Made by a program: the position numbers and the translations under genes | In this document: piece by piece, positions 1 through 64,000 of the stretch | Position numbering within the stretch: position 1 is the first letter of the stretch | Layout: every line of letters begins with the position of its first letter | Assembly: GCA_002314795.1 (NCBI GenBank) | Contig: DCHI01000078.1 | Coordinates: forward strand, 7,898-71,897 | Origin: Bacteroidales bacterium UBA1756 | GTDB taxonomy: Bacteria; Bacteroidota; Bacteroidia; Bacteroidales; WCHB1-69 | Reading direction: 5' to 3' | DNA length: 64,000 bases | Notes under the pieces: generated by a model | The model's database searches: none | What the model was told of the DNA's origin: nothing | The model's input: only the letters and a program-made list of their open reading frames with translations

Positions 1-537
1 AAGTTGGTGCAGTTTGCGGGCGTTTTCAGTATCCAGGTTGCCGGATGGTTCGTCCGCCAAAATCAGTTTCGGATAGTTAACCAGAGCTCTGGCCACGGCG
101 ACACGTTGCTGTTCGCCACCGGAAAGTTGGGACGGCTTGTGCGAAAGACGGTCGGAAAGTTTAAGATAATCTAACAGCTCCGCCGCGTGCTTGAGGGCCT
201 CCGCCTTGGACTTTCCGGCAATCATAGCGGGAAGCGCCACGTTTTCTACCGCCGTGAATTCCGGAAGAAGGTGGTGAAATTGAAACACAAAGCCGATGTT
301 CCGGTTTCGGTAGGCGGCCAGGTCAGTGTCCGACAACTGATACAGGTCGGTGTCGTCAATGAGGACGCGACCGGCATCGGGCTTATCCAAAGTGCCAATC
401 AAGTGCAAAAGTGTGGATTTTCCAGCTCCGGACGCCCCGACAATCGTCACGACGGTTGAGTCAGCGATTTTCAAGTCAATGCCTTTCAGCACTTTCAATG
501 TGCCGTAACTTTTTTCAAGGGATTCTATGGTTATCAT
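1..537 (-). CDS. ABC transporter ATP-binding protein (LolD/FtsE-like); C-terminus lies outside the window
   Basis: Own reverse-strand translation from the ATG at 537 gives [22 protein letters not shown]... It has Walker [10 protein letters not shown], signature [15 protein letters not shown] and Walker B LILADEP. The frame stays open to the window edge, so it is not in the ORF track. Confidence 0.85.
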
Positions 538-566
538 TGTTCGCGTTTCGGATTTGTATGTAACAA

Positions 567-610
567 ATTAGCAGTTAGCAATAAACATTCATTTACCACT
601 AACTGCTAAT
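567..610 (-). terminator. Perfect 12-bp inverted repeat hairpin downstream of the mmd genes (possible terminator)
   Basis: ATTAGCAGTTAG (567-578) pairs with CTAACTGCTAAT (599-610) around a 20-nt loop, immediately after the stop at 629 on the minus strand. The U-tract after the stem is weak (TTGTT). Confidence 0.4.
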
Positions 611-628
611 CGTTATTGAAAAAATAAA

Positions 629-1090
629 TTATTCGATGGTGAGGAGGACGTCGCCTTCCATAACGGCATCGCGTTGTTTAACGCGGATTCCGGTAACTTT
701 ACCTGCCTTCGGAGCTTCAATGTTGTTTTCCATTTTCATTGCTTCGAGAAGGATGATGTGTTGACCGGCGGTAACGGTGTCCCCTTCGCGGACCATAATG
801 TCAAGGACAGTTCCTGGCAGCGGGGATTTGACAGCCATTCCGGCGCCACTTGCGGCGGGTGCGGCAGCGGGTGCGGCAGCAGGAGCAGCGGCCGGAGCGG
901 CGGCTCTTGGAGCAGCTGCAGCAGCAGGACGTGCGGCTGGAGCGGGTGCACTCGGAGTCTTTACGCCCGTCATATCCAATTCTACTTCGTAGGCCTTGCC
1001 GTTAACTTCAACTTGGGCCTTGTTATCAACGATGTCAACAATGTCAACTGAGTATTCGTTGCCGTTGATTTTGAACTTGTAATTTTTCAT
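629..1090 (-). CDS. mmdC: Biotin carboxyl carrier subunit (methylmalonyl-CoA/oxaloacetate decarboxylase gamma-type)
   Basis: 153 aa with the biotinyl-lysine motif LLEAMKMENNIEAP near the C-terminus and a long Ala/Pro linker. It lies downstream of the carboxyltransferase and OadG-like genes. Confidence 0.85.
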   Translation of the reverse strand: MKNYKFKINGNEYSVDIVDIVDNKAQVEVNGKAYEVELDMTGVKTPSAPAPAARPAAAAAPRAAAPAAAPAAAPAAAPAASGAGMAVKSPLPGTVLDIMVREGDTVTAGQHIILLEAMKMENNIEAPKAGKVTGIRVKQRDAVMEGDVLLTIE

Positions 1091-1146
1091 AGTACTATTT
1101 TTTATAATTTTTTAATTCTGATACAATATATATATGTATATATGAC

Positions 1147-2190
1147 CTATTTTCTTTCAGGATTTTGTTTGAAATTGAAATGTTTCTGTCCCCAGACGGA
1201 ATGTTCGGCATCATCGTTGAAGGTCAAAACTTCACTTTCGTAATCGTGATTGGTGTAAAGGTACATATAAAGTGCCATCGCGATGGCCGTAGTCTCTTCG
1301 TCGCTGCCACCGATGTTGGCCTGGTGAAGGGCGGCTGCAATGGCGACGGCTTCTTCGTCAGACAGAGGACCGTTCCCTTGGACGGGAGCGACTTTCTTTT
1401 CCTCTTTCTTCGGAGCTTTTCCACTTTTTCTGGAATAGTAACCAAAGATTTTCAAAACGATATAGATGATGGCCAATACGCCAAAAACAACGGACATTGA
1501 AGTCAATGTCATTGCAATTCCGTGCGGGTCATTCTTAGCCAATTTGTCGGCCTTGCTTTCCGAAGCTTGAACCTTGTTGTTGGAACCAGGAGTGAAAAAT
1601 TCCAAGTAGGTACGCAAATCCTTGGCATTGTCCTCTTCTACGACAGAGTTTTCTCCATTGTCAGCGACAACGCCATCTTCCGGACATCCGAAAGATTGAT
1701 TTCTGGTACGCAAACTTTCTGGAAATTCCATAATGTCAATGAGCGTTCTACCGTCGGAACCGAGGAGCGCAACATAGTTGGAATTATCCGGAGTAAAATT
1801 GGTGTGGAAGGTACCGTATGTGGGGTCGCCATCCAAGAAGAAGACAACGGCGCTACGTTGTTCCATCAAGGTTTTCGGGTCTCCCTTAGGAATATTGTAA
1901 CATTTTTCTTTGAACTTGTTCAATGCGTTCTGGCCTGCTTTGCCTCTTTGTTGCGCAGCGGCGAGGCCGGTGGTATCGTTGGTGAGGTAGCACCCTCCGA
2001 TGTTCACGGAGTTGTACGCAGTATTGTAAATCTCGACCCACGGCACGTGACGGCTGTACTCATCCGTGAAATTCTCATCATTTTTAATGAGAATCTCGTT
2101 CAGACGCAAGTCAGCGATAGACTGTGCCTGAAGGGAGAATGCTGCCAACGCGATAACGAGGGTGAGGCAGATATTTTTAAAACTTTTCAT
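1147..2190 (-). CDS. Lamin-tail-domain / OadG-like membrane subunit of the decarboxylase complex
   Basis: 347 aa with a signal peptide and an LTD-like N-terminal region (LRLNEILIKNDENFTDEY...VEIYNT). It has an OadG-like TM helix (MSVVFGVLAIIYIVLKIFGYY) and a repeated DEE..AIA.AL tail. It sits between mmdA and mmdC. Confidence 0.7.
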   Translation of the reverse strand: MKSFKNICLTLVIALAAFSLQAQSIADLRLNEILIKNDENFTDEYSRHVPWVEIYNTAYNSVNIGGCYLTNDTTGLAAAQQRGKAGQNALNKFKEKCYNIPKGDPKTLMEQRSAVVFFLDGDPTYGTFHTNFTPDNSNYVALLGSDGRTLIDIMEFPESLRTRNQSFGCPEDGVVADNGENSVVEEDNAKDLRTYLEFFTPGSNNKVQASESKADKLAKNDPHGIAMTLTSMSVVFGVLAIIYIVLKIFGYYSRKSGKAPKKEEKKVAPVQGNGPLSDEEAVAIAAALHQANIGGSDEETTAIAMALYMYLYTNHDYESEVLTFNDDAEHSVWGQKHFNFKQNPERK

Positions 2191-2214
2191 TTGTCTGTCA
2201 ATGTTTTAGTTAGA

Positions 2215-3774
2215 TTATAACGGGAGGTTGTCGTGCTTCTTGGCCGGATTTTCAAGACGCTTGGTGCGCAATGATTCGAGGGCGCGGATGACTCTGAAAC
2301 GCGTGTTGCGCGGTTCGATAACGTCGTCGATATAACCATATTTGGCAGCCACATACGGATTAGCAAATGCCTTCGTGTATTCGGCTTCTTTTTCATTAAG
2401 ATAATCTGCCTGTTTTGCCGGATCTTCAATGTTCTTGACATCCTTGCTGTAGAGAATTTCAACAGCGCCCTTGCCACCCATAACGGCGATTTCAGCTGTC
2501 GGCCACGCATAGTTGATGTCACCACGAAGATGCTTGGAACTCATTACGCAGTATGCTCCACCATAGTCTTTACGAAGGATGACGGTAACTTTCGGGACCG
2601 TTGCTTCACCGTAAGCATAAAGCAATTTGGCACCGTGAAGGATGATACCGCCGTATTCCTGACCGGTTCCAGGGAGGAAACCGGGAACGTCAACCAACGT
2701 TACCAACGGAATATTGAATGCGTCACAGAAACGTACGAAGCGAGCGCCCTTGCGGGAAGCGTTGATGTCGAGAACGCCAGCAAGCCAGTTGGGCTGGTTG
2801 GCTACGATACCGACGGACATACCGTTGAAACGGGCAAAACCGACCACGATGTTCTTGGCGTAATTGGCTTGAACTTCCAAAAATTCGCCATTGTCAACGA
2901 TGCTGTTGATGACGGACTTGACATCGTAGGGCTTGTTTGGATTGTCGGGAATGATTTGATTGAGAACGTCATCCAAACGATTGATAGGATCTTCGCAGCT
3001 ATAGCGAGGTGCGGTTTCCATATTGTTGGATGGGAGGAATCCGAGAAGTTGACGAATCATAGCGATACCGTCGTCTTCGTTATCCACAGCAAAAGAGGCG
3101 ACGCCTGACTTGGTTGAATGGACGCTGGCGCCACCGAGGTCTTCAACGCTGACCGTTTCGCCCGTGACCGTTTTCACAACCTTGGGTCCCGTAACGAACA
3201 TATAGCTGGTATTCTTAGCCATCATAATGAAGTCGGTGAGAGCCGGTGAATAGACGGCACCGCCGGCGCAAGGACCGAAGATGGCTGAAATCTGGGGAAC
3301 GACGCCGGAAGCGAGGATGTTACGTTGGAAAATTTCTGCGTAACCAGCCAAGCTGTTGACACCTTCCTGAATACGAGCTCCACCGGAATCATTGAATCCG
3401 ATTACGGGAGCACCCATCTTCATTGCTTGGTCCAAAACCTTGCATATTTTGTTAGCGACCGTCTCGGACAGAGAACCGCCGGAAACGGTAAAGTCTTGAG
3501 AATAAACGAAAACGAGGCGTCCGTCGACAGTACCGTAACCCGTAATCACACCATCGGTGAGCGGGGTGTCCTTTTCCATTCCGAAATTGTGGCAACGGTG
3601 GGTGGAGAACATATCAAATTCTTCAAAGCTGCCTTCGTCCAAAAATTTGAGGATACGTTCCCTTGCGGTGTACTTGCCTTGGGCGTGCTGCTTTTCAATT
3701 CGCTTTTCGCCGCCGGCCATACGGGCTTTCTCACGGAGTTCCAAAAGCTCGTTGATTTTGTCTTGCATTGTCAT
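2215..3774 (-). CDS. mmdA: Methylmalonyl-CoA decarboxylase alpha subunit / acyl-CoA carboxyltransferase
   Basis: 519 aa with carboxyltransferase motifs ([38 protein letters not shown]). Confidence 0.9.
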
Positions 3775-3863
3775 TTGCTTCTATTTTTTTGATTTATAAA
3801 TTGTTCTTCTTGTTTTCGTATGTTATTGAAACAGCCCTATTTCGCAATTTCAAAAATCGGCTG

Positions 3864-3871
3864 CAAATTTA
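3864..3871 (-). promoter_or_regulatory. Bacteroidota -7 promoter box for the mmd operon
   Basis: The reverse strand reads TAAATTTG (TAnnTTTG), 90 nt upstream of the mmdA ATG. Confidence 0.5.
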
Positions 3872-3978
3872 CATTTTTTTTGTAGAAAAAGCCACATTTT
3901 TTTATAGTCTCTTTATCTTTCTTTATTCTTTGATGAATGAACAAAAATCGTATTTTTGCGGCTTCAATTTTTTTCACA

Positions 3979-5259
3979 ATGACTATATCTGAAAAAGAAC
4001 AAATCATCGGACTTGTTAAGCGCGAGGTCGTTCCGGCTATCGGATGCACCGAACCGATGGCCGTCGCTTTGGCCGTTGCAAAATCGAAAGAAATTTTAGG
4101 GAGCATCCCCAAACAAATCGAGGTTTCTCTCAGTGCCAATATGCTGAAAAACGCAATGGGTGTCGGAATCCCCGGAACGGATATGGTGGGACTTCCCATC
4201 GCCATCGCACTCGGAGCCATCATCGGAAATTCCGATTATCTGCTTGAAGTTTTGAAAGATACTACCCCCGAATCGGTGGCCGCTGGCCGTGATTTCATCG
4301 CTCAAAAGCGAATTCAAATTTCACAAAAAAAAGATACGACTGAAAAACTCTACATTGAAGTTGTGAGCCACAACGGAGATGACAAAGCGGTCGTCATCAT
4401 TCGGGGCGAACATACGCATTTTGCATACATCGCAAAAAATGGAGATGTTCTGTTGGATGAGAGCAAGGCCACTTCTTCCGTCTCCGAAACATCCGATCCG
4501 GTGCTTACTTTGAAAAAGGTTTATGATTTCGCGATGAATGCCCCGTTGGAGGATATCCGTTTCATCCTCGAGGCCGCCGAACTGAACCGCAAGGTGGCTG
4601 AAATCTCGCTTCACGGAGACTATGGCCACGGATTGGGGAAAATGATTTTTATGCAACCCCACGAACAACTTTTGGGGAATGGCATTTTCTCTAAAATATT
4701 GGCCTACACTTCCGCCGCCTGCGATGCCCGTATGGCCGGTTTGAAAGTTCCGGTGATGAGCAATTCCGGCAGCGGCAATCAAGGAATTGCCGCTACATTG
4801 CCCGTCTGGGTGTATGCCCAAGAGCGTTTAAAAAGTGAAGAAGAGCTGATTCGCGCATTGATGCTCAGTCACTTAACCGTCATTTACATTAAACAAAGCT
4901 TCGGACGACTTTCACCTTTGTGTGGCTGTGTCGTGGCCGCTACGGGTTCCGCCTGCGGAATTACCTACCTTATGGGCGGCGACTATGAACAAATCGTCTA
5001 TGCCGTCAAAAATATGATTGCCAATATTTCGGGAATGATTTGTGACGGAGCCAAGCCGAGCTGCTCGTTGAAAGTGGCTACCGGCGTTTCCACGGCTGTC
5101 TTTTCATCTATGCTGGCCGTAGAAGGCCGGACGGTATCTTCCGTGGAAGGAATCATTGATGATGATGTAGAAAAATGCATCCGCAATATGGCCAACTTGG
5201 GCATTCAAGGAATGGCGGGGACGGACAATTACGTGTTGGACATTATGACACGCAAGTAA
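3979..5259 (+). CDS. UPF0597 / L-cysteine desulfidase (serine dehydratase alpha-like) family protein
   Basis: The N-terminal motif VVPAIGCTEPMAVALAVA is typical of the family. I prefer the ATG at 3979 (MTISEKEQIIG...) over 3937 because the family N-terminus lies about 20 aa before PAIGCTEP. Confidence 0.75.
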   Translation: MTISEKEQIIGLVKREVVPAIGCTEPMAVALAVAKSKEILGSIPKQIEVSLSANMLKNAMGVGIPGTDMVGLPIAIALGAIIGNSDYLLEVLKDTTPESVAAGRDFIAQKRIQISQKKDTTEKLYIEVVSHNGDDKAVVIIRGEHTHFAYIAKNGDVLLDESKATSSVSETSDPVLTLKKVYDFAMNAPLEDIRFILEAAELNRKVAEISLHGDYGHGLGKMIFMQPHEQLLGNGIFSKILAYTSAACDARMAGLKVPVMSNSGSGNQGIAATLPVWVYAQERLKSEEELIRALMLSHLTVIYIKQSFGRLSPLCGCVVAATGSACGITYLMGGDYEQIVYAVKNMIANISGMICDGAKPSCSLKVATGVSTAVFSSMLAVEGRTVSSVEGIIDDDVEKCIRNMANLGIQGMAGTDNYVLDIMTRK

Positions 5260-5273
5260 TCCCGTCCGGTAGA

Positions 5274-5966
5274 ATGTTGAAAACCATTGCTCCCATCGCC
5301 CACATCCGTAGCGATTTCCCGACAAAGTTCGGGATTCCGCGGCAAAGTGGATTAGTACCCGAATTGCGTGCCACGATTGTTTTTGAACCCGAGTACGCTG
5401 TGGCGGAAGCCGTGCGCGGCCTTTCCGATTTTTCTCACCTGTGGCTGATTTGGGGATTTTCAGCCGCCGAGCGTTCCGAATGGTCACCGACGGTGCGTCC
5501 GCCTCGCCTTGGCGGAAACGTCCGAATGGGCGTGTTTGCAACCCGTTCTCCGTTCCGTCCGAATTTCCTCGGTCTTTCGTCGGTTCGAATCATTTCGGTA
5601 AACGTGGTGAATGGCATTCCCGACATACAAGTCGCCGGCGCCGACCTGATGGACGGCACTCCGATTTATGACATCAAACCGTACCTGACAACGACGGACT
5701 GTCATCCGGAAGCCCGTGACGGCTTTGTAGCCGCGTCCGGCAGTTATGGCATCGAGGTTGTTTTTCCGGACGAGATGGCGACCGAAATGACTTGCGAAGA
5801 ACGGACGGCACTGCGAGCCGTATTAGCACAAGACCCGCGTCCGGCCTACCACGACGACCCCATCCGAATCTACGGTTTCCCTTTCGGGAAATACGAGGTG
5901 AAATTCAAAGTTTCTGACAACGTCCTGACGGTGATTTCCGTAGAAAAAAACATCAAAATATTGTAG
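5274..5966 (+). CDS. trmO: tRNA (N6-threonylcarbamoyladenosine(37)-N6)-methyltransferase TrmO (TsaA/YaeB family)
   Basis: MLKTIAPIAHIRSDFPTKFGIPRQSGLV..., FSHLWLIWGF, RPPRLGG, GVFATRSPFRPN, DGTPIYDIKPY. The track ORF start at 5175 overlaps the upstream gene, so the ATG at 5274 is chosen. Confidence 0.85.
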   Translation: MLKTIAPIAHIRSDFPTKFGIPRQSGLVPELRATIVFEPEYAVAEAVRGLSDFSHLWLIWGFSAAERSEWSPTVRPPRLGGNVRMGVFATRSPFRPNFLGLSSVRIISVNVVNGIPDIQVAGADLMDGTPIYDIKPYLTTTDCHPEARDGFVAASGSYGIEVVFPDEMATEMTCEERTALRAVLAQDPRPAYHDDPIRIYGFPFGKYEVKFKVSDNVLTVISVEKNIKIL

Positions 5967-6004
5967 GGACGCCACATTGTGACGTCACATTGTGACATCC
6001 CTGC
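5963..6004. repeat. Imperfect 42-bp palindrome containing tandem CACATTGTGAC copies
   Basis: GTAGGGACGCCACATTGTGAC|GTCACATTGTGACATCCCTGC is centred on GACGTC (5981-5986). It begins on the trmO stop codon. Its 3' arm overlaps a small hairpin TCCCT-GCACG-AGGGA (5998-6012). Confidence 0.6.
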
Positions 6005-6051
6005 ACGAGGGAATTAAGATTTTTTAAAATCACGATTTCCTCCTTTTGTCG

Positions 6052-6059
6052 TACCTTTG
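6052..6059 (+). promoter_or_regulatory. -7 promoter box for lpxD-lpxC
   Basis: TACCTTTG lies 16 nt before the ATG at 6075. It overlaps the track ORF start at 6057, which argues for 6075. Confidence 0.55.
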
Positions 6060-6074
6060 CACAAAATTAATATT

Positions 6075-7097
6075 ATGGAATTTAAAATATCTCAAATTGC
6101 GCAACTACTTTCTGCTGAGATTGTTGGAGACGAAAACGCAACTGTTCAAACCGTATGTAAAATTGAAGAAGGAATCCCTGGAGGACTTACCTTTCTTGCC
6201 AATCCGAAATATACACACCATATTTACGAAACCAAAGCCACTGCCGCCATCGTCAACAGTGACTTTGTTCCTGAAAAGCCGGTCAACTGCACCCTCATCA
6301 AAGTGAAAGATCCGTATTTCGCTTTTGCCCAACTTTTGGATTTTTACAACAAAGCCAAGGGAACGAAACGCGGGATTTCATCGCACGCGTGCATCGCTGA
6401 ATCGGCAAAAATCGGGAAAGACGTTTACATCGGCGAATTTGCCAGCATTGGCGAAAACGTGGTCGTGGGCGACGGTTGCCAAATCTTTCCACACGTTTGC
6501 TTAGGAGACAACGTTAAAGTCGGGAACAACACCGTTCTCAATTCGGGAGTCAAGGTTTATGCAGAATGCGTTATCGGGAATGACTGTATTCTTCACGCGG
6601 GCGCCGTTATCGGAGCCGATGGTTTCGGATTCGCGCCTAAGGATGGTATTTTTGTCAAAGTTCCTCAAATCGGCAATGTCGTCATTGAAGACAATGTTGA
6701 AATCGGATCCAACACCTGCATCGACCGCGCAACGATGGGGTCCACCATCATTCACAAAAACGTTAAGTTAGACAACCTGATTCAAATCGCCCACAATGTG
6801 GAGGTGGGTGAAGGATGTGCCTTTGCCGCACAAGTCGGAATCGCCGGTTCTGCCAAGATAGGCAAACATTGCATTATGGGCGGAAAAGCCGGAATGGTTG
6901 GCCATATCACGATGGGAGATAACACGATGGTCGGGCCGCAATCCGCTGTTTCACACGCACTTCTGGGAAACCAGGTCGTTCTCGGTTCGCCCGCCATTCC
7001 CGCAAGCGAGGAAAAACGGCTTATCATCTTCCGCAAAAAACTTCCAGAACTTTTCAACCGCGTTTCTGAACTTGAAAAAAAACTGAAAAATGAGTAA
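6075..7097 (+). CDS. lpxD: UDP-3-O-acylglucosamine N-acyltransferase
   Basis: The N-terminus [16 protein letters not shown]...[11 protein letters not shown] is followed by a long run of hexapeptide (left-handed beta-helix) repeats. Confidence 0.9.
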
Positions 7098-7995
7098 GCA
7101 ACATACACTTTCCGGCAGCACATCACTGTCAGGAAAAGGCCTTCACACAGGCAAATACGTTACCGTTACATTCCAACCAGCCGAAGCCAATCACGGCATC
7201 ATTTTCCGCCGCATTGACTTGGAAGGGAAACCGACTGTCCGCGCCATCGGCACCAATGTTTTCGACACATCGAGGGGAACTGCCATCAAAGACGGCGCCG
7301 CCGAAGTCCGTACCATCGAACATCTGATGGCCGCCCTCGCCGGTCTCGAAATCGACAACGTACTCATCGACATCGACGCGGAGGAGACTCCTATTTTGGA
7401 TGGAAGCTCCCGTCTTTACATTGAAGCCCTTCAAAAATTGGAAATCGTTGAGCAAGATACCGAACGTGAGTTTTTCACCATTGAAAAGCCCGTCAACCTT
7501 GAATTTGCTGACAAAGGCATCCGGATTCGCATCGAGCCCGCCGATGATTTTCAACTTTTCGTGGACGTCGATTACGGCACTGAAATCTTAGCCAAACAGA
7601 CGGCTGAATTGAAAGACATTCGTCACTTTGTTCCCGAAGTTTTCAGTTGCAGAACCTTCGTCTTCTTGCACGAACTGCAATTCCTCATCCAGCACAATTT
7701 GGTCAAAGGCGGCGACGTGGATAATGCCATCGTTTTCGTAGCCCAAATGCCCACCTCCGATGTGTTGAAACAACTTGCCGACTTCTTCCAAAAAAGCGAC
7801 CTGAAAGTCACCGAAAACGGCATTCTGAACAATATTGACCTGCGGTTTCCAAACGAGCCGGCACGTCACAAGCTGTTAGACCTCATCGGAGACCTTTACC
7901 TTTTAGGAAAGCCACTCAAAGGGCACGTCTATGCCACGCGACCTGGCCATTTTGCCAATACCGAAATGACCAAATTGCTTTTGAAAAACAACTAA
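7090..7995 (+). CDS. lpxC: UDP-3-O-acyl-N-acetylglucosamine deacetylase (stand-alone, no FabZ domain)
   Basis: 301 aa with [40 protein letters not shown] and GHFAN. It overlaps the lpxD stop by 8 nt and ends at a strong terminator. Confidence 0.9.
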
Positions 7996-8015
7996 GCAAT
8001 CCCATCACATACAAC

Positions 8016-8045
8016 AAAAAAGCCGAGAATCCTCGGCTTTTTTTA
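8016..8045. terminator. Bidirectional intrinsic terminator between lpxC and the convergent lipoprotein gene
   Basis: AAAAAAGCCGAGAATCCTCGGCTTTTTTT. The 7-bp GC-rich stem AGCCGAG/CTCGGCT is flanked by an A-tract and a T-tract. Confidence 0.85.
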
Positions 8046-8063
8046 TATCAAACAGGACGAAAA

Positions 8064-8729
8064 CTAATAACTAATGTAGAATTTATCCGGTGATTTCGCG
8101 TCTTGCACGAAAATGATTTGCGGTTCATTGCAGGAACGGATGGTGTCAGTATGTACTTGTTCAAAGTTAACTTTATGGTAATTAACCACTTGACTTACAT
8201 AAAATTCATTCTTCAGCACTTTTTTCACACTACTTTGTCCCAAAGAATAGGTCAAGCGAACGCTGAAATCCAATGGGGATTCCTGTTGCGTGAAATTTTG
8301 CTCCACAATTTCGGAACGGTCGGGCGTAACGGAGACACCACAAAATTCAAAGATAGAAGCGTGTATCATCGGGAAATCCAACATCTTGTATGAGTGGGCA
8401 GGTATTGCAATGACATTCTCCGGAGAATAGACCAAAGCCCGATTTTTCTTTACTTGCAAGAAATCCATTGCCAGTCCATTTTTCACAAAAAAAGTCTCTC
8501 CCAAATAAATGTACATCGTCTCATCTGTCTGATTGAACAAGGTAAAAGACATATTCCCTTTGTCAGCCCAAAAGTCGTAATCTAAGCGGCAATCTTTGTC
8601 CGAATAAGTGACCACATTTTCAGAAACCTTCGTGGGTTCTATCGATTTCAAACTCAGCACCTGATAATAGTTGACACAAGAGGTACAAACAAGTGCTATG
8701 GTGAACAACAGAGGAAGGATTTTTTTCAT
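8064..8729 (-). CDS. Hypothetical lipoprotein
   Basis: 221 aa with a signal peptide ending in a lipobox-like LVCTSC. I recognise no family. Confidence 0.6.
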   Translation of the reverse strand: MKKILPLLFTIALVCTSCVNYYQVLSLKSIEPTKVSENVVTYSDKDCRLDYDFWADKGNMSFTLFNQTDETMYIYLGETFFVKNGLAMDFLQVKKNRALVYSPENVIAIPAHSYKMLDFPMIHASIFEFCGVSVTPDRSEIVEQNFTQQESPLDFSVRLTYSLGQSSVKKVLKNEFYVSQVVNYHKVNFEQVHTDTIRSCNEPQIIFVQDAKSPDKFYISY

Positions 8730-8769
8730 TGGTTTGGATTTTATTTATAAATGATTAAAATTCAACAAT

Positions 8770-10086
8770 TTAAACAGTGTGCCCAATCAAGGTGGCAGCG
8801 GTACACGATTCTATCTCCACCATCACATAATCGCCTTTTTTATAATTTTTCTTTGGAAAAACGGCTACCTTGTTTTGGGATGTTCTTCCAAACAACTGGT
8901 CTTCAGAACGTTTTGAAACACCTTCCACCAAAACCTCGAAGGTTTTACCAATATCACGACGATTGTGTTCCAACGAAAGTTGCTGTTGCAAAGCAATGAT
9001 TTCTTCCAAACGCTTGGTTTTCAAATCCTCGGGAATATCATCCTCGAAATGGGTGGTCGCGTACGTGTTTTCACGAAGAGAATATTTGAACATATAGGCA
9101 TACGAGTAACCGACTTCGCGCATCAATGACAGCGTGGCCTGGTGTTCCTCCTCGGTTTCACCACAAAAGCCAGCAATTATATCAGTGGCGATGGCACATT
9201 CGGGAACCAATCTTTTGATGGTTTCAATTTTTTCCAAATATTGCTCGCGGGTATAGACACGATTCATCCGTTGCAGCATAGAAGTGCTTCCCGCTTGAAC
9301 CGGCAGATGGACAAACTTGCAAACGTTGGGATATTTTGCAATAACACGAATCAATTCTTCCGAAATATCCTTTGGATGCGAAGTGGCGAAACGGACGCGA
9401 AGTTGCGGGGACAAAAGAGCCACCTGCTCCATTAACTGAGCAAAGGTGGTCACATTGCCATCAACTTCGTAATGGTACGAGTTCACATTTTGTCCTAACA
9501 AAGTCACCTCTTTATAGCCATCGGCAAGAAGCTGGCGTGCTTCGTCAAGAATCGTTTTGGGAGAACGGCTGCGTTCACGTCCGCGGGTGAATGGGACAAC
9601 GCAATAGGAGCAGAAATTGTCACACCCACGCATAATGGAGATGAAACCGGAGACGCCATTGGCGGCGTACCGCACGGGCATAATGTCATCGTAGGTTTCA
9701 GTTTTGGAGAGGAGAACGTTGTAGGCCTTCTCCCCTGCTGCCGCTTCTTCAATCAAGTTTGGAAGTGAACGATAGGTATCGGGGCCGGCCACAAAGTCAA
9801 GCGTAGGTTCTTCGTCCAGAATCTGTTTTTTCAAACGCTCAGCCATACAACCCAACAGCCCTACCAGAAGTTTAGGAGAACGTTTCTTCAGAGCGGCAAG
9901 TTCCCGTAGCCGCTTATGGATTCGTTGTTCCGCATTGTCACGAATGGAACAAGTATTTATCAAAATCAAATCCGCCGACTGTTCATCGTCGGTAATGGTA
10001 TAATTATTTGATAAAATTGATGCAACAACCTCACTGTCAGCGACATTCATCTGACAGCCGTAAGTTTCAATAAAGAGTTTTTTCAT
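8770..10086 (-). CDS. miaB: tRNA-2-methylthio-N6-dimethylallyladenosine synthase
   Basis: It has an N-terminal ETYGCQMN motif, the radical-SAM motif CDNFCSYCVVPFTRG and a C-terminal TRAM-like domain. 438 aa. Confidence 0.9.
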   Translation of the reverse strand: MKKLFIETYGCQMNVADSEVVASILSNNYTITDDEQSADLILINTCSIRDNAEQRIHKRLRELAALKKRSPKLLVGLLGCMAERLKKQILDEEPTLDFVAGPDTYRSLPNLIEEAAAGEKAYNVLLSKTETYDDIMPVRYAANGVSGFISIMRGCDNFCSYCVVPFTRGRERSRSPKTILDEARQLLADGYKEVTLLGQNVNSYHYEVDGNVTTFAQLMEQVALLSPQLRVRFATSHPKDISEELIRVIAKYPNVCKFVHLPVQAGSTSMLQRMNRVYTREQYLEKIETIKRLVPECAIATDIIAGFCGETEEEHQATLSLMREVGYSYAYMFKYSLRENTYATTHFEDDIPEDLKTKRLEEIIALQQQLSLEHNRRDIGKTFEVLVEGVSKRSEDQLFGRTSQNKVAVFPKKNYKKGDYVMVEIESCTAATLIGHTV

Positions 10087-10103
10087 AGTGGAAATTTGAG
10101 TCG

Positions 10104-10111
10104 CAAAGATA
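10104..10111 (-). promoter_or_regulatory. -7 promoter box for miaB
   Basis: The reverse strand reads TATCTTTG, 18 nt upstream of the ATG. Confidence 0.5.
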
Positions 10112-10187
10112 CGGATAATAATTGAGATTATTTTTTTATAAAAAAGGAGGAGCGAAATCGAACTATTTTAAAGAATAATTCAAAAAA

Positions 10188-10565
10188 TCAGATCCAAAAA
10201 CTTTCCGGGAGCCAGACATTTTCTAACGCTTGAGCCCGCTTGAACAGAGGAGCTATTTGTTCATCTTTGAAGCCGGCAATGCCGCAGCCGATGCGAGTGA
10301 CAAAAAATTTCAATTCGGGATGGTCTTCTGCAAAAATGATAAATTCATCCACGTAGGGCCAAATACGGTTCACTCCACCGTGCATCGTTGGAATGCCATA
10401 ACTCTGTCCTTGAAGACCAACTCCCTGTCCCCAGATGGCTCCGAATTTATTGTACGCTACTCGCGCAGCGCCACCGCCGTGCATCCCGGCCAAATTGCTT
10501 CCAAAAACAAAAATCTCATTCTTGTTGAGCTCCGTAATGTTCTCTGGAGTAATACGTTTTTCCAT
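10188..10565 (-). CDS. Small conserved protein of the IFVFGSN-x-G-x-HG-x-GAA / IGCG-x-AG family (macro-domain-like, often phage-associated)
   Basis: 125 aa with motifs NEIFVFGSNLAGMHGGGAARVA, GQSYGIPT and VTRIGCGIAGF. The family assignment is from memory only. Confidence 0.5.
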   Translation of the reverse strand: MEKRITPENITELNKNEIFVFGSNLAGMHGGGAARVAYNKFGAIWGQGVGLQGQSYGIPTMHGGVNRIWPYVDEFIIFAEDHPELKFFVTRIGCGIAGFKDEQIAPLFKRAQALENVWLPESFWI

Positions 10566-10579
10566 AACTGTCAGGATAA

Positions 10580-11281
10580 CTATCTTTTAATACTTAATTT
10601 TTTAACCAAGATTCCATTATCAGAAAAGATTTTGACAATATACATCCCTTCGGCGAGAGCAGAGACATCAAAGGTAGAGGACTCCGTCAAATTGGAGAAG
10701 GCACTAACACGACGACCGCTTAAATCAAAAATCTGTAATTCTTTAGGATTGATTCCCGAAAGAGAGAATGAAGTGGACGTCGGGTTCGGGAAAAGCGACA
10801 CTTCAGAATTTGGAATGTCGGAAACAGGAAGCGGGCGTGTAAAGTTGATACAGGAAACATTATTTGAAGAATCCGGATCCGTAGCAGCTCCGATAATCTT
10901 GACTTCAAAGCAAATGTAACAAGCCATCAAGTGATATTGGTCCATCACTTCGGACGTCCAGATGGGTTGAGCCAAATCCACGATGGTTTGTTGTCCGGTA
11001 GTGAGCGACTGCAACTGCGCCCCCATCATTCGAATCGTAGTGATGTAAGTAGTCTGGTTATTCGTTACCAAGAAAATAACGGAATCCGTAGCGGCGGGCA
11101 CCGCGGGACCATTATTCTTTAAAATAACACGCGGTTTGAAATCATCGGAAGCATTTAATACGATAGAAGAAATCTGACTCCCCTGCTCATCAGCAAAACC
11201 AACAATTTCATAATCAACCTGCTGTGCATTAAGACAGAACAGAGGTAATAAGAGTGTCAATAAAATAAAAAAACGTTTCAT
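10580..11281 (-). CDS. Secreted protein with CARDB-like N-domain and T9SS type-A C-terminal sorting domain
   Basis: It has a signal peptide MKRFFILLTLLLPLFCLNAQ. The C-terminus SLFPNPTSTSFSL...GMYIVKIFSDNGILVKKLSIKR is typical of Por_Secre_tail. Confidence 0.75.
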   Translation of the reverse strand: MKRFFILLTLLLPLFCLNAQQVDYEIVGFADEQGSQISSIVLNASDDFKPRVILKNNGPAVPAATDSVIFLVTNNQTTYITTIRMMGAQLQSLTTGQQTIVDLAQPIWTSEVMDQYHLMACYICFEVKIIGAATDPDSSNNVSCINFTRPLPVSDIPNSEVSLFPNPTSTSFSLSGINPKELQIFDLSGRRVSAFSNLTESSTFDVSALAEGMYIVKIFSDNGILVKKLSIKR

Positions 11282-11283
11282 AA

Positions 11284-12060
11284 TTAAATATTATTTTGAT
11301 TTGAACGATAGCACAGGATTTCGACTTCAGCATCACGCTGCCACTTTGAAAGAATAGACAAACGTCCGTGGTAGGCAGTAATTTCGATGACACCTAAACT
11401 ATTAGGAGTCAGATAGGGCTCAACGTCTTCAACATAATGCTTGTGAAATCGAGTTATGGTGTGGGAGCCGACAATGGCCGTAAAACGATTATCTGTCACT
11501 TTTTCATTAAACAGAGCAAAAGGGATATTGGTCAGCACATTCCCATTTGCATCGATATGCGCGACGTGACCGGAAATGCGATTGGAAGAAGGAATATACT
11601 GAGCATCAAAGGGAATGCGGATTTTCAAAGAATAGTCATTCGTGTGTTCAGCAACATTTCCTGCCAAACAAAAAGAGGCCAATTCAACTAACTTCGCAAG
11701 AAAATTCGATTGATCGCTTTCATAAATGCGCACAAATTCCAACTGAGTTAGGTCTCGAAACATCAACGAAAAGACTCCAGAATCGTGACCAACAAAATAA
11801 TGTCCGTTCATTGAAACGACAACGGGATTCGCTTCCAAATTGGAAGTAGCCCCCGTAAGAATTATGTGAACGGTTCCAATAGGAAAAGAAGCGAACGAAT
11901 GAGATAACAAAAAGGCAGTTTCATTAACATTACACAACGGAACATCGTGGGTAACGTCAATAACCATAAGATTATTCAATGAAGAATAAAGCAAGCCCTT
12001 AAATTGAGAAACGTACGGATCTTGCAAGTTCCAATCGCTGATAAGAGTGATGAAATTCAT
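11284..12060 (-). CDS. SAM hydroxide adenosyltransferase / chlorinase-fluorinase-like (former DUF62) protein, divergent
   Basis: 258 aa. The N-terminus ITLISDWNLQDPYVSQFKGLL...VIDVTHDVP...FPIGTVHIIL parallels the DUF62 pattern (TDFG..D.YVG.MKGV...DITH...P.GTVH), but the DFG and DPGVG motifs are degenerate. Confidence 0.5.
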   Translation of the reverse strand: MNFITLISDWNLQDPYVSQFKGLLYSSLNNLMVIDVTHDVPLCNVNETAFLLSHSFASFPIGTVHIILTGATSNLEANPVVVSMNGHYFVGHDSGVFSLMFRDLTQLEFVRIYESDQSNFLAKLVELASFCLAGNVAEHTNDYSLKIRIPFDAQYIPSSNRISGHVAHIDANGNVLTNIPFALFNEKVTDNRFTAIVGSHTITRFHKHYVEDVEPYLTPNSLGVIEITAYHGRLSILSKWQRDAEVEILCYRSNQNNI

Positions 12061-12070
12061 ATACGGACCT

Positions 12071-13348
12071 TTATAAACCTAAAGAATGATAAATCAATTC
12101 GTGTACAATAAGACGGAGCCGTGATTTCGATAACTTGTTCGGCTCAGCATCAGGATATACTCTATTGGAGAGAAAAACATAAATCAAGTCGTTCTCCGGA
12201 TCACACCAAAAAACGGTTCCAGTAAACCCCTGGTGCCCAAAAGTTCTCTTACCAGCAGCTGCAGGGAGGATTTCGCTTGGTCCAGGAAAGGAAGGGGTAT
12301 CAAATCCCAAAGCACGACGTTGACAATTGTGCATTGGACAAGTCGTAACAAATTGGCGAACTGTCTTCTGAGAAAGGTAAGTCCGCCCTTTGTAAACGCC
12401 ACCGTGCATAAGCATAGAGAGCAAAACGCCGACCTCTTGTGCGGTTGAGAAAAGCCCGGCATTACCACAAACACCACCCATAACCGAAGCGGTTTGGTCG
12501 TGGACATAACCCTTAATCACTCGCTTACGGAAATAAGTATCATTTTCAGTAGGTGCGATGTTCCCATCGTGGATGAAATAAAGCGGCAAAAAACCGGTAC
12601 GAGTCAAACCCATCGGCTGATAAAAATACTCGTACAAGAATTCATCCATCGGCCTATCAAGAATGGTTTCAACAATATCACATAATAGAAAGAAACCAAG
12701 ATCACTATAGCGGTATTGCTTGCGAAGGAGTGGATACTGAACCAATTTGGCTCGAACAATATCCGGGTAATCATAACGAAGAAAAACACTATCAGCCAAT
12801 ACAATAGGAAAAGAATCGGATTCTGTAGGACGAAGATAACGAGAATCCCAAACACCATTGTTGGATATTTCTCTATAAAAAGGAATAAATGGGGAAAGAC
12901 CGGAAGTATGCGTTAGCAACTCAGCGATAGTAAGGGAAGCGACAGGAGTTCCTGAAGAATAATCTAAAAATTGACCAACCGTATCGGTAAGACGAATCTT
13001 TCCATCATCATATAGTTTCATAACTGCCAAAGTCGTGGCCAAGGACTTAGTCATAGAAGCAACATCGTATGACGTATTTGCATCGACATGAGAAACACTA
13101 TCGTAAGTAAGAAAACCGTAGTTCTTATAGAAAATAATAGTATCAGAATGTATGGCTATAATTTGACAACCAGGGAAAATATGGCTACGTATAGCAGAAT
13201 TTACAAGCGAGTCAATTATATTTGAAGAATCGTCAGCGAGCTGATTACAAGAATTGGGAGAAAACAAAAGCGAACTCTGCGAAAAAGAGGACACAATGAT
13301 TGCAACAAATAGCAAAAAAAACGATAAAAAGCGACAATAGCTTCGCAT
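12071..13348 (-). CDS. Secreted serine hydrolase, beta-lactamase/PBP (class C-like) family
   Basis: It has the SxxK motif ASMTKS and a late HQGFTGT motif. The ATG at 13348 (MRSYCRFLSFFLLFVAIIVSSFSQ) gives a normal signal peptide. The track start at 13426 would overlap the promoter and terminator. Confidence 0.8.
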   Translation of the reverse strand: MRSYCRFLSFFLLFVAIIVSSFSQSSLLFSPNSCNQLADDSSNIIDSLVNSAIRSHIFPGCQIIAIHSDTIIFYKNYGFLTYDSVSHVDANTSYDVASMTKSLATTLAVMKLYDDGKIRLTDTVGQFLDYSSGTPVASLTIAELLTHTSGLSPFIPFYREISNNGVWDSRYLRPTESDSFPIVLADSVFLRYDYPDIVRAKLVQYPLLRKQYRYSDLGFFLLCDIVETILDRPMDEFLYEYFYQPMGLTRTGFLPLYFIHDGNIAPTENDTYFRKRVIKGYVHDQTASVMGGVCGNAGLFSTAQEVGVLLSMLMHGGVYKGRTYLSQKTVRQFVTTCPMHNCQRRALGFDTPSFPGPSEILPAAAGKRTFGHQGFTGTVFWCDPENDLIYVFLSNRVYPDAEPNKLSKSRLRLIVHELIYHSLGL

Positions 13349-13369
13349 AAATGCATAATTATCAAACTG

Positions 13370-13377
13370 CAAAAATA
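13370..13377 (-). promoter_or_regulatory. -7 promoter box for the four-gene operon 13348..10188
   Basis: The reverse strand reads TATTTTTG, 22 nt upstream of the ATG at 13348. Confidence 0.5.
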
Positions 13378-13434
13378 ATAGAAGCAAAAAAAATAGAATA
13401 GAAAGCCATAGAAAAATTGTCAACAAAACAATGT

Positions 13435-13467
13435 AAAAAAAAAGAGGCCAGTAACACTGACCTCTTT
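13435..13467 (-). terminator. Intrinsic terminator after the giant T9SS gene
   Basis: The minus-strand RNA reads AGAGGUCAG-UGUUA-CUGGCCUCU (one mismatch) followed by a 9-U tract (plus-strand A run 13435-13443). Confidence 0.8.
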
Positions 13468-13486
13468 ATAAAAGATGTATTAAAAC

Positions 13487-16400
13487 TTACTTGATAATGA
13501 CAACTCGTTTAGTTACTAAAGCATCTTTGCTACGTGCTGTGATAAGGTAAACACCTTGAGCATAATCAGCAGTAGAAATCTTAACGATAGGAGTGCTTTG
13601 AGTATCAAGAACGTCAAGGTTAATTGTTTGAAGAACAGCGCCATTCGGGCTGGAAAGCATAACCTTAGTTTCACCTTCAAAACCTTGGAGTTCTACTTGG
13701 ACGAATTCCTTAGCAGGATTCGGGTAAACAGTAGCTTGAGGAACAATTTCTGCATCATCTGCAAATACCACAGTACCATTTATAGGATCAGTAGATGGCA
13801 TCGGAGACGGAGTAGCAGAAGCATCAACGTGGAAATAAATATCAATAGAATTATATTCTTTTTCAATAACAGAAGAGTTACCACCGACAGGAACGTTAAG
13901 AGCCAAGTTCCAAGTATAATTTCCAGAAGGATTAAGATGATTACGTTTATGCAAAGTAGCAACAATCTTATAGTCGCCTTCGCCATCATACAACGGAGAA
14001 CCGAAGCGGTTAATCAAGATAGTATTTGCACGAGCGTCAGCGTAGAAATCACCAGAACCAGTATGTTCGTGACCCGGAGGAAGTTGTGCTTCATTATAAT
14101 CCGGGGCAGCCCAACAAAGATTGAGGTAATCGTAATCCCAATCGTGACCAGCACCGTGTGGAGTATATAAATCAGGAATAGAAACATAACTGTTATTACT
14201 AACAGTGTTGGGTAAGGAGAAGTTGTCAAAGAACGTACGATAGTACGGTTCGAAATAGTCCGTAACATTAGACATCAACTCATAATTTTCAGTAACGTCA
14301 TTGTAACGATAGAGTTCATACTCAATAGATACACCAATATTCGGATCACAACCAGTACAGTTACGATCAATAAAGATTTCCCAACCAACATTGGTAGAAG
14401 CAGTATTGAAGGTATCCATAATGGTCTGTTCTTGTACCTTAGACCAATCACTTCTCTCAGAAAAACGACGAACCTTCAAGAATGGGTTATCTTCAACATT
14501 CAAATAGAGATTATAAATACTATCACAACCGTGAGAAGTAGGAATATTTTCAGAGAAGTGATAAATAGAATCAGAAACTGTGAATTCGGAAGCCGGTATT
14601 GTTTTAGATCTGTCAGGTGTAATCTGCCAATAATAACCAGAAACAGAAGCAACAGAGAAACAAACACGATCAACATCACTGAATGAATAGGAAGGATAAA
14701 CTGACTTCACAGCTGAAGTATCAGTTGCTGAGCAGTTATGTGCATCCGTAACAGTAGTAATCACTCTATAATCACCAACTTCTACAGCAACCGTATCCAA
14801 GATAGAAGATGCCGTTGAATCAAGAATTTGAGAAATTGAATCAGGTAACATCCACAATTTAGAAACGAAAGTGTAATCGGTTGTACCACCCGTAGCAGAA
14901 AGATCAAGAGCTATCAAACCAGCTGTACAAGTACCGTCCAAAGTAACAGTGTTAGTCAAAATGAGTTCATCAGGTTCACCAACAGTAATCGTATCTGAAA
15001 CGGAACAACCAAACGTGTCAACAACAGTAACAGTGTAAAAATCAGCATCAAGAGAAGTGAAAGTGTAGGTTGAAAATACAGATGGAACTGGAGTAGAACC
15101 ATTATCGTAGGTAAATGGAGATTGACCACCCGTAACAAAAACTGTTATAGAGCCATCTCCGGATTGATAACAAGTAAGATCAACAGCAGTAAGTGACGAA
15201 ATCTTGATTGAATCTTCCACTGTAACGACGATATGAATCGTATCAACATTATTGCAGCTATCCGTAAATATAATTTCAACTTCCGTATCATTAATGATTT
15301 CAGTACCTGCAACAGGGGCTTGAGTATATAACTTGTATGCGCTTACCCAGTTATCACTGAAATGATCAGCAACGGTGTCTGAGAAATCAGGAACGAAGAA
15401 TTGACAGGAAAGGTTACGTACAGCGGGAACGGTATCCAAATAGTCAAAGTTAATAACAGTCGGAGCAATCGTATCCTTAATAACAATTTTATGAGTAATG
15501 GTATCAGAAACATTACCACAACTATCAACAACCGTATATTTTCTCGTGATGAAGGAGGAACAAGCAATCTTGTCAATAGTAGTGTCAGCGGTAACAGAAT
15601 GAATAGCATCAACTAACTTGCAGTCGGTAACAGAAGCACCATTAGCATTCAACTGAGTAGCGGTGGTATAAGGAGCATTAGCAGTATAAACACCAAATTC
15701 ATCAACATAAATAGTCGTGTCATTCAAAATATTGTCGGCAACATAAGGTTTTAATGTATCGGTAACGAAGAAGAACTGATTAAAAGTAGAAGTGTGACCA
15801 CAAGAATCTTTTACGGAATAAGTGCGGTGAATCATCATCGGACAGAAACCAGAAACAGTATCGATAGCTGAAACGGTTAAGTCTTTCTTCAACTTACAAT
15901 CAGTAACCGTAATACGTGTGGGGAGTTCATCAACACTAGCATACGTCAAAGACGGATCAATCGTATAGCCACAGATATTATCCAAATACAATGTAACCGT
16001 ATCGAGTGTACCAACTACAAGAGGAGCAATCGTATCAGCAACATAAACTGTATCGTTGAATGTAGAAGTATGAGCACAAGAATCATAAACCGTGTAAGTA
16101 AGGTAAACGGTCTTGGCCTTACTACAATCAGCTCCACCAATTTCGAGGGTATCAATTGTACAAGTCAACGTATCTTTCAAATTGCAGTCAGTAATACCAG
16201 CCAGCATAGTAGACGGAAGATCCGTTACGTGAGTATAAACAGTATAGGCGAAATTACAAGAACCATCCATATATACCTGTTGAGGAGTCATAACAGTAGT
16301 GATGGCAGGAGCAGTAACATCATTGATATAAATAGTATGCGTAAAGTAATTTGAAACCAAGCCACAACTATCAGCGATAGAATATGTTCTGACAACCGTA

Positions 16401-19400
16401 CGTGAACAGCTGACAGCAGCCGTATCATCAGACACCAAAGTAACAGGAGTATTATCACCAACATTGCAATCAACAACGCTGAAAGCAGAATCGTATGCCT
16501 TAACTTGGCCAACAGTAGTGAAATAAGGAATAGCAACACCTAAACAATTACTACTGGATTCATCCATATCAATAACAGAATCCTTAACTGTAGTAGAGAC
16601 AACAGGAGCAACTGTGTCAAGGACAACAACACGCTGGAAGATTGTATCAGACCAATGGTCAGAACACTTATCTTTCACTTGATATCTTACGACCACAAAA
16701 GAGGTACAGTTATCACGTGTAGTATCCGCAAGAGACAATCTACGAATGTTAGCAGGATTAGACCAATCAGCATTACAATCGTTCATAACGACACCGTGGT
16801 CAATAGCATCTTGCGGAGTCGTCCAGAATGGAACACCCGGAATCTCGCACGCAATAGTGTAGTATAAAGTGTCATAAACAGTAGCTGTATCAACGGTGAC
16901 AACGGGAGCCAAAGTGTCCAAAACAGTAATAGTCAAACGAATGGTATCCGACATATTACCGCAGGAGTCAGCAACCGTATATTTGTAATGAATACCGAAA
17001 GAACAAGCAAGTGCATCTACAATACTATCATACATCGTGACAACTGAGGATTCACCCACATTACAATCAGTCACAACATCAGCCCCTTCCCAATCATTCA
17101 AAGCACGAACAGTTGAGAAATGAACATTCGGAACAGTATAACCGCAAGTTGCATTCAAATATACAGTATCTCCCTTCAAATCAGAAACATTGACTGTAGG
17201 TGCAATAGTATCAAGTACGGTGAGAGTATGCGTAAAATCAGTATGATTACCAGAAGCGTCTGTAGCTCTATAGGTTCTGGTTAAGGTTCTGTCGCAAGAA
17301 AGCGATGAAAGAGAACCAGGTGTAAATACGGAAACCGTAACATCGCTACAATCGTTAATTGTAAGACCGACGTATGTTTTAGCGATAATACTTGTATAGA
17401 TAGCATTGGTATCAGCAGTTAATATACCACACGTACTATTCATATAAATGGTGTCGTACAAAGCAATCGGAGAAACAACAGGACTTGTAGTATCCAAAAT
17501 CGTAATCGTATGCTTAATCGTATCGAGGTTGTCACAACCATCATTCAATTTATAGTATCTAGTAACTACGTAAGGACAAGTAGTTCCGGTAGTATCAGAA
17601 TGAACTAAAGAGACTGTAGTATTGGAAAGGTGACAATCAGCAATAGTAGGATTAGAATGATGAGCATTCATTTCAGTTACTGAAGCAAAAGGAGTAACAG
17701 CAGGAAGAACACATTCTGAATAAGCACCTTGATAGATAGTATCAGTCATATCATTGGCAAAAGTAGGCGCGTCTTCATCATAAACAACAACCGTTTGGTA
17801 AAGTGTAGTATCGTTACCACAGTAATCTAAGAATGTATATGAAAGACGATAGTAATCGTGACAATCATCTGACGGAAGAGTACCATCGTGAAGAATCCAA
17901 ACGCGAGAATTATCATCCATACTACAATCATCCCAACCAGTAATATGTCCATATTTGGGATCAGCCTTTAATTGAGACATCGTATAAGATCCCTCAGCAG
18001 GCAAACTGACTGAGGGTTGGCAGGTTGCTGCATCAAGCTTGATAGAATCATTTTGCAAGGTATCCGTACCAACAGCCGTAATGATATGAGGAACTACACT
18101 ATCGTAAATACGGAAATTAGCGGTTTTGATGACGGAGTTACCGCAAGTATCCGAAACGGTCCAACGAACAGTATAAGTACGAGCAGAAGAAACAGTGGAA
18201 CAAGGATGAGTCGTAGCAATCGTATCAACAACGACAGAGTAAGAATTTTTACAAACGTCGTGTGCAACAAGACTGTTTTGCCAAAGAGTCATAGCGGCAG
18301 AAATAGCAGCTTCATCTCCACAGGGGAATTCTTGATCAGTAGGAGTTACATCGACAACTGGAGCAGCGTGGTCAACAATCTTGAAGTTTTCGCGAGTGGT
18401 CTCAGTATTACCACAAGCATCTTTCGCTTCCCAAAGAATGAAATAGGATCCTTCACAATCCGTAGTAGATTGATAGCCTTTATAATAATCCGGTTTGGAC
18501 GGAATAACATAAGCAGTATCAAATGGGTAATAAATAGCAGAGCTGGAAGTTTCAAAGTAATAGTAAGACATCGTTACGGTATCACGATTTTGTCCATCGT
18601 ATGCACGAACACCATAAAGCCAATTAAGGAATTGTGTCTTGTTACCTGCACCATCACATTCAACAACTTGGTCGATAGGACGCGTAAGTGTATCGATAAT
18701 AGGACTAATATGGTCAACGAGGTAGAAAGTATCAAGGTAGAAAGCGGTATTACCACAACCATCTTCAAATACCCAAGTAGTAACATATTTGGCAGTGCGA
18801 CCACAACCTCTAATTGTATCAGTCATAATCGTATCTATTACAGCAACCGAGCAAGCATCATCAAAGGTCACCTGAGCTAACCAAGCGGCGTATTCAGCCG
18901 CAACATCAGCCGTATCTACTTCTACTTCAGTATAAACAGGACGAGTGACAATATAAGGAGCAACCGTATCAATTACTTGGAACCAAGCGGTATCAGAAGC
19001 AACATTACCATAAATATCGTAGGTGAAGAATGCCCAGGTTTCTGTATAGACAGAAGCATTACAGCCAGGAACAGAATCAAGACGAGTGTGATACAAAGTG
19101 TCAATAGCACAATTATCCGTTGAGGTATAGGAACTCAAGAAGGCATTGTACTTATAAGACAAGAAGTAATCATCACAAGCGACAACAACAGTATCGCTAA
19201 GGAGCGTTGTATTAAGAACAGGAGCAATCGTATCAACGACAACAATAGTTTGAGTTTGCTCAGCAGCAACATTGCCACAAGCGTCTTCAGCTTTCCACGT
19301 TCTATAAATGGTATCTTTTACGTGTGTCGAAGTACGTGAAACTTCAGGAAGTGTGTAATCAACACGTGAGTCAACCGGAATCGTAACATCAGAATAAGTG

Positions 19401-22400
19401 ACCGTAATATCGGCAACAGCCGTACAGTTGTCAGTAACTATGATAGAACCTAAAGTAGCAGTATCAGTAATCGCAGTACAAGTACCTGCTTCAACACAAA
19501 CTAATGTATCTGAAGGCAAAGTAAATACCGGTTTAACAGTATCACTAACATAAATAATATGAGTGAGGGTATCACTGGTCAAACCACACTTATCGGTAAC
19601 GGAATATTTTCTTACAACAACGGTAGGACACATTCCAGCAAAAGATTGACTCATATTAACAACGAGTTCATCAACCGCGGTACAGTTATCGGAGAGTGTC
19701 AAACCCGCAGCTTGTAAAGCAGCAACGGTAGTGTATGCGGCAGGAACAAGACCCGGCATAGTGACCGTATCCGGACAGTCATAAACCGTAGTGTCTCCCA
19801 ACGCACCAGCCAAAGTAGGAGCTACGGTATCAAATATTCTATAGGTAACGTTACTTGTAGCAACACAAGCAGAGTCGTCAGTCACTTTGAACACAACATA
19901 GAAAGTGGTATCGCAACTGACCGTAGATTCTGTATAGGTATATGAATCGGCAACTGTATCAGCAACTTCAGTGCGAACAGAAACAGAGTTGGAAGTCCAT
20001 TCAAATTTATAGGGAGTTCTGCCACCTTCTACCTTAGCATCATAGACGTATGTGCCGAGGTGCGGACAGTTACTTGCCGTAGGAGCAGTTAAAGAGGTAA
20101 CAGCTAACGGAAGTGCAGGTTGTTCAATGGTAACGGAGTAGAAAGTATCAGCTGTACAGAGATTTGCATCGGTGATAGTAACCGTATAGGTACCAGCTGT
20201 AAGAATGCGTCCGGTAACAGAATCTCTGCTTACTACACTATCATTCATTTTCCAAGTGTAGGAATACGGAAGCGTACCACCAGTAATGCCTGTGATAGCA
20301 GCATTACCATTAGCTTCACCGTAGCACTTAACATTATTCAAGACAATCGCACCAGCGAGAGAAAGTTGATCAGGTTGGGTAAGAGTTCCATTTGCATTAG
20401 TTGTGCAGTTGTGAGCATCAATAACAGTAATAACGTATGAACCTGCTTTTTGGTTAGTCATATTGACAGTAGTATCCAATACAGAAGGATTCAATGTCAT
20501 CACAACAGTATCAGAAACAGCGACCAATGTTCTTACGATTGTAACTGAATAAGGAGCTGTACCTTCCTTAACGCGGAATGAAAATGAACCATTATTTGAT
20601 TCAAAGCAGGTAAGGTTCGTCCAACCGCTGGTAGTAAGACTTAAAATATTCGGAGAAGCGACATCGGCAGTATCGAGAACATTTACTTCACAACCGTTAG
20701 CATCCACAACCTTGATATCCCATTTACCTTTAATCAAACCAGCGAAATCAAAGACGTTTTGAGTAGCAGTTCCCATTTGAGTATAAGTAGAGTCAGCGAC
20801 TTCTTTACTTTTAATAGTAACGATGTAAGGAGCAGTACCCTCGGCAACGGTAACGCGAATAGCGCCATTGGCATCACCGGCGCAGAGAACAGTAGCAGTC
20901 ACTTCAATATTTGTAACAGCAAGAGGAAGTGTAGGAATAGTAACAATAACAGAAACAGAATCCCTATGACCGCAATCATCCGTTGCATAAATCCACATTG
21001 TATAAGGAGCTTCAGTACTATCAATTTCTGTGCCTACAGCAGGAACCTGAACTACACTTGAAATACTACCGCAACCATCACCAACAGAATCTACAAGAAC
21101 GAGAATATTTGGAAGCACGTACTTACAGTCGTGACCTGCAACCGTCGTGGTAGCCGTGGTTCCATTCATATAGATATGAGGAACATCCGTATCAGCAAGC
21201 GTATATTCTATTGAAACGACAGCTCCTAAGTTCATAGAACAACCGTGAGCGTCAGAACCAGAAACGATTCTATCGCCATAGGTAACCGTTGCACAAGTAG
21301 GAACAGTTGCAAAAGTTGAAGTAGCAATACTATCTACAACTGAATGAGTAACCTGAGCAGCATCATTATTGCTCCAAGTAACTGTATAAGGAGCAAGACC
21401 ACCACTGATAGCAAAAGTGGCCTCGTGATTGACGTTGGTCATACAGAAAGTATCAGCAACTACAGAAGAAGTAGTAGCAACGCCATCAAAAGTTGAAAGA
21501 ATGACACTCGGATGCTCATAAACGGTAAGTGTAACCGTATTACTATGAGCCGAACAGCTATTAGTAACTGTAGGGCCATAAACCGTGTGCGTGAAATCAT
21601 TGGTAGCGTCTGCACTATAATCACCAGCATTAGCAGGAACGGCAATAGGATTATAATAATAATTAGTAACAGACATTGTATCCAATCCGTGGAACCAAGT
21701 AAAATGATCGAAGGTTGGATTAAGCCTCAATTGAAAGAAGTCTGCCGAATTTTCACAACGTTCAGTTGCTCCAATGGCTGAAACAACCGGATTCGGAGTC
21801 GGGTTGACCTCAGCAAAGATGCGCAAGCTATCCGTACTGATACAACCTTCCATAGAATATGACTTAGCATACATAGATGTATTGCTCGTAATGTACAAGT
21901 CATAGATTCCCCAATTAGTATCGACAGCGACATTGGCATCATTGTACCAAATCACTTTGTCAGCACCTTCGGGAAGAACCTCAAAATGGACCATTCCCGA
22001 ATCGCAAACCAACAAATTGCTGTGTACTGTATCAAGCGTAGGAACTTGAGGATCTTGAACGATGAGGCGGAAATAAACAATGCTATCAATGGAAATGTGG
22101 CAAGAAGATACTCCGTGGAAAACAACACTATCTAACATACCAGCAGGAGTGGGAGTCCAAAACTCAACACCACCGAGAACGAAAGGAAGTTGAGCGATAC
22201 AGGTGAACTGATCACCAATAGTATCTCTTATGAAAGCACGGAGTGTATCGGAGGAAAGAATTCCACAAACAACACTTTGATGACCGCCAACATAATAGCG
22301 TTCATCATTGTCTTCATAAATCATATCCCACTTTGTTCCACCGCAACGTTTAGCCAAGGAAAAGATGAATTGATATTCACCATCAACCTTAATATTATAG

Positions 22401-22933
22401 ACAAGACGATGAGCCGTATTGGCAACGTCTTTGAACCATCTCACATAAAAATAATCGAACTCGTATGGATTGTTCTGACCAGGAAGAACGATGGAGAAAT
22501 GTCCGTCATCTTCACAGGGTTGACCAAGTTCCAACCCTTGCGTCGGCGTGTGGGCGCCCGGATAACTGCCGTAGCCGTTACCGTTTTGACAGTAGTGGCT
22601 TGTGTAGGAATCTCCCCACCATCTTTCAGCGTTTCCGAGATCGTAGCGTGACTCAAATTTGAAATCTTCAAAATAGTAAGAAAGAGAATCATTAGGAATG
22701 ACGTGTCCATTGTAGAGAACCTTCCACTCGATGGATACTCTATCGGTATCACTCAAATGAAGCGCGTCAAAGCAAGAAGAATTGGGGCTGATGATAACGG
22801 TGTCATACTGGTTCAGCACAATCGGATCCGGCATATTGGCCGGAGTAAGCACCAAACCAGATTGAGCCTTCAAGCCCAAGGTGAGCACGACAAAAAGCAC
22901 GCTCAAAACGCAAAAAGATAAAACTTTTTTCAT
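13487..22933 (-). CDS. Giant (3148 aa) T9SS-secreted adhesin-like protein with SprB repeats and about 17 HYR/Ig-like modules
   Basis: It has a signal peptide MKKVLSFCVLSVLFVVLTLGLKAQS and SprB-type repeats (for example VKCYGEANGNAAITGITGGTLPYSYTW and LTCYQSGDGSITVFVTGGQSPFTY). Repeated modules start with D-T-x-A-P (FDTVAPTLAG, VDTIAPVLNT, LDTLAPVVTV...) and contain DNC...D.CGN cysteines. The C-terminus is a type-A CTD (VYPNPAKEFVQVEL...YLITARSKDALVTKRVVIIK). Confidence 0.9.
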   Translation of the reverse strand: MKKVLSFCVLSVLFVVLTLGLKAQSGLVLTPANMPDPIVLNQYDTVIISPNSSCFDALHLSDTDRVSIEWKVLYNGHVIPNDSLSYYFEDFKFESRYDLGNAERWWGDSYTSHYCQNGNGYGSYPGAHTPTQGLELGQPCEDDGHFSIVLPGQNNPYEFDYFYVRWFKDVANTAHRLVYNIKVDGEYQFIFSLAKRCGGTKWDMIYEDNDERYYVGGHQSVVCGILSSDTLRAFIRDTIGDQFTCIAQLPFVLGGVEFWTPTPAGMLDSVVFHGVSSCHISIDSIVYFRLIVQDPQVPTLDTVHSNLLVCDSGMVHFEVLPEGADKVIWYNDANVAVDTNWGIYDLYITSNTSMYAKSYSMEGCISTDSLRIFAEVNPTPNPVVSAIGATERCENSADFFQLRLNPTFDHFTWFHGLDTMSVTNYYYNPIAVPANAGDYSADATNDFTHTVYGPTVTNSCSAHSNTVTLTVYEHPSVILSTFDGVATTSSVVADTFCMTNVNHEATFAISGGLAPYTVTWSNNDAAQVTHSVVDSIATSTFATVPTCATVTYGDRIVSGSDAHGCSMNLGAVVSIEYTLADTDVPHIYMNGTTATTTVAGHDCKYVLPNILVLVDSVGDGCGSISSVVQVPAVGTEIDSTEAPYTMWIYATDDCGHRDSVSVIVTIPTLPLAVTNIEVTATVLCAGDANGAIRVTVAEGTAPYIVTIKSKEVADSTYTQMGTATQNVFDFAGLIKGKWDIKVVDANGCEVNVLDTADVASPNILSLTTSGWTNLTCFESNNGSFSFRVKEGTAPYSVTIVRTLVAVSDTVVMTLNPSVLDTTVNMTNQKAGSYVITVIDAHNCTTNANGTLTQPDQLSLAGAIVLNNVKCYGEANGNAAITGITGGTLPYSYTWKMNDSVVSRDSVTGRILTAGTYTVTITDANLCTADTFYSVTIEQPALPLAVTSLTAPTASNCPHLGTYVYDAKVEGGRTPYKFEWTSNSVSVRTEVADTVADSYTYTESTVSCDTTFYVVFKVTDDSACVATSNVTYRIFDTVAPTLAGALGDTTVYDCPDTVTMPGLVPAAYTTVAALQAAGLTLSDNCTAVDELVVNMSQSFAGMCPTVVVRKYSVTDKCGLTSDTLTHIIYVSDTVKPVFTLPSDTLVCVEAGTCTAITDTATLGSIIVTDNCTAVADITVTYSDVTIPVDSRVDYTLPEVSRTSTHVKDTIYRTWKAEDACGNVAAEQTQTIVVVDTIAPVLNTTLLSDTVVVACDDYFLSYKYNAFLSSYTSTDNCAIDTLYHTRLDSVPGCNASVYTETWAFFTYDIYGNVASDTAWFQVIDTVAPYIVTRPVYTEVEVDTADVAAEYAAWLAQVTFDDACSVAVIDTIMTDTIRGCGRTAKYVTTWVFEDGCGNTAFYLDTFYLVDHISPIIDTLTRPIDQVVECDGAGNKTQFLNWLYGVRAYDGQNRDTVTMSYYYFETSSSAIYYPFDTAYVIPSKPDYYKGYQSTTDCEGSYFILWEAKDACGNTETTRENFKIVDHAAPVVDVTPTDQEFPCGDEAAISAAMTLWQNSLVAHDVCKNSYSVVVDTIATTHPCSTVSSARTYTVRWTVSDTCGNSVIKTANFRIYDSVVPHIITAVGTDTLQNDSIKLDAATCQPSVSLPAEGSYTMSQLKADPKYGHITGWDDCSMDDNSRVWILHDGTLPSDDCHDYYRLSYTFLDYCGNDTTLYQTVVVYDEDAPTFANDMTDTIYQGAYSECVLPAVTPFASVTEMNAHHSNPTIADCHLSNTTVSLVHSDTTGTTCPYVVTRYYKLNDGCDNLDTIKHTITILDTTSPVVSPIALYDTIYMNSTCGILTADTNAIYTSIIAKTYVGLTINDCSDVTVSVFTPGSLSSLSCDRTLTRTYRATDASGNHTDFTHTLTVLDTIAPTVNVSDLKGDTVYLNATCGYTVPNVHFSTVRALNDWEGADVVTDCNVGESSVVTMYDSIVDALACSFGIHYKYTVADSCGNMSDTIRLTITVLDTLAPVVTVDTATVYDTLYYTIACEIPGVPFWTTPQDAIDHGVVMNDCNADWSNPANIRRLSLADTTRDNCTSFVVVRYQVKDKCSDHWSDTIFQRVVVLDTVAPVVSTTVKDSVIDMDESSSNCLGVAIPYFTTVGQVKAYDSAFSVVDCNVGDNTPVTLVSDDTAAVSCSRTVVRTYSIADSCGLVSNYFTHTIYINDVTAPAITTVMTPQQVYMDGSCNFAYTVYTHVTDLPSTMLAGITDCNLKDTLTCTIDTLEIGGADCSKAKTVYLTYTVYDSCAHTSTFNDTVYVADTIAPLVVGTLDTVTLYLDNICGYTIDPSLTYASVDELPTRITVTDCKLKKDLTVSAIDTVSGFCPMMIHRTYSVKDSCGHTSTFNQFFFVTDTLKPYVADNILNDTTIYVDEFGVYTANAPYTTATQLNANGASVTDCKLVDAIHSVTADTTIDKIACSSFITRKYTVVDSCGNVSDTITHKIVIKDTIAPTVINFDYLDTVPAVRNLSCQFFVPDFSDTVADHFSDNWVSAYKLYTQAPVAGTEIINDTEVEIIFTDSCNNVDTIHIVVTVEDSIKISSLTAVDLTCYQSGDGSITVFVTGGQSPFTYDNGSTPVPSVFSTYTFTSLDADFYTVTVVDTFGCSVSDTITVGEPDELILTNTVTLDGTCTAGLIALDLSATGGTTDYTFVSKLWMLPDSISQILDSTASSILDTVAVEVGDYRVITTVTDAHNCSATDTSAVKSVYPSYSFSDVDRVCFSVASVSGYYWQITPDRSKTIPASEFTVSDSIYHFSENIPTSHGCDSIYNLYLNVEDNPFLKVRRFSERSDWSKVQEQTIMDTFNTASTNVGWEIFIDRNCTGCDPNIGVSIEYELYRYNDVTENYELMSNVTDYFEPYYRTFFDNFSLPNTVSNNSYVSIPDLYTPHGAGHDWDYDYLNLCWAAPDYNEAQLPPGHEHTGSGDFYADARANTILINRFGSPLYDGEGDYKIVATLHKRNHLNPSGNYTWNLALNVPVGGNSSVIEKEYNSIDIYFHVDASATPSPMPSTDPINGTVVFADDAEIVPQATVYPNPAKEFVQVELQGFEGETKVMLSSPNGAVLQTINLDVLDTQSTPIVKISTADYAQGVYLITARSKDALVTKRVVIIK
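15215..19838 (-). repeat. Protein-level array of about 15 consecutive divergent HYR-like modules within the giant gene (coordinates approximate)
   Basis: D-[TH]-x-[AKSV]-P motifs recur every 90-110 codons from FDTVAPTLAG (about nt 19838) to KDTIAPTVINFD (about nt 15478). The DNA copies are diverged, with no near-identical repeats seen. Confidence 0.6.
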
Positions 22934-23032
22934 AATTTAGAAATTTATTTTTATATTACTTATTTCCAATATATTTATTTTCAATTAGTTACAGTTTTAT
23001 TCATTAGACAAAGTTGTCTTTTTCCAATTCTG

Positions 23033-23040
23033 CAAAAATA
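23033..23040 (-). promoter_or_regulatory. -7 promoter box for the giant gene
   Basis: The reverse strand reads TATTTTTG, 100 nt upstream of the ATG at 22933. The leader contains the palindrome AGACAA-AG-TTGTCT. Confidence 0.45.
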
Positions 23041-23223
23041 CAATATTTTTTTTACCAATCAACATTTTTGATTTCTTCACCCATATTTTTTGATACTTCT
23101 AAAAAAAATAAAAGACCACATCCATTCGTTTCGTGCTCAAAATGAGGAGAAAAGAGTTTTTTCTTCTCTAATTTCTTATGATAATTAACAAATAAAAGTG
23201 AAAAAAAAGTATGTTCTAACTTT

Positions 23224-24039
23224 CTACAAAGTTGTAAGGAACATATACACACAGGCAGGAGGAGTAGCTAACAAAACCGAATCAAATCGGTCAAGAATTC
23301 CCCCGTGCCCAGGAAGGATATTTCCTGAATCCTTCACTCCACAAGCCCTTTTGCACATTGATTCCACGAGGTCACCTAACGTGCCAAACACAATAACAAC
23401 CAATGCGAAGCCCATCCAAGTAATCGAAGTCCAACGCTCAAGAACTCCAAAATAACCGATATGAGGGAATGCCAATGCTGCCACCATTGTCAGAACCAAT
23501 GCGATGACAAAACCTTCAACCGACTTTTTAGGGGAGATTCGTTCACACAATTTATGCTTTCCGAAAAGCGAGCCGGCACAATAGGCCAACGTGTCATCAA
23601 GCCAAATCAAAATGTAAAGTGCCAGCACCATCGCTGGAGCAAAAGAGACCACAAGACACATCAACGTCAACGGAACCGCAATCCAAAAGAATGGAAGTGC
23701 TGACACCGAAGCATTCATTATCGCATTATCGGAAGAATGATCACGGAACAATTCTACAATGGAAATGAGCACGAAGAACAGAACTGCTATTCCAATAGAA
23801 ACGATAACATTCAAAAAAGAAAACGCCACAGCAGCTGTAACCAAAAGTATTGGAAGGATTTTCTGTGCACGTATCGTTTCCTTCGTCACCATTCTCGTCC
23901 ATTCCCAGGTTCCAATGGCCGCAACCAACGACATAAGAATAACAAAAGGTAGCGTCGTATGACTGCACAAAAGAATGCTGCCAACAATTACTCCTACATA
24001 AAATATACCCGTAACTGTCCTTAATATGAGATTTTTCAT
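23224..24039 (-). CDS. cdsA: Phosphatidate cytidylyltransferase
   Basis: 271 aa and multi-pass. The signature is SMCKRACGVKDSGNILPGHGGILDRFDS. Confidence 0.9.
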   Translation of the reverse strand: MKNLILRTVTGIFYVGVIVGSILLCSHTTLPFVILMSLVAAIGTWEWTRMVTKETIRAQKILPILLVTAAVAFSFLNVIVSIGIAVLFFVLISIVELFRDHSSDNAIMNASVSALPFFWIAVPLTLMCLVVSFAPAMVLALYILIWLDDTLAYCAGSLFGKHKLCERISPKKSVEGFVIALVLTMVAALAFPHIGYFGVLERWTSITWMGFALVVIVFGTLGDLVESMCKRACGVKDSGNILPGHGGILDRFDSVLLATPPACVYMFLTTL

Positions 24040-24080
24040 AAAAGATACATTATTATATATACAATAAAATAATTTTAATG

Positions 24081-24785
24081 TTATTTTTCTTCTATGAGAA
24101 TCAAAGTCACTCTGGGATTAGCTATCGTGCCTTCCTCATCATTTTCCAAAACTGATGGAGAAATCAAATCCATCAGATTGAATTTCAAGTCATTTTCCTC
24201 GGGGCGATTATCCACTTTGACTGTCGTAGCCATACAATCCATTAAGACTTTCAAATCGGGGACAATGTTCGTACTACTGGATAGTACAATAATATTTTTT
24301 GCCAAACCCAAAATTGAAGGATATACAATATTTGTTGAACGTTGGGTAAAAACCAGATGTCCGGAACGGCCGACCAGATGCTCGGCATAGACAATAAGAG
24401 CATCAGCAGATTGGCCATCCGGAAGAGATTCTACAAAATCAATGTTGAAACTTTTTAATATCTTGGACAGATGGGGAGACACATTCAAAACACGTGTCCA
24501 TTGACCGACCTCAATGGTATATCTTACGTACCCATATATATCAGACAATCGTTGAACAACATAGGACTGGTCAGACATTCTGCCTTTATCAATCTCAAAT
24601 ATTCGCAAAGTTCCACCGGCACTTTCAAATTCTTTTTTGAAATTTCCCAATGGCTCTTCTAATGGTATCTGACATCCCTTGTCGATTGATGGAGGAAATA
24701 TCGTATTGCTTTTCGTGGATAATGCCGTACGAATGCGATTACAGATATCGTTCCTGCATTGATTGTTTTTAATATCTATAGACAT
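24081..24785 (-). CDS. LUD-domain-like (LutC/YkgG-type) protein
   Basis: 234 aa. FKKEFESAGGTL and ADALIVYAEHLVGRSGHLVF...NIIVLSSSTNIVPDL resemble the LUD pattern. The assignment is weak. Confidence 0.4.
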   Translation of the reverse strand: MSIDIKNNQCRNDICNRIRTALSTKSNTIFPPSIDKGCQIPLEEPLGNFKKEFESAGGTLRIFEIDKGRMSDQSYVVQRLSDIYGYVRYTIEVGQWTRVLNVSPHLSKILKSFNIDFVESLPDGQSADALIVYAEHLVGRSGHLVFTQRSTNIVYPSILGLAKNIIVLSSSTNIVPDLKVLMDCMATTVKVDNRPEENDLKFNLMDLISPSVLENDEEGTIANPRVTLILIEEK

Positions 24786-24809
24786 ACTTTATCATTTAAT
24801 GCCTTCGCG

Positions 24810-26816
24810 CTATTGCAAATCATTTTCCTGAGAGGGGGCACTTTCAAACTTGCGCTCGCCATAAATCTTTTCAAGGTCTTCGGCATAAAGCACTTCCCTT
24901 TCGACAAGCCAATTGGCCAATGTTACAAGATTTTCCCGATTATCCAACAATATTTGTTTCGCCCGTTTGATTGCCGAATCCGTGAGCTCTCTCACCTCAT
25001 TATCAATCTCTTCCGCAGTTTTCTCACTATAGGGACGATTGAAAGAATAGTCACTTTGTCCGGTTGAATCATAATAGCTAACGTTGCCAATCTTATTACT
25101 GAAACCATAGACTGCAACCATAGCGTATGCCTGTTTCGTGGCCCGTTCCAAATCATTCTGGGCTCCCGTTCCGGCCTTCATTTCGCCAAAAACGACTTCT
25201 TCAGCCGCACGCCCGCCGAGCAGCACACACAACTCATCATACAACTGCTCACGGGTCGTAATGTGTCTTTCTTCCGGGAGATACCAAGCAGCTCCCAAGG
25301 CAACACCACGCGGAACAATGGTGACTTTTTGCAGAGGAGAAGCATTCTTCAGCAACCAACTAACCGTAGCGTGGCCAGACTCGTGAACTGCGATAGAACG
25401 TTTTTCTTCCGGAGAAATGATGCTGGTACGACGTTCCAAACCGCCAATGATTCTATCAATTGCAGAATGAAAATCTTCTTTTTGAATCATTTTTTTGGAA
25501 TGACGAGCCGCAATCAGAGCTGCTTCGTTACATACATTGGCGATGTCAGCTCCTGAAAAACCCGACGTCAGTTTGGCAAAATATTCCAAATCCACATCCG
25601 TATCTATTTTCAATTTTCTGACGTGTACGCCAAAAATGTCTTTCCGTTCAGGGAGACTTGGGAGTTCCACGTGGATTTGACGATCGAAACGCCCGGCACG
25701 AAGGAGAGCGCGGTCAAGGACATCGGCACGGTTGGTGGCTGCCAAAATGATGACTCCCGTATTGGAAGAGAAGCCATCCATCTCCGTCAGCAGCTGATTC
25801 AATGTGCTTTCCCGTTCATCGTTGCTGCCACTAATCGCATTACGCCCGCGGGCACGTCCAACCGCATCTATCTCATCGATGAAAATTATGCAGGGAGCTT
25901 TTTCCTTTGCCGTCTTGAACAAATCACGAACTCGCGATGCTCCGACGCCAACAAACATTTCCACAAAATCAGAACCTGACAAAGAGAAGAAAGGAACTTT
26001 TGCTTCGCCGGCGACAGCACGAGCCAGTAAGGTTTTACCCGTACCTGGAGGACCGACGAGCAAAACGCCCTTGGGAATACGGCCACCCAATTCGGTATAT
26101 TTTTTCGGATTCTTCAAAAAGTCAACCACCTCTTCAACTTCCTCCTTGGCGCCTTCCAAGCCGGCAACATCTTTAAATGATATGTTCAAATTCGATTTTT
26201 CATCAAACAGTTGGGCTTTCGATTTTCCGATGTTGAACATTCCCCCACCGGCACCTCCGCGCATAGAACGAAACGGGAGATAGAACAACAAAAGGATAAA
26301 GATGAACGGGAGCAACCAAAGGAGTATTTCTCCCCCCCAATTCTTAGAATTGTCCTGCGTGATAGGGAACGCATACTGCTGACGCAGATTTTTGGCATCC
26401 GCTGCCGATAGATTGGTGTCGGATGCGATCAAAGAAGCCACCTCCTCGTCTATCATCCGGTTCAAGTCGTCATTGAAGGCCTTGTAATCATTCTGTGCAA
26501 TAAAATATTGAGGGCCTTTCAGATTATCCTTGACTTCTTTGTAACGTTCCTTTGTCTCAACACTTTTTCCTTTCAAGAAAACGTTCACGTGTTCGTCACT
26601 TTTCACAAAAACAACCTTCTCCACATCTTTGCCAAGAACCATCTCTTGGAATTGAAGATTATTTATTTCCGTAGGAGCAGATGCACCATCAAAATTAAAA
26701 AAATAAGCGGCAAGCAAAACGCAGCCCAATATCAGGTACAACCAGGATAGATTGAACTTAACTTTTCCTGATTTGCTTCCTTTATTCTTTAAACTATTCT
26801 TGTCTTCTTTCGGCAT
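24810..26816 (-). CDS. ftsH: ATP-dependent zinc metalloprotease FtsH
   Basis: It has Walker A GPPGTGKT, an SRH region and the zinc motif HESGHA. 668 aa with two N-terminal TM segments. Confidence 0.95.
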
Positions 26817-26819
26817 AAA

Positions 26820-27200
26820 CTACAAATGTTTAATATCAGCATCGTTCCACAACGTTTCAAGTTGATAAAATGTTCGTGCTTCCGGTTGGAAAATGTGAAC
26901 GATTGTATCAAAATAATCCAGAAGCACCCACTCGCCATTGGAAATTCCTTCCACGAAAGTAGGTCTCACGCCCGCTTCACGCTTGGTGACTTCCTGAACA
27001 TATTCGCACAAGGTTTCCACGTGGGTGCGGGATGTTCCTGTAACCACGATGAACTTGTCAAAATAAACGTGATGAATCTGTGTCAAATCAATTATTGCAA
27101 TATCCACACCACTTTTTTCCAAAAGTGCCTGTACAATCAATTCACTAATATCTCCAGTAAAGAGGTTTGTTTTCTTCGTTGCAACCTTTCTTTTTGCCAT
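26820..27200 (-). CDS. rsfS: Ribosome silencing factor
   Basis: 126 aa. It has the motif WVLLDYFDTIVHIFQPEARTFYQLETLW and lies directly upstream of ftsH. Confidence 0.85.
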   Translation of the reverse strand: MAKRKVATKKTNLFTGDISELIVQALLEKSGVDIAIIDLTQIHHVYFDKFIVVTGTSRTHVETLCEYVQEVTKREAGVRPTFVEGISNGEWVLLDYFDTIVHIFQPEARTFYQLETLWNDADIKHL

Positions 27201-27226
27201 TTATTTTCATTTAAAAATTAAGGGTG

Positions 27227-27234
27227 CAAAGGTA
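27227..27234 (-). promoter_or_regulatory. -7 promoter box for rsfS-ftsH
   Basis: The reverse strand reads TACCTTTG, 27 nt upstream of the ATG. Confidence 0.55.
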
Positions 27235-27244
27235 CGATTTTTAT

Positions 27245-27289
27245 TTAGTTTGTAAGGTTTGTAAAGTTGATAAAGTTCATAAAGTTTTG
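27245..27289. repeat. 9-bp-period tandem array AARGTTNRT (about 4.5 units)
   Basis: TTAGTTTGT AAGGTTTGT AAAGTTGAT AAAGTTCAT AAAGTTTTG. It lies in a divergent intergenic region. The same unit recurs at 43965..44027. Confidence 0.8.
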
Positions 27290-27382
27290 GAGAAATGATT
27301 GGGAAAATTTGGATTCTCAATTCCTTGAATGAGCTTCAAAGCAAGAAAGCAAAAAAATAATTGGCCATATTAGAAAATCGTG

Positions 27383-27390
27383 TAAATTTG
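27383..27390 (+). promoter_or_regulatory. -7 promoter box for the protease gene
   Basis: TAAATTTG lies 57 nt upstream of the ATG at 27447. Confidence 0.5.
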
Positions 27391-27446
27391 CACCCCGTTA
27401 TTAAAAGAATAAAAACACATCTAAATATCATCTTAATTTATTAAAA

Positions 27447-29105
27447 ATGAAGCATTTATTACAATCTTTCATTGTCGTAGCTCTTTGCTTTTGCAGTTAC
27501 GCAGCTATGGCACAAATGAGTTATGGGGGAGAACCCTTCTCTTTCAAAAACACAATTTCTCAAGTTGTTCCGACTGAGCAAATTGAAGCATTGGACGTTG
27601 AAGCTCTTTTAGCTGAAGACGAAACCATCGAAGGCAAAAGTCACCCGCTTCGTATCGGTGTCACAAAGGACGTCAATCTCACCATCAACAACTCCGGTCG
27701 TATCGACATTTTGCCAAACGGTGACCGCGTTTGGCGTATTGCTTTCCATATGGATCAAGCCACGTTCACGTCTATGAATTTCTCCACGTTCAATATTCCT
27801 GACGGAGCCGAATTGTTTTTATACACTCCTGACAGAGAGTATGTTATCGGAAAATTCACCAACAAGAACATTATGGAAGATGGTACTTTCTATCCGCAGG
27901 AACTTCCTGGCGAAGATGTTGTTGTTGAATACTACGAGCCCGTTAATGCGGCCTTCCGCGGCAATCTCGTCATCAACCAGATTTCTCAAGGTTACCGTGA
28001 TTTCTTCCACGTAAAAGACGTTGAAGGAGGAATTGGCACAGCAGAAGGCAACTGTCACCCGAACGCCATCTGCAAAGATGCACAATGGCACGCACAAATC
28101 AATTCCGTTGCTTGCTACACGATGACATCTGGCGGATCCGTTGGCATTTGTACTGGCGCTATGATTAATAACACTGCACGCAACGGCAAACAGTATTTTC
28201 TGTCTGCTAATCACTGCTACACCAGCGGAGCCACCTACAAATTTTATTTCAAATATCAAGCTACTACCTGCACTGGAACCAATGGTTCTATTTTAAAAAC
28301 CGCCACCGGTGCTACCGTAAAGGCAAGAGCAGAGACATCCGAAAGTGCTATTTATAACAGTTCTGACTTTATGCTGCTGGAAATCACCGGAACCATCAAT
28401 CCTGCCTACGACGTTTACTTTGCAGGATGGGACTGTACCACAACGGTTCCGTCCAACGCAAGCTCCTGCGGCGCCATTCACCATCCAGGCGGTGATATCA
28501 AGAAATTCAGCACCCCTACACAGATTAAAAACGGAAGCCAAATGTACTCCAACACAGGAAACTACTGGGGGACCGTATGGGGAAGCAACGGCACAACCGA
28601 AGGTGGTTCATCTGGTTCACCCTTGTTCAACAGTAGCAAACGGATCGTTGGGCAATTGCAAGGTGGTTCAAGTGCTTGCGACTGCACCGGCAGCAACTGT
28701 CCTGATTTCTACGGCAAACTCTCCTACTCTTGGACAAACAACAACAATAGCAGCAACAGCAAAAAACTGAAACCGTGGTTGGATCCGAACAACACCGGTG
28801 CTACTACGCTTGATGGCCAATGGATGACGGGAGCCCCGAGTGCCTTACTTGAACAGGAAGAAGTTTCACAGCTCAACGTTTTCCCGAACCCATCCGAAGG
28901 AATGTTCACCATTCAAGGAACGTTCAGTGGCAACGATGGTATCTGCAATGTTTACAATCTGATGGGCGAACTTGTTTCTTCCAAGAAAATGACGTTGAAC
29001 CCAGAAATGACCTTAAATCTCAGTCATCTCAATTCAGGTATGTACCTCATCGAAATTAGCGACAACGAACAGATTTTCCGCTCAAAAGTACTTATCAACA
29101 AATAA
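27447..29105 (+). CDS. Secreted trypsin-like (S1, lysyl-endopeptidase-like) serine protease with T9SS type-A CTD
   Basis: It has a signal peptide and the catalytic motifs LSANHC (His), SDFMLLE (Asp) and GGSSGSPLF (Ser). The C-terminus is LNVFPNPSEGMFTIQG...GMYLIEISDNEQIFRSKVLINK. Confidence 0.85.
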   Translation: MKHLLQSFIVVALCFCSYAAMAQMSYGGEPFSFKNTISQVVPTEQIEALDVEALLAEDETIEGKSHPLRIGVTKDVNLTINNSGRIDILPNGDRVWRIAFHMDQATFTSMNFSTFNIPDGAELFLYTPDREYVIGKFTNKNIMEDGTFYPQELPGEDVVVEYYEPVNAAFRGNLVINQISQGYRDFFHVKDVEGGIGTAEGNCHPNAICKDAQWHAQINSVACYTMTSGGSVGICTGAMINNTARNGKQYFLSANHCYTSGATYKFYFKYQATTCTGTNGSILKTATGATVKARAETSESAIYNSSDFMLLEITGTINPAYDVYFAGWDCTTTVPSNASSCGAIHHPGGDIKKFSTPTQIKNGSQMYSNTGNYWGTVWGSNGTTEGGSSGSPLFNSSKRIVGQLQGGSSACDCTGSNCPDFYGKLSYSWTNNNNSSNSKKLKPWLDPNNTGATTLDGQWMTGAPSALLEQEEVSQLNVFPNPSEGMFTIQGTFSGNDGICNVYNLMGELVSSKKMTLNPEMTLNLSHLNSGMYLIEISDNEQIFRSKVLINK

Positions 29106-29109
29106 AATA

Positions 29110-29721
29110 ATGGAGAATATCGTCCTTTCAACGGCGTATCTCCCCAACATAGAATACTTCGCTTTTATTGCTAAAAGCGAAGTATTTTTTATTGAGGATG
29201 CCGAAACTTTCCAAAAGCAATCGTTCCGAAACCGCACGAACATTATGACGGCGGGCGGGGTTCAAATGCTCATTCTGCCTACTCGCCACGAAACGCAACG
29301 AGAGTGCATTCGAGATGTTCGCATCGACTACAAATGTCCGTGGCAACAGAAGCACTGGCGGGCCATTGAATCTGCCTACAGCGGTACCCCTTACTTCCTC
29401 TATTTCAAGGATTTCATCTATCCTTTTTTTGAAAAAAAATATGAATTTCTTTTTGACTACAATCTGGCATTAACGGAAGTCCTTTTGAATCTTTTTAAAA
29501 TAAAAAAGGCCCCCGAATTTACGGGGACCTACGCAAAAGAGTATTACGAAAAATTAGATTTGCGGAACAAGATTCATCCAAAATGCAGTTCTCTGCTTCC
29601 AGAAAAAAGATACCATCAGGTTTTTGACGACCGACATCCTTTCGTCGGGAACCTTTCCATCATTGACCTGTTATTCAACGCGGGACCCGACCAGAAGTAC
29701 CTTCTTAATCTGCATTCGTAG
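29110..29721 (+). CDS. WbqC family protein
   Basis: 203 aa. The N-terminus STAYLPNIEYFAFIAKSE...FQKQSFRNRTNI is typical of WbqC-like proteins. Confidence 0.7.
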   Translation: MENIVLSTAYLPNIEYFAFIAKSEVFFIEDAETFQKQSFRNRTNIMTAGGVQMLILPTRHETQRECIRDVRIDYKCPWQQKHWRAIESAYSGTPYFLYFKDFIYPFFEKKYEFLFDYNLALTEVLLNLFKIKKAPEFTGTYAKEYYEKLDLRNKIHPKCSSLLPEKRYHQVFDDRHPFVGNLSIIDLLFNAGPDQKYLLNLHS

Positions 29722-31549
29722 CACCAATACCGAAGAAGACTTCTTCGCAAGTATATGACGGAACTGCTTTCATATCAGAGTTCTTCACTTGAACAATGCG
29801 AGTTTGCTGAAGAGCGACTGGCGATGCAGGACTGTTTACCAATTCAAGAAATTTTTCATCATCGTCATAAGCGGTAGTACCATCATCCGTAATAACCACA
29901 CCAGCACCCATTTGAACGTGTTGCTGCCTCCGATTCATTTGAGTACTGCCAACTTTTACCATAGGATCAATCACCAACTCTTCCTGCATCTTACGGTCAA
30001 TTCCTATTTCCGTTGCAACATTTTCCTGTTGAGCAGTTACCGCAGGAGCATTGGACTGTTGAAAGAAAGGATCTTCATCAAAGGAAGAATTGGACTGACT
30101 ATCATTTGAGTTCGTTTCGGCAGGAACTTCCTGTGCAATAGTGTCTTGAGAATCAGCAACACATTCAATATTATCCACTACCATTGATTGCGGAAGAACC
30201 GTATTGGCTATCGTTTCGGACTGGTTCGCCATTTCTTCCAATTTTTGAATCATCTGAGGTTTAGTTTCCTCTTCGTTGGTAAAAGAGGGCATTTCTTCTT
30301 CAGGTGTTTCTTCTTGTACATTCATTTCGGCAGAATCGACATCATCAGAAGATGAAACAATCGCTTGCGGAGTCAAAATGATTTGTTCTTGAGATTCAGC
30401 GGAATCCAAAGGAAGTTCGGGCTCTGTGACGGGATACGTCGGAGTGACAGGTTCTGTGGTTGACGGATTATCGGAAGGGAGCTTCGGATAGATCACTTTA
30501 TCGTTTGATGGAAAAATATTTTCAGGAGGTGTAGCTACCGGAGTCAGTGTATTGCTATTAAACCGAGTCATAATGACTGACAGTTTCAAAGAATCCCCTA
30601 AGCCCTTTTCTGCGGCGTGCCCCCAGATGACGAGTGTATTATCATTATTATATTTATCAAACTCATCTTCCAATTTCATCAATTCGTCAACGCTAATTGC
30701 ATTATCTTCATCATAACGAACAAAGAAAAGGATTTTCTGAGCTTCAGAGATGTGACTGTCGTCAAGCAGGTTGCAAGTCAATGCCCTACTGATCACGTCT
30801 TCAATACGGTTTTCTCCCTTAGCTTCAGCGAGACCAAACATAGCTTCCCCACTTTCTTTCAAGATGGTGACCATATCATTAAAGTCCACATTTTGATAGC
30901 CAGGAATGGTGATAAGTTCTGCGATACATTTGACCGCATTTTTCAAGATATCATCAGCAAATTCGAGCGCACGAGGAAGGGTTTCACGGCGATAGTTTTC
31001 TAAAACTTTTTGATTTTGGATGATGATGAGAGAATCGACATACTTACGTAGGGCGGCGATTCCTTCGTCCGCCTTTCTTGCGCAAGGTTTCTGTTCCATA
31101 CGATAGGGATAGGTCACCACAGCGATAGTAAGGATTCCCATTTCGTGAGCGATGCGTGCCACGACCGGGGCAGCGCCTGTCCCCGTTCCTTTTCCCATAC
31201 CTGCCGTAATGAACAGCATTTTCGTATCTTCGCCAATCATCTGCCGAATTTCTTTTTCCGATTCCTCTGCATATTTCTGAGCGATAGCGGGGTCTGAGCC
31301 AGCACCAAGTCCCGAGTTGCCCAAACGCAATTTGCAAGGAACAATATTCTCTTGCAAGGCCTGTTCATCCGTATTGCAGAGGAAGAAGTCAACACCGACA
31401 ATGCCATCATTAAACATATGTTGCACGGCATTTCCACCGGCACCGCCAATTCCAACGACTTTTATGATGGCTGTTTTTTTATTATCTTTATTTTCATTGT
31501 ACTTGGAATACATCGTACTATCAAATGTTAATTCATCAAGTTCACTCAT
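29705..31549 (-). CDS. ftsZ: Cell division GTPase FtsZ with an unusually long acidic C-terminal extension
   Basis: It has VVGIGGAGGNAV and the tubulin signature AGMGKGTGTGAAPV. At 614 aa, about 270 aa of low-complexity acidic sequence follow the core. The 3' end overlaps the wbqC-like gene by 17 nt. Confidence 0.9.
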   Translation of the reverse strand: MSELDELTFDSTMYSKYNENKDNKKTAIIKVVGIGGAGGNAVQHMFNDGIVGVDFFLCNTDEQALQENIVPCKLRLGNSGLGAGSDPAIAQKYAEESEKEIRQMIGEDTKMLFITAGMGKGTGTGAAPVVARIAHEMGILTIAVVTYPYRMEQKPCARKADEGIAALRKYVDSLIIIQNQKVLENYRRETLPRALEFADDILKNAVKCIAELITIPGYQNVDFNDMVTILKESGEAMFGLAEAKGENRIEDVISRALTCNLLDDSHISEAQKILFFVRYDEDNAISVDELMKLEDEFDKYNNDNTLVIWGHAAEKGLGDSLKLSVIMTRFNSNTLTPVATPPENIFPSNDKVIYPKLPSDNPSTTEPVTPTYPVTEPELPLDSAESQEQIILTPQAIVSSSDDVDSAEMNVQEETPEEEMPSFTNEEETKPQMIQKLEEMANQSETIANTVLPQSMVVDNIECVADSQDTIAQEVPAETNSNDSQSNSSFDEDPFFQQSNAPAVTAQQENVATEIGIDRKMQEELVIDPMVKVGSTQMNRRQQHVQMGAGVVITDDGTTAYDDDEKFLELVNSPASPVALQQTRIVQVKNSDMKAVPSYTCEEVFFGIGATNAD

Positions 31550-31604
31550 AATATATATATTGTCCTAAAACATTCTTAATTTATGTACTACGTTATTTTG
31601 GCGA

Positions 31605-32987
31605 TTAGTCCACGCCTTCATTGCTTCCATCAGAAAGACTCTTCATCATCTTTTTCACAAGTCTGTCAATGCCTGACATAATGGAAGGAATGAGTCCTGG
31701 GCTCCCATCATCGTCAACATCGTTACTTTCTTCATCACTTGTAGAAACAACTTCTTCCCAACGATTATCATCCTTAACGGGATTCCCTTCGTATGGTTTT
31801 CCGTGGTAGCGGCAGGCGGAAGAGAGGAGCCCGAGAGCAGTCGAATAGATGGGATCTCTCAATGCCGGTTCGAGCGTTTGTGTGAAACCGAAACCAGGGA
31901 TACCGATACGAACTCGTTTTTCCAGAACGAACTCGGAGAGACTCTTGATGTCATTCAGACGGGCTCCACCACCAGTAATGACGACACAAATAATGTCGTT
32001 CATAAAACCAGATTTTTCAATTTCCAATTTCACGGGTTCCAAAATGTCACGCTTTACGCGGGCATTGATAACGAGAGCCAGGTCGCGTTCATTGATTTTC
32101 ACATTCCGAGCAAAATAGACAGAATTACGAACCGTAATAAAATGATTCTTGTCCGCTTTTTCGGGAACACAGGAACCGTATTCAATCTTTATCTGTTCTG
32201 CCTCTTCGTATGTCATACCCAATGCCTGAATATCCTTCGTAACCACTTGTCCTCCAATAGGGATGACACGAAGATAAACGGGAACACCTTTTTTATAAAT
32301 GATAAGGTCTGTTGTTCCTCCGCCAATATCAATCATCGCGACGCCATTATGTTTTTCTTCTTCCGAGAGGCAAGCGACGGACGAGGCGAGAGGTTCCAAC
32401 ATCAGTTTCTGCATTCTCAAGTTGGAATCCGTTACGCTTTTAACAATCTTGCGAATTTCAAAATCGTCTCCCGTAATGAGTTGATAAGTGGCAACGATAT
32501 TCTGTCCAACCATACCATCTGCCCGAGTCGTATCGGTGCCATCAATACAGTAGTTTTGTGGAATGACCGCGATAACAGAACCGGAATTAATTTCGTACTG
32601 TTCCATATCGGAAGTCCATTTAGACACTTCCTCCTTTTTAATAATTTGCTGACGGCCGTTGATACGGGTAACAGAGTGACTGCAAGTTACACTTTTAATG
32701 TGACGACCTGCGATTCCGACAAACACTTCATCAACCTGTTGACCTGTAGCTTCTTCCAATTGTTTTTTAGCAATTTGGATTCCGTCAATCGTATCCTGGA
32801 GATTGATGACCATACCATATTGAACACCTGTTGAGGGGGCCTGGCCATAACCGCAGACTTCAACCTTTCCGTCACTGCAGAGGTAACCGGAGGTCATTAC
32901 AATTTTTGTAGTCCCTATATCAAGACTGTAAACATATTTTGGTTCCTGAACTTCATCAGTCTCCGGTTGATTTTTTCTCTTTTTCAT
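31605..32987 (-). CDS. ftsA: Cell division protein FtsA
   Basis: It has the actin-fold motifs SLDIGTTKIV and MIDIGGGTTDL. It sits between ftsQ and ftsZ. Confidence 0.9.
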   Translation of the reverse strand: MKKRKNQPETDEVQEPKYVYSLDIGTTKIVMTSGYLCSDGKVEVCGYGQAPSTGVQYGMVINLQDTIDGIQIAKKQLEEATGQQVDEVFVGIAGRHIKSVTCSHSVTRINGRQQIIKKEEVSKWTSDMEQYEINSGSVIAVIPQNYCIDGTDTTRADGMVGQNIVATYQLITGDDFEIRKIVKSVTDSNLRMQKLMLEPLASSVACLSEEEKHNGVAMIDIGGGTTDLIIYKKGVPVYLRVIPIGGQVVTKDIQALGMTYEEAEQIKIEYGSCVPEKADKNHFITVRNSVYFARNVKINERDLALVINARVKRDILEPVKLEIEKSGFMNDIICVVITGGGARLNDIKSLSEFVLEKRVRIGIPGFGFTQTLEPALRDPIYSTALGLLSSACRYHGKPYEGNPVKDDNRWEEVVSTSDEESNDVDDDGSPGLIPSIMSGIDRLVKKMMKSLSDGSNEGVD

Positions 32988-33005
32988 TGGGTTAAAGGTT
33001 TATGG

Positions 33006-33779
33006 TTATAGGTTGGTTTTTGGGGTTGCAAACACGCGGTTTCTGAAACGGACATCAACGTATGCGAACGCATCAAGCCCCATATACACGAGGGCATTGT
33101 CATAGACTATATGGAGTTGTTTCAGTTTCTGGTCAATATTGTCGGCTTGGCCAAAGCGGACGAGGTGGTTTCCGACAACGTTATACACTTCAAATTCGGC
33201 ATTCGGAGTAGCATAAATCTGCGTCAACTGCGATGCGAAGAGGGTATCCTTGTCGATAGCAGTAGCCAGTGCGAATGCGCCGGAAAGGACTCTGCTTTTG
33301 ACTTCGGAAACATTTTTGTTCGGCCTATAGGAAGGGACCTTGACATTCCCGTTGAGCACCATCAATGGGGAGCAGACGCGACTGTTGTCCGGCAACATTT
33401 CCCCGTTTTTTCCAATAAAATAAGGAAGTCCATTATGAGGATAGACGGCAAGGATAGGGCTTTTCAGGCGCACATCCATCACGAGGGAGCTTCCGACAGG
33501 GGCGAGATTAAGGAGGGTGTCGAACCAGACATTGGTACGGAGAGCGGCGACAATTTCGGAACGGCTGACATTTCCAGGGGCAACGCCAACGATTTGTATT
33601 CCCTGATTTTTCAGTATATCAAGAATTTCCGAGGGGGTGATAATGGAATCGGGACCGGTATATTCTATGCGCACCTCAATTTTTTCGCAAACTTTCGGGC
33701 GAAAGCAAACCCAGGCCACTACTACGCCAACGGCGACAGCAACGGACAAGAGAATGATGAGAATGCCTTTTACTTTCAT
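33006..33779 (-). CDS. ftsQ: Cell division protein FtsQ
   Basis: 257 aa with a single N-terminal TM helix. It lies directly upstream of ftsA-ftsZ, so the call is based mainly on synteny. Confidence 0.7.
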   Translation of the reverse strand: MKVKGILIILLSVAVAVGVVVAWVCFRPKVCEKIEVRIEYTGPDSIITPSEILDILKNQGIQIVGVAPGNVSRSEIVAALRTNVWFDTLLNLAPVGSSLVMDVRLKSPILAVYPHNGLPYFIGKNGEMLPDNSRVCSPLMVLNGNVKVPSYRPNKNVSEVKSRVLSGAFALATAIDKDTLFASQLTQIYATPNAEFEVYNVVGNHLVRFGQADNIDQKLKQLHIVYDNALVYMGLDAFAYVDVRFRNRVFATPKTNL

Positions 33780-33878
33780 AAAATATTAGTTTACAGCATC
33801 TTAACAACAATCCAAACAATATCAGAGCGATGAAACAAATCATACACTCCTTTATAATTGACTTGAATGCAAGATGGA

Positions 33879-33886
33879 CAAAGGTA
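33879..33886 (-). promoter_or_regulatory. -7 promoter box for ftsQAZ
   Basis: The reverse strand reads TACCTTTG, 100 nt upstream of the ftsQ ATG. Confidence 0.5.
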
Positions 33887-34235
33887 CGCTTTCTTCAAAA
33901 AACACACACTTTTACTATAATAATATAACAAACATCATTCTGTTAATATCTTTAAATGCCTTATAAAAAATATTTGCCTATAAATCAAAAAAATATAGCA
34001 GAAATCATCTTCAAAAACGTCATTTTTTCACTTTAAAAAGGTTATCAACAGCACAAAAAAATCAATTTACGAGATGTAATTATGCAACTTTTTCTTTCTA
34101 AAAAACGCAAAAAGAAAAAGGCGTGCAAGAGTAAACATACGGGAGGCCAAACCAAGGAAAATCCGATGCGCGTAAGCAGAATGACACCCGAGAAAAAAAA
34201 TCCGTGAAGTAGCTGATTTGCTTTGAAAAAAGTTG

Positions 34236-34243
34236 TACTTTTG
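34236..34243 (+). promoter_or_regulatory. -7 promoter box for rpsF-rpsR-rplI
   Basis: TACTTTTG lies 49 nt upstream of the rpsF ATG, and an A-rich unstructured leader follows. Confidence 0.6.
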
Positions 34244-34291
34244 CGCCCTTGAAAATTTAAACCAAATTTACAAACTAAAAAAACAAAAATT

Positions 34292-34672
34292 ATGTCAAAT
34301 CATTACGAGACCGTTTTCATTATGACTCCCGTTTTGTCTGAAGAACAGATGAAGGAAACGGTTAAAAAATTCGAGGAAATCCTCCTCGAAAAAGGAGCAG
34401 AAATCGTTCACCAGGAAAACTGGGGACTGCGCCAATTGGCCTATCCGATTGCAAAAAAGAACTCAGGGTTCTACCAGCTTTTTGAATTCAAAGCTGAACC
34501 TAATGTCGTCAAAGAATACGAACTTCAGTATCGTCGTGACGAAAGAGTTATGCGTTATCTGACTGTTTCGATGGACAAACACGCCATCGCATACAGCGAA
34601 AAGAGACGTAACCTCAAGAAAGATAAAGAAGTTGCTGCTCCCGCAGTTGAAACAGAAACCGTTAACGAATAA
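34292..34672 (+). CDS. rpsF: 30S ribosomal protein S6
   Basis: [19 protein letters not shown]...[10 protein letters not shown]. It is followed by S18 and L9. Confidence 0.95.
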
Positions 34673-34686
34673 GGAGGAATCAAGTT

Positions 34687-34962
34687 ATGGCACAACAAAC
34701 CGATATCAAATACCTGACACCCATCGCGGTTGACATCAGAAAGAAAAAATATTGCCGTTTCAAAAAAAGCGGTATCAAGTACATCGACTATAAGGACGGC
34801 GAATTCTTGAAAAGATTCGTGAACGAGCAAGGCCGCATCCTGCCCAGACGCCTTACCGGTACTTCTTTAAAATATCAGAAAAGAGTGGCACAGGCAGTAA
34901 AAAGAGCCAGACATCTTGCTTTACTTCCTTTCGTTACTGACAATTTGAAATCTAACAACTAA
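34687..34962 (+). CDS. rpsR: 30S ribosomal protein S18
   Basis: 91 aa with YIDYKD...[43 protein letters not shown] lies 10 nt upstream. Confidence 0.95.
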
Positions 34963-34977
34963 AAGGAGGGAAATACA

Positions 34978-35442
34978 ATGGAAGTTATTTTAAAACAAGA
35001 CGTTCAGAATTTGGGTTATGCCGATGATCTCGTAAAGGTTAAAGACGGCTATGCAAGAAATTATCTTATTCCCAATCTTTTAGCTATTCCCGCAACGCCC
35101 GCTAACAAGAAAATGTTGGCCGAAACCATCAAACAACGCGCTTTCAAAGCTGAAAAAATCAGAAAAGAAGCCGAATTCCTTGCTGGTAAAATCGAAGGCC
35201 TCAGCGTTAAAATCGTTGCCAAAGCATCTGAAAAAGGCACCATCTTTGGTTCCGTCACCAATGCTGACGTTGCTGAAGCTCTTATGGCTCAACACGAAAT
35301 CGAAGTCGATCGCCGCAAAATCGCTCTCAATGGCGAACACATCAAAGAATTAGGCAACTATACTGCTCAAGTAAACTTGCACAAGGAATTCAAAGTAAAC
35401 TTGAACCTTGAAGTCGTTGCTGAAAACGCTCCCGCTGAATAG
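34978..35442 (+). CDS. rplI: 50S ribosomal protein L9
   Basis: MEVILKQDVQNLGYADDLVKVKDGYARNYLIP. AGGAGG lies 8 nt upstream. Confidence 0.95.
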   Translation: MEVILKQDVQNLGYADDLVKVKDGYARNYLIPNLLAIPATPANKKMLAETIKQRAFKAEKIRKEAEFLAGKIEGLSVKIVAKASEKGTIFGSVTNADVAEALMAQHEIEVDRRKIALNGEHIKELGNYTAQVNLHKEFKVNLNLEVVAENAPAE

Positions 35443-35476
35443 TTCGGATTATTTTTCAACTAAAAGCATATCAGAA

Positions 35477-35505
35477 AAGCACTTGCCATCGCGAGTGCTT
35501 TTTTC
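35477..35505 (+). terminator. Intrinsic terminator after rplI
   Basis: GCACTTGC-CATC-GCGAGTGC (8 bp with one G-U pair) is followed by TTTTTTC. Confidence 0.75.
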
Positions 35506-35578
35506 TTTTCTATAAAAATCTTGCGGAAAAAGCTATCGTTACACTTCAAAAATGGAAACTTTTCTCTATTAAATTTCG

Positions 35579-35586
35579 TAACTTTG
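35579..35586 (+). promoter_or_regulatory. -7 promoter box for the nifU-like/ychF/rpoN/tcdA unit
   Basis: TAACTTTG lies 28 nt upstream of the ATG at 35614. Confidence 0.5.
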
Positions 35587-35613
35587 CCGCCTCATTCATT
35601 TAAATATAAAACA

Positions 35614-35862
35614 ATGGAAAATCCGACTTTAGAACAGAAAGTTATCGCAATTATTGACCAACTTCGTCCCTACCTCCAAGGTGACGGTGGCGACATCGAA
35701 TTTGTAGAACTTACCGAAGACAATATTGTAATGGTCAAATTACAAGGTGCTTGCGGCTCCTGCCCTCACGCAAAAATGACACTCAAACAGGGCGTGGAAA
35801 CCGTCATCCGTGAACAACTTCCTGAAATCAAAGGAGTGATGGACGTTAATTTAGGATTTTAA
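35614..35862 (+). CDS. NifU C-terminal-domain (Nfu-type) Fe-S cluster protein
   Basis: 82 aa with LRPYLQGDGGDIEFVEL and the CxxC motif GACGSCPHAKMTLK. The track start at 35521 lies upstream of the promoter box. Confidence 0.8.
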   Translation: MENPTLEQKVIAIIDQLRPYLQGDGGDIEFVELTEDNIVMVKLQGACGSCPHAKMTLKQGVETVIREQLPEIKGVMDVNLGF

Positions 35863-35873
35863 ACATTCAGACT

Positions 35874-36968
35874 ATGGGTTTAAAATGTGGCATTATCGGG
35901 CTTACCAATTGCGGAAAGACCACGATGTTCAATTGCATTTCAAATACAAAAGCGGCTATCACCGACTTCGCATACAGTACCAACAAATCCAACATCGGCG
36001 TTTGCAACGTTCCAGACGACAGATTGGCAAGTATCAACACTTTCATTGAAGCCGACAAACTCATCTACGCTACCGTCGATGTCGTGGATGTTCCCGGTTT
36101 GGCTAAAGGAGCAAGCGAAGGCGAAGGAATCGGAAACGCATTCCTCGCCGACATCCGTCAGTGCGACGCACTCATCCACGTACTCCGTTGCTTCGACAAC
36201 CCGAACCTTCCTCACGTAGAAGGTTCCGTTGACCCCGTCCGCGACATTGAAATCGTTGAATTTGAATTGCAGGTCAAGGACTTGGAACAAATCAACCGCA
36301 AAATCCAAAAGGTTGAGAAAGCGGCCAAGGTTGGTGACAAAAATGCAAAAAGAGACTTGGAAGTCCTTTTGAAATACAAAAATCACCTGGAGAATTTCCA
36401 AAACGTACGCACGTTGGAAGCTACCGACGACGAAAAAGCGGTGGTCGCCGATATGATGCTTTTGACCGACAAGCCGGTTTTGTTCGTGTGCAATGTCAAC
36501 GACGATGCCTTGGAAAACAATCATTATGTGGAAGCCGTTCGCGAATCTTTGAAAGGACAAGATTGCGAAATCCTCGTCATTGCCGGAAAATTAGAATCCG
36601 AGATTGCAGAATTAGAGGACGAAGCCGACAGAATGGCGTTCCTTGAGGATGTCGGTCTGACCGAACCTGGTGTCAATAAAGTGATTCAAGCCGCTTATAG
36701 ATTATTGAATCTCATTTCTTTCTTTACTGTTGGAGGAAAAGAGAACCGCGCTTGGACCATTCGCGAAGGGATGACCGCTCCGCAAGCGGCAGGCGTCATT
36801 CATAGCGATTTGGAACGCGGCTTCATTCGTGCCGAAGTTATCAAATATGAAGATTTGAAAGCGCTCGGTTCCGAACTGAAATGCAAAGAAGCCGGCAAAC
36901 TTTCCGTGGAAGGGAAAAACTACATTGTTCAAGACGGCGATATTTTGCATATTCGTTTCAACGTCTAA
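35874..36968 (+). CDS. ychF: Ribosome-binding (redox-regulated) ATPase YchF
   Basis: The G1 motif is IIGLTNCGKTTMFN and the C-terminus is TGS-like (VQDGDILHIRFNV). 364 aa. Confidence 0.9.
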   Translation: MGLKCGIIGLTNCGKTTMFNCISNTKAAITDFAYSTNKSNIGVCNVPDDRLASINTFIEADKLIYATVDVVDVPGLAKGASEGEGIGNAFLADIRQCDALIHVLRCFDNPNLPHVEGSVDPVRDIEIVEFELQVKDLEQINRKIQKVEKAAKVGDKNAKRDLEVLLKYKNHLENFQNVRTLEATDDEKAVVADMMLLTDKPVLFVCNVNDDALENNHYVEAVRESLKGQDCEILVIAGKLESEIAELEDEADRMAFLEDVGLTEPGVNKVIQAAYRLLNLISFFTVGGKENRAWTIREGMTAPQAAGVIHSDLERGFIRAEVIKYEDLKALGSELKCKEAGKLSVEGKNYIVQDGDILHIRFNV

Positions 36969-36972
36969 TTAA

Positions 36973-38487
36973 ATGACTAACAGACAAATATTAGAGCAAG
37001 AGCAACTTCAGAAGCAAACCCAGACCATCAACCAGCGGCAAACGATGATTGCCCGCATATTGGATTCTGGAATGGACTTGCAGGAAATCGTGTCCAGAGA
37101 ACTGGACACCAATCCGGCTCTTGAATTGGAGGAGGACGATTTGACCAACTCACAACGGGACATTTCGTTGGATGAGTTAAAAAGTCGCGAAGACCGTGAG
37201 CCGTCTGCCAATGATGACAGCACCGACGATTGGGACTCTGACAATTATGCTCAAATTGTTGAAGGGAAACAGGATGAGGGAACGGAGCGCGGGACTGAAC
37301 TAACTCGCGACGACTGGGAACCCAACCGATACGATACACGGACATCTTCCAACGACAATGACGGCTACGAAAGACAGGACGCCGCCACCAATTCCTTCTA
37401 CGATGACTTGCTTCATCAACTTGACGAATTAGTGATTTCCGAATCGGACAAAGAAATCGCTGCCTATATCATTGGAAACATCGAAAAATCGGGGCACCTG
37501 CACCGAAGTGTGCAGGATTTGTCAGACGACCTGCTCATCACTTACGGCAAGCGAGTCGCCGCCACAGAAATCGAACGGGTACTTTGTGACATCGTGCAAA
37601 CACTTGAGCCGACGGGGGTTGGAGCACGGAACATTGCCGAATGCCTTTCCATTCAGTTACGCACACTTCAAGAGCAACACAAAAACAACTACCTGATTTC
37701 GAAGGCATTAAATATCATAGAAAATCATTTTGAGGCCTTTTCCAATAAACGATTCGAAACCATAGCCCACAAGGAATCGTTATCGTCCGAAGAATTTGAA
37801 ACCGTCAAGAAAATCATACAGCGGCTTACTCCCTATCCTGGTCCAGGCGAAGACACCGAATACATCAATCCTGATTTTCTTATTGAAATCGAAAACGGAC
37901 GGCTCAAACTTACTCTTGCCAAGGAGTACAAACCTAAGTTGCGCGTCAACCGCGAATACGAGGATTTCTACAAAATCTATCGCGATAAAAAAAATACGGA
38001 GGCCGCGAAATCCTATAAAGAGCTGATAAACAAGGCGAACCATTTCATTGACATTTTTCCCGAAATCAGTAAGACACTCTATCAAGTGATGGCGACCATC
38101 CTCGTGTTTCAGGAAGAATTCTTTTTGACAGGCGATCCCAAAAGGCTCAAGCCGATGATTTTAAGAGATATAGCAGAAAAGTTAGACTTGGACGAATCGA
38201 CCATATCTCGCTGCACGTCACACCGGTACGCACAAACGCCGCACGGATTCTACCTTCTCAAAGACCTTTTTTCCGAAGCAACCAATAAGGAGGAGGGTGT
38301 TTCTGCACTCGCAATCAAAGAACATATTCGAGAACTGATTGACAATGAGGACAAAAGGAATCCGCTCACCGATGAAAAAGTGGTTGATTTATTAAAGCAA
38401 CAAGGGTTTCAGATTTCCAGACGAACCGTAGCGAAATACCGCGACCAACTCGGCATTTCCGCAACTTCCGTCCGGAAAAGACTATAA
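36973..38487 (+). CDS. rpoN: RNA polymerase sigma-54 factor
   Basis: 504 aa with a Gln-rich N-terminus, an acidic region and a C-terminal RpoN box ISRRTVAKYRDQLGI. Confidence 0.9.
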   Translation: MTNRQILEQEQLQKQTQTINQRQTMIARILDSGMDLQEIVSRELDTNPALELEEDDLTNSQRDISLDELKSREDREPSANDDSTDDWDSDNYAQIVEGKQDEGTERGTELTRDDWEPNRYDTRTSSNDNDGYERQDAATNSFYDDLLHQLDELVISESDKEIAAYIIGNIEKSGHLHRSVQDLSDDLLITYGKRVAATEIERVLCDIVQTLEPTGVGARNIAECLSIQLRTLQEQHKNNYLISKALNIIENHFEAFSNKRFETIAHKESLSSEEFETVKKIIQRLTPYPGPGEDTEYINPDFLIEIENGRLKLTLAKEYKPKLRVNREYEDFYKIYRDKKNTEAAKSYKELINKANHFIDIFPEISKTLYQVMATILVFQEEFFLTGDPKRLKPMILRDIAEKLDLDESTISRCTSHRYAQTPHGFYLLKDLFSEATNKEEGVSALAIKEHIRELIDNEDKRNPLTDEKVVDLLKQQGFQISRRTVAKYRDQLGISATSVRKRL

Positions 38488-38510
38488 ATAAACCATAGTT
38501 ACATTTTACG

Positions 38511-39254
38511 ATGTTTTCATCTTTAGAATGGTTACAAAGAACTGATTTGCTGATTGGTACGGAAGCGCTCCAACGGTTGCAGAATCTTCATATCTTAGTT
38601 GTTGGCGTGGGGGGCGTAGGGGCCTACTGCGCCGAATGCCTCTGCCGTGCTGGCATTGGAGAAATGACGATCATTGACGCAGATTGTGTGGATGAAACCA
38701 ATCGCAACCGGCAACTGTTAGCACTGACCACCACCGTTGGGAAGCCCAAAGTGGAAGTGATGGGAGAACGATTGTTGCAAATCAACCCCGAACTGAAACT
38801 CCATTGCATTCAAGAATTTCTCCGTGACGAACGGACGATTGAAATTTTGCAACAAACTCATTATGATTATGTTGTAGATGCCATCGATTCCATTTCTCCG
38901 AAAGTATTCTTGATATACCACAGTTTGAAACTGAATTTGAAATTAGTTTCGGCTATGGGTGCCGGAGGCAAGATGGACCCCACGCAGGTCAAAGTCGCAC
39001 CGATTGAAAAAACGTACCAGTGTCGATTGGCGCACACCATACGCAAACGCTTACACAAGATGGAGGTCCGCAATGGTTTCACAGCGGTCTTCTCTCCAGA
39101 ACCCGTCCGCGAAGGTAGCGTTCGGATTGACGCGGATCCGGAAGTCAACAAGTTATCTACCGTCGGGACCATCTCGTATATGCCGGCAGTTTTCGGGTGC
39201 GTCTGTGCCTCTGTCGTCATCAGAGACATCGTGGATAACGAAAAAATAGAGTAG
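38511..39254 (+). CDS. tcdA: tRNA threonylcarbamoyladenosine dehydratase (ThiF/E1-like)
   Basis: It has the nucleotide-binding motif VVGVGGVGAY plus TIIDADCVDETNRNRQ. 247 aa. Confidence 0.8.
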   Translation: MFSSLEWLQRTDLLIGTEALQRLQNLHILVVGVGGVGAYCAECLCRAGIGEMTIIDADCVDETNRNRQLLALTTTVGKPKVEVMGERLLQINPELKLHCIQEFLRDERTIEILQQTHYDYVVDAIDSISPKVFLIYHSLKLNLKLVSAMGAGGKMDPTQVKVAPIEKTYQCRLAHTIRKRLHKMEVRNGFTAVFSPEPVREGSVRIDADPEVNKLSTVGTISYMPAVFGCVCASVVIRDIVDNEKIE

Positions 39255-39316
39255 GATTATTGCTCCGAAAGCGCTAAAAAAAACGAGTTTCGGAGCAGCT
39301 ATTTTAAATATTTTCG

Positions 39317-39324
39317 TACTTTTG
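39317..39324 (+). promoter_or_regulatory. -7 promoter box for the AAA ATPase gene
   Basis: TACTTTTG lies 22 nt before the ATG at 39346. The track start at 39322 is a TTG inside this box. Confidence 0.55.
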
Positions 39325-39345
39325 CAGCCTCAAAATTATTATGAA

Positions 39346-40800
39346 ATGGTTGATAATAAGCATATTATTGGTCGTAGATACGAAAAAGAGTTGCTCAATA
39401 AAGTTCTTCAGAGTGGAAAAGCAGAATTAATAGCCATTTACGGTCGGCGACGGGTAGGGAAAACCTATTTGGTAAAGCAATTTTTTAACAACACCTTTGA
39501 TTTCGCTTTCACTGGAACATTTGAAACTTCCAAAAGCGTACAACTATCTTTATTTCAACAAGAGATAAACCGATATGCACATACCTCCACTTCTGCACAA
39601 AAAAATTGGTTTGACGCATTTGAGCAACTACGGCAATATCTTTCATCCCTAAAAAAGGACCAAATCATTATTTTCATAGATGAACTTCCCTGGATGGACA
39701 CTCCGAAATCCAACTTTCTACAAGCGTTTGCTTACTTTTGGAACACGTGGGCTTCTACCCAACCTTCCATTAAGCTGATAGTCTGCGGATCCGCAACAAC
39801 CTGGATGCTCAGCAACCTCATCGGCGATAAGGGAGGTCTATATGGGCGTGTCACACAATCCATTCATCTTTCACCTTTCAACCTAAAAGAAACTGAAGAT
39901 TTTCTTCTATACAAAAAAATTAATTGGAGCCGTTATCAAATCACGGAAACTTATATGATTTTAGGAGGGATTCCTTTCTATCTCGATATGCTCCGTCAGG
40001 ACCTTCCTTTTAATCAAAATATTGACAATCTTTTCTTTAAAGAAAATGCTCCTTTAAAAACAGAATACGATTTTTTGTTTCGTTCACTTTTTAAAGAATC
40101 AACCATCTATCGCAAAATAGTGGAAACACTATCCACCCGACGAAAAGGACTAACTTTATCGCAAATCAAAGAGGCACTGAAACTTACAGATGGTGGCTAC
40201 TTGACTAAGATTATGGATAATCTGACAAGCTGCGATTTTATCCGAAGATATTCGGCCTTTGGGAAACGGGGAAAAGATACGCTTTACCAGCTAACCGACC
40301 TCTTTTCTCTTTTTCATTTGCAATATGTAGAAAAGAACAATGGACAGGACGAACACTTTTGGAACAATATGCAGGATAACCCGTCCCGATACGCTTGGAG
40401 CGGATATGCCTTTGAACAAGTTTGTCTTCACCATATCCAACAGATAAAGAACGCATTAGGAATTTCTGGCATTTTAAGCAAAGTCTGTTCTTGGACTTGC
40501 GAATCCCAGATCGACAAAGATGGGAATCAATGGAATGGCACACAAATAGACCTTATCATTGAGCGTCGCGACAATGTCATCAATCTTTGCGAAATGAAAT
40601 TTTCTAAAGAAGAATATACCATCAGTAAAGAATACGACCAACATCTCCGTGAACGACAAAGCACGTTCCAACATCTTACCCGAACAAAAAACGCCATCCA
40701 CCTTACGTTTGTCACGACATTCGGACTCAAACAAAACCTCTACTCCGGAAATATCCAACAGGTTGTCACGCTGAATCACCTGTTTTCTGAAAACCTTTAA
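39346..40800 (+). CDS. Orphan AAA ATPase (archaeal-ATPase/DUF234-type) with C-terminal PD-(D/E)XK-like module
   Basis: IIGRRYEKELL...IAIYGRRRVGKTYLV is the Walker A motif and IIFIDELPWM is the Walker B motif. The C-terminus QIDLIIERRDNVINLCEMKFS fits a D...E.K pattern. Confidence 0.75.
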   Translation: MVDNKHIIGRRYEKELLNKVLQSGKAELIAIYGRRRVGKTYLVKQFFNNTFDFAFTGTFETSKSVQLSLFQQEINRYAHTSTSAQKNWFDAFEQLRQYLSSLKKDQIIIFIDELPWMDTPKSNFLQAFAYFWNTWASTQPSIKLIVCGSATTWMLSNLIGDKGGLYGRVTQSIHLSPFNLKETEDFLLYKKINWSRYQITETYMILGGIPFYLDMLRQDLPFNQNIDNLFFKENAPLKTEYDFLFRSLFKESTIYRKIVETLSTRRKGLTLSQIKEALKLTDGGYLTKIMDNLTSCDFIRRYSAFGKRGKDTLYQLTDLFSLFHLQYVEKNNGQDEHFWNNMQDNPSRYAWSGYAFEQVCLHHIQQIKNALGISGILSKVCSWTCESQIDKDGNQWNGTQIDLIIERRDNVINLCEMKFSKEEYTISKEYDQHLRERQSTFQHLTRTKNAIHLTFVTTFGLKQNLYSGNIQQVVTLNHLFSENL

Positions 40801-40860
40801 TTTTCCTCAATTCCCACACTTTCAAACCTTGCACCCTTATAAATCTGACAAACTTTATTG

Positions 40861-40868
40861 TACCTTTG
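40861..40868 (+). promoter_or_regulatory. -7 promoter box for sufE and the ABC-F gene
   Basis: TACCTTTG lies 33 nt upstream of the ATG at 40901. Confidence 0.55.
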
Positions 40869-40900
40869 CACCTCATTTCTGATTAAATATTTTCACCCAA

Positions 40901-41314
40901 ATGAATACGATTTTAGAAGCTGAAAACGAAATCATCGAAGAGTTTGAATTGTTTGATGATTGGATGGATAAATACAACTATATCATTGAGTTAGGAAAAA
41001 GTTTGCCGTTGATTGATGCACAATACAAAGATGAACAGCACCTCATTCCGGGATGTCAGTCACAGGTGTGGCTTCACGCGGATTTTGCAGATGGAAAACT
41101 TATTTTTCGTGCCGACAGCGACGCCATCATCACCAAAGGAATCATCAACCTGCTGATTCGGGTCCTTTCCAATCGTACCCCACAGGAAATTGCTGATGCC
41201 CCGTTAGCATACATTGACCAAATCGGATTGAAAGAGCACCTCTCCCCCACCCGCTCCAACGGACTGATGTCTATGATTCAGCAAATCAAAGGGTACGCAG
41301 AAAAGTACAAGTAA
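40901..41314 (+). CDS. sufE: SufE-family cysteine desulfuration protein
   Basis: 137 aa with the motif IPGCQSQVWL (active-site Cys) and LSPTRSNGL. Confidence 0.85.
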   Translation: MNTILEAENEIIEEFELFDDWMDKYNYIIELGKSLPLIDAQYKDEQHLIPGCQSQVWLHADFADGKLIFRADSDAIITKGIINLLIRVLSNRTPQEIADAPLAYIDQIGLKEHLSPTRSNGLMSMIQQIKGYAEKYK

Positions 41315-41324
41315 CTGAGCCAAA

Positions 41325-43250
41325 ATGATATCAATCAATAAGTTATCCGTTAACTTTACAGGAGATTTCCTTTTCAAGGACGTTTCGTTTGTAGTTGGCG
41401 ACCGCGACCGTATCGGCTTGGTTGGCAAAAACGGAGCCGGAAAATCCACTCTGTTGAAGATTCTGCACAAGTTGCAGGAACCGACCACCGGTGAAATCAC
41501 CATCACTGCAGGACACCGCACGGGCTATCTTCCGCAAGAGCTGCACGGTTGCTACGAAACGACCATCTGGGATGAAACGATGACTGCTTTCGGCGAACTT
41601 AAAAGTTTGGAACGCCGCGTAGAAAGCATTACCCAGGAATTGGCGGACCGCGCCGACTATGAAAGCGAAGGGTATTTCAAATTGACGCAGCAACTTTCCG
41701 ACCTCACCGACCGTTTTCACCAATTGGGCGGAGCCACGATGGAAGGCGACGCCGAAAAAGTTTTGCTCGGACTTGGCTTTCGAAAAAGCGACTTTTCCCG
41801 CCCTATGAAAGAATTTAGCAATGGATGGCAAATGCGCGTCTCCTTGGCTAAAATTCTGTTACAGAAGCCCGAAGTCATCCTTTTGGACGAACCGACCAAC
41901 CACTTGGATATCGAGTCCATTCAATGGTTGGAAGATTATTTGGCGGGCTATGATGGCGCGTTGATTCTTGTTTCGCACGACCGCGCCTTCCTTGATCGTG
42001 TTACCAACCGCACCGTCGAAATTACACTCGGAAATATTCAAGACTACAAATGTAGCTATTCCGAATACGTTGAACAACGTTTGGAACGAATTGAAGCACA
42101 GCAAAATGCTTACGAAAATCAGCAGAAAGAAATTGCTCAGATTGAAAAGTTCATTGAACGTTTCCGCTACAAAGCAACGAAAGCCAAACAGGTGCAAAGC
42201 CGGCTGAAGCTGTTGGACAAGATGGACAAAATCGAAGTCGATGACATCGACAACTCGCACATTTCGTTTCGTTTTCCACCCGCGCCACACTCCGGACGCA
42301 TCACCGTTGAAACCGAACACTTGGCACTCGGTTACGATTCATTGGAAGTTTTGAAAGACATTGATTTTCACTTGGAAAGAGGCGAAAAAGTAGCTTTCGT
42401 CGGACGCAACGGGGAAGGAAAATCCACGATGGTAAAAGCCATTGTCGGCGAGTTGCAGCCACAAAAAGGAGAAATCAAACTCGGACACGAAGTGGTCATT
42501 GGCTACTACGCCCAAAACCAAGCCCAGAAGCTGAACCCCGACAAAACAGTCTTTGAAACCATCGACGATGTTGCGGTCGGAGACATTCGGCCCAAAATAC
42601 GGACCATTCTCGGCAGTTTTCTTTTTTCAACCGAAGATACGGAAAAAAAAGTAAGCGTACTCTCCGGTGGCGAAAAGTCGCGTTTAGCCCTTGCAAAACT
42701 GTTACTTTCTCCTTTCAACCTGCTTATTCTCGACGAACCGACAAACCATCTGGATATGCAATCGAAAGACGTACTGAAAAACGCGCTGCTTCAGTACGAA
42801 GGAAGTATGATTTTGGTTTCTCACGACCGTGATTTTCTTCAAGGATTGAGTACGAAGGTTTTTGAATTTCGAGACCAGAAGATAAAGACTTATCTTGGAG
42901 ACGTTTACGATTTTTTGGAAAAGAAAAAAATCGACTCTTTCCAAGCACTTCAAGCGCCTGTGAAAGGAGCGAATCCAGCGGAACCCGCTCCGAAAGTCAG
43001 TGCCAATAAAGCCAATTACGAACAGAAAAAGGCACAGGATGCGGCCAAACGCAAAAAGGAGAATCAAGCCAGGAAGCTGGAACAAGAAATTGACGAACTC
43101 ACCAAGCAAAAAAACGAAATTGAGATAAAACTCGCTTTGCCAGAACAATATGCCGCTGAAATTGCGTCCGGAGAACTCTATGCCGCCTACGAAAAAGTGC
43201 AAAAAGAGATTGAAGAAAAAGAGTGGCAATGGATGGAATTGCTTTCCTAA
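41325..43250 (+). CDS. ABC-F family ATPase (two ABC domains, C-terminal coiled coil)
   Basis: It has Walker A motifs GKNGAGKST and GRNGEGKST and signatures FSNGWQMRVSLA and LSGGEKSRLALA. It has no TM domain. 641 aa. Confidence 0.9.
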   Translation: MISINKLSVNFTGDFLFKDVSFVVGDRDRIGLVGKNGAGKSTLLKILHKLQEPTTGEITITAGHRTGYLPQELHGCYETTIWDETMTAFGELKSLERRVESITQELADRADYESEGYFKLTQQLSDLTDRFHQLGGATMEGDAEKVLLGLGFRKSDFSRPMKEFSNGWQMRVSLAKILLQKPEVILLDEPTNHLDIESIQWLEDYLAGYDGALILVSHDRAFLDRVTNRTVEITLGNIQDYKCSYSEYVEQRLERIEAQQNAYENQQKEIAQIEKFIERFRYKATKAKQVQSRLKLLDKMDKIEVDDIDNSHISFRFPPAPHSGRITVETEHLALGYDSLEVLKDIDFHLERGEKVAFVGRNGEGKSTMVKAIVGELQPQKGEIKLGHEVVIGYYAQNQAQKLNPDKTVFETIDDVAVGDIRPKIRTILGSFLFSTEDTEKKVSVLSGGEKSRLALAKLLLSPFNLLILDEPTNHLDMQSKDVLKNALLQYEGSMILVSHDRDFLQGLSTKVFEFRDQKIKTYLGDVYDFLEKKKIDSFQALQAPVKGANPAEPAPKVSANKANYEQKKAQDAAKRKKENQARKLEQEIDELTKQKNEIEIKLALPEQYAAEIASGELYAAYEKVQKEIEEKEWQWMELLS

Positions 43251-43261
43251 ATCCGATTTAT

Positions 43262-43975
43262 ATGAATTTACAGAAAACAACTAAAGTCATTGCATTTGAT
43301 GCTGACGACACCTTGTGGGACAACGAACCGTTTTTTCAGAATGTGGAGGCCGAAATGTGCAAGATTATGGCACCATACGGCAGCGCTGAAGAGGTTTCCA
43401 AGCATCTTTTTGCCATTGAAATGGACAATATGCCCGATTACGGATACGGTGCCGTTGCTTTCACTATGTCATTGATAGAGAATGCAATCAAGTTCAGCAA
43501 AGGAGCCATTCCAGCCAACGACATAGGTAGAATCATTGAATTGGGAAGAACGCTCGTCCGATTGAAAGCGACGCCATTGAAAGGCGTTTCTGAAACCTTG
43601 CAAGCATTGAAAAAATCTCAAAAATACAAAATGGTGGTCTTTACCAAAGGGGAACTGCTCACTCAGGAAAACAAGTTGAAACGCTCCGGTCTGCTCCCCT
43701 ATTTTGACGAAACCATCATCGTTTCCGACAAAAAAGAGCCGCAATACAACGATTTATGTACCAAAATGGGCATTGAAAGTTCAGCGTTGGTGATGGTTGG
43801 AAATTCACTTCGTTCCGACATTCTGCCCGCACTCAACATTGGCGCATACGGGATTTTCATTCCGTACGAAGTTATGTGGCAGCACGAAGTCATTGACCAT
43901 TTTGAACACGAGAGAATGATTCAAATTGAAAGATTTGAGGAACTGAAAGGGGTTTTCGGGGTAGAAAGTTTATAA
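43262..43975 (+). CDS. HAD-superfamily hydrolase
   Basis: MNLQKTTKVIAFDADDTLW contains the DxD motif, and VGNSLRSDI follows later. The track start at 43223 overlaps the ABC-F gene. Confidence 0.75.
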   Translation: MNLQKTTKVIAFDADDTLWDNEPFFQNVEAEMCKIMAPYGSAEEVSKHLFAIEMDNMPDYGYGAVAFTMSLIENAIKFSKGAIPANDIGRIIELGRTLVRLKATPLKGVSETLQALKKSQKYKMVVFTKGELLTQENKLKRSGLLPYFDETIIVSDKKEPQYNDLCTKMGIESSALVMVGNSLRSDILPALNIGAYGIFIPYEVMWQHEVIDHFEHERMIQIERFEELKGVFGVESL

Positions 43976-44027
43976 AGTTTGTAAGGTTTATAAAGTTCGT
44001 AAAGTTTATAAGGTTTGTAAAGTGTTG
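43965..44027. repeat. 9-bp-period tandem array AARGTTYRT (7 units)
   Basis: AAAGTTTAT AAAGTTTGT AAGGTTTAT AAAGTTCGT AAAGTTTAT AAGGTTTGT AAAGTGTTG. The HAD stop codon (43973-43975) lies inside the first units. The array sits between convergent genes. Confidence 0.85.
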
Positions 44028-44066
44028 ATTTTTGTTACTCGCACTTTCACCTTACGGACCTTGTTT

Positions 44067-46523
44067 TTACAAATCAACGACGGTGATACCGTAGCCGCCG
44101 AGTTCCAGGGCCTCGTCACGGAAAGCGACTACTTCACGACGGCGGGACAATTGCTGTCGGACAACATTGCGTAAAATACCATTTCCTTTCCCGTGCAGAA
44201 TCTTAACTTGGTGAATACTAAGCAAAACGGCCTCGTCGATATAACTTTCCAACATTCCGATGGCTTCGTCCGCACGCACACCACGAATGTCCAAGGTGCT
44301 TTTGAAAGACGAAATCTTGGCGTTCATCGCTTCGCTCAACGTACCACTATTGACACGAACACCGTGTTTCTTTACATCTTTGGCCTCTTTTTTACTGATT
44401 TTTGTCAATTTTTTGAGTGAAGTTCTGAAAGCAACCGAATTGAAAACGACCGTCACGTCTTGACCATTCAGTTCGGTTACTTCACCAACTGTCTGTATGT
44501 CAACCATAAAGACGGAATCTCCCACGTGGATAGTCGGGTCTTCGGGTGCTTTTTCTTCCTTAGCGACCTTTGGTTTTGCAAATTCCATCGGGACGGCCGG
44601 CTTCGGACCTTCCGTCTTTTCAAACTCGTCAATTTCAGTGCGAAGACGTTCTTTTCCCTTCTGCGCCTTTTCCCGAATCTGCTTCGTCTTTTCCGGAGCT
44701 GCTTTCACCTCGCGAATTTCTCGTATCGTCGATTCAATCAACTTGTTAGCATTATCAATAATGGAAGTCGCTTGATTTTTTGCTTTCTGTAAAATGTCCT
44801 TGCGCCGCGATTCCAACTCACTGAATTTTTCGCCGTAGTCCTGAATCATTTCGGCCAAATGATTGTCTGCCGACGTCACCAATCTCAACTTTTCATCAAT
44901 TTGCAATTTTGCAACCTCAATCTCCTGTAATTTGCGCTCATAGTCAATCTGTGCCGTTCCCGATTTTTGGATGGCACTGTCAATAATTGCCTGCGGGAAT
45001 CCGATTTTCTGTGCAATCTCGTAAGTAAAAGAACTTCCTGGATTGCCGACTTTGAGAATAAAAAGTGGTCGTAACTCATTCGTATCGTACAGCATAGCGC
45101 CATTCACCGATTCCGGATAATGGTCGGGGAACATTTTCAAATTCCCGTAGTGCGTTGTTACCACACCAAAGGCGCGACTTTGATAGAAAGATTCCAAAAC
45201 GGCCTCCGCCATAGCAGCACCCAACGTCGGTTCCGTTCCGGACCCCAACTCATCTATCAGAAAAAGAGAACGTTCATTCAGATTTTCTAACATCACTTTC
45301 AGATTACGCAAGTGTGAGCTGTAGGTACTCAAGTCATTTTCAATGGATTGTTCATCACCCATATCAATGAAGAAATCGGTAAAAACGCTCATTTCCGAAG
45401 CGTCGTCTGCCGGGACAAGCAAACCGCATTGCAACATAAACTGGAGAAGGCCTATCGTTTTAAGGCACACTGACTTACCACCAGCATTCGGGCCAGAAAT
45501 AATCAGAATACGCTGTTGTGGACGGAGTTCCACGTCCAATGGCTGCACCTTGCGTCCCAGGGACTTGTATTTCAGAAAAAGGAGCGGGTGAACGGCTTTG
45601 ACCAAATGCAACGCCGGTGTTTCCGTAAGACGTGGCATACTTGCATTCAAATCAATGGATAACAATGCCTTAGCACGGAGGCAGTCAATTGTTCCTATAA
45701 AAAAATGATAGTGGCGAAGGTTTGGGATGGAGTCACGGATTTCATTGGAAATTGCCGTAAGAATGCGAATGATTTCTCGCTTTTCCGCATTCATCAGGTC
45801 TTTCAGTTCGTTATTGGCGGCAAAAACTTCCGTCGGTTCAATGAAAACTGTTTGGCCGGTTGCCGATTCATCGTGGATAAAACCTTGCAAGCGACGCTTG
45901 AACTGCGCTTGAACGGGAATACAGATTCGTCCGTTTCGAACCGTCATTTCAGCATCTTCCTTGGCAATGCCATCCTGTTTTGCAACCGCCAACAACTTGC
46001 GTATTTTTTTATCTGCCTCATTCGAAATATGGATGATTTCGCTCTTGATACGGCGCAATTCGGGCGAGGCATCGTCACGCAAGCCACCCTTTGGATCAAG
46101 AATGCGGTTGATGGAGGCAAGTAATTGCTTTTCAAGAACGATGTCTTCACAAATGCTCCACAGTTGAGGGTATTTTCCATCTTCGTGACGAGCACGAAAA
46201 TAGACGGAAATGCTGATGACCGCGGAAATCAGATTTCGAAGGGCGGCAAGTTCGTCCAACTCGATAAACGTTCCGTCGATGGCAATACGAGAAAGAGCCG
46301 GAAGAAGGTTGTTGTAGTCCTGAGCCGGGAAAGGGTCGTCAAACAGAAGAACCGATTTAAATTCGTCAACTTTCAACAGTTCGTCGCGCACCTCTTCCAA
46401 CGAGGTTGAGTAATGGATGTTTTGCACCTTTTCGCATCCCATATCACTGATACAATGAGATATAAGGTTTTCACGAAGGACATCAAATCCAATCTTTTCT
46501 TCAAAATTTTCTGGATAAATCAT
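44067..46523 (-). CDS. mutS2: Endonuclease MutS2 (MutS ATPase + Smr domain)
   Basis: It has Walker A GPNAGGKS and a C-terminal Smr domain (LDIRGVRADEA...ILHGKGNGILR). The ATG at 46523 (MIYPENFEEKIGFD) is preferred over 46544. Confidence 0.9.
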   Translation of the reverse strand: MIYPENFEEKIGFDVLRENLISHCISDMGCEKVQNIHYSTSLEEVRDELLKVDEFKSVLLFDDPFPAQDYNNLLPALSRIAIDGTFIELDELAALRNLISAVISISVYFRARHEDGKYPQLWSICEDIVLEKQLLASINRILDPKGGLRDDASPELRRIKSEIIHISNEADKKIRKLLAVAKQDGIAKEDAEMTVRNGRICIPVQAQFKRRLQGFIHDESATGQTVFIEPTEVFAANNELKDLMNAEKREIIRILTAISNEIRDSIPNLRHYHFFIGTIDCLRAKALLSIDLNASMPRLTETPALHLVKAVHPLLFLKYKSLGRKVQPLDVELRPQQRILIISGPNAGGKSVCLKTIGLLQFMLQCGLLVPADDASEMSVFTDFFIDMGDEQSIENDLSTYSSHLRNLKVMLENLNERSLFLIDELGSGTEPTLGAAMAEAVLESFYQSRAFGVVTTHYGNLKMFPDHYPESVNGAMLYDTNELRPLFILKVGNPGSSFTYEIAQKIGFPQAIIDSAIQKSGTAQIDYERKLQEIEVAKLQIDEKLRLVTSADNHLAEMIQDYGEKFSELESRRKDILQKAKNQATSIIDNANKLIESTIREIREVKAAPEKTKQIREKAQKGKERLRTEIDEFEKTEGPKPAVPMEFAKPKVAKEEKAPEDPTIHVGDSVFMVDIQTVGEVTELNGQDVTVVFNSVAFRTSLKKLTKISKKEAKDVKKHGVRVNSGTLSEAMNAKISSFKSTLDIRGVRADEAIGMLESYIDEAVLLSIHQVKILHGKGNGILRNVVRQQLSRRREVVAFRDEALELGGYGITVVDL

Positions 46524-46541
46524 CGGTTGTAAAAAAGAGTG

Positions 46542-46549
46542 CAAAAATA
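46542..46549 (-). promoter_or_regulatory. -7 promoter box for mutS2
   Basis: The reverse strand reads TATTTTTG, 19 nt upstream of the ATG at 46523. Confidence 0.5.
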
Positions 46550-46574
46550 CGGATTTTTACTCGGATAGAATTTG

Positions 46575-46582
46575 TACTTTTG
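46575..46582 (+). promoter_or_regulatory. -7 promoter box for the 172-aa lipoprotein gene
   Basis: TACTTTTG lies 27 nt upstream of the ATG at 46609. Confidence 0.5.
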
Positions 46583-46608
46583 CCGTCTTAAAAAGTAAAT
46601 CCAACATA

Positions 46609-47127
46609 ATGAAACGTTTTCTTATTTTGATGCTTACCGCTGCCCTTATGGTCTCCTGTCATACGCAAAAAGAGGCAGTAGAAACCACAACCTCTGAACC
46701 TCAGAAACCAGCTGTCTCACAAGTTGCTTCTCCTAAGGTTGTCATCTATAAAATGAAAAAAGACTACAGCCAACACGTCCCCGTCACGCTGTCCGCCGAT
46801 AAAAAGAGCATCGTTTCCTATCCCCATCCACGGGACGTATATACGAACGGAAAATTAGCCATCCCAACGCAGTTGGTAAAGGGCTATTGGCTTGATAATC
46901 GTGGAATTAACGAAAACGTTGCTTTTTTGGAATACACCTACGAAGAGTACGCTCAACTCCAAGACGTTCCCTCTATTGATGTTCTTTACAACAAAATCAT
47001 TGACAAAAATCCTCTGAAAGAGATGTGGATTTGCGGACATCGCCACCATTTCAACAATATCGAAGAAGAATTGAACGACGCGATTTCCAACAACGTGCTG
47101 GAAGGAAAATTTCAAAGAGTCAAATAA
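46609..47127 (+). CDS. Hypothetical lipoprotein
   Basis: 172 aa with a signal peptide and lipobox (LMVSC). I recognise no family. Its stop abuts the stop of the convergent receptor gene at 47128. Confidence 0.6.
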   Translation: MKRFLILMLTAALMVSCHTQKEAVETTTSEPQKPAVSQVASPKVVIYKMKKDYSQHVPVTLSADKKSIVSYPHPRDVYTNGKLAIPTQLVKGYWLDNRGINENVAFLEYTYEEYAQLQDVPSIDVLYNKIIDKNPLKEMWICGHRHHFNNIEEELNDAISNNVLEGKFQRVK

Positions 47128-49155
47128 TTACCATTTGATTTTTCCGCTGATGCGGAAACTTCTACCCGGCATCGGATAATTCCGGATGATTTCGTAATGG
47201 CAGTCGGCAAGATTAAGCAACTCGATTTTAAGACCTAACGTAACTTTTTTCTTAATAAAAAAATCGTGCCCAACCGACACGCTTTGATCCACATAGGGGG
47301 CCAGCTCGTTTGCGGAAATGTTCTGCTGCAAGGCATACCTCTTTCCAGCAGCCACAAGCATATAACTAACATCAAACCAAGGTGTTGAAAACATTATTGT
47401 GGCAGATCCGGAATGCAAAGGCGTGTAAGGAATCTGGTGCTGGTACGTCTTTCCTTCGGGGCTCGTTTTGTCAACGGCACGTTGCAACGTATAACAGCCA
47501 TTCAAACGGACGGTCAGTTCCCGAATGATTTGGTAATCGAAAGAGACGGTTGCGTCCAAACCGGTAATTTCCACACGACCATAATTCAGCATACTCCACA
47601 CGAACAGATTTTTGCTGGGAATTGCGACAATTTTATTATTAACCAAATTATAATAACCATCAGCAATCACAGAAAAAGAGAGTCTCTTTTTCAGAAAAGA
47701 TTTGGAATACGAGATCCCGACATCTACCTGATGCGTTTCTTCGGGAAGCAAATTCTTATTACCTACTTCGTTGTAATACAAGTCGTTAAAAGTAGGGAGC
47801 CGAAAAATATTTTTGTAGAAAGCCCGAAAATGCAATGCTTCGGAAAGAATGGGTTGAACCGAGACCGCAACCGAAGGCGTGAATCGGCTCAAATCGTCGG
47901 CGGCCGCTCCCAAACGGGTTTTGTTGACGACACCCGTATGCAGAAGACAGGCACGCACATCAACGTGGCGCGTATCTACAAAAAGACTCAATGCCGACAA
48001 TGACTGGAACCGAGACGGATAAACAAAATCGGAAACATTAGCGCTCATATTACCGTATATCAAGTCGTTAGAAAACGACAATGAGACCATACGATGTGGC
48101 GCATACAAAAACGTATTAGCCAGATAGTACTCCCGTTGAATGTACCGATTATCAACAAATCCGGCGGCATTCAAGTATTCCGGATCCAGATACTTTTGAC
48201 GAGCAAAATTGAACTTTGCGTTCACCTGATAGGCGAATTTTCGGTTAAAACGATTCTCGTAATGCACTTGCCCAAAAGCATTTTCATCAAAAAGACGCTG
48301 TTTGGAGGATGTATTGTAAAACACAACGGCGCCGGGCAAACCGCGCTGCGAATTGTAGTAATAGAATTTTGCATTCAACTTGGAATGGCCATTAAAATCG
48401 GCAAAAATATTCTCTTCCACGGAGATGCTTTTCACATCCGAATTTTGACGTTTTTCAACCGAAGTGCTATCTCCTTTTCCTCCATAAAAAATAGTGAAAG
48501 GGTAGTTCCCGTCCGACTGTAAATAATTCACACTCAGCGCAGAAGAGACGACAGGATAGCTATCTCCTTTTTTTTGAAAGATTCGATTTTCCATCGTCAG
48601 TGACGGATTGAGCAGACCGAAAGAGCCGCCCGTGAAACGGACTTCCAGATTGATGGGCTTCTTGGGAAGAAACGTCGGGCGGACGGTACGAATGTGGATT
48701 AAACTTGCCGCCGCCATCAAACGAGCCGGAAGGAAAATATCATCGTCAGTACCACTATTCAGCGAGATTTGCTCCACATTGAACAAAGTGAATTTTGACA
48801 AATCAATTTGTCCCGTCTGGCAATCGGAAAGGGCGATACCGTCGTACCCGACCACGGTATGTTGGCTACCGAACCCGCGCATAGCCACCGTTTTCATTCC
48901 GCCAACGCCGCCGTAATCCTTAATGACAATGCCTGCGAACAATTTCAAGACATCGGAAACTTGCAACGACGGAACGTTCTCAATATCTTTTTTTTCAATT
49001 ACTTGCAAAGAAGAAGTGGCCGTCAGCGGGGCACGGACTCGCCCCGCCGACACGCCGACCTCATCGATTTGATAGGTCGTGCTATCTATCTGCGCCATAG
49101 CCGTCAACAAGACGCTGCACAGCGAAAAAGCCACTACTACTTTTAGGATTTTCAC
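47128..49155 (-). CDS. TonB-dependent receptor, BtuB-like (last gene of the riboswitch operon)
   Basis: 675 aa with a signal peptide, a TonB-box-like IDEVGVSA and a plug domain (MRGFGSQHTVVGYDGIALSD). It ends with a terminal aromatic residue (...ISGKIKW) and lies downstream of the cobalamin riboswitch. Confidence 0.85.
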   Translation of the reverse strand: MKILKVVVAFSLCSVLLTAMAQIDSTTYQIDEVGVSAGRVRAPLTATSSLQVIEKKDIENVPSLQVSDVLKLFAGIVIKDYGGVGGMKTVAMRGFGSQHTVVGYDGIALSDCQTGQIDLSKFTLFNVEQISLNSGTDDDIFLPARLMAAASLIHIRTVRPTFLPKKPINLEVRFTGGSFGLLNPSLTMENRIFQKKGDSYPVVSSALSVNYLQSDGNYPFTIFYGGKGDSTSVEKRQNSDVKSISVEENIFADFNGHSKLNAKFYYYNSQRGLPGAVVFYNTSSKQRLFDENAFGQVHYENRFNRKFAYQVNAKFNFARQKYLDPEYLNAAGFVDNRYIQREYYLANTFLYAPHRMVSLSFSNDLIYGNMSANVSDFVYPSRFQSLSALSLFVDTRHVDVRACLLHTGVVNKTRLGAAADDLSRFTPSVAVSVQPILSEALHFRAFYKNIFRLPTFNDLYYNEVGNKNLLPEETHQVDVGISYSKSFLKKRLSFSVIADGYYNLVNNKIVAIPSKNLFVWSMLNYGRVEITGLDATVSFDYQIIRELTVRLNGCYTLQRAVDKTSPEGKTYQHQIPYTPLHSGSATIMFSTPWFDVSYMLVAAGKRYALQQNISANELAPYVDQSVSVGHDFFIKKKVTLGLKIELLNLADCHYEIIRNYPMPGRSFRISGKIKW

Positions 49156-49167
49156 CTATAAAAGACA

Positions 49168-50616
49168 TTACATTTTTACAATCCGTGCCACACGCCCATT
49201 CTGTTGAATGAAATAGATACCTGCGGGGTACGCAGACATATTCACGGTCATACGTTCTTCGGACGCGACCACGCGCATCAATTCCGTACCTACCGAATTG
49301 TACAAAACCACCGTTTCTCCCAAAACCGTTTCCACCGTCACATTAGCGGTACAAGGATTCGGATGAACGGAGAGCGGCTTCGTTTCATACTCACTGACAG
49401 ACGTTTGTCCCGGAGTCCAGCCATTGAGGACACAAACTCCGTCCAAGTCAAAACCACCAGAAGCGAAATTCGTCGGGTAGGGATCATTGATGATGTGATT
49501 GTTTTTATCACGTGAAGCAACAGCGGGATCAATAGAGCCGATGACATCAATAAGTTTCACGTGCGTAACATTATTAACATCTAATAACTCGTTGTCAGCC
49601 AATTCATCCAAATCGAACGGAGTTCCCCAACCCACACGATATTTTCCAGCCAGATTGTGCAAGTCACGCGGATCAGTGCCACCATTGTTATCTATCTGGA
49701 CATCCGCGGGCGTATTGGAAACAGCAGGGAAGCGGACGTAGTTCACACCATCGGAACTGACTTCCACAAAAGCCAATTCCAAGAAGGAATCATTCAAAGA
49801 ATTTTCAAAAATAGCGAAATCATAGCCGTCACCATTTTGAATCGGAATATCAAAAGTCAAGATGGCAACGCCGCTGTCACCCAAGCTAACGACATCCATC
49901 GTACTTTCTGTGGCAGCGCCAACTGCGTCGGATTCAGCACCATACGAAACGAAAACGTTTGGAACGGTTATATCTTGCAAACCACGTTCTATCTGACAGT
50001 TGGTGGCCCAGCCCAAGATGGCAGGGTCTTGGCAGAAGATGGCCTGACAACCTTCCGTCCCAACGGCACCGTCATACTTAGTAGTGTCCACAATGACCGT
50101 ATCTGTCGTCGTCGTGTCCGAACCACCTAAGGAGCTGACGGGAAGAACCGGAGTCGTCCAAGCACAACTGCTCCAATCTTCGGAAAAAATGCCACAGGCG
50201 TAACCGCCCCATTTCACCACATCTCCATTCACAATTTCCTGTGACTCATAGCCAACTTGCGCCATCAGACTATTGACATTATACATCGGGAAATCGCCAT
50301 CCATCGACAAATCATATTCTTCATCGTGATAAAAAATATTGTTTATCGTCCCGCCGCCACCTTCATAGGTAAAGCGAGGGTCGGCTGCTGCAATGGAGTC
50401 CATCATTTCAGAAACAAGCAAGGTGGAATTTTCAAAACGGAAGCCCCAAGCCAAAGCCACTTCCGGACTACACCAACTGACAATCAGAATGGCTTGATTG
50501 GAACCTTCGCCAATCCAATATTGAATTTGATCTGCTGAAATAGTTGCATCGTCCTGCGCTTTCATCGTTCCAAAGAACAGGCCTACAAAGAGTAGTGATA
50601 ATAGAATTTTTTTCAT
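49168..50616 (-). CDS. Secreted protein of unknown function with T9SS type-A CTD (middle gene of the riboswitch operon)
   Basis: It has a signal peptide MKKILLSLLFVGLFFGTMKAQ and a central DGYDFAIFENS...LELAFVEVSSDGVNYVRFP domain. The C-terminus is LSVHPNPCTANVTVE...AGIYFIQQNGRVARIVKM. Confidence 0.8.
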   Translation of the reverse strand: MKKILLSLLFVGLFFGTMKAQDDATISADQIQYWIGEGSNQAILIVSWCSPEVALAWGFRFENSTLLVSEMMDSIAAADPRFTYEGGGGTINNIFYHDEEYDLSMDGDFPMYNVNSLMAQVGYESQEIVNGDVVKWGGYACGIFSEDWSSCAWTTPVLPVSSLGGSDTTTTDTVIVDTTKYDGAVGTEGCQAIFCQDPAILGWATNCQIERGLQDITVPNVFVSYGAESDAVGAATESTMDVVSLGDSGVAILTFDIPIQNGDGYDFAIFENSLNDSFLELAFVEVSSDGVNYVRFPAVSNTPADVQIDNNGGTDPRDLHNLAGKYRVGWGTPFDLDELADNELLDVNNVTHVKLIDVIGSIDPAVASRDKNNHIINDPYPTNFASGGFDLDGVCVLNGWTPGQTSVSEYETKPLSVHPNPCTANVTVETVLGETVVLYNSVGTELMRVVASEERMTVNMSAYPAGIYFIQQNGRVARIVKM

Positions 50617-50648
50617 AATAGTAATTTAATAGATTGATTATAAGGTTA

Positions 50649-51722
50649 TTATTTAAAAACAATTGCCGTTGGATTGATGCCTGCTTCAAACTTATACTTA
50701 AAATGTCCCGCCGCATCGAAGCAGAAGATGTCGCCATTGGTCGTGTATTGCGAAGCATCGGCGATGAACACATCTCCCGTGGCAGGATTCACTGCAATGG
50801 CATACGGAGTAAGAATTGACACTTCATCGACAATAAAATTCTCATTGACAATCGTTTCCGAAGAAACGTCCATCACTTTCACAGAATATTTTTGTGTAGA
50901 AAAATCATAATAGTACAAATAAGCGAAGGTACCCGAAATCGTAAAATTGCTCACGGGAAACGGGAAGGTTTCGACCAGCTCATCCGTTTGAGAATCAATT
51001 CGTTGAAATTGAGCTGGCACACTTCCGTAATTGCCATTGCAGACGATATAGATGTCACCTTGCGCGTCGTGAGCCATTCGTGTAGGATTGAGCCCGACGG
51101 AAATATCTTTGATGTGCGAAAAGGTGGCCAAGTCAAAAACGCTGACGCTATTGCCATAATTGGGAAAATTCAGTCCGCCCGAGTTACTGACGTACAACTT
51201 CCCGTTGGCGACGCAAACGCCGTCGGGATTGCTTCCCGCCTGAACGGTATTGACGATGGCCATCGTTGAGGTGTCTATTTTCAACACGGAGCCGTCGTAG
51301 CAACAAAGGTAGGCAAAGGCACCATCAAAGGTGATTTTCCGGGGTTGTTTTCCAGATAATGAAATTTGTTTCAACGATTTAGCGGTTTGCAAATCCATTA
51401 TTTCCAATGTTTCAGAAATGTTGACCACACAGTAAAGTTTGGAGCCATATTTCTGAAGATCGCTGCCGGTGTCTCCCAAGCCCCGTTGATTGGCGGCAAG
51501 AAAAGCGTCGGTCGTTGTCGCGGCGTCAAAGTCATAAAAAGAAATCGAACTATTGTTCATCTGCCATACGCCTTCATTGAGGACATAGAGACCGTGAGAC
51601 GATTCCGAAACGACAGTATTTGGCTTTGTTTCAGATTTTTCGCAAGAAAAGAACAAGACGATGCCGCATAAAATCATACCGCATTTCAGGGAACTTTTTT
51701 TTAGATTTTTGAAAAGATTCAT
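50649..51722 (-). CDS. Surface lipoprotein with YncE-like beta-propeller (positional BtuG analogue)
   Basis: MNLFKNLKKSSLKCGMILCGIVLFFSCEKSE contains the lipobox. About seven blade-like motifs are present (LYVLNEG, LYCVVN, AYLCCYDG, LYVSNSGG, IYIVCNGNYG, AYLYYYD, VFIADA). The ATG at 51722 has AAGGAGGAAGG just upstream. Confidence 0.7.
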   Translation of the reverse strand: MNLFKNLKKSSLKCGMILCGIVLFFSCEKSETKPNTVVSESSHGLYVLNEGVWQMNNSSISFYDFDAATTTDAFLAANQRGLGDTGSDLQKYGSKLYCVVNISETLEIMDLQTAKSLKQISLSGKQPRKITFDGAFAYLCCYDGSVLKIDTSTMAIVNTVQAGSNPDGVCVANGKLYVSNSGGLNFPNYGNSVSVFDLATFSHIKDISVGLNPTRMAHDAQGDIYIVCNGNYGSVPAQFQRIDSQTDELVETFPFPVSNFTISGTFAYLYYYDFSTQKYSVKVMDVSSETIVNENFIVDEVSILTPYAIAVNPATGDVFIADASQYTTNGDIFCFDAAGHFKYKFEAGINPTAIVFK

Positions 51723-51785
51723 CCTTCCTCCTTTTACTGTTTTTGGGAGGATAATGTAAAGACGCAAAAGCGACCTAATGAAAAA

Positions 51786-51978
51786 GCTTACCTCCCGAAG
51801 CTTTCCACAGCAACGATGTGGCAGGTTTTCTGACTTGTCCCCCTTGGACGCCTTCCCGTCATAAAACGCTGACAGTGACTTATTTGTCCAAGGTTTTGCG
51901 GAACTTACAGCAGCGGGTACTGTGCAGGAATTTCACCTGCTTCCCTCTCAAGATTCACGATGAATCTTTCACCACAAA
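51786..51978 (-). promoter_or_regulatory. Cobalamin (B12) riboswitch
   Basis: The reverse strand carries the conserved core AGAGGGAAGCAGGTGAAATTCCTGCACAGTACCCGCTGCTGTAAG. It also carries GTCACTGTCAGCG...GACGGGAAGGCG and the B12 box AAGTCAGAAAACCTGCCAC (plus strand 51818-51836). It sits between a promoter box and the first operon gene. Confidence 0.9.
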
Positions 51979-51986
51979 ATCGGCGG

Positions 51987-51994
51987 CAAAAGTA
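51987..51994 (-). promoter_or_regulatory. -7 promoter box driving the riboswitch operon
   Basis: The reverse strand reads TACTTTTG, immediately upstream of the riboswitch. Confidence 0.6.
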
Positions 51995-52097
51995 CAATAA
52001 TTCTCGTTTTTAACACAAAGAAAAATAATAGATTTTTTTGCGACGACTGCTTCAAAAATATATATACAATAAATTTTATGCTGATTTTGCAAATAAC

Positions 52098-53087
52098 TTA
52101 TTGATTTTCATTAACATACTTACAATACTCAACCAAACTACGCTGAATCACACTCCCTACTTTCAGTTGTTCTTTGTACTGCATTATCATCATCGGACTC
52201 ATACTACGATTAAGAGCAAAACGCACTACATCTTGGTCGGACTCCTTGCAAAACAGAATTCCAATCGTGGGATTTTCATTGGAACGGCGCTCCTCTTGGT
52301 CAAGAGCTTCTAAATAGAATTCCAATTGTCCCAAATAGGCAGGACGGAACTCAGTGGTTTTCAATTCAAAAGCCACCATACATTGCAATTGTCGATGGTA
52401 AAATAATAAATCTATTTTGAATTTCTTTCCTCCGACATTAATGGAATGTTCTTGATCAATAAACAGAAAATCTTTTCCCAATTCAAGAATAAAGTCTTTA
52501 ATATGCGAAACGATATCTTTACGGAGTTTTGATTCCCTGTATATTTTGGGAAGTCCAAGAAAGTCAAGGTAAGCGGTGTCCTTAAAAAGCACTTGCGATT
52601 GCGGATAGGTACTTTTGAGCATCTCCGACTGGGAGTTTCCACTTTCTAACAAAGAAGTCATCGTGTTGGTTTGAATGGCACGCTCTAATTCTTGATTTTT
52701 CAATTTTTCATGGCCAGCATAAAGCATATAAAAAAGACGTTCTGCATTTGTTTTGCATCGACTCAAAATAGTTTGATGATTAGACCATCCCGTTACAAAT
52801 AAAACTTTTGGAATTTGTGCCGATGCAATCGGCACAATTGGAGCAACCTCCAAATCCTCACTTGAGTCATCATTCGCTATCAGATTATTCATTAAGAGCA
52901 ATTGGGCGAATTCATTTGAAGAATATGTTTCGAAAAACTGTACCATTTTGTAAATGGTACGATAACTCCATCCCCGTGTAGTCGGATCTTGCAACCGTAT
53001 AAATTCAGAAAGTTGTCGAACAATGCCATCCCCCCATTCGGAAGAATGCAATTTAGATGATACATATTTCCCAACATTCCAAATCAT
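52098..53087 (-). CDS. YhcG/DUF1016-type PD-(D/E)XK nuclease family protein (N-terminus possibly frameshifted)
   Basis: The C-terminus is IDLLFYHRQLQCMVAFELKTTEFRPAYLGQLEFYLEALD (D...E.K). Family-like sequence continues upstream of the ATG in the same frame up to a TAG at 53187-53189. Confidence 0.75.
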   Translation of the reverse strand: MIWNVGKYVSSKLHSSEWGDGIVRQLSEFIRLQDPTTRGWSYRTIYKMVQFFETYSSNEFAQLLLMNNLIANDDSSEDLEVAPIVPIASAQIPKVLFVTGWSNHQTILSRCKTNAERLFYMLYAGHEKLKNQELERAIQTNTMTSLLESGNSQSEMLKSTYPQSQVLFKDTAYLDFLGLPKIYRESKLRKDIVSHIKDFILELGKDFLFIDQEHSINVGGKKFKIDLLFYHRQLQCMVAFELKTTEFRPAYLGQLEFYLEALDQEERRSNENPTIGILFCKESDQDVVRFALNRSMSPMMIMQYKEQLKVGSVIQRSLVEYCKYVNENQ

Positions 53088-53265
53088 AGATAAAGACTCA
53101 TTATCAATGGCTGTCGCCGCTCGCTGACGATGTGTCGTTATGATGGCATAAACTTCATTAAACTTTGCTTTACGCTCAATGTGTAACTATTATGCTTGCT
53201 TTGCTGCTTCATATTTCTTTCTCTATAAACCATTTATTGTTTTTTTCAGCGGAGCCAAAAACGTG

Positions 53266-53273
53266 CAAAGATA
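53266..53273 (-). promoter_or_regulatory. -7 promoter box upstream of the DUF1016 gene
   Basis: The reverse strand reads TATCTTTG, 54 nt upstream of an ATG at 53212 that is in a different frame from the main ORF. Confidence 0.5.
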
Positions 53274-53368
53274 CAATTTTTTGTTAATATGTATCGCCAT
53301 TAGGGAAAATAACAGGAAAAGAGAACTAAGAGATTTGTGCTTGTGACGAAAACTATTGGAGCGAAGGA

Positions 53369-54391
53369 CTACCGGACCTTTATTTTCTGTCCGATTTGCA
53401 ACAAAGAGGTTTCTTTGATATGATTCAACTGGCACAATTTGGAAACAGTAGTGTGGTATTTGCGGGCTATGGCACTCAGTGTGTCGCCTTTTTTTACCTT
53501 ATGGATTGTAACTGAAGCCGTTGAAGAAGAGGATGTTGACGATGATTGCGCGGTAGCGCTATCCGATGAAGAAGTTGAAGCAGTCCCGGTAGAGCCATCC
53601 ATCACCGTAACCTTATTTTTGTTTCTGTCGATATTCTGATAAGCGGTGCCCATCTTTGCCACGGTGATATCAATATCGGTATTGACAAATCGGACCGAAT
53701 CATTCAAGCGATGAGCGAAAAGCCATTCGTAGGTATCGTCAAGATAGAAGATTTTGGCGAGAGCCGAGTGACTTTGTCCGGATAACTTAGTAAAACGCAG
53801 CAACTTAGCATCACCGCACGCTTTCACGGCATTCACCACTTTTTGAGACTCACTGATTCCGACGGCGCGGTCGGCGGTGCCGTGCAGAATCCAGAACGGA
53901 ACTTTGTTGAGCCCGCAGTAACTTTTCACTCCGCCGCCACCGCACAAAGCCATCGCCGCGGCAACACGGTCCGGATAAGTGGCTACGTAATTGATGGTTC
54001 CATAACCTCCCATACTCATTCCGATAACATAAATCCGGTTCGTATCCACGGCGTAATGAGCCAAGGCCCAATTCATAACATTCTCTACGTTCGCCGGTTT
54101 CCAACCACCACCGGGCGACTGAGGGGCCACAATCACGGCATCAATATCGTGACCATACGAGATGGCTGTCAACGGGCCATACTTGCGAACACTTTGCAAA
54201 TTGCTTCCACTCAAACTCGCGCCGTGCAAAAACAACAACAAAGGTTTTTCACAACGGGTGGAATCATAATCCTTCGGGGTATAGATCCAAAAATTGTAGC
54301 CATTGGGGACAACGTTTCGAAAAGCGGTCAGCGTTTGCCCCATCAGAAAAATAGGCAGCAAAGCGACAAACAGGAGGGTGATTTTTTTCAT
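53369..54391 (-). CDS. Secreted alpha/beta-hydrolase esterase with Ser/Thr-rich linker and C-terminal LysM domain
   Basis: It has a signal peptide MKKITLLFVALLPIFLMGQ and the nucleophile elbow GMSMGG. The LysM domain is HKVKKGDTLSAIARKYHTTVSKLCQLNHI...GQKIKV. The track start at 54469 would read through the upstream terminator. Confidence 0.8.
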   Translation of the reverse strand: MKKITLLFVALLPIFLMGQTLTAFRNVVPNGYNFWIYTPKDYDSTRCEKPLLLFLHGASLSGSNLQSVRKYGPLTAISYGHDIDAVIVAPQSPGGGWKPANVENVMNWALAHYAVDTNRIYVIGMSMGGYGTINYVATYPDRVAAAMALCGGGGVKSYCGLNKVPFWILHGTADRAVGISESQKVVNAVKACGDAKLLRFTKLSGQSHSALAKIFYLDDTYEWLFAHRLNDSVRFVNTDIDITVAKMGTAYQNIDRNKNKVTVMDGSTGTASTSSSDSATAQSSSTSSSSTASVTIHKVKKGDTLSAIARKYHTTVSKLCQLNHIKETSLLQIGQKIKVR

Positions 54392-54396
54392 AGCGG

Positions 54397-54404
54397 CAAA
54401 AGTA
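54397..54404 (-). promoter_or_regulatory. -7 promoter box only 6 nt from the esterase ATG
   Basis: The reverse strand reads TACTTTTG. This implies a leaderless or nearly leaderless mRNA. Confidence 0.45.
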
Positions 54405-54428
54405 CGTTTTTTTGTCCAAAGAAGGGAC

Positions 54429-54462
54429 AAAAAAAAACGGTTCCTTTCGAAACCGTTTTTTT
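54429..54462 (-). terminator. Intrinsic terminator after the PLP-enzyme gene
   Basis: The minus-strand RNA has AACGGUU-UCGAAAGG-AACCGUU followed by a 9-U tract. Confidence 0.8.
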
Positions 54463-54480
54463 CTATCATAGCATTAAAGC

Positions 54481-55677
54481 TTATCTTGTAGCGTCAATAG
54501 CTTGTTTAATCAATTGGAAAGTGCGTTCCGGATCGTTGTCCAAACCGACAGAGAAACGGATGAGACCTTCGCTCATACCCATTTCCTTTTGGATATCATC
54601 GGGGACTTCGGAAGATGTAGATTTTCCGGAGTTGCTGAACAAAGTCTTGAAGTAGCCCAAGCTGACAGCGAGGTAGCCGACGCCTAATTCTTGCATTTTT
54701 TCCATAATGGCGCTGGCACGTTCAGCCGTACCCATATCAATGGAAATCATACCGCCATAACCGTAACCATCATTCATCATACTGGTAAACAATTCGTGGT
54801 CAATATGTTCCGGAAGTCCAGGATAATTGTACTTGATACCGGTTTCTTTGAAACGTTTGGCCAAGTACATTGCATTTTCGCTATGCTTTTTCATACGGAT
54901 GTGCAAGGTGTGCAAATTCTTCTGGATGCTGGAAGAACGGAACGTATCCAACACTGGGCCGAGCAACATAGCCGTACCATTATTTACATCAATCAGGGAG
55001 TTGATATAATCGGCTGTACCACAGATAGCACCTGCTACGCAGTCGTTCATACCGTTTACATACTTGGTCATACTGTAAATGACAACGTCTGCACCCAAAC
55101 GATAGGGGGAGAAAATCATCGGGGTGAAGGTATTGTCAACCAACAAGCGAGCGCCAGCGGCGTGAGCGATCTTGGAAAGTTCCGGAATATTGGCGATACG
55201 GAGCAACGGGTTGTTCATCGTTTCGGTATAGAGGACTTTCGTATTGGGACGAATCGCTTTCTTTACTGCATCCAAGTCTTGGAAATTAACGAAGGATACC
55301 TCAACATTGAATTTTTTAAGATAATTGTTGAGGAAAGCGAAAGTACCGCCGTATGTAGTCATACTGGAGACGATGTGATCGCCGGATTTCACTTCGTGCA
55401 TCAAAGCGACGGTGATGGCAGCCATACCTGAGCCGGTAGCCCAAGCTGATTCAGTTCCTTCCATAGCAGCCAATGACTCAGCCAGTGCCAAGGTGCTTGG
55501 ATTCCAATGGCGAGAATAGAGAAAATATCCTTCCGTTTCGCCGTGGAAAGTATCGGTCATCGTTTTGGCCTTTTCAAACATAAAGGTTGCGCTATCGCAA
55601 ATAGCAGGGTTGACGCCTCTGTAAGCATCTTTCTTGTCCAACTTTTCAATGTTGGTTGCCGGATCAAATTTTTCCAT
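54481..55677 (-). CDS. Cys/Met-metabolism PLP-dependent enzyme (methionine gamma-lyase / cystathionine lyase-synthase family)
   Basis: 398 aa. It has YSRHWNPST, SGMAAI, the PLP-lysine context VIYSMTKYVNG and a C-terminal GLIRFSVGLD. Confidence 0.8.
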   Translation of the reverse strand: MEKFDPATNIEKLDKKDAYRGVNPAICDSATFMFEKAKTMTDTFHGETEGYFLYSRHWNPSTLALAESLAAMEGTESAWATGSGMAAITVALMHEVKSGDHIVSSMTTYGGTFAFLNNYLKKFNVEVSFVNFQDLDAVKKAIRPNTKVLYTETMNNPLLRIANIPELSKIAHAAGARLLVDNTFTPMIFSPYRLGADVVIYSMTKYVNGMNDCVAGAICGTADYINSLIDVNNGTAMLLGPVLDTFRSSSIQKNLHTLHIRMKKHSENAMYLAKRFKETGIKYNYPGLPEHIDHELFTSMMNDGYGYGGMISIDMGTAERASAIMEKMQELGVGYLAVSLGYFKTLFSNSGKSTSSEVPDDIQKEMGMSEGLIRFSVGLDNDPERTFQLIKQAIDATR

Positions 55678-55722
55678 AGTTAAAATATTTTATTTTAATG
55701 TTGTTTATAAAAATCAAGGCGG

Positions 55723-55730
55723 CAAAGGTA
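55723..55730 (-). promoter_or_regulatory. -7 promoter box for the PLP-enzyme gene
   Basis: The reverse strand reads TACCTTTG, 46 nt upstream of the ATG. Confidence 0.55.
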
Positions 55731-55801
55731 CGACAATTTATCCATACGAAGTCTGATAATTTTGACCAAATTTTATGAAGGGAAATGGAAGTCGCTTTTG
55801 A

Positions 55802-56590
55802 TTACAGACACAGCCGGCGTTCGACGGAGGGACGTTTGGACAATGAGAACAGACCTTCCGCGGGACAGTCAATCACATACAACCCGTTTCGGCAGGCGTA
55901 CTCTTTAACTCCGTGTTGAAAGTGCACACCCACAATGGCTGCATAAACTTTGTATTTATCAAATGGGTGAAATACTTTCTTGAAAATGCGCAACTGTTTA
56001 AGAAAGTGGTCGATGTCTTTTTTTGTACACTTGGATTTTACTTCAATGGCTACGGCTTCTGTTGTATTGCATAGGATGGCGTCCACTTCCATTTCATCGC
56101 CGTCGTCGTCTATGGCGTGTGTGATGCCCGTATAGCGCTGCGTGATGCCGATACCCTCTTTCATAAAAATGTCAATGGTAGCAGGTATGCACATCTCTTC
56201 CAAAAAACGCCCCCATTCATTATCTAAAATGGAAGTCCTTTTCATCAGTCTGTCCATTTGATCAGTAATTCTATCGATTGTCTTCCAAATATTGTCTTTC
56301 ATTTTCTGAAAGTCACTGTCAGATTTTCCAATCTGTTCAGAAGTTTCTTTGACTTTTCGGTCCGTCTCTTTCATTTGTCGGTCCGTCTCCTTTATTAGTC
56401 GGTCCGTCTCTTGCAGCTTCCGATCCGTTTCTTTCATTTGCTTGTCCGTCTCTTTTATTAGTCGGTCCGTCTCTTGCAGCTGCCGATCTGTTTCTTTCAT
56501 CTGCTCGGTGACGGAATCTAAAAATGCACCTAAATGTTCCCAATCTATGGGAGAATACTCTTTTTTTGGAATATTTTGTGATTGTTCCAT
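55802..56590 (-). CDS. Coiled-coil heptad-repeat protein with C-terminal PD-(D/E)XK nuclease-like domain (DUF3782-like)
   Basis: 262 aa with eight heptads [KQ]ETDR.. The C-terminus EMEVDAILCNTTEAVAIEVKSKCTKKDIDHFLKQL fits D...E.K. Confidence 0.65.
   Translation of the reverse strand: MEQSQNIPKKEYSPIDWEHLGAFLDSVTEQMKETDRQLQETDRLIKETDKQMKETDRKLQETDRLIKETDRQMKETDRKVKETSEQIGKSDSDFQKMKDNIWKTIDRITDQMDRLMKRTSILDNEWGRFLEEMCIPATIDIFMKEGIGITQRYTGITHAIDDDGDEMEVDAILCNTTEAVAIEVKSKCTKKDIDHFLKQLRIFKKVFHPFDKYKVYAAIVGVHFQHGVKEYACRNGLYVIDCPAEGLFSLSKRPSVERRLCL
56330..56497 (-). repeat. In-frame 21-bp tandem repeat (8 units) with a 63-bp higher-order duplication
   Basis: GGTCCGTCTC recurs at 56380, 56401 and 56464, and CGATC[CT]GTTTC recurs at 56421 and 56484. 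The array encodes KETDRQL QETDRLI KETDKQM KETDRKL QETDRLI KETDRQM KETDRKV KETSEQI. Confidence 0.85.
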
Positions 56591-56650
56591 AATTATTTAA
56601 ATGTTAATTTACTGATAACTAAACTATTTCTTTAATGTAAATAGCGTTGG

Positions 56651-56658
56651 CAAAGGTA
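56651..56658 (-). promoter_or_regulatory. -7 promoter box for the heptad-repeat nuclease-like gene
   Basis: The reverse strand reads TACCTTTG, 61 nt upstream of the ATG. Confidence 0.5.
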
Positions 56659-56788
56659 ATAAACTTTTATTAAAAAGTCAATTGATTAACAAGATTTTTT
56701 TAAATTATTTTTTACAATTAAAAAATGCAGCTTGTTGGTTACTACCAATAATGGAGAATATGACGAAGAAACCAATGAAAAAAAACTG

Positions 56789-56796
56789 TAAGTTTG
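56789..56796 (+). promoter_or_regulatory. -7 promoter box for queA
   Basis: TAAGTTTG lies upstream of the candidate starts at 56822, 56849 and 56861. Confidence 0.5.
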
Positions 56797-56860
56797 CACC
56801 CTCGTTTCCGGCAGGAGCAGAATGTTTGTCGGATACTACCGAAAACAAATGCAATTCTCT

Positions 56861-58078
56861 ATGAATCAGAAAGAAATCAGAATAGAAGACTACAACTACG
56901 AACTTCCAAATGAGCGCATTGCCTTTTTTCCAAAGGATATACGTGACACGTCCAAACTGTTAGTTTACAAGAAACTCGCCCGACAGATTACGGACAGCAC
57001 CTTCGACCATCTGACCGACTTTTTAGCACCCGACACAATGTTGGTTTTCAATGACTCGCGAGTCATCCACGCCCGGTTATTGGTGCAAAACCCAACTGGC
57101 GCCTCCATCGAAATATTTTGTTTGGAGCCCACTCTTCCTACTTCCGAACTGACGCAGGCCTTGGCACAAACCGGAAATGTCACCTGGAAATGCTTCGTCG
57201 GTAACGCCAAACGGTTCAAAAAACCGGTCTCTTTCAACGTTTCCTTTGGAGAAAAGGAAATCGAAGTGACGGCAGAAAAGGGAGAACAGGTTGAAAATGC
57301 TTTTTATGTCCATTTTTCGTGGAAGGAGCCGGTCACTTTTGCCGAGTGGGTGGAGGCCTACGGGAAAATGCCGCTCCCTCCGTACATCAAACGCACTGCC
57401 GAAAAGACGGACGAATTTCGTTACCAGACGGTATACGCGCATCACGACGGTTCCGTCGCCGCCCCGACTGCCGGTCTGCACTTTTCAGAATCTTTAATGC
57501 AGAAAATCAAAGATTTGGACATTCCACACGAATACGTCACACTCCACGTCGGGGCGGGAACGTTCAAACCCGTCACCGCCGACTGCATCGGAGAACATTT
57601 TATGCACGACGAACAGATTGTCATTCACCGAAATCTCATTGAAAATCTCATTAAAAATATTGATAAAAAAATCATCGCCGTCGGGACGACCGTCACCCGG
57701 AGTTTGGAATCCATCTTCATCATCGGGGCTAAACTGAGACTCGGAATTTCCAACCCGTTGCACGTAGAACAGTGGGAATACTACGAAAACGAAGCCATTC
57801 GAAGCACGTCCGTAATGGACTCTCTGCAAGCTGTTCTCGATTTCTTAGAAAAAAATGAGATGGAATACGTCACCGGTTCCACGCAACTGATGATTGTTCC
57901 TTCTTACGAATTTAAAATGATGAAAGGCATCGTCACGAATTTTCACCAACCCAAAAGCACGTTACTTCTTCTGATTTCCGCCTATTTGGGAGACGAGTGG
58001 CATACGATTTACGACCACGCACTCAACAGCGAATACCGCTTTTTGAGTTACGGTGACGCCAACCTTTATCTGCCTTAA
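56861..58078 (+). CDS. queA: S-adenosylmethionine:tRNA ribosyltransferase-isomerase
   Basis: YNYELPNERIAFFP, SKLLVY, GAGTFKPV, VGTTVTRSLES, FHQPKSTLLLLISA. The start is uncertain because in-frame ATGs also occur at 56822 and 56849. Confidence 0.9.
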   Translation: MNQKEIRIEDYNYELPNERIAFFPKDIRDTSKLLVYKKLARQITDSTFDHLTDFLAPDTMLVFNDSRVIHARLLVQNPTGASIEIFCLEPTLPTSELTQALAQTGNVTWKCFVGNAKRFKKPVSFNVSFGEKEIEVTAEKGEQVENAFYVHFSWKEPVTFAEWVEAYGKMPLPPYIKRTAEKTDEFRYQTVYAHHDGSVAAPTAGLHFSESLMQKIKDLDIPHEYVTLHVGAGTFKPVTADCIGEHFMHDEQIVIHRNLIENLIKNIDKKIIAVGTTVTRSLESIFIIGAKLRLGISNPLHVEQWEYYENEAIRSTSVMDSLQAVLDFLEKNEMEYVTGSTQLMIVPSYEFKMMKGIVTNFHQPKSTLLLLISAYLGDEWHTIYDHALNSEYRFLSYGDANLYLP

Positions 58079-58137
58079 TTCTCTTTGAATGAAAAACTTT
58101 TAAGAAAGACTTCAATAGAGAGGCAACATTAAAAAAA

Positions 58138-58145
58138 TAGATTTG
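58138..58145 (+). promoter_or_regulatory. -7 promoter box for the ECF sigma operon
   Basis: TAGATTTG lies 27 nt upstream of the ATG at 58172. Confidence 0.45.
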
Positions 58146-58171
58146 TATCATACCCCGTCAAGCGTTTGGAA

Positions 58172-58765
58172 ATGATAAGTGACAGTGAGTTAATACGCAA
58201 GTGCAAGCAAGGAGATTCGAAGAGTCAGTCGCTGTTGTACGAAAAATACGCTCCAATGCTAATGGGGATTTGTATGCGATACGCCCACGACGAAGAGGAT
58301 GCCTGCGACATTTTGCACGACGCTTTCGTCAAGATTTTCACCAACATCAGCAAGGTGGATGAAAATGGCTCCTACGAGGCCTGGATGAAAACCATCACTG
58401 TCAACACGGCCATCAATGCCTACCACTACAAGAACAAAACCAAGGGGGCAGTTGCGGTCGATGAGGTGCAGGAACGCGTGGAAGACTTGAGAATCAAGCA
58501 AAACGATTTCTTATCACAAGAAATACTGCTGCGGTTCATCAACGAACTTCCCGATGGCTACCGAACCGTTTTCAACCTGTTTGAAATTGATGGATATTCT
58601 CATTTGGAAATATCCAAAATGATTGGCAGTTCGTACAGCACCGTACGATCGCAACTTTTCAAGGCCAAACGCGCCCTGAAGAAAAAGATCGAGGAATACC
58701 TCGGAACCGAACTTAAACAAAGAGGTTACGGAGAAAACAAGGAAACGGAAGAAGACAATGAATAA
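58172..58765 (+). CDS. ECF-type sigma-70 family RNA polymerase sigma factor
   Basis: The region 2 sequence is YAPMLMGICMRYAHDEEDACDILHDAFVKIF. The region 4 HTH is YRTVFNLFEIDGYSHLEISKMIGSSYSTVRSQLFKAKRAL. Confidence 0.85.
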   Translation: MISDSELIRKCKQGDSKSQSLLYEKYAPMLMGICMRYAHDEEDACDILHDAFVKIFTNISKVDENGSYEAWMKTITVNTAINAYHYKNKTKGAVAVDEVQERVEDLRIKQNDFLSQEILLRFINELPDGYRTVFNLFEIDGYSHLEISKMIGSSYSTVRSQLFKAKRALKKKIEEYLGTELKQRGYGENKETEEDNE

Positions 58766-59846
58766 AGAAAAAGAAATCGGGGAAATTTTCAAGGAAGGGC
58801 TTGATGGCTATCGAAAGGAGCCGCCGGCAAACCTTTGGAATGACATTCAGAACGACCCCACACTGTTGAAATACAACCGCCGCCGCAAGATGGCACGAAC
58901 TGCTAAATGGGCGGTTGTCGCTACCGTTGCTGCAGTCGCGATTGCCGTTGTTGCACTCCTTCCTTCCATTCCCAAAGAACAAGAGAAAACCACTCCCCTC
59001 CCCGTACAAAATCCTTCTTCCACCATCGTTGCATCTGAAAACGAGAACGTTTCCAACACAGTACCCGCACAGATTTCCACTCCGGAACAACCATCTGAAA
59101 CAACAGACCGCGTCGCTCATTCCAACCAGCCATCTCCCGTCACTTTCAAGCAAGAACCCCGCATCAACCATCAGGAGATGAATACTGCGGCAGCTGTCGA
59201 ATCCATCCAAGAAACCAAGATAGAAAGTCCATCGCTCGCACAAAGTCTCCACGCTGTCACTCATCCGGAAACGGCACCTATGACTTCCGAGACCAAGCCG
59301 TCTAAACCGAGTACGCCCATTGTTTCAGCACCTGTCTTCCAGCTCAAAACCAGAGAGGGGAAACCGATCGAATTCAGTCACGACACTTCCGTCTGCAGGG
59401 GCAGCAGACTCACTTTGTTTGTAAAAAATGCGATGGACGTACGCTGGAACATCGGATTGACAGGAGAATCCATCACCGTATTTCCAGATGCTCCTATGTT
59501 TGTGGAAGCCACTGTCACAACGTTCGACAAAGTTGACACCACTATTTATATACACGTTGGTATTTTTGAGTGCGGACTTTGGATTCCGACGGCATTCACA
59601 CCGAACGGCGACGGGCTGAACGACGAGTTCATCATTCACGCGCCGGCGGACATCACGAATTACGAATGCACCATTTTCGACCGTGGTCGCGGAATGCTTT
59701 TCCGGACGAACAACATCAAACAGGGGTGGGACGGAAATTTCAACGGAAATCCACTTCCGTTCGGAGCCTACTTCTACATCATCACCTATCGTGATGCATT
59801 GGGCGAAAAGCACGTTGAGAAGGGACAAATCACCCTTGTTCGCTAA
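58758..59846 (+). CDS. Anti-sigma-like single-pass membrane protein ending in a T9SS type-B (gliding-motility-associated, CHU_C-type) C-terminal domain
   Basis: It overlaps the sigma gene by 8 nt (ATGAATAA). The N-terminus has ...EPPANLWNDIQND..., a basic patch and a TM helix AKWAVVATVAAVAIAVVALL. A Pro/Ser/Thr-rich linker follows. The C-terminus is IPTAFTPNGDGLNDEFIIH...GWDGNFNGNPLPFGAYFYIITYRD...GQITLVR. Confidence 0.75.
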   Translation: MNKEKEIGEIFKEGLDGYRKEPPANLWNDIQNDPTLLKYNRRRKMARTAKWAVVATVAAVAIAVVALLPSIPKEQEKTTPLPVQNPSSTIVASENENVSNTVPAQISTPEQPSETTDRVAHSNQPSPVTFKQEPRINHQEMNTAAAVESIQETKIESPSLAQSLHAVTHPETAPMTSETKPSKPSTPIVSAPVFQLKTREGKPIEFSHDTSVCRGSRLTLFVKNAMDVRWNIGLTGESITVFPDAPMFVEATVTTFDKVDTTIYIHVGIFECGLWIPTAFTPNGDGLNDEFIIHAPADITNYECTIFDRGRGMLFRTNNIKQGWDGNFNGNPLPFGAYFYIITYRDALGEKHVEKGQITLVR

Positions 59847-60022
59847 TCGTTTTATACCAAAAAAAGAAAAGAAGATTCCAAAAATCAAGCTCATAGAGAC
59901 GCAAATCTTTTAAAAGAAATGATAATAATTCCAATAAAACAGATATAAAACATTGAAAATAAGAAGATTGCAGAAAATCCATTTTTTTATTTACAAAAGT
60001 GTTCAAGCAATAAAAAAAAATG

Positions 60023-60030
60023 TACTTTTG
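60023..60030 (+). promoter_or_regulatory. -7 promoter box for tRNA-Gln
   Basis: TACTTTTG lies 14 nt upstream of tRNA position 1. Confidence 0.6.
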
Positions 60031-60043
60031 CGGTCTCAATCGC

Positions 60044-60114
60044 TGTCCAATGGTGTAACGGTAGCACTACAGTTTTTGGTACTGTCTGTCTTGGTTCGAA
60101 TCCAGGTTGGACAA
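60044..60114 (+). tRNA. tRNA-Gln (anticodon TTG)
   Basis: Manual fold: the acceptor is TGTCCAA/TTGGACA with a U1-A72 pair. The D arm is GTG-TAACGGTAG-CAC. The anticodon arm is ACAGT-TTTTGGT-ACTGT (anticodon TTG). The T arm is CTTGG-TTCGAAT-CCAGG and the discriminator is A. No CCA is encoded. Confidence 0.9.
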
Positions 60115-60121
60115 CAAAAGG

Positions 60122-60151
60122 AACTCTCACTACTTTTAGTGGGAGTTTTTT
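60122..60151 (+). terminator. Intrinsic terminator 1 after tRNA-Gln
   Basis: AACTCTCACTA-CTTT-TAGTGGGAGTT (one G-U pair) is followed by TTTTT. Confidence 0.8.
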
Positions 60152-60165
60152 GTAGAGAAGATTTG

Positions 60166-60192
60166 AAGGGGAGACACTGTTTCCCTTTTTTT
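60166..60192 (+). terminator. Intrinsic terminator 2 in the nusA leader
   Basis: AAGGGGA-GACACTGT-TTCCCTT is followed by a T-run (7 consecutive T at 60186-60192). Confidence 0.6.
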
Positions 60193-60248
60193 ATTGAAAA
60201 AAAATAATAGAAAAAGAAATATAACAAATTAAAAATCAAAAAGATAAA

Positions 60249-61493
60249 ATGGAAGAACGTTTAAATTTGATTGAGACCTTTGCAGAATTCAAGGATTTCA
60301 AAAACATCGAAAGAGAAACCCTGATGCGTATTTTGGAAGACATTTTCCGCTCAGTCTTGACAAAAAAGTATGGTCCGGAAGCCAATTTTGACATCATTGT
60401 CAACGTTGACCGCGGAGATTTGGAAATACAACGCTACCGTGAGATTGTAGAAGATGGTGAAGTTGAAAACGAATTTACGCAAATCGAACTTTCAGAAGCC
60501 ATTAAAATCGAGCCCGACTTTGAAGTAGGCGAAGAGGTGATGGAAAACGTGAAACTCAGTGATTTCGCCCGCCGCGAAATCCTCGCCCTCCGTCAAAACC
60601 TTATTTCAAAGATTATGGAATACGAAAAGGATCTCATCTACAAGAAATATGAGAACCGCGTCGGTGATCTGATTACGGGTGAAGTCACACAAGTTTGGCG
60701 CAAGGAAATCCTCATCGCCGACGAAGAAGGCGTTGAACTCGTCCTTCCCAAAAACGAACAGATTCCGTCAGACCACTACAAGAAAGGTGACACCTTGACG
60801 GCCGTCGTGCTTCGTGTAGAAACCATCTCCACGACTCCGCGCATCACCATTTCCCGTACCGCTCCCGTCTTTTTGGAAAGACTGCTCGAGAACGAGATTC
60901 CAGAAATCGACGACGGGCTCATCACCATCAAGAATGTGGTCCGAAGCCCTGGTGAAAGAGCCAAGGTTTTGGTTGAATCCTACGATGACCGTATTGATCC
61001 CGTCGGCGCTTGCGTCGGTTTGAAAGGTAGCCGTATTCACAGCATCATTCGTGAACTTCGCAATGAAAACATTGATATTATTCCTTTCACTCCAAACATC
61101 AAACTTTTGATCACCAGAGCATTGAGCCCTGCAAAAATCACCTCGATTGATATTGACGACGAAACCAAGAACGCCAATGTCTATATGAAACCGGATCAAG
61201 TTTCATTGGCAATCGGTAAGGGTGGATACAATATCAAACTCGCCAGCAAACTCACCGGCTACGAAATCGACGTATTCAGAGATGACGTTGTGGAAGAAGA
61301 CGATGTTGATTTGAAAGAATTCAACGATATTTTCGACCAATGGGTTATTGATACTTTCAAACAAATCGGTTGCGATACAGCAAAGAGCGTATTGAAACAC
61401 ACACGCGAAGAACTCATTCAGCGTACCGACTTGGAAGAAGAGACCGTTGACGCGATGATTGCCGCCGTCAAGGAGGAATTAGAAGTGGAATAA
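60249..61493 (+). CDS. nusA: Transcription termination/antitermination factor NusA
   Basis: 414 aa with an N-terminal domain, an S1 region (GDLITGEVTQVWRKEILI) and KH domains (VGACVGLKGSRIHSIIREL, AIGKGGYNIKLASKLTG). Confidence 0.95.
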   Translation: MEERLNLIETFAEFKDFKNIERETLMRILEDIFRSVLTKKYGPEANFDIIVNVDRGDLEIQRYREIVEDGEVENEFTQIELSEAIKIEPDFEVGEEVMENVKLSDFARREILALRQNLISKIMEYEKDLIYKKYENRVGDLITGEVTQVWRKEILIADEEGVELVLPKNEQIPSDHYKKGDTLTAVVLRVETISTTPRITISRTAPVFLERLLENEIPEIDDGLITIKNVVRSPGERAKVLVESYDDRIDPVGACVGLKGSRIHSIIRELRNENIDIIPFTPNIKLLITRALSPAKITSIDIDDETKNANVYMKPDQVSLAIGKGGYNIKLASKLTGYEIDVFRDDVVEEDDVDLKEFNDIFDQWVIDTFKQIGCDTAKSVLKHTREELIQRTDLEEETVDAMIAAVKEELEVE

Positions 61494-61556
61494 TCCTCTC
61501 ATCCAACTCCAAATTCTCGTAAAATCAATCAATTAGAAATAAAATAAAATCAATAT

Positions 61557-64000
61557 ATGGGTGAAGAAAGAAAAATACCAAGATTAGGAGCCGCAGCTAA
61601 AGAATTCAATGTGGGGACAAGTACGATTGTTGAAATTCTGAAGAAAAACGGAATGGAGATCGAAGACAACCGCAATGCGAAGCTGACCGGCGATATGTAC
61701 GATATTTTACAGAAAAAGTTGAGCGGCGAGAAAAAAGTGAAGGAGGAATCTCAAAAAATCGATATGGACTTCTCCCACAACAAAGCCGGAGCCAAGGAGT
61801 CGGAAGCAAAATCAGTAGAGACAACGGAAGAAGAACCGTCTGAAACCATCCTCGTCAAAGGAAATACCATCGAAAAAGAGACGATTAAGATTGAAGTCAG
61901 TCGCCCCAAAATCATTGGGAAAATCAACTTGGATGCAGCGAAAGAAGCCAAAGAAGAACCCGAAGAAGCTCCTGAGAAGGTTAAAGAAGAAGTTGTTGTA
62001 GAAGCTAAAGAAGAGGTGCAGGAAGAACCCGCTCCCAAGGAAGAACCCGCCGCTGAAGTGGAGGAAACGCCCGTCGTGGAAGAACCTGCCAAGCCGGAAA
62101 TCAAAGAAGAGAAGCCCGCAAAACCACAACCGGAAAAGGTGGAAGTGAAAGTGGAAAAACCGGCAGGCCTCAAGGTTGTTGGCAAGGTTGACTTGAATGC
62201 TCCTGTCAAGAAAGCAGAAAAGCCGAGCGCAAAGGAACCGGTCAAAGAAGAAAAACCTGAAGAACAGGAACCATCCGAAACGCAACACGAAGTTGCAAGC
62301 AAACCGCAACCGGAAAAGGTGGAAACCGTGGTCGAAAAGCTGAAAGCACCTACCATCGTGGGTAAAATTGACCTGGATGCCATCAAAGATACGAGCAAGA
62401 AGAGCAATGCTGCGGACGCTGCCGCCAAGAAGAAAAAAAGAAAGAGAATTAAACAGGCCGCTAACGTCAAACCTGAAAAGCCAAACGAACAGCCCAAAGC
62501 CAAAAAAGCGGAGCCGAAGATTGAGATTTCACAAGAGGATGTCCAGAACGAAATCCGCAAAACGATGGAGCGCCTTGCTCCGAAGGGCAAGTCAAAGGCC
62601 GCACAACGTCGCCGCGACAAACGCAAGGAACGTCAGGAAGAGAACCTCATCCACGAGCAGGAGGAACTCGAACAGCAGAAAGTATTGAAAGTCACGGAAT
62701 TCATCACCGCTAATGAGCTTTCTTCTTTGATGAATGTTCCTGTGGCAAAAATCATCTCCACCTGTATGAGTGCCGACATCTTCGTTTCCATCAACCAACG
62801 ATTGGATGCTGAAATCATCACTTTGTTGGCCGAAGAATTCGGCTACGAAGTCAAGTTTGTAGGCGTAGATGACGACGAAGAGCACAAAGAGGAACTCACT
62901 TCCGACGCTCCCGAAGACTTGGAACCTCGTCACCCCATCATTACCGTTATGGGTCACGTTGACCACGGTAAAACTTCCTTGCTTGACTACATCCGTAAAT
63001 CCAACGTCATTGCCGGTGAAGCGGGTGGAATCACGCAGCACATTGGTGCTTACGAAGTTACTTTAAGTGACGGAAGAAAGATTACGTTCTTGGATACGCC
63101 TGGTCACGAAGCATTTACCGCTATGCGTGCCCGTGGTGCCAAAATCACTGACGTTTGTATCATCGTCATCGCCGCTGATGACTCGATTATGCCTCAAACG
63201 GTGGAAGCTATCAACCACGCACAGGCAGCCGGCGTTCCTATGGTTTTCGCCATCACCAAAATAGACAAACCACAAGCCAATCCCGACAAAATCAAGGAAG
63301 GACTTGCTGCAATGAATATTCTTGTAGAAGACTGGGGCGGAAAATACCAGTGCCAAGAAATTGACGCGAAACACGGTACCAATGTGAACGAACTTTTGGA
63401 AAAGGTTCTTTTGGAAGCCGAATTGTTAGAGCTCAAAGCCAATCCGAACCGTTTGGGTATCGGAACCGTCATTGAATCTTCTTTGGACAAAGGAAAAGGA
63501 TATGTTGCTAAAGTGTTGGTTCAAAACGGAACCCTTAGTATGGGAGACCCGATTTTGGCAGGACCGTGCTTCGGTAAAGTCAAAGCACTCTACAATGAAC
63601 GTAATCAGAAAGTTAAATCGGCGGGGCCTGCCTCACCGGTACTTTTGTTGGGATTGGACGGAGCGCCGCAAGCGGGTGACATCTTCAAAGTTTGCGAAAC
63701 CGAACAGGAAGCCCGCCGCGTAGCGACCAACCGTGCTCGCCTCATCCGCGAACAGGGTCTGAGAACGCAAAAGCACATCACTTTGGAAGAAATCGGCCGT
63801 CGTATTGCTATCGGTGACTTTAAGGAACTAAATGTCATTGTAAAAGGTGACGTGGACGGCTCCGTTGAAGCGCTCGCTGACTCCTTGATGAAACTCTCCA
63901 CCGAACAAATCCAAGTCAACGTCATTCACAAGTCAGTGGGTCAAGTAACTGAAAGCGACGTAATGTTGGCCTCCGCTTCCGATGCAGTCATCGTGGCTTT
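61557..64000 (+). CDS. infB: Translation initiation factor IF-2 (C-terminus outside window)
   Basis: Own translation from the ATG at 61557 gives [32 protein letters not shown]... A Lys/Glu/Pro-rich region carries three [IV][IV]GK[IV][DN]L[DN]A repeats. The G domain is [48 protein letters not shown]. The frame stays open to the window end, so it is not in the ORF track. Confidence 0.95.

Follow-up and report, generated by a model that had tools for sequence, protein, structure and literature searches.

A predicted ECF sigma/anti-sigma pair in Bacteroidales whose membrane partner ends in a type-B T9SS C-terminal domain

Dma1, of the trans-envelope Dma/Reo family, consists of a TM helix, a disordered region and an outer membrane (OM) barrel, and its N-terminal fragment Dma1(1-40) binds its sigma factor, Das1 (PMC10927553). 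The protein is proteolytically processed, and C-terminal fragments leave with vesicles (PMC10927553). Type-B C-terminal domains (CTDs) of T9SS substrates, among them SprB, Fjoh_3952 and PG1035 and the orphans Fjoh_1123/1720/4934, stay bound to PorP/SprF-type OM beta-barrel proteins (PMC9143113, PMC12618676). Orphans, which are substrates without an adjacent shuttle gene, make up 3 of 12 in F. johnsoniae (PMC12618676). The locus described here lies in a 64-kb stretch of Bacteroidales DNA (the window, meaning the whole stretch that was analysed), in which an ECF sigma gene is followed by the gene of a predicted membrane protein (the partner). On the best reading of the sequence, the partner would be an anti-sigma factor built like Dma, with a type-B CTD in place of the OM barrel. 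No description of an anti-sigma factor with a T9SS CTD was found in the literature, so far as it could be covered, in agreement with the first-pass annotation of this DNA. As the Dma/Reo family is the closest precedent, however, the design appears to be a variant rather than unprecedented.

The features of the locus are collected in Table 1. Direct reading confirms the sigma and partner ORFs and the overlap of sigma stop and partner start as first annotated, with the TAA stop occupying 58763-58765 and the ATG of the partner beginning at 58758. Across 24 homologous sigma/partner loci, the junctions range from -26 to +30 nt. The feature as first annotated opens at 58138, but this position is no start codon and falls within the promoter; homologues keep the ATG at 58172 as their start, and the N-terminus read from it (MISDSELIRKCK) is likewise kept. 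The pair is flanked in the window by queA upstream and by tRNA-Gln and nusA downstream. As had been claimed, there is no PorP/SprF-like gene directly downstream of or adjacent to the pair in the window, nor is there one in the homologous loci L081-L089. No protease gene adjoins the pair in the window or in the closest homologues; in distant members of the family, M16 peptidase genes are found 3' of the partner gene.

Table 1. Features of the sigma/partner locus (positions are those of the window).
Feature	Position	Strand	Basis
Putative ECF-type autoregulated promoter: -35-like GGCAACA (58122-58128), -10-like TTGTAT (58143-58148)	58122..58148	+	Motif conservation
ECF (group 4) sigma-70 gene, 197 aa; alternative TTG start at 58166	58172..58765	+	Sigma70_r2 and Sigma70_r4_2; TIGR02937 over cut-off
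8-nt overlap of sigma stop and partner start, ATGAATAA	58758..58765	+	Direct sequence reading
Predicted anti-sigma-like single-pass membrane protein gene (partner), 362 aa	58758..59846	+	About 80 full-length homologues, identity 24-52%
N-module, aa 1-45, putative sigma-binding domain, cytoplasmic	58758..58892	+	Conservation, AF2 helices, profile search, hhalign
Predicted TM signal anchor, aa 51-72, N-in/C-out	58908..58973	+	Uncharged span, positive-inside bias, AF2
Predicted disordered periplasmic linker, aa 73-204	58974..59369	+	Composition, AF2 pLDDT <50
Ig-like beta-sandwich, aa 205-272, near-invariant Cys213/Cys272 pair	59370..59573	+	Conserved block, pLDDT >90
T9SS type-B CTD, aa 276-362	59583..59843	+	PF13585, TIGR04131

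The sigma factor carries sigma-2 and sigma-4 domains alone in about 200 aa, which places it in the ECF group (group 4). Pfam Sigma70_r2 matches residues 24-88 (1.5e-13) and Sigma70_r4_2 residues 119-171 (3.7e-14) in a protein of 197-199 aa, and the TIGR02937 score is 82.5 bits (cut-off 42.9). The nearest solved structures are of the RpoE/AlgU/SigW type. Identity is 37-62% with sigma factors encoded beside proteins that share the N-module of the partner, versus 27% with an unrelated ECF sigma factor; it drops from 62% to 37% in step with falling identity of the partner, and is 37-38% with the sigma factors that adjoin Dma-architecture proteins. As indirect evidence, the 37-38% against the 27% makes this sigma factor a candidate member of the ECF21 group (Das/EcfO type). 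Upstream of the sigma gene there is a GGCAACAT-N13-TTGTAT motif, with 16 nt between GCAAC and TGT. Of 17 non-redundant loci, 11 have the core of this motif (GCAAC-N16-TGT) at -46 to -50 relative to the start of the sigma gene, where 0.08 would be expected from shuffles, and it is a putative autoregulated promoter. The copy belonging to the operon itself is the sole strict match in the 64-kb window; the regulon search of the window with this motif otherwise gave only looser matches, which are intragenic and at chance frequency.

A related sigma gene is directly upstream of the partner gene in all 24 loci for which upstream sequence is available, and a sigma gene is also upstream at L002 and L004 and at the barrel-type relatives. 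As a control, 77 ordinary type-B cargo loci were taken from a full-length-alignment contig scan, with the family members L001, L002 and L004 excluded, and only 3 of these have a sigma-like ORF within 4 kb. Thus, with 24 of 24 loci agreeing, the pairing is beyond chance, and the possibility raised in the first-pass annotation that the gene pair might be conserved nowhere else does not apply. A candidate sigma-less exception, L106, was rejected, being a chimeric contig with 1x coverage. The host encodes T9SS cargo, and uncultured Bacteroidales of the gut and rumen commonly carry the family.

The M1 start and the 45-aa N-terminus of the partner are conserved over the homologues of Table 1, whereas the internal Met45 is not. 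As residues 1-42 are conserved and Met45 is not, M1 is the true start, and an internal start at Met45 followed by a classical signal peptide is ruled out. The P..LW..I motif first noted in the short N-terminus is present as PPANLWNDI at aa 22-30; the near-invariant residues of the module are I7, G8, P22, W27 and I30, and AF2 places helices at 7-15 and 26-31. A profile search with the N-module yielded at least 1345 clusters of proteins. Its homology extends to the N-terminus of OMP_b-brl_2 barrel proteins of Dma architecture that are encoded beside sigma genes and stand in here for BT_4721 (Dma1) itself (hhalign 98.6%, E 7e-16, 41 purely cytoplasmic columns). In the database-wide search it also matched the barrel-type P0217 (E 2.2e-8) and P0125 (E 9.1e-20), and the P0125 match includes repeats independent of the TM helix. 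A homologue search from P0217 found Prolixibacteraceae-like relatives only. At one locus (L087), a NigD_C gene lies near the sigma gene and barrel protein gene, matching the Dma1 locus (PMC10927553). The profile searches proposed at the outset gave a divided result: the CTD models matched, as detailed below, and the anti-sigma models of Pfam and NCBIfam (class I ASD/ZAS, RskA and FecR) found nothing in aa 1-75, CU044_5270 being at chance level (E 0.0098). An NCBIfam scan of the related sigma factors and partners gave no specific family, and there was a weak match to the "antisigma" model NF052375 in one third-class protein. Taken on its conserved M1 and N-terminus, on the sigma gene that is always upstream and on the homology of its N-module to Dma-type proteins, the pair appears to behave as the sigma/anti-sigma module that it was first proposed to be.

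In all 80 members, the hydrophobic segment that follows begins close to aa 51; it is an uncharged span with a median of 21 aa (19-24). The positive-inside bias is strong, with 6.1 K+R residues before the span versus 1.55 after it, AF2 gives a continuous helix over 34-66, and there is no conserved A-x-A cleavage site at the span among the homologues. By these sequence rules the segment is probably not the cleavable Sec signal peptide of T9SS substrates, and the original call of a single TM helix in its place is upheld as a rule-based judgement. An alternative is that the partner is ordinary secreted T9SS cargo controlled by the upstream sigma factor, with a cleaved signal peptide behind a long conserved N-extension (cf. 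autotransporters) and no anti-sigma role. The C-terminal 160 aa do resemble any small type-B cargo, and no Pfam or NCBIfam anti-sigma model matches. However, this alternative is very improbable given the length of the span, the approximately six K/R before it and the missing cleavage site, and sigma genes are rare near ordinary type-B cargo (3/77). In addition, the N-module is common to OM-barrel proteins that are likewise always beside an ECF sigma gene, the corresponding 40 residues in Dma1 bind its sigma factor (PMC10927553), and sigma/anti-sigma pairs typically have such tight or overlapping junctions.

The linker measures 132 aa rather than the roughly 120 aa first estimated. Its composition is 37% P+S+T and 61% P/S/T/Q/N/E, and its sequence is not conserved among homologues. 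Across 140 proteins, the end of the TM helix and the CTD are always at least 129 aa apart. AF2 predicts two beta-sandwiches, over 205-272 and 276-362, with pLDDT >90, for which Foldseek finds generic tandem Ig-like folds only. The first is the Ig-like domain, with the conserved block SxDTxVCRNS...NA..V.W..G...DTTIYI..V.DC, and its near-invariant Cys pair counts in favour of the N-in/C-out topology. The second, at the extreme C-terminus, matches CHU_C (PF13585, 1.5e-17, aa 276-359, profile 3-85 of 86) and TIGR04131 (8.8e-18), with both profiles covered in full. The Ig-like region and complete type-B CTD recognised at the first reading are both borne out. Among solved structures, sequence comparison gives a single relative of the CTD, the C-terminal part of GhpA, a secreted Aureispira protein. 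Thirteen CTD residues are invariant in 80 members, which indicates that the domain is under selection.

The partner is thus like Dma in that its gene is directly 3' of an ECF sigma gene and in that it combines a cytoplasmic module of about 40 aa, predicted single TM helix and long disordered periplasmic part. It differs at the C-terminus, where Dma has an eight-stranded OMP_b-brl_2 barrel; no OMP_b-brl barrel match was found in the partner, whose last beta-sandwich is CHU_C. As the partner is without a barrel of its own, any OM link would need the T9SS and a separate PorP/SprF-type barrel, and not BAM-type insertion. Like known type-B substrates, it has the complete TIGR04131/PF13585 domain after a conserved beta-sandwich, in line with published extended type-B signals, and like the F. 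johnsoniae orphans it is without an adjacent shuttle gene. Unlike them, it has a predicted N-in anchor after a conserved cytoplasmic domain of 50 aa and no cleavable signal peptide, is small, has no adhesin or enzyme domain, and is obligately paired with an ECF sigma gene. Of the 137 N-module proteins that were scanned, the C-terminus is CHU_C in 59 and an OM barrel in 17, while a type-A CTD (Por_Secre_tail) is present in none. These type-B-only tails fit a tether between the two membranes, since CTDs of type B remain attached to PorP-like proteins of the OM (PMC9143113, PMC12618676).

In the mechanism proposed for the pair, the N-module would hold sigma against the inner membrane on the cytoplasmic side, as its homology suggests, and the single N-in helix predicted from sequence rules would anchor the partner there. 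The linker of about 130 aa, disordered according to AF2 and composition, would span the periplasm, and the Ig-like domain and type-B CTD would take the place of Dma's own OM beta-barrel. The T9SS and a shuttle whose gene lies elsewhere would recognise the CTD, and the partner would thereby tether the inner membrane to the OM T9SS apparatus. Were this outer link lost, strained or proteolysed, the partner would be open to regulated intramembrane proteolysis, and the freed sigma would transcribe its own operon from the putative promoter, plus a regulon. The proposal as a whole, that of an autoregulated ECF sigma/anti-sigma operon with the partner as an inner-membrane-to-OM T9SS tether, seems to us about evenly balanced between right and wrong. 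It counts against the tether that full translocation is impossible for a T9SS substrate that keeps its inner-membrane anchor, and that passage of the linker through SprA or a shuttle would be without precedent. Further points against the proposal are that no PorP/SprF gene is adjacent in the loci seen, that no Pfam or NCBIfam anti-sigma model matches and that there is one promoter match in the window.

The same sigma/anti-sigma pair could also operate with a CHU_C-like domain that never leaves the periplasm, having been co-opted for sensing or docking by a conventional single-membrane anti-sigma factor; it might bind peptidoglycan, a ligand, a PorP-like protein or a side of the T9SS that faces the periplasm. 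Conventional anti-sigma factors have periplasmic sensor domains (PMC10927553), every known T9SS substrate carries a cleavable signal peptide (PMC12618676), the topology of an inner-membrane anchor is difficult to square with passage through the translocon, and the shuttle gene is missing from the neighbourhood. However, the CTD retains the whole type-B signature with its invariant residues, the sister architecture has an OM-barrel end, and the minimum spacing between TM helix and CTD, needless for a membrane-proximal sensor, is expected of a tether that spans the periplasm. A periplasmic sensor is considered unlikely.

For the tether, the favoured polarity, by analogy with Dma and RseA, is that sigma would be OFF with the tether intact and ON when the outer link fails. 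The partner resembles RseA/sigma-E and FecR/FecI in gene order and, as predicted for it, in co-transcription, in a cytoplasmic sigma-binding N-terminus, in having one TM helix and in an expected release by regulated proteolysis. It differs in that no class I anti-sigma, zinc-binding or FecR domain is detected, in its much shorter N-module, and in that the extracytoplasmic part is a secretion signal and no known sensor domain. The first-pass annotation suggested that the T9SS translocon could pull on or cleave the partner, or that free translocon capacity could be sensed. In a reading of this kind with the opposite polarity, an active T9SS, or the moving GldK/PorK track, would pull on or cleave the partner, and sigma would report T9SS flux or the motor, being ON when these are working. 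SprF-type shuttles are covalently (disulfide) coupled to the moving track (PMC12635249), so that tethered cargo would be under force, and both the processing of Dma1, with its C-terminal fragments in vesicles (PMC10927553), and the M16 peptidase genes of distant members are points in its favour. However, an autoregulated operon of this kind would activate itself without check as long as the T9SS works, where ECF systems are usually OFF by default, and the window and closest homologues have no neighbouring protease gene; destruction coupled to secretion is quite doubtful. Only slightly less doubtful is the idea that the partner is an inner-membrane-tethered T9SS "substrate" that senses force or occupancy, with its CTD caught by the translocon and an SprF-type shuttle on the GldK/PorK track, and with force or failed hand-over on the tether controlling anti-sigma proteolysis. 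If true, secretion and gliding motor activity would directly gate transcription.

An ECF sigma factor is also tied to the T9SS in the PorXY-SigP system of Porphyromonas gingivalis, where the CTD-bearing PorA feeds back on signalling (PMC7712824). However, SigP is under the PorX response regulator, with no membrane anti-sigma factor, and PorA, a secreted protein of the conventional kind with a type-A CTD, carries no fused anti-sigma module. Apart from PorXY-SigP, no regulation of the T9SS is known, and the pair described here, if the proposal is true, would provide a concrete route by which the state of the T9SS/gliding apparatus or of the cell surface is reported to transcription. If the tether reading is true, this would be the first T9SS sorting signal on a protein that is kept anchored in the inner membrane, a challenge to the rule by which a T9SS substrate needs a cleavable signal peptide, and the second architecture after Dma in which one polypeptide joins the cytoplasm and the OM in Bacteroidota. 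The 40-aa N-module would then be a portable putative sigma-binding cassette, found in at least 1345 clusters with at least three different extracytoplasmic ends. The common occurrence of the family in uncultured gut and rumen Bacteroidales may account for its having been missed in model species.

The ECF sigma factor gene and the gene for its anti-sigma-like partner form an operon between queA and tRNA-Gln/nusA (see table). The open reading frames lie where the first-pass annotation had placed them, and the sigma stop TAA (58763-58765) overlaps the partner ATG in ATGAATAA, as it had noted. The start coordinate it gave (58138) is no start codon, however; by comparison with homologues, the conserved sigma N-terminus MISDSELIRKCK starts at ATG 58172. 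Four homologues of the partner with 25-37% identity (P0040, P0067, P0077 and P0081) all have an ECF sigma gene immediately upstream, in neighbourhoods that are otherwise different. A metagenome scan with an alignment excluding the T9SS C-terminal domain (CTD) added 17 loci. When HMMs of the sigma factor and of the partner's cytoplasmic N-terminal module (N-module) were applied, the sigma gene was found directly upstream in 24/24 loci that have upstream sequence, with junctions of -26 to +30 nt (most commonly -4 or +6/7). Two further loci fall outside this count: one starts at a contig edge, and the other, L106, was rejected as a sigma-less variant, being a chimera of a 1x-coverage metagenome assembly in which residues 1-70 of a family member run into unrelated sequence. 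In a control set of 77 ordinary type-B CTD loci, the bulk of the matches in the first genome scan, only three have a sigma-like ORF within 4 kb; L002 and L004, both with the N-module, each have a sigma gene upstream. Identity to the window sigma factor falls in step with partner divergence (62, 57, 47, 43 and 39%), compared with 27% for an unrelated ECF sigma factor that one of these loci also encodes. The conservation elsewhere to which the first-pass annotation had tied its reading is thus present, the two genes are strongly supported as a conserved, tightly coupled pair, and their assignment as sigma and anti-sigma factor is very probably correct.

The sequence upstream of the sigma gene contains what looks like an autoregulated ECF-type promoter, with a 16-nt spacer between GCAAC and TGT. 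Of 17 non-redundant loci, 11 have GCAAC-N16-TGT at -46 to -50, where shuffled sequence would lead one to expect 0.08, and the strict motif has no second match within the 64-kb window. GGCAACA is kept in remoter loci, where the element 3' of it differs.

Locations of features in the window and at related genomic or metagenomic loci (L numbers)
Sequence	Feature	Position	Strand	Remarks
Window	Type-A CTD protein (Por_Secre_tail)	10580-11281	-	232 aa; clear match
Window	Type-A CTD protein (Por_Secre_tail)	13487-22933	-	3147 aa, SprB repeats; clear match
Window	Type-A CTD protein (Por_Secre_tail)	27447-29105	+	Trypsin-like peptidase; clear match
Window	Type-A CTD candidate (Por_Secre_tail)	49168-50616	-	Weak match, below Pfam cut-off
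Window	Cys/Met-metabolism PLP enzyme gene	54481-55677	-	
Window	262-aa ORF	55802-56590	-	Weak DUF6674 match
Window	Putative ECF-type promoter	58122-58148		GGCAACAT-N13-TTGTAT; ~50 nt 5' of sigma start
Window	ECF sigma factor gene	58172-58765	+	197 aa; Sigma70_r2 + Sigma70_r4_2; TIGR02937 82.5 bits (cut-off 42.9)
Window	Partner gene	58758-59846	+	362 aa; ATG at 58758
L081	Cys/Met-metabolism PLP enzyme gene	6280-7476	+	
L084	Peptidase_M16/M16_C gene	5486-6754		
L085	Peptidase_M16/M16_C gene	3116-4354		
L085	Peptidase_M16/M16_C gene	6158-7441		
L085	~660-700-aa protein gene	7481-9475		fn3 + CHU_C (Pfam)
L087	NigD_C-domain gene	1259-1918	-	
L088	Peptidase_M16/M16_C gene	5003-6292		
L088	~660-700-aa protein gene	6365-8437		fn3 only (Pfam)
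L094	~660-700-aa protein gene	2697-4781		
L095	~660-700-aa protein gene	2654-4738		
L096	~660-700-aa protein gene	5081-7180		
L097	~660-700-aa protein gene	1470-3554		
L106	Rejected sigma-less variant	1-1914		

Four conserved blocks and one variable stretch are seen in the partner when it is aligned with 80 full-length homologues (24-52% identity, 311-392 aa). Residues 1-42, the N-module, follow the consensus M.KE.EIGE.F.E.L.GY...PP...W..I......KFNR, with I7, G8, P22, W27 and I30 nearly invariant. In 80/80 homologues a hydrophobic stretch free of charged residues (median length 21) follows from near residue 51, with a mean of 6.1 Lys/Arg in the 15 residues preceding it against 1.55 in the 15 following; on a rule-based judgement, this pattern points to an N-in/C-out signal anchor and not to a signal peptide that is cleaved off. 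Internal Met45, considered as the start of a classical signal peptide, was rejected because it is not conserved, and M1 is therefore taken as the translation start. The variable stretch is the linker (residues 73-204), in which P/S/T/Q/N/E make up 61%. Beyond it lie a conserved block (205-272) with a near-invariant Cys213/Cys272 pair, and the CTD (276-362). The type-B CTD that had been claimed is borne out by CHU_C (PF13585, 1.5e-17) and TIGR04131 (8.8e-18), both covering the whole profile to the last residue; the first 275 residues have no match in Pfam or NCBIfam. An AlphaFold2 model built from the 80-sequence alignment agrees with this layout, with short helices (7-15, 26-31), a long helix (34-66), no confident structure from ~70 to 195 (pLDDT <50), and beta-sandwiches at 205-272 and 276-362 (pLDDT >90). 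Foldseek with this model returned generic tandem Ig-like folds only; at the sequence level the CTD has only one relative of solved structure, the C-terminal part of Aureispira GhpA, itself a secreted T9SS protein. A long, disordered, extracytoplasmic linker and a type-B CTD under purifying selection are both strongly supported. A shorter variant (P0082 and P0089, 311-324 aa) lacks the conserved Ig-like domain but has all the other parts (N-module, TM helix, linker, type-B CTD), so the architecture does not require that domain.

The N-module extends beyond this family. A profile of residues 1-72, searched against 1.84 billion representative proteins, matched 1345 clusters at E <=0.001. Inspection and Pfam scanning of the top 137 matches absent from the first homologue list revealed three architectures: one N-module copy, TM helix, linker and CHU_C (59/137, including a separate ~300-aa subfamily); one to seven tandem copies, TM helix, linker and an OMP_b-brl_2 outer-membrane barrel (17/137); and several copies with a C-terminus lacking an assigned domain, in proteins of 350-400 aa. 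Type-A CTDs (Por_Secre_tail) are found in none of the 137. An ECF sigma gene is immediately upstream of P0138, from the ~300-aa subfamily, and of the barrel proteins P0217 (single-copy) and P0125 (multi-copy). In profile-profile comparison, the N-terminus of the window family matches the P0217 family over 41 columns (98.6% probability, E 7e-16), and since all 41 are cytoplasmic, the match is independent of the hydrophobic helix. There is strong support for an N-in partner whose conserved cytoplasmic module has its homologue in proteins of Dma architecture. In many outer-membrane barrel proteins (P0125, P0128, P0129, P0130, P0134 and P0139 among them) the ~30-aa core (F..L..y...P....W..I) is repeated 3-7 times in tandem ahead of the TM helix. 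P0183, of the 350-400-aa class, weakly matches the NCBIfam 'antisigma' model NF052375.

Dma1 of B. thetaiotaomicron is encoded together with the ECF21 sigma factor Das1, for the pull-down of which its residues 1-40 suffice; beyond these come a TM helix, an extended disordered region and an OMP_b-brl_2 barrel of eight strands, and the protein crosses both membranes and is proteolytically processed (PMC10927553). NigD adjoins the operon, and Reo/EcfO is the orthologous pair in B. fragilis (PMC10927553). In gene order and overall architecture the window protein resembles Dma throughout, the defining barrel excepted; in its place are the Ig-like domain and type-B CTD. The proteins to which homology is shown share Dma's architecture and gene context, and do not include Dma1 (BT_4721) itself. 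At L087, the P0217 locus, a gene with a NigD_C domain is found two genes away from the pair of sigma factor and barrel protein, mirroring the NigD2-Das1-Dma1 neighbourhood and supporting the view that P0217 is a Dma1 orthologue. The first-pass annotation was right about the sigma/anti-sigma module and its unusual topology, but overlooked the link with the Dma family.

That the host has a T9SS is indicated by three clear type-A CTD proteins in the window, along with a fourth, weak match. T9SS substrates have cleavable signal peptides, and type-B CTDs are handled by, and remain bound to, PorP/SprF-type outer-membrane shuttles, the genes of which usually adjoin those of their substrates; 3/12 type-B substrates in F. 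johnsoniae are "orphans" that use a common shuttle with its gene at another locus (PMC9143113; PMC12618676). A disulfide bond couples SprF to a periplasmic track that moves (PMC12635249). A scan of 30 ORFs turned up no PorP/SprF gene. The partner may be a trans-envelope T9SS tether, a reading with roughly even chances. The N-module would sequester the sigma factor, and the CTD would be recognised by the T9SS and a shuttle encoded elsewhere, the barrel of which would stand in for Dma's own, so that the partner would connect the inner membrane with the apparatus in the outer membrane; disturbance of this link would trigger proteolysis and set the sigma factor free. Alternatively, the CTD could be a purely periplasmic sensor. 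We reason that a type-A CTD is removed from its cargo, while a type-B CTD keeps its hold on a protein of the outer membrane. Among T9SS tails the N-module is fused only to type-B, never to type-A, and the helix-to-CTD distance is always >=129 residues; the tether is favoured over the sensor on both grounds. The main difficulty of the tether is topological, since export of a substrate that is anchored cannot go to completion, and we know of no precedent for the linker of such a substrate sitting in SprA or the shuttle. Gating as first suggested, with the T9SS pulling on or cleaving the partner, is speculative and unlikely.

Neighbouring genes vary among lineages. Remoter CHU_C-type loci have a Peptidase_M16/M16_C gene directly 3' of the anti-sigma-like gene (in L085 also 5'), which could encode a processing protease at L084, L085 and L088; neither the window nor the loci of the closest relatives have it. 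Several lineages encode a second protein of ~660-700 aa just 3' of the operon, which could be a regulon member or co-secreted partner; at L088 the family profile matches its C-terminus, although Pfam finds fn3 only. The PLP enzyme gene near the operon in both the window and L081, the locus of a 37%-identical homologue, is residual synteny without obvious functional link. Tandem heptad-like repeats of the 'KETDRQLQETDRLI' type occur in the N-terminal half of the 262-aa window ORF.

Full-text searches of the literature, with most subscription-journal papers outside their coverage, turned up no account of an anti-sigma factor with a T9SS CTD, and as far as could be checked an anti-sigma-like protein with a type-B T9SS CTD is undescribed. 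Dma with a barrel end was already known (PMC10927553); what would be new is a Dma-like anti-sigma design with an Ig-like domain and type-B CTD, an architecture that is widespread, with at least ~140 clusters, mostly from uncultured Bacteroidales.
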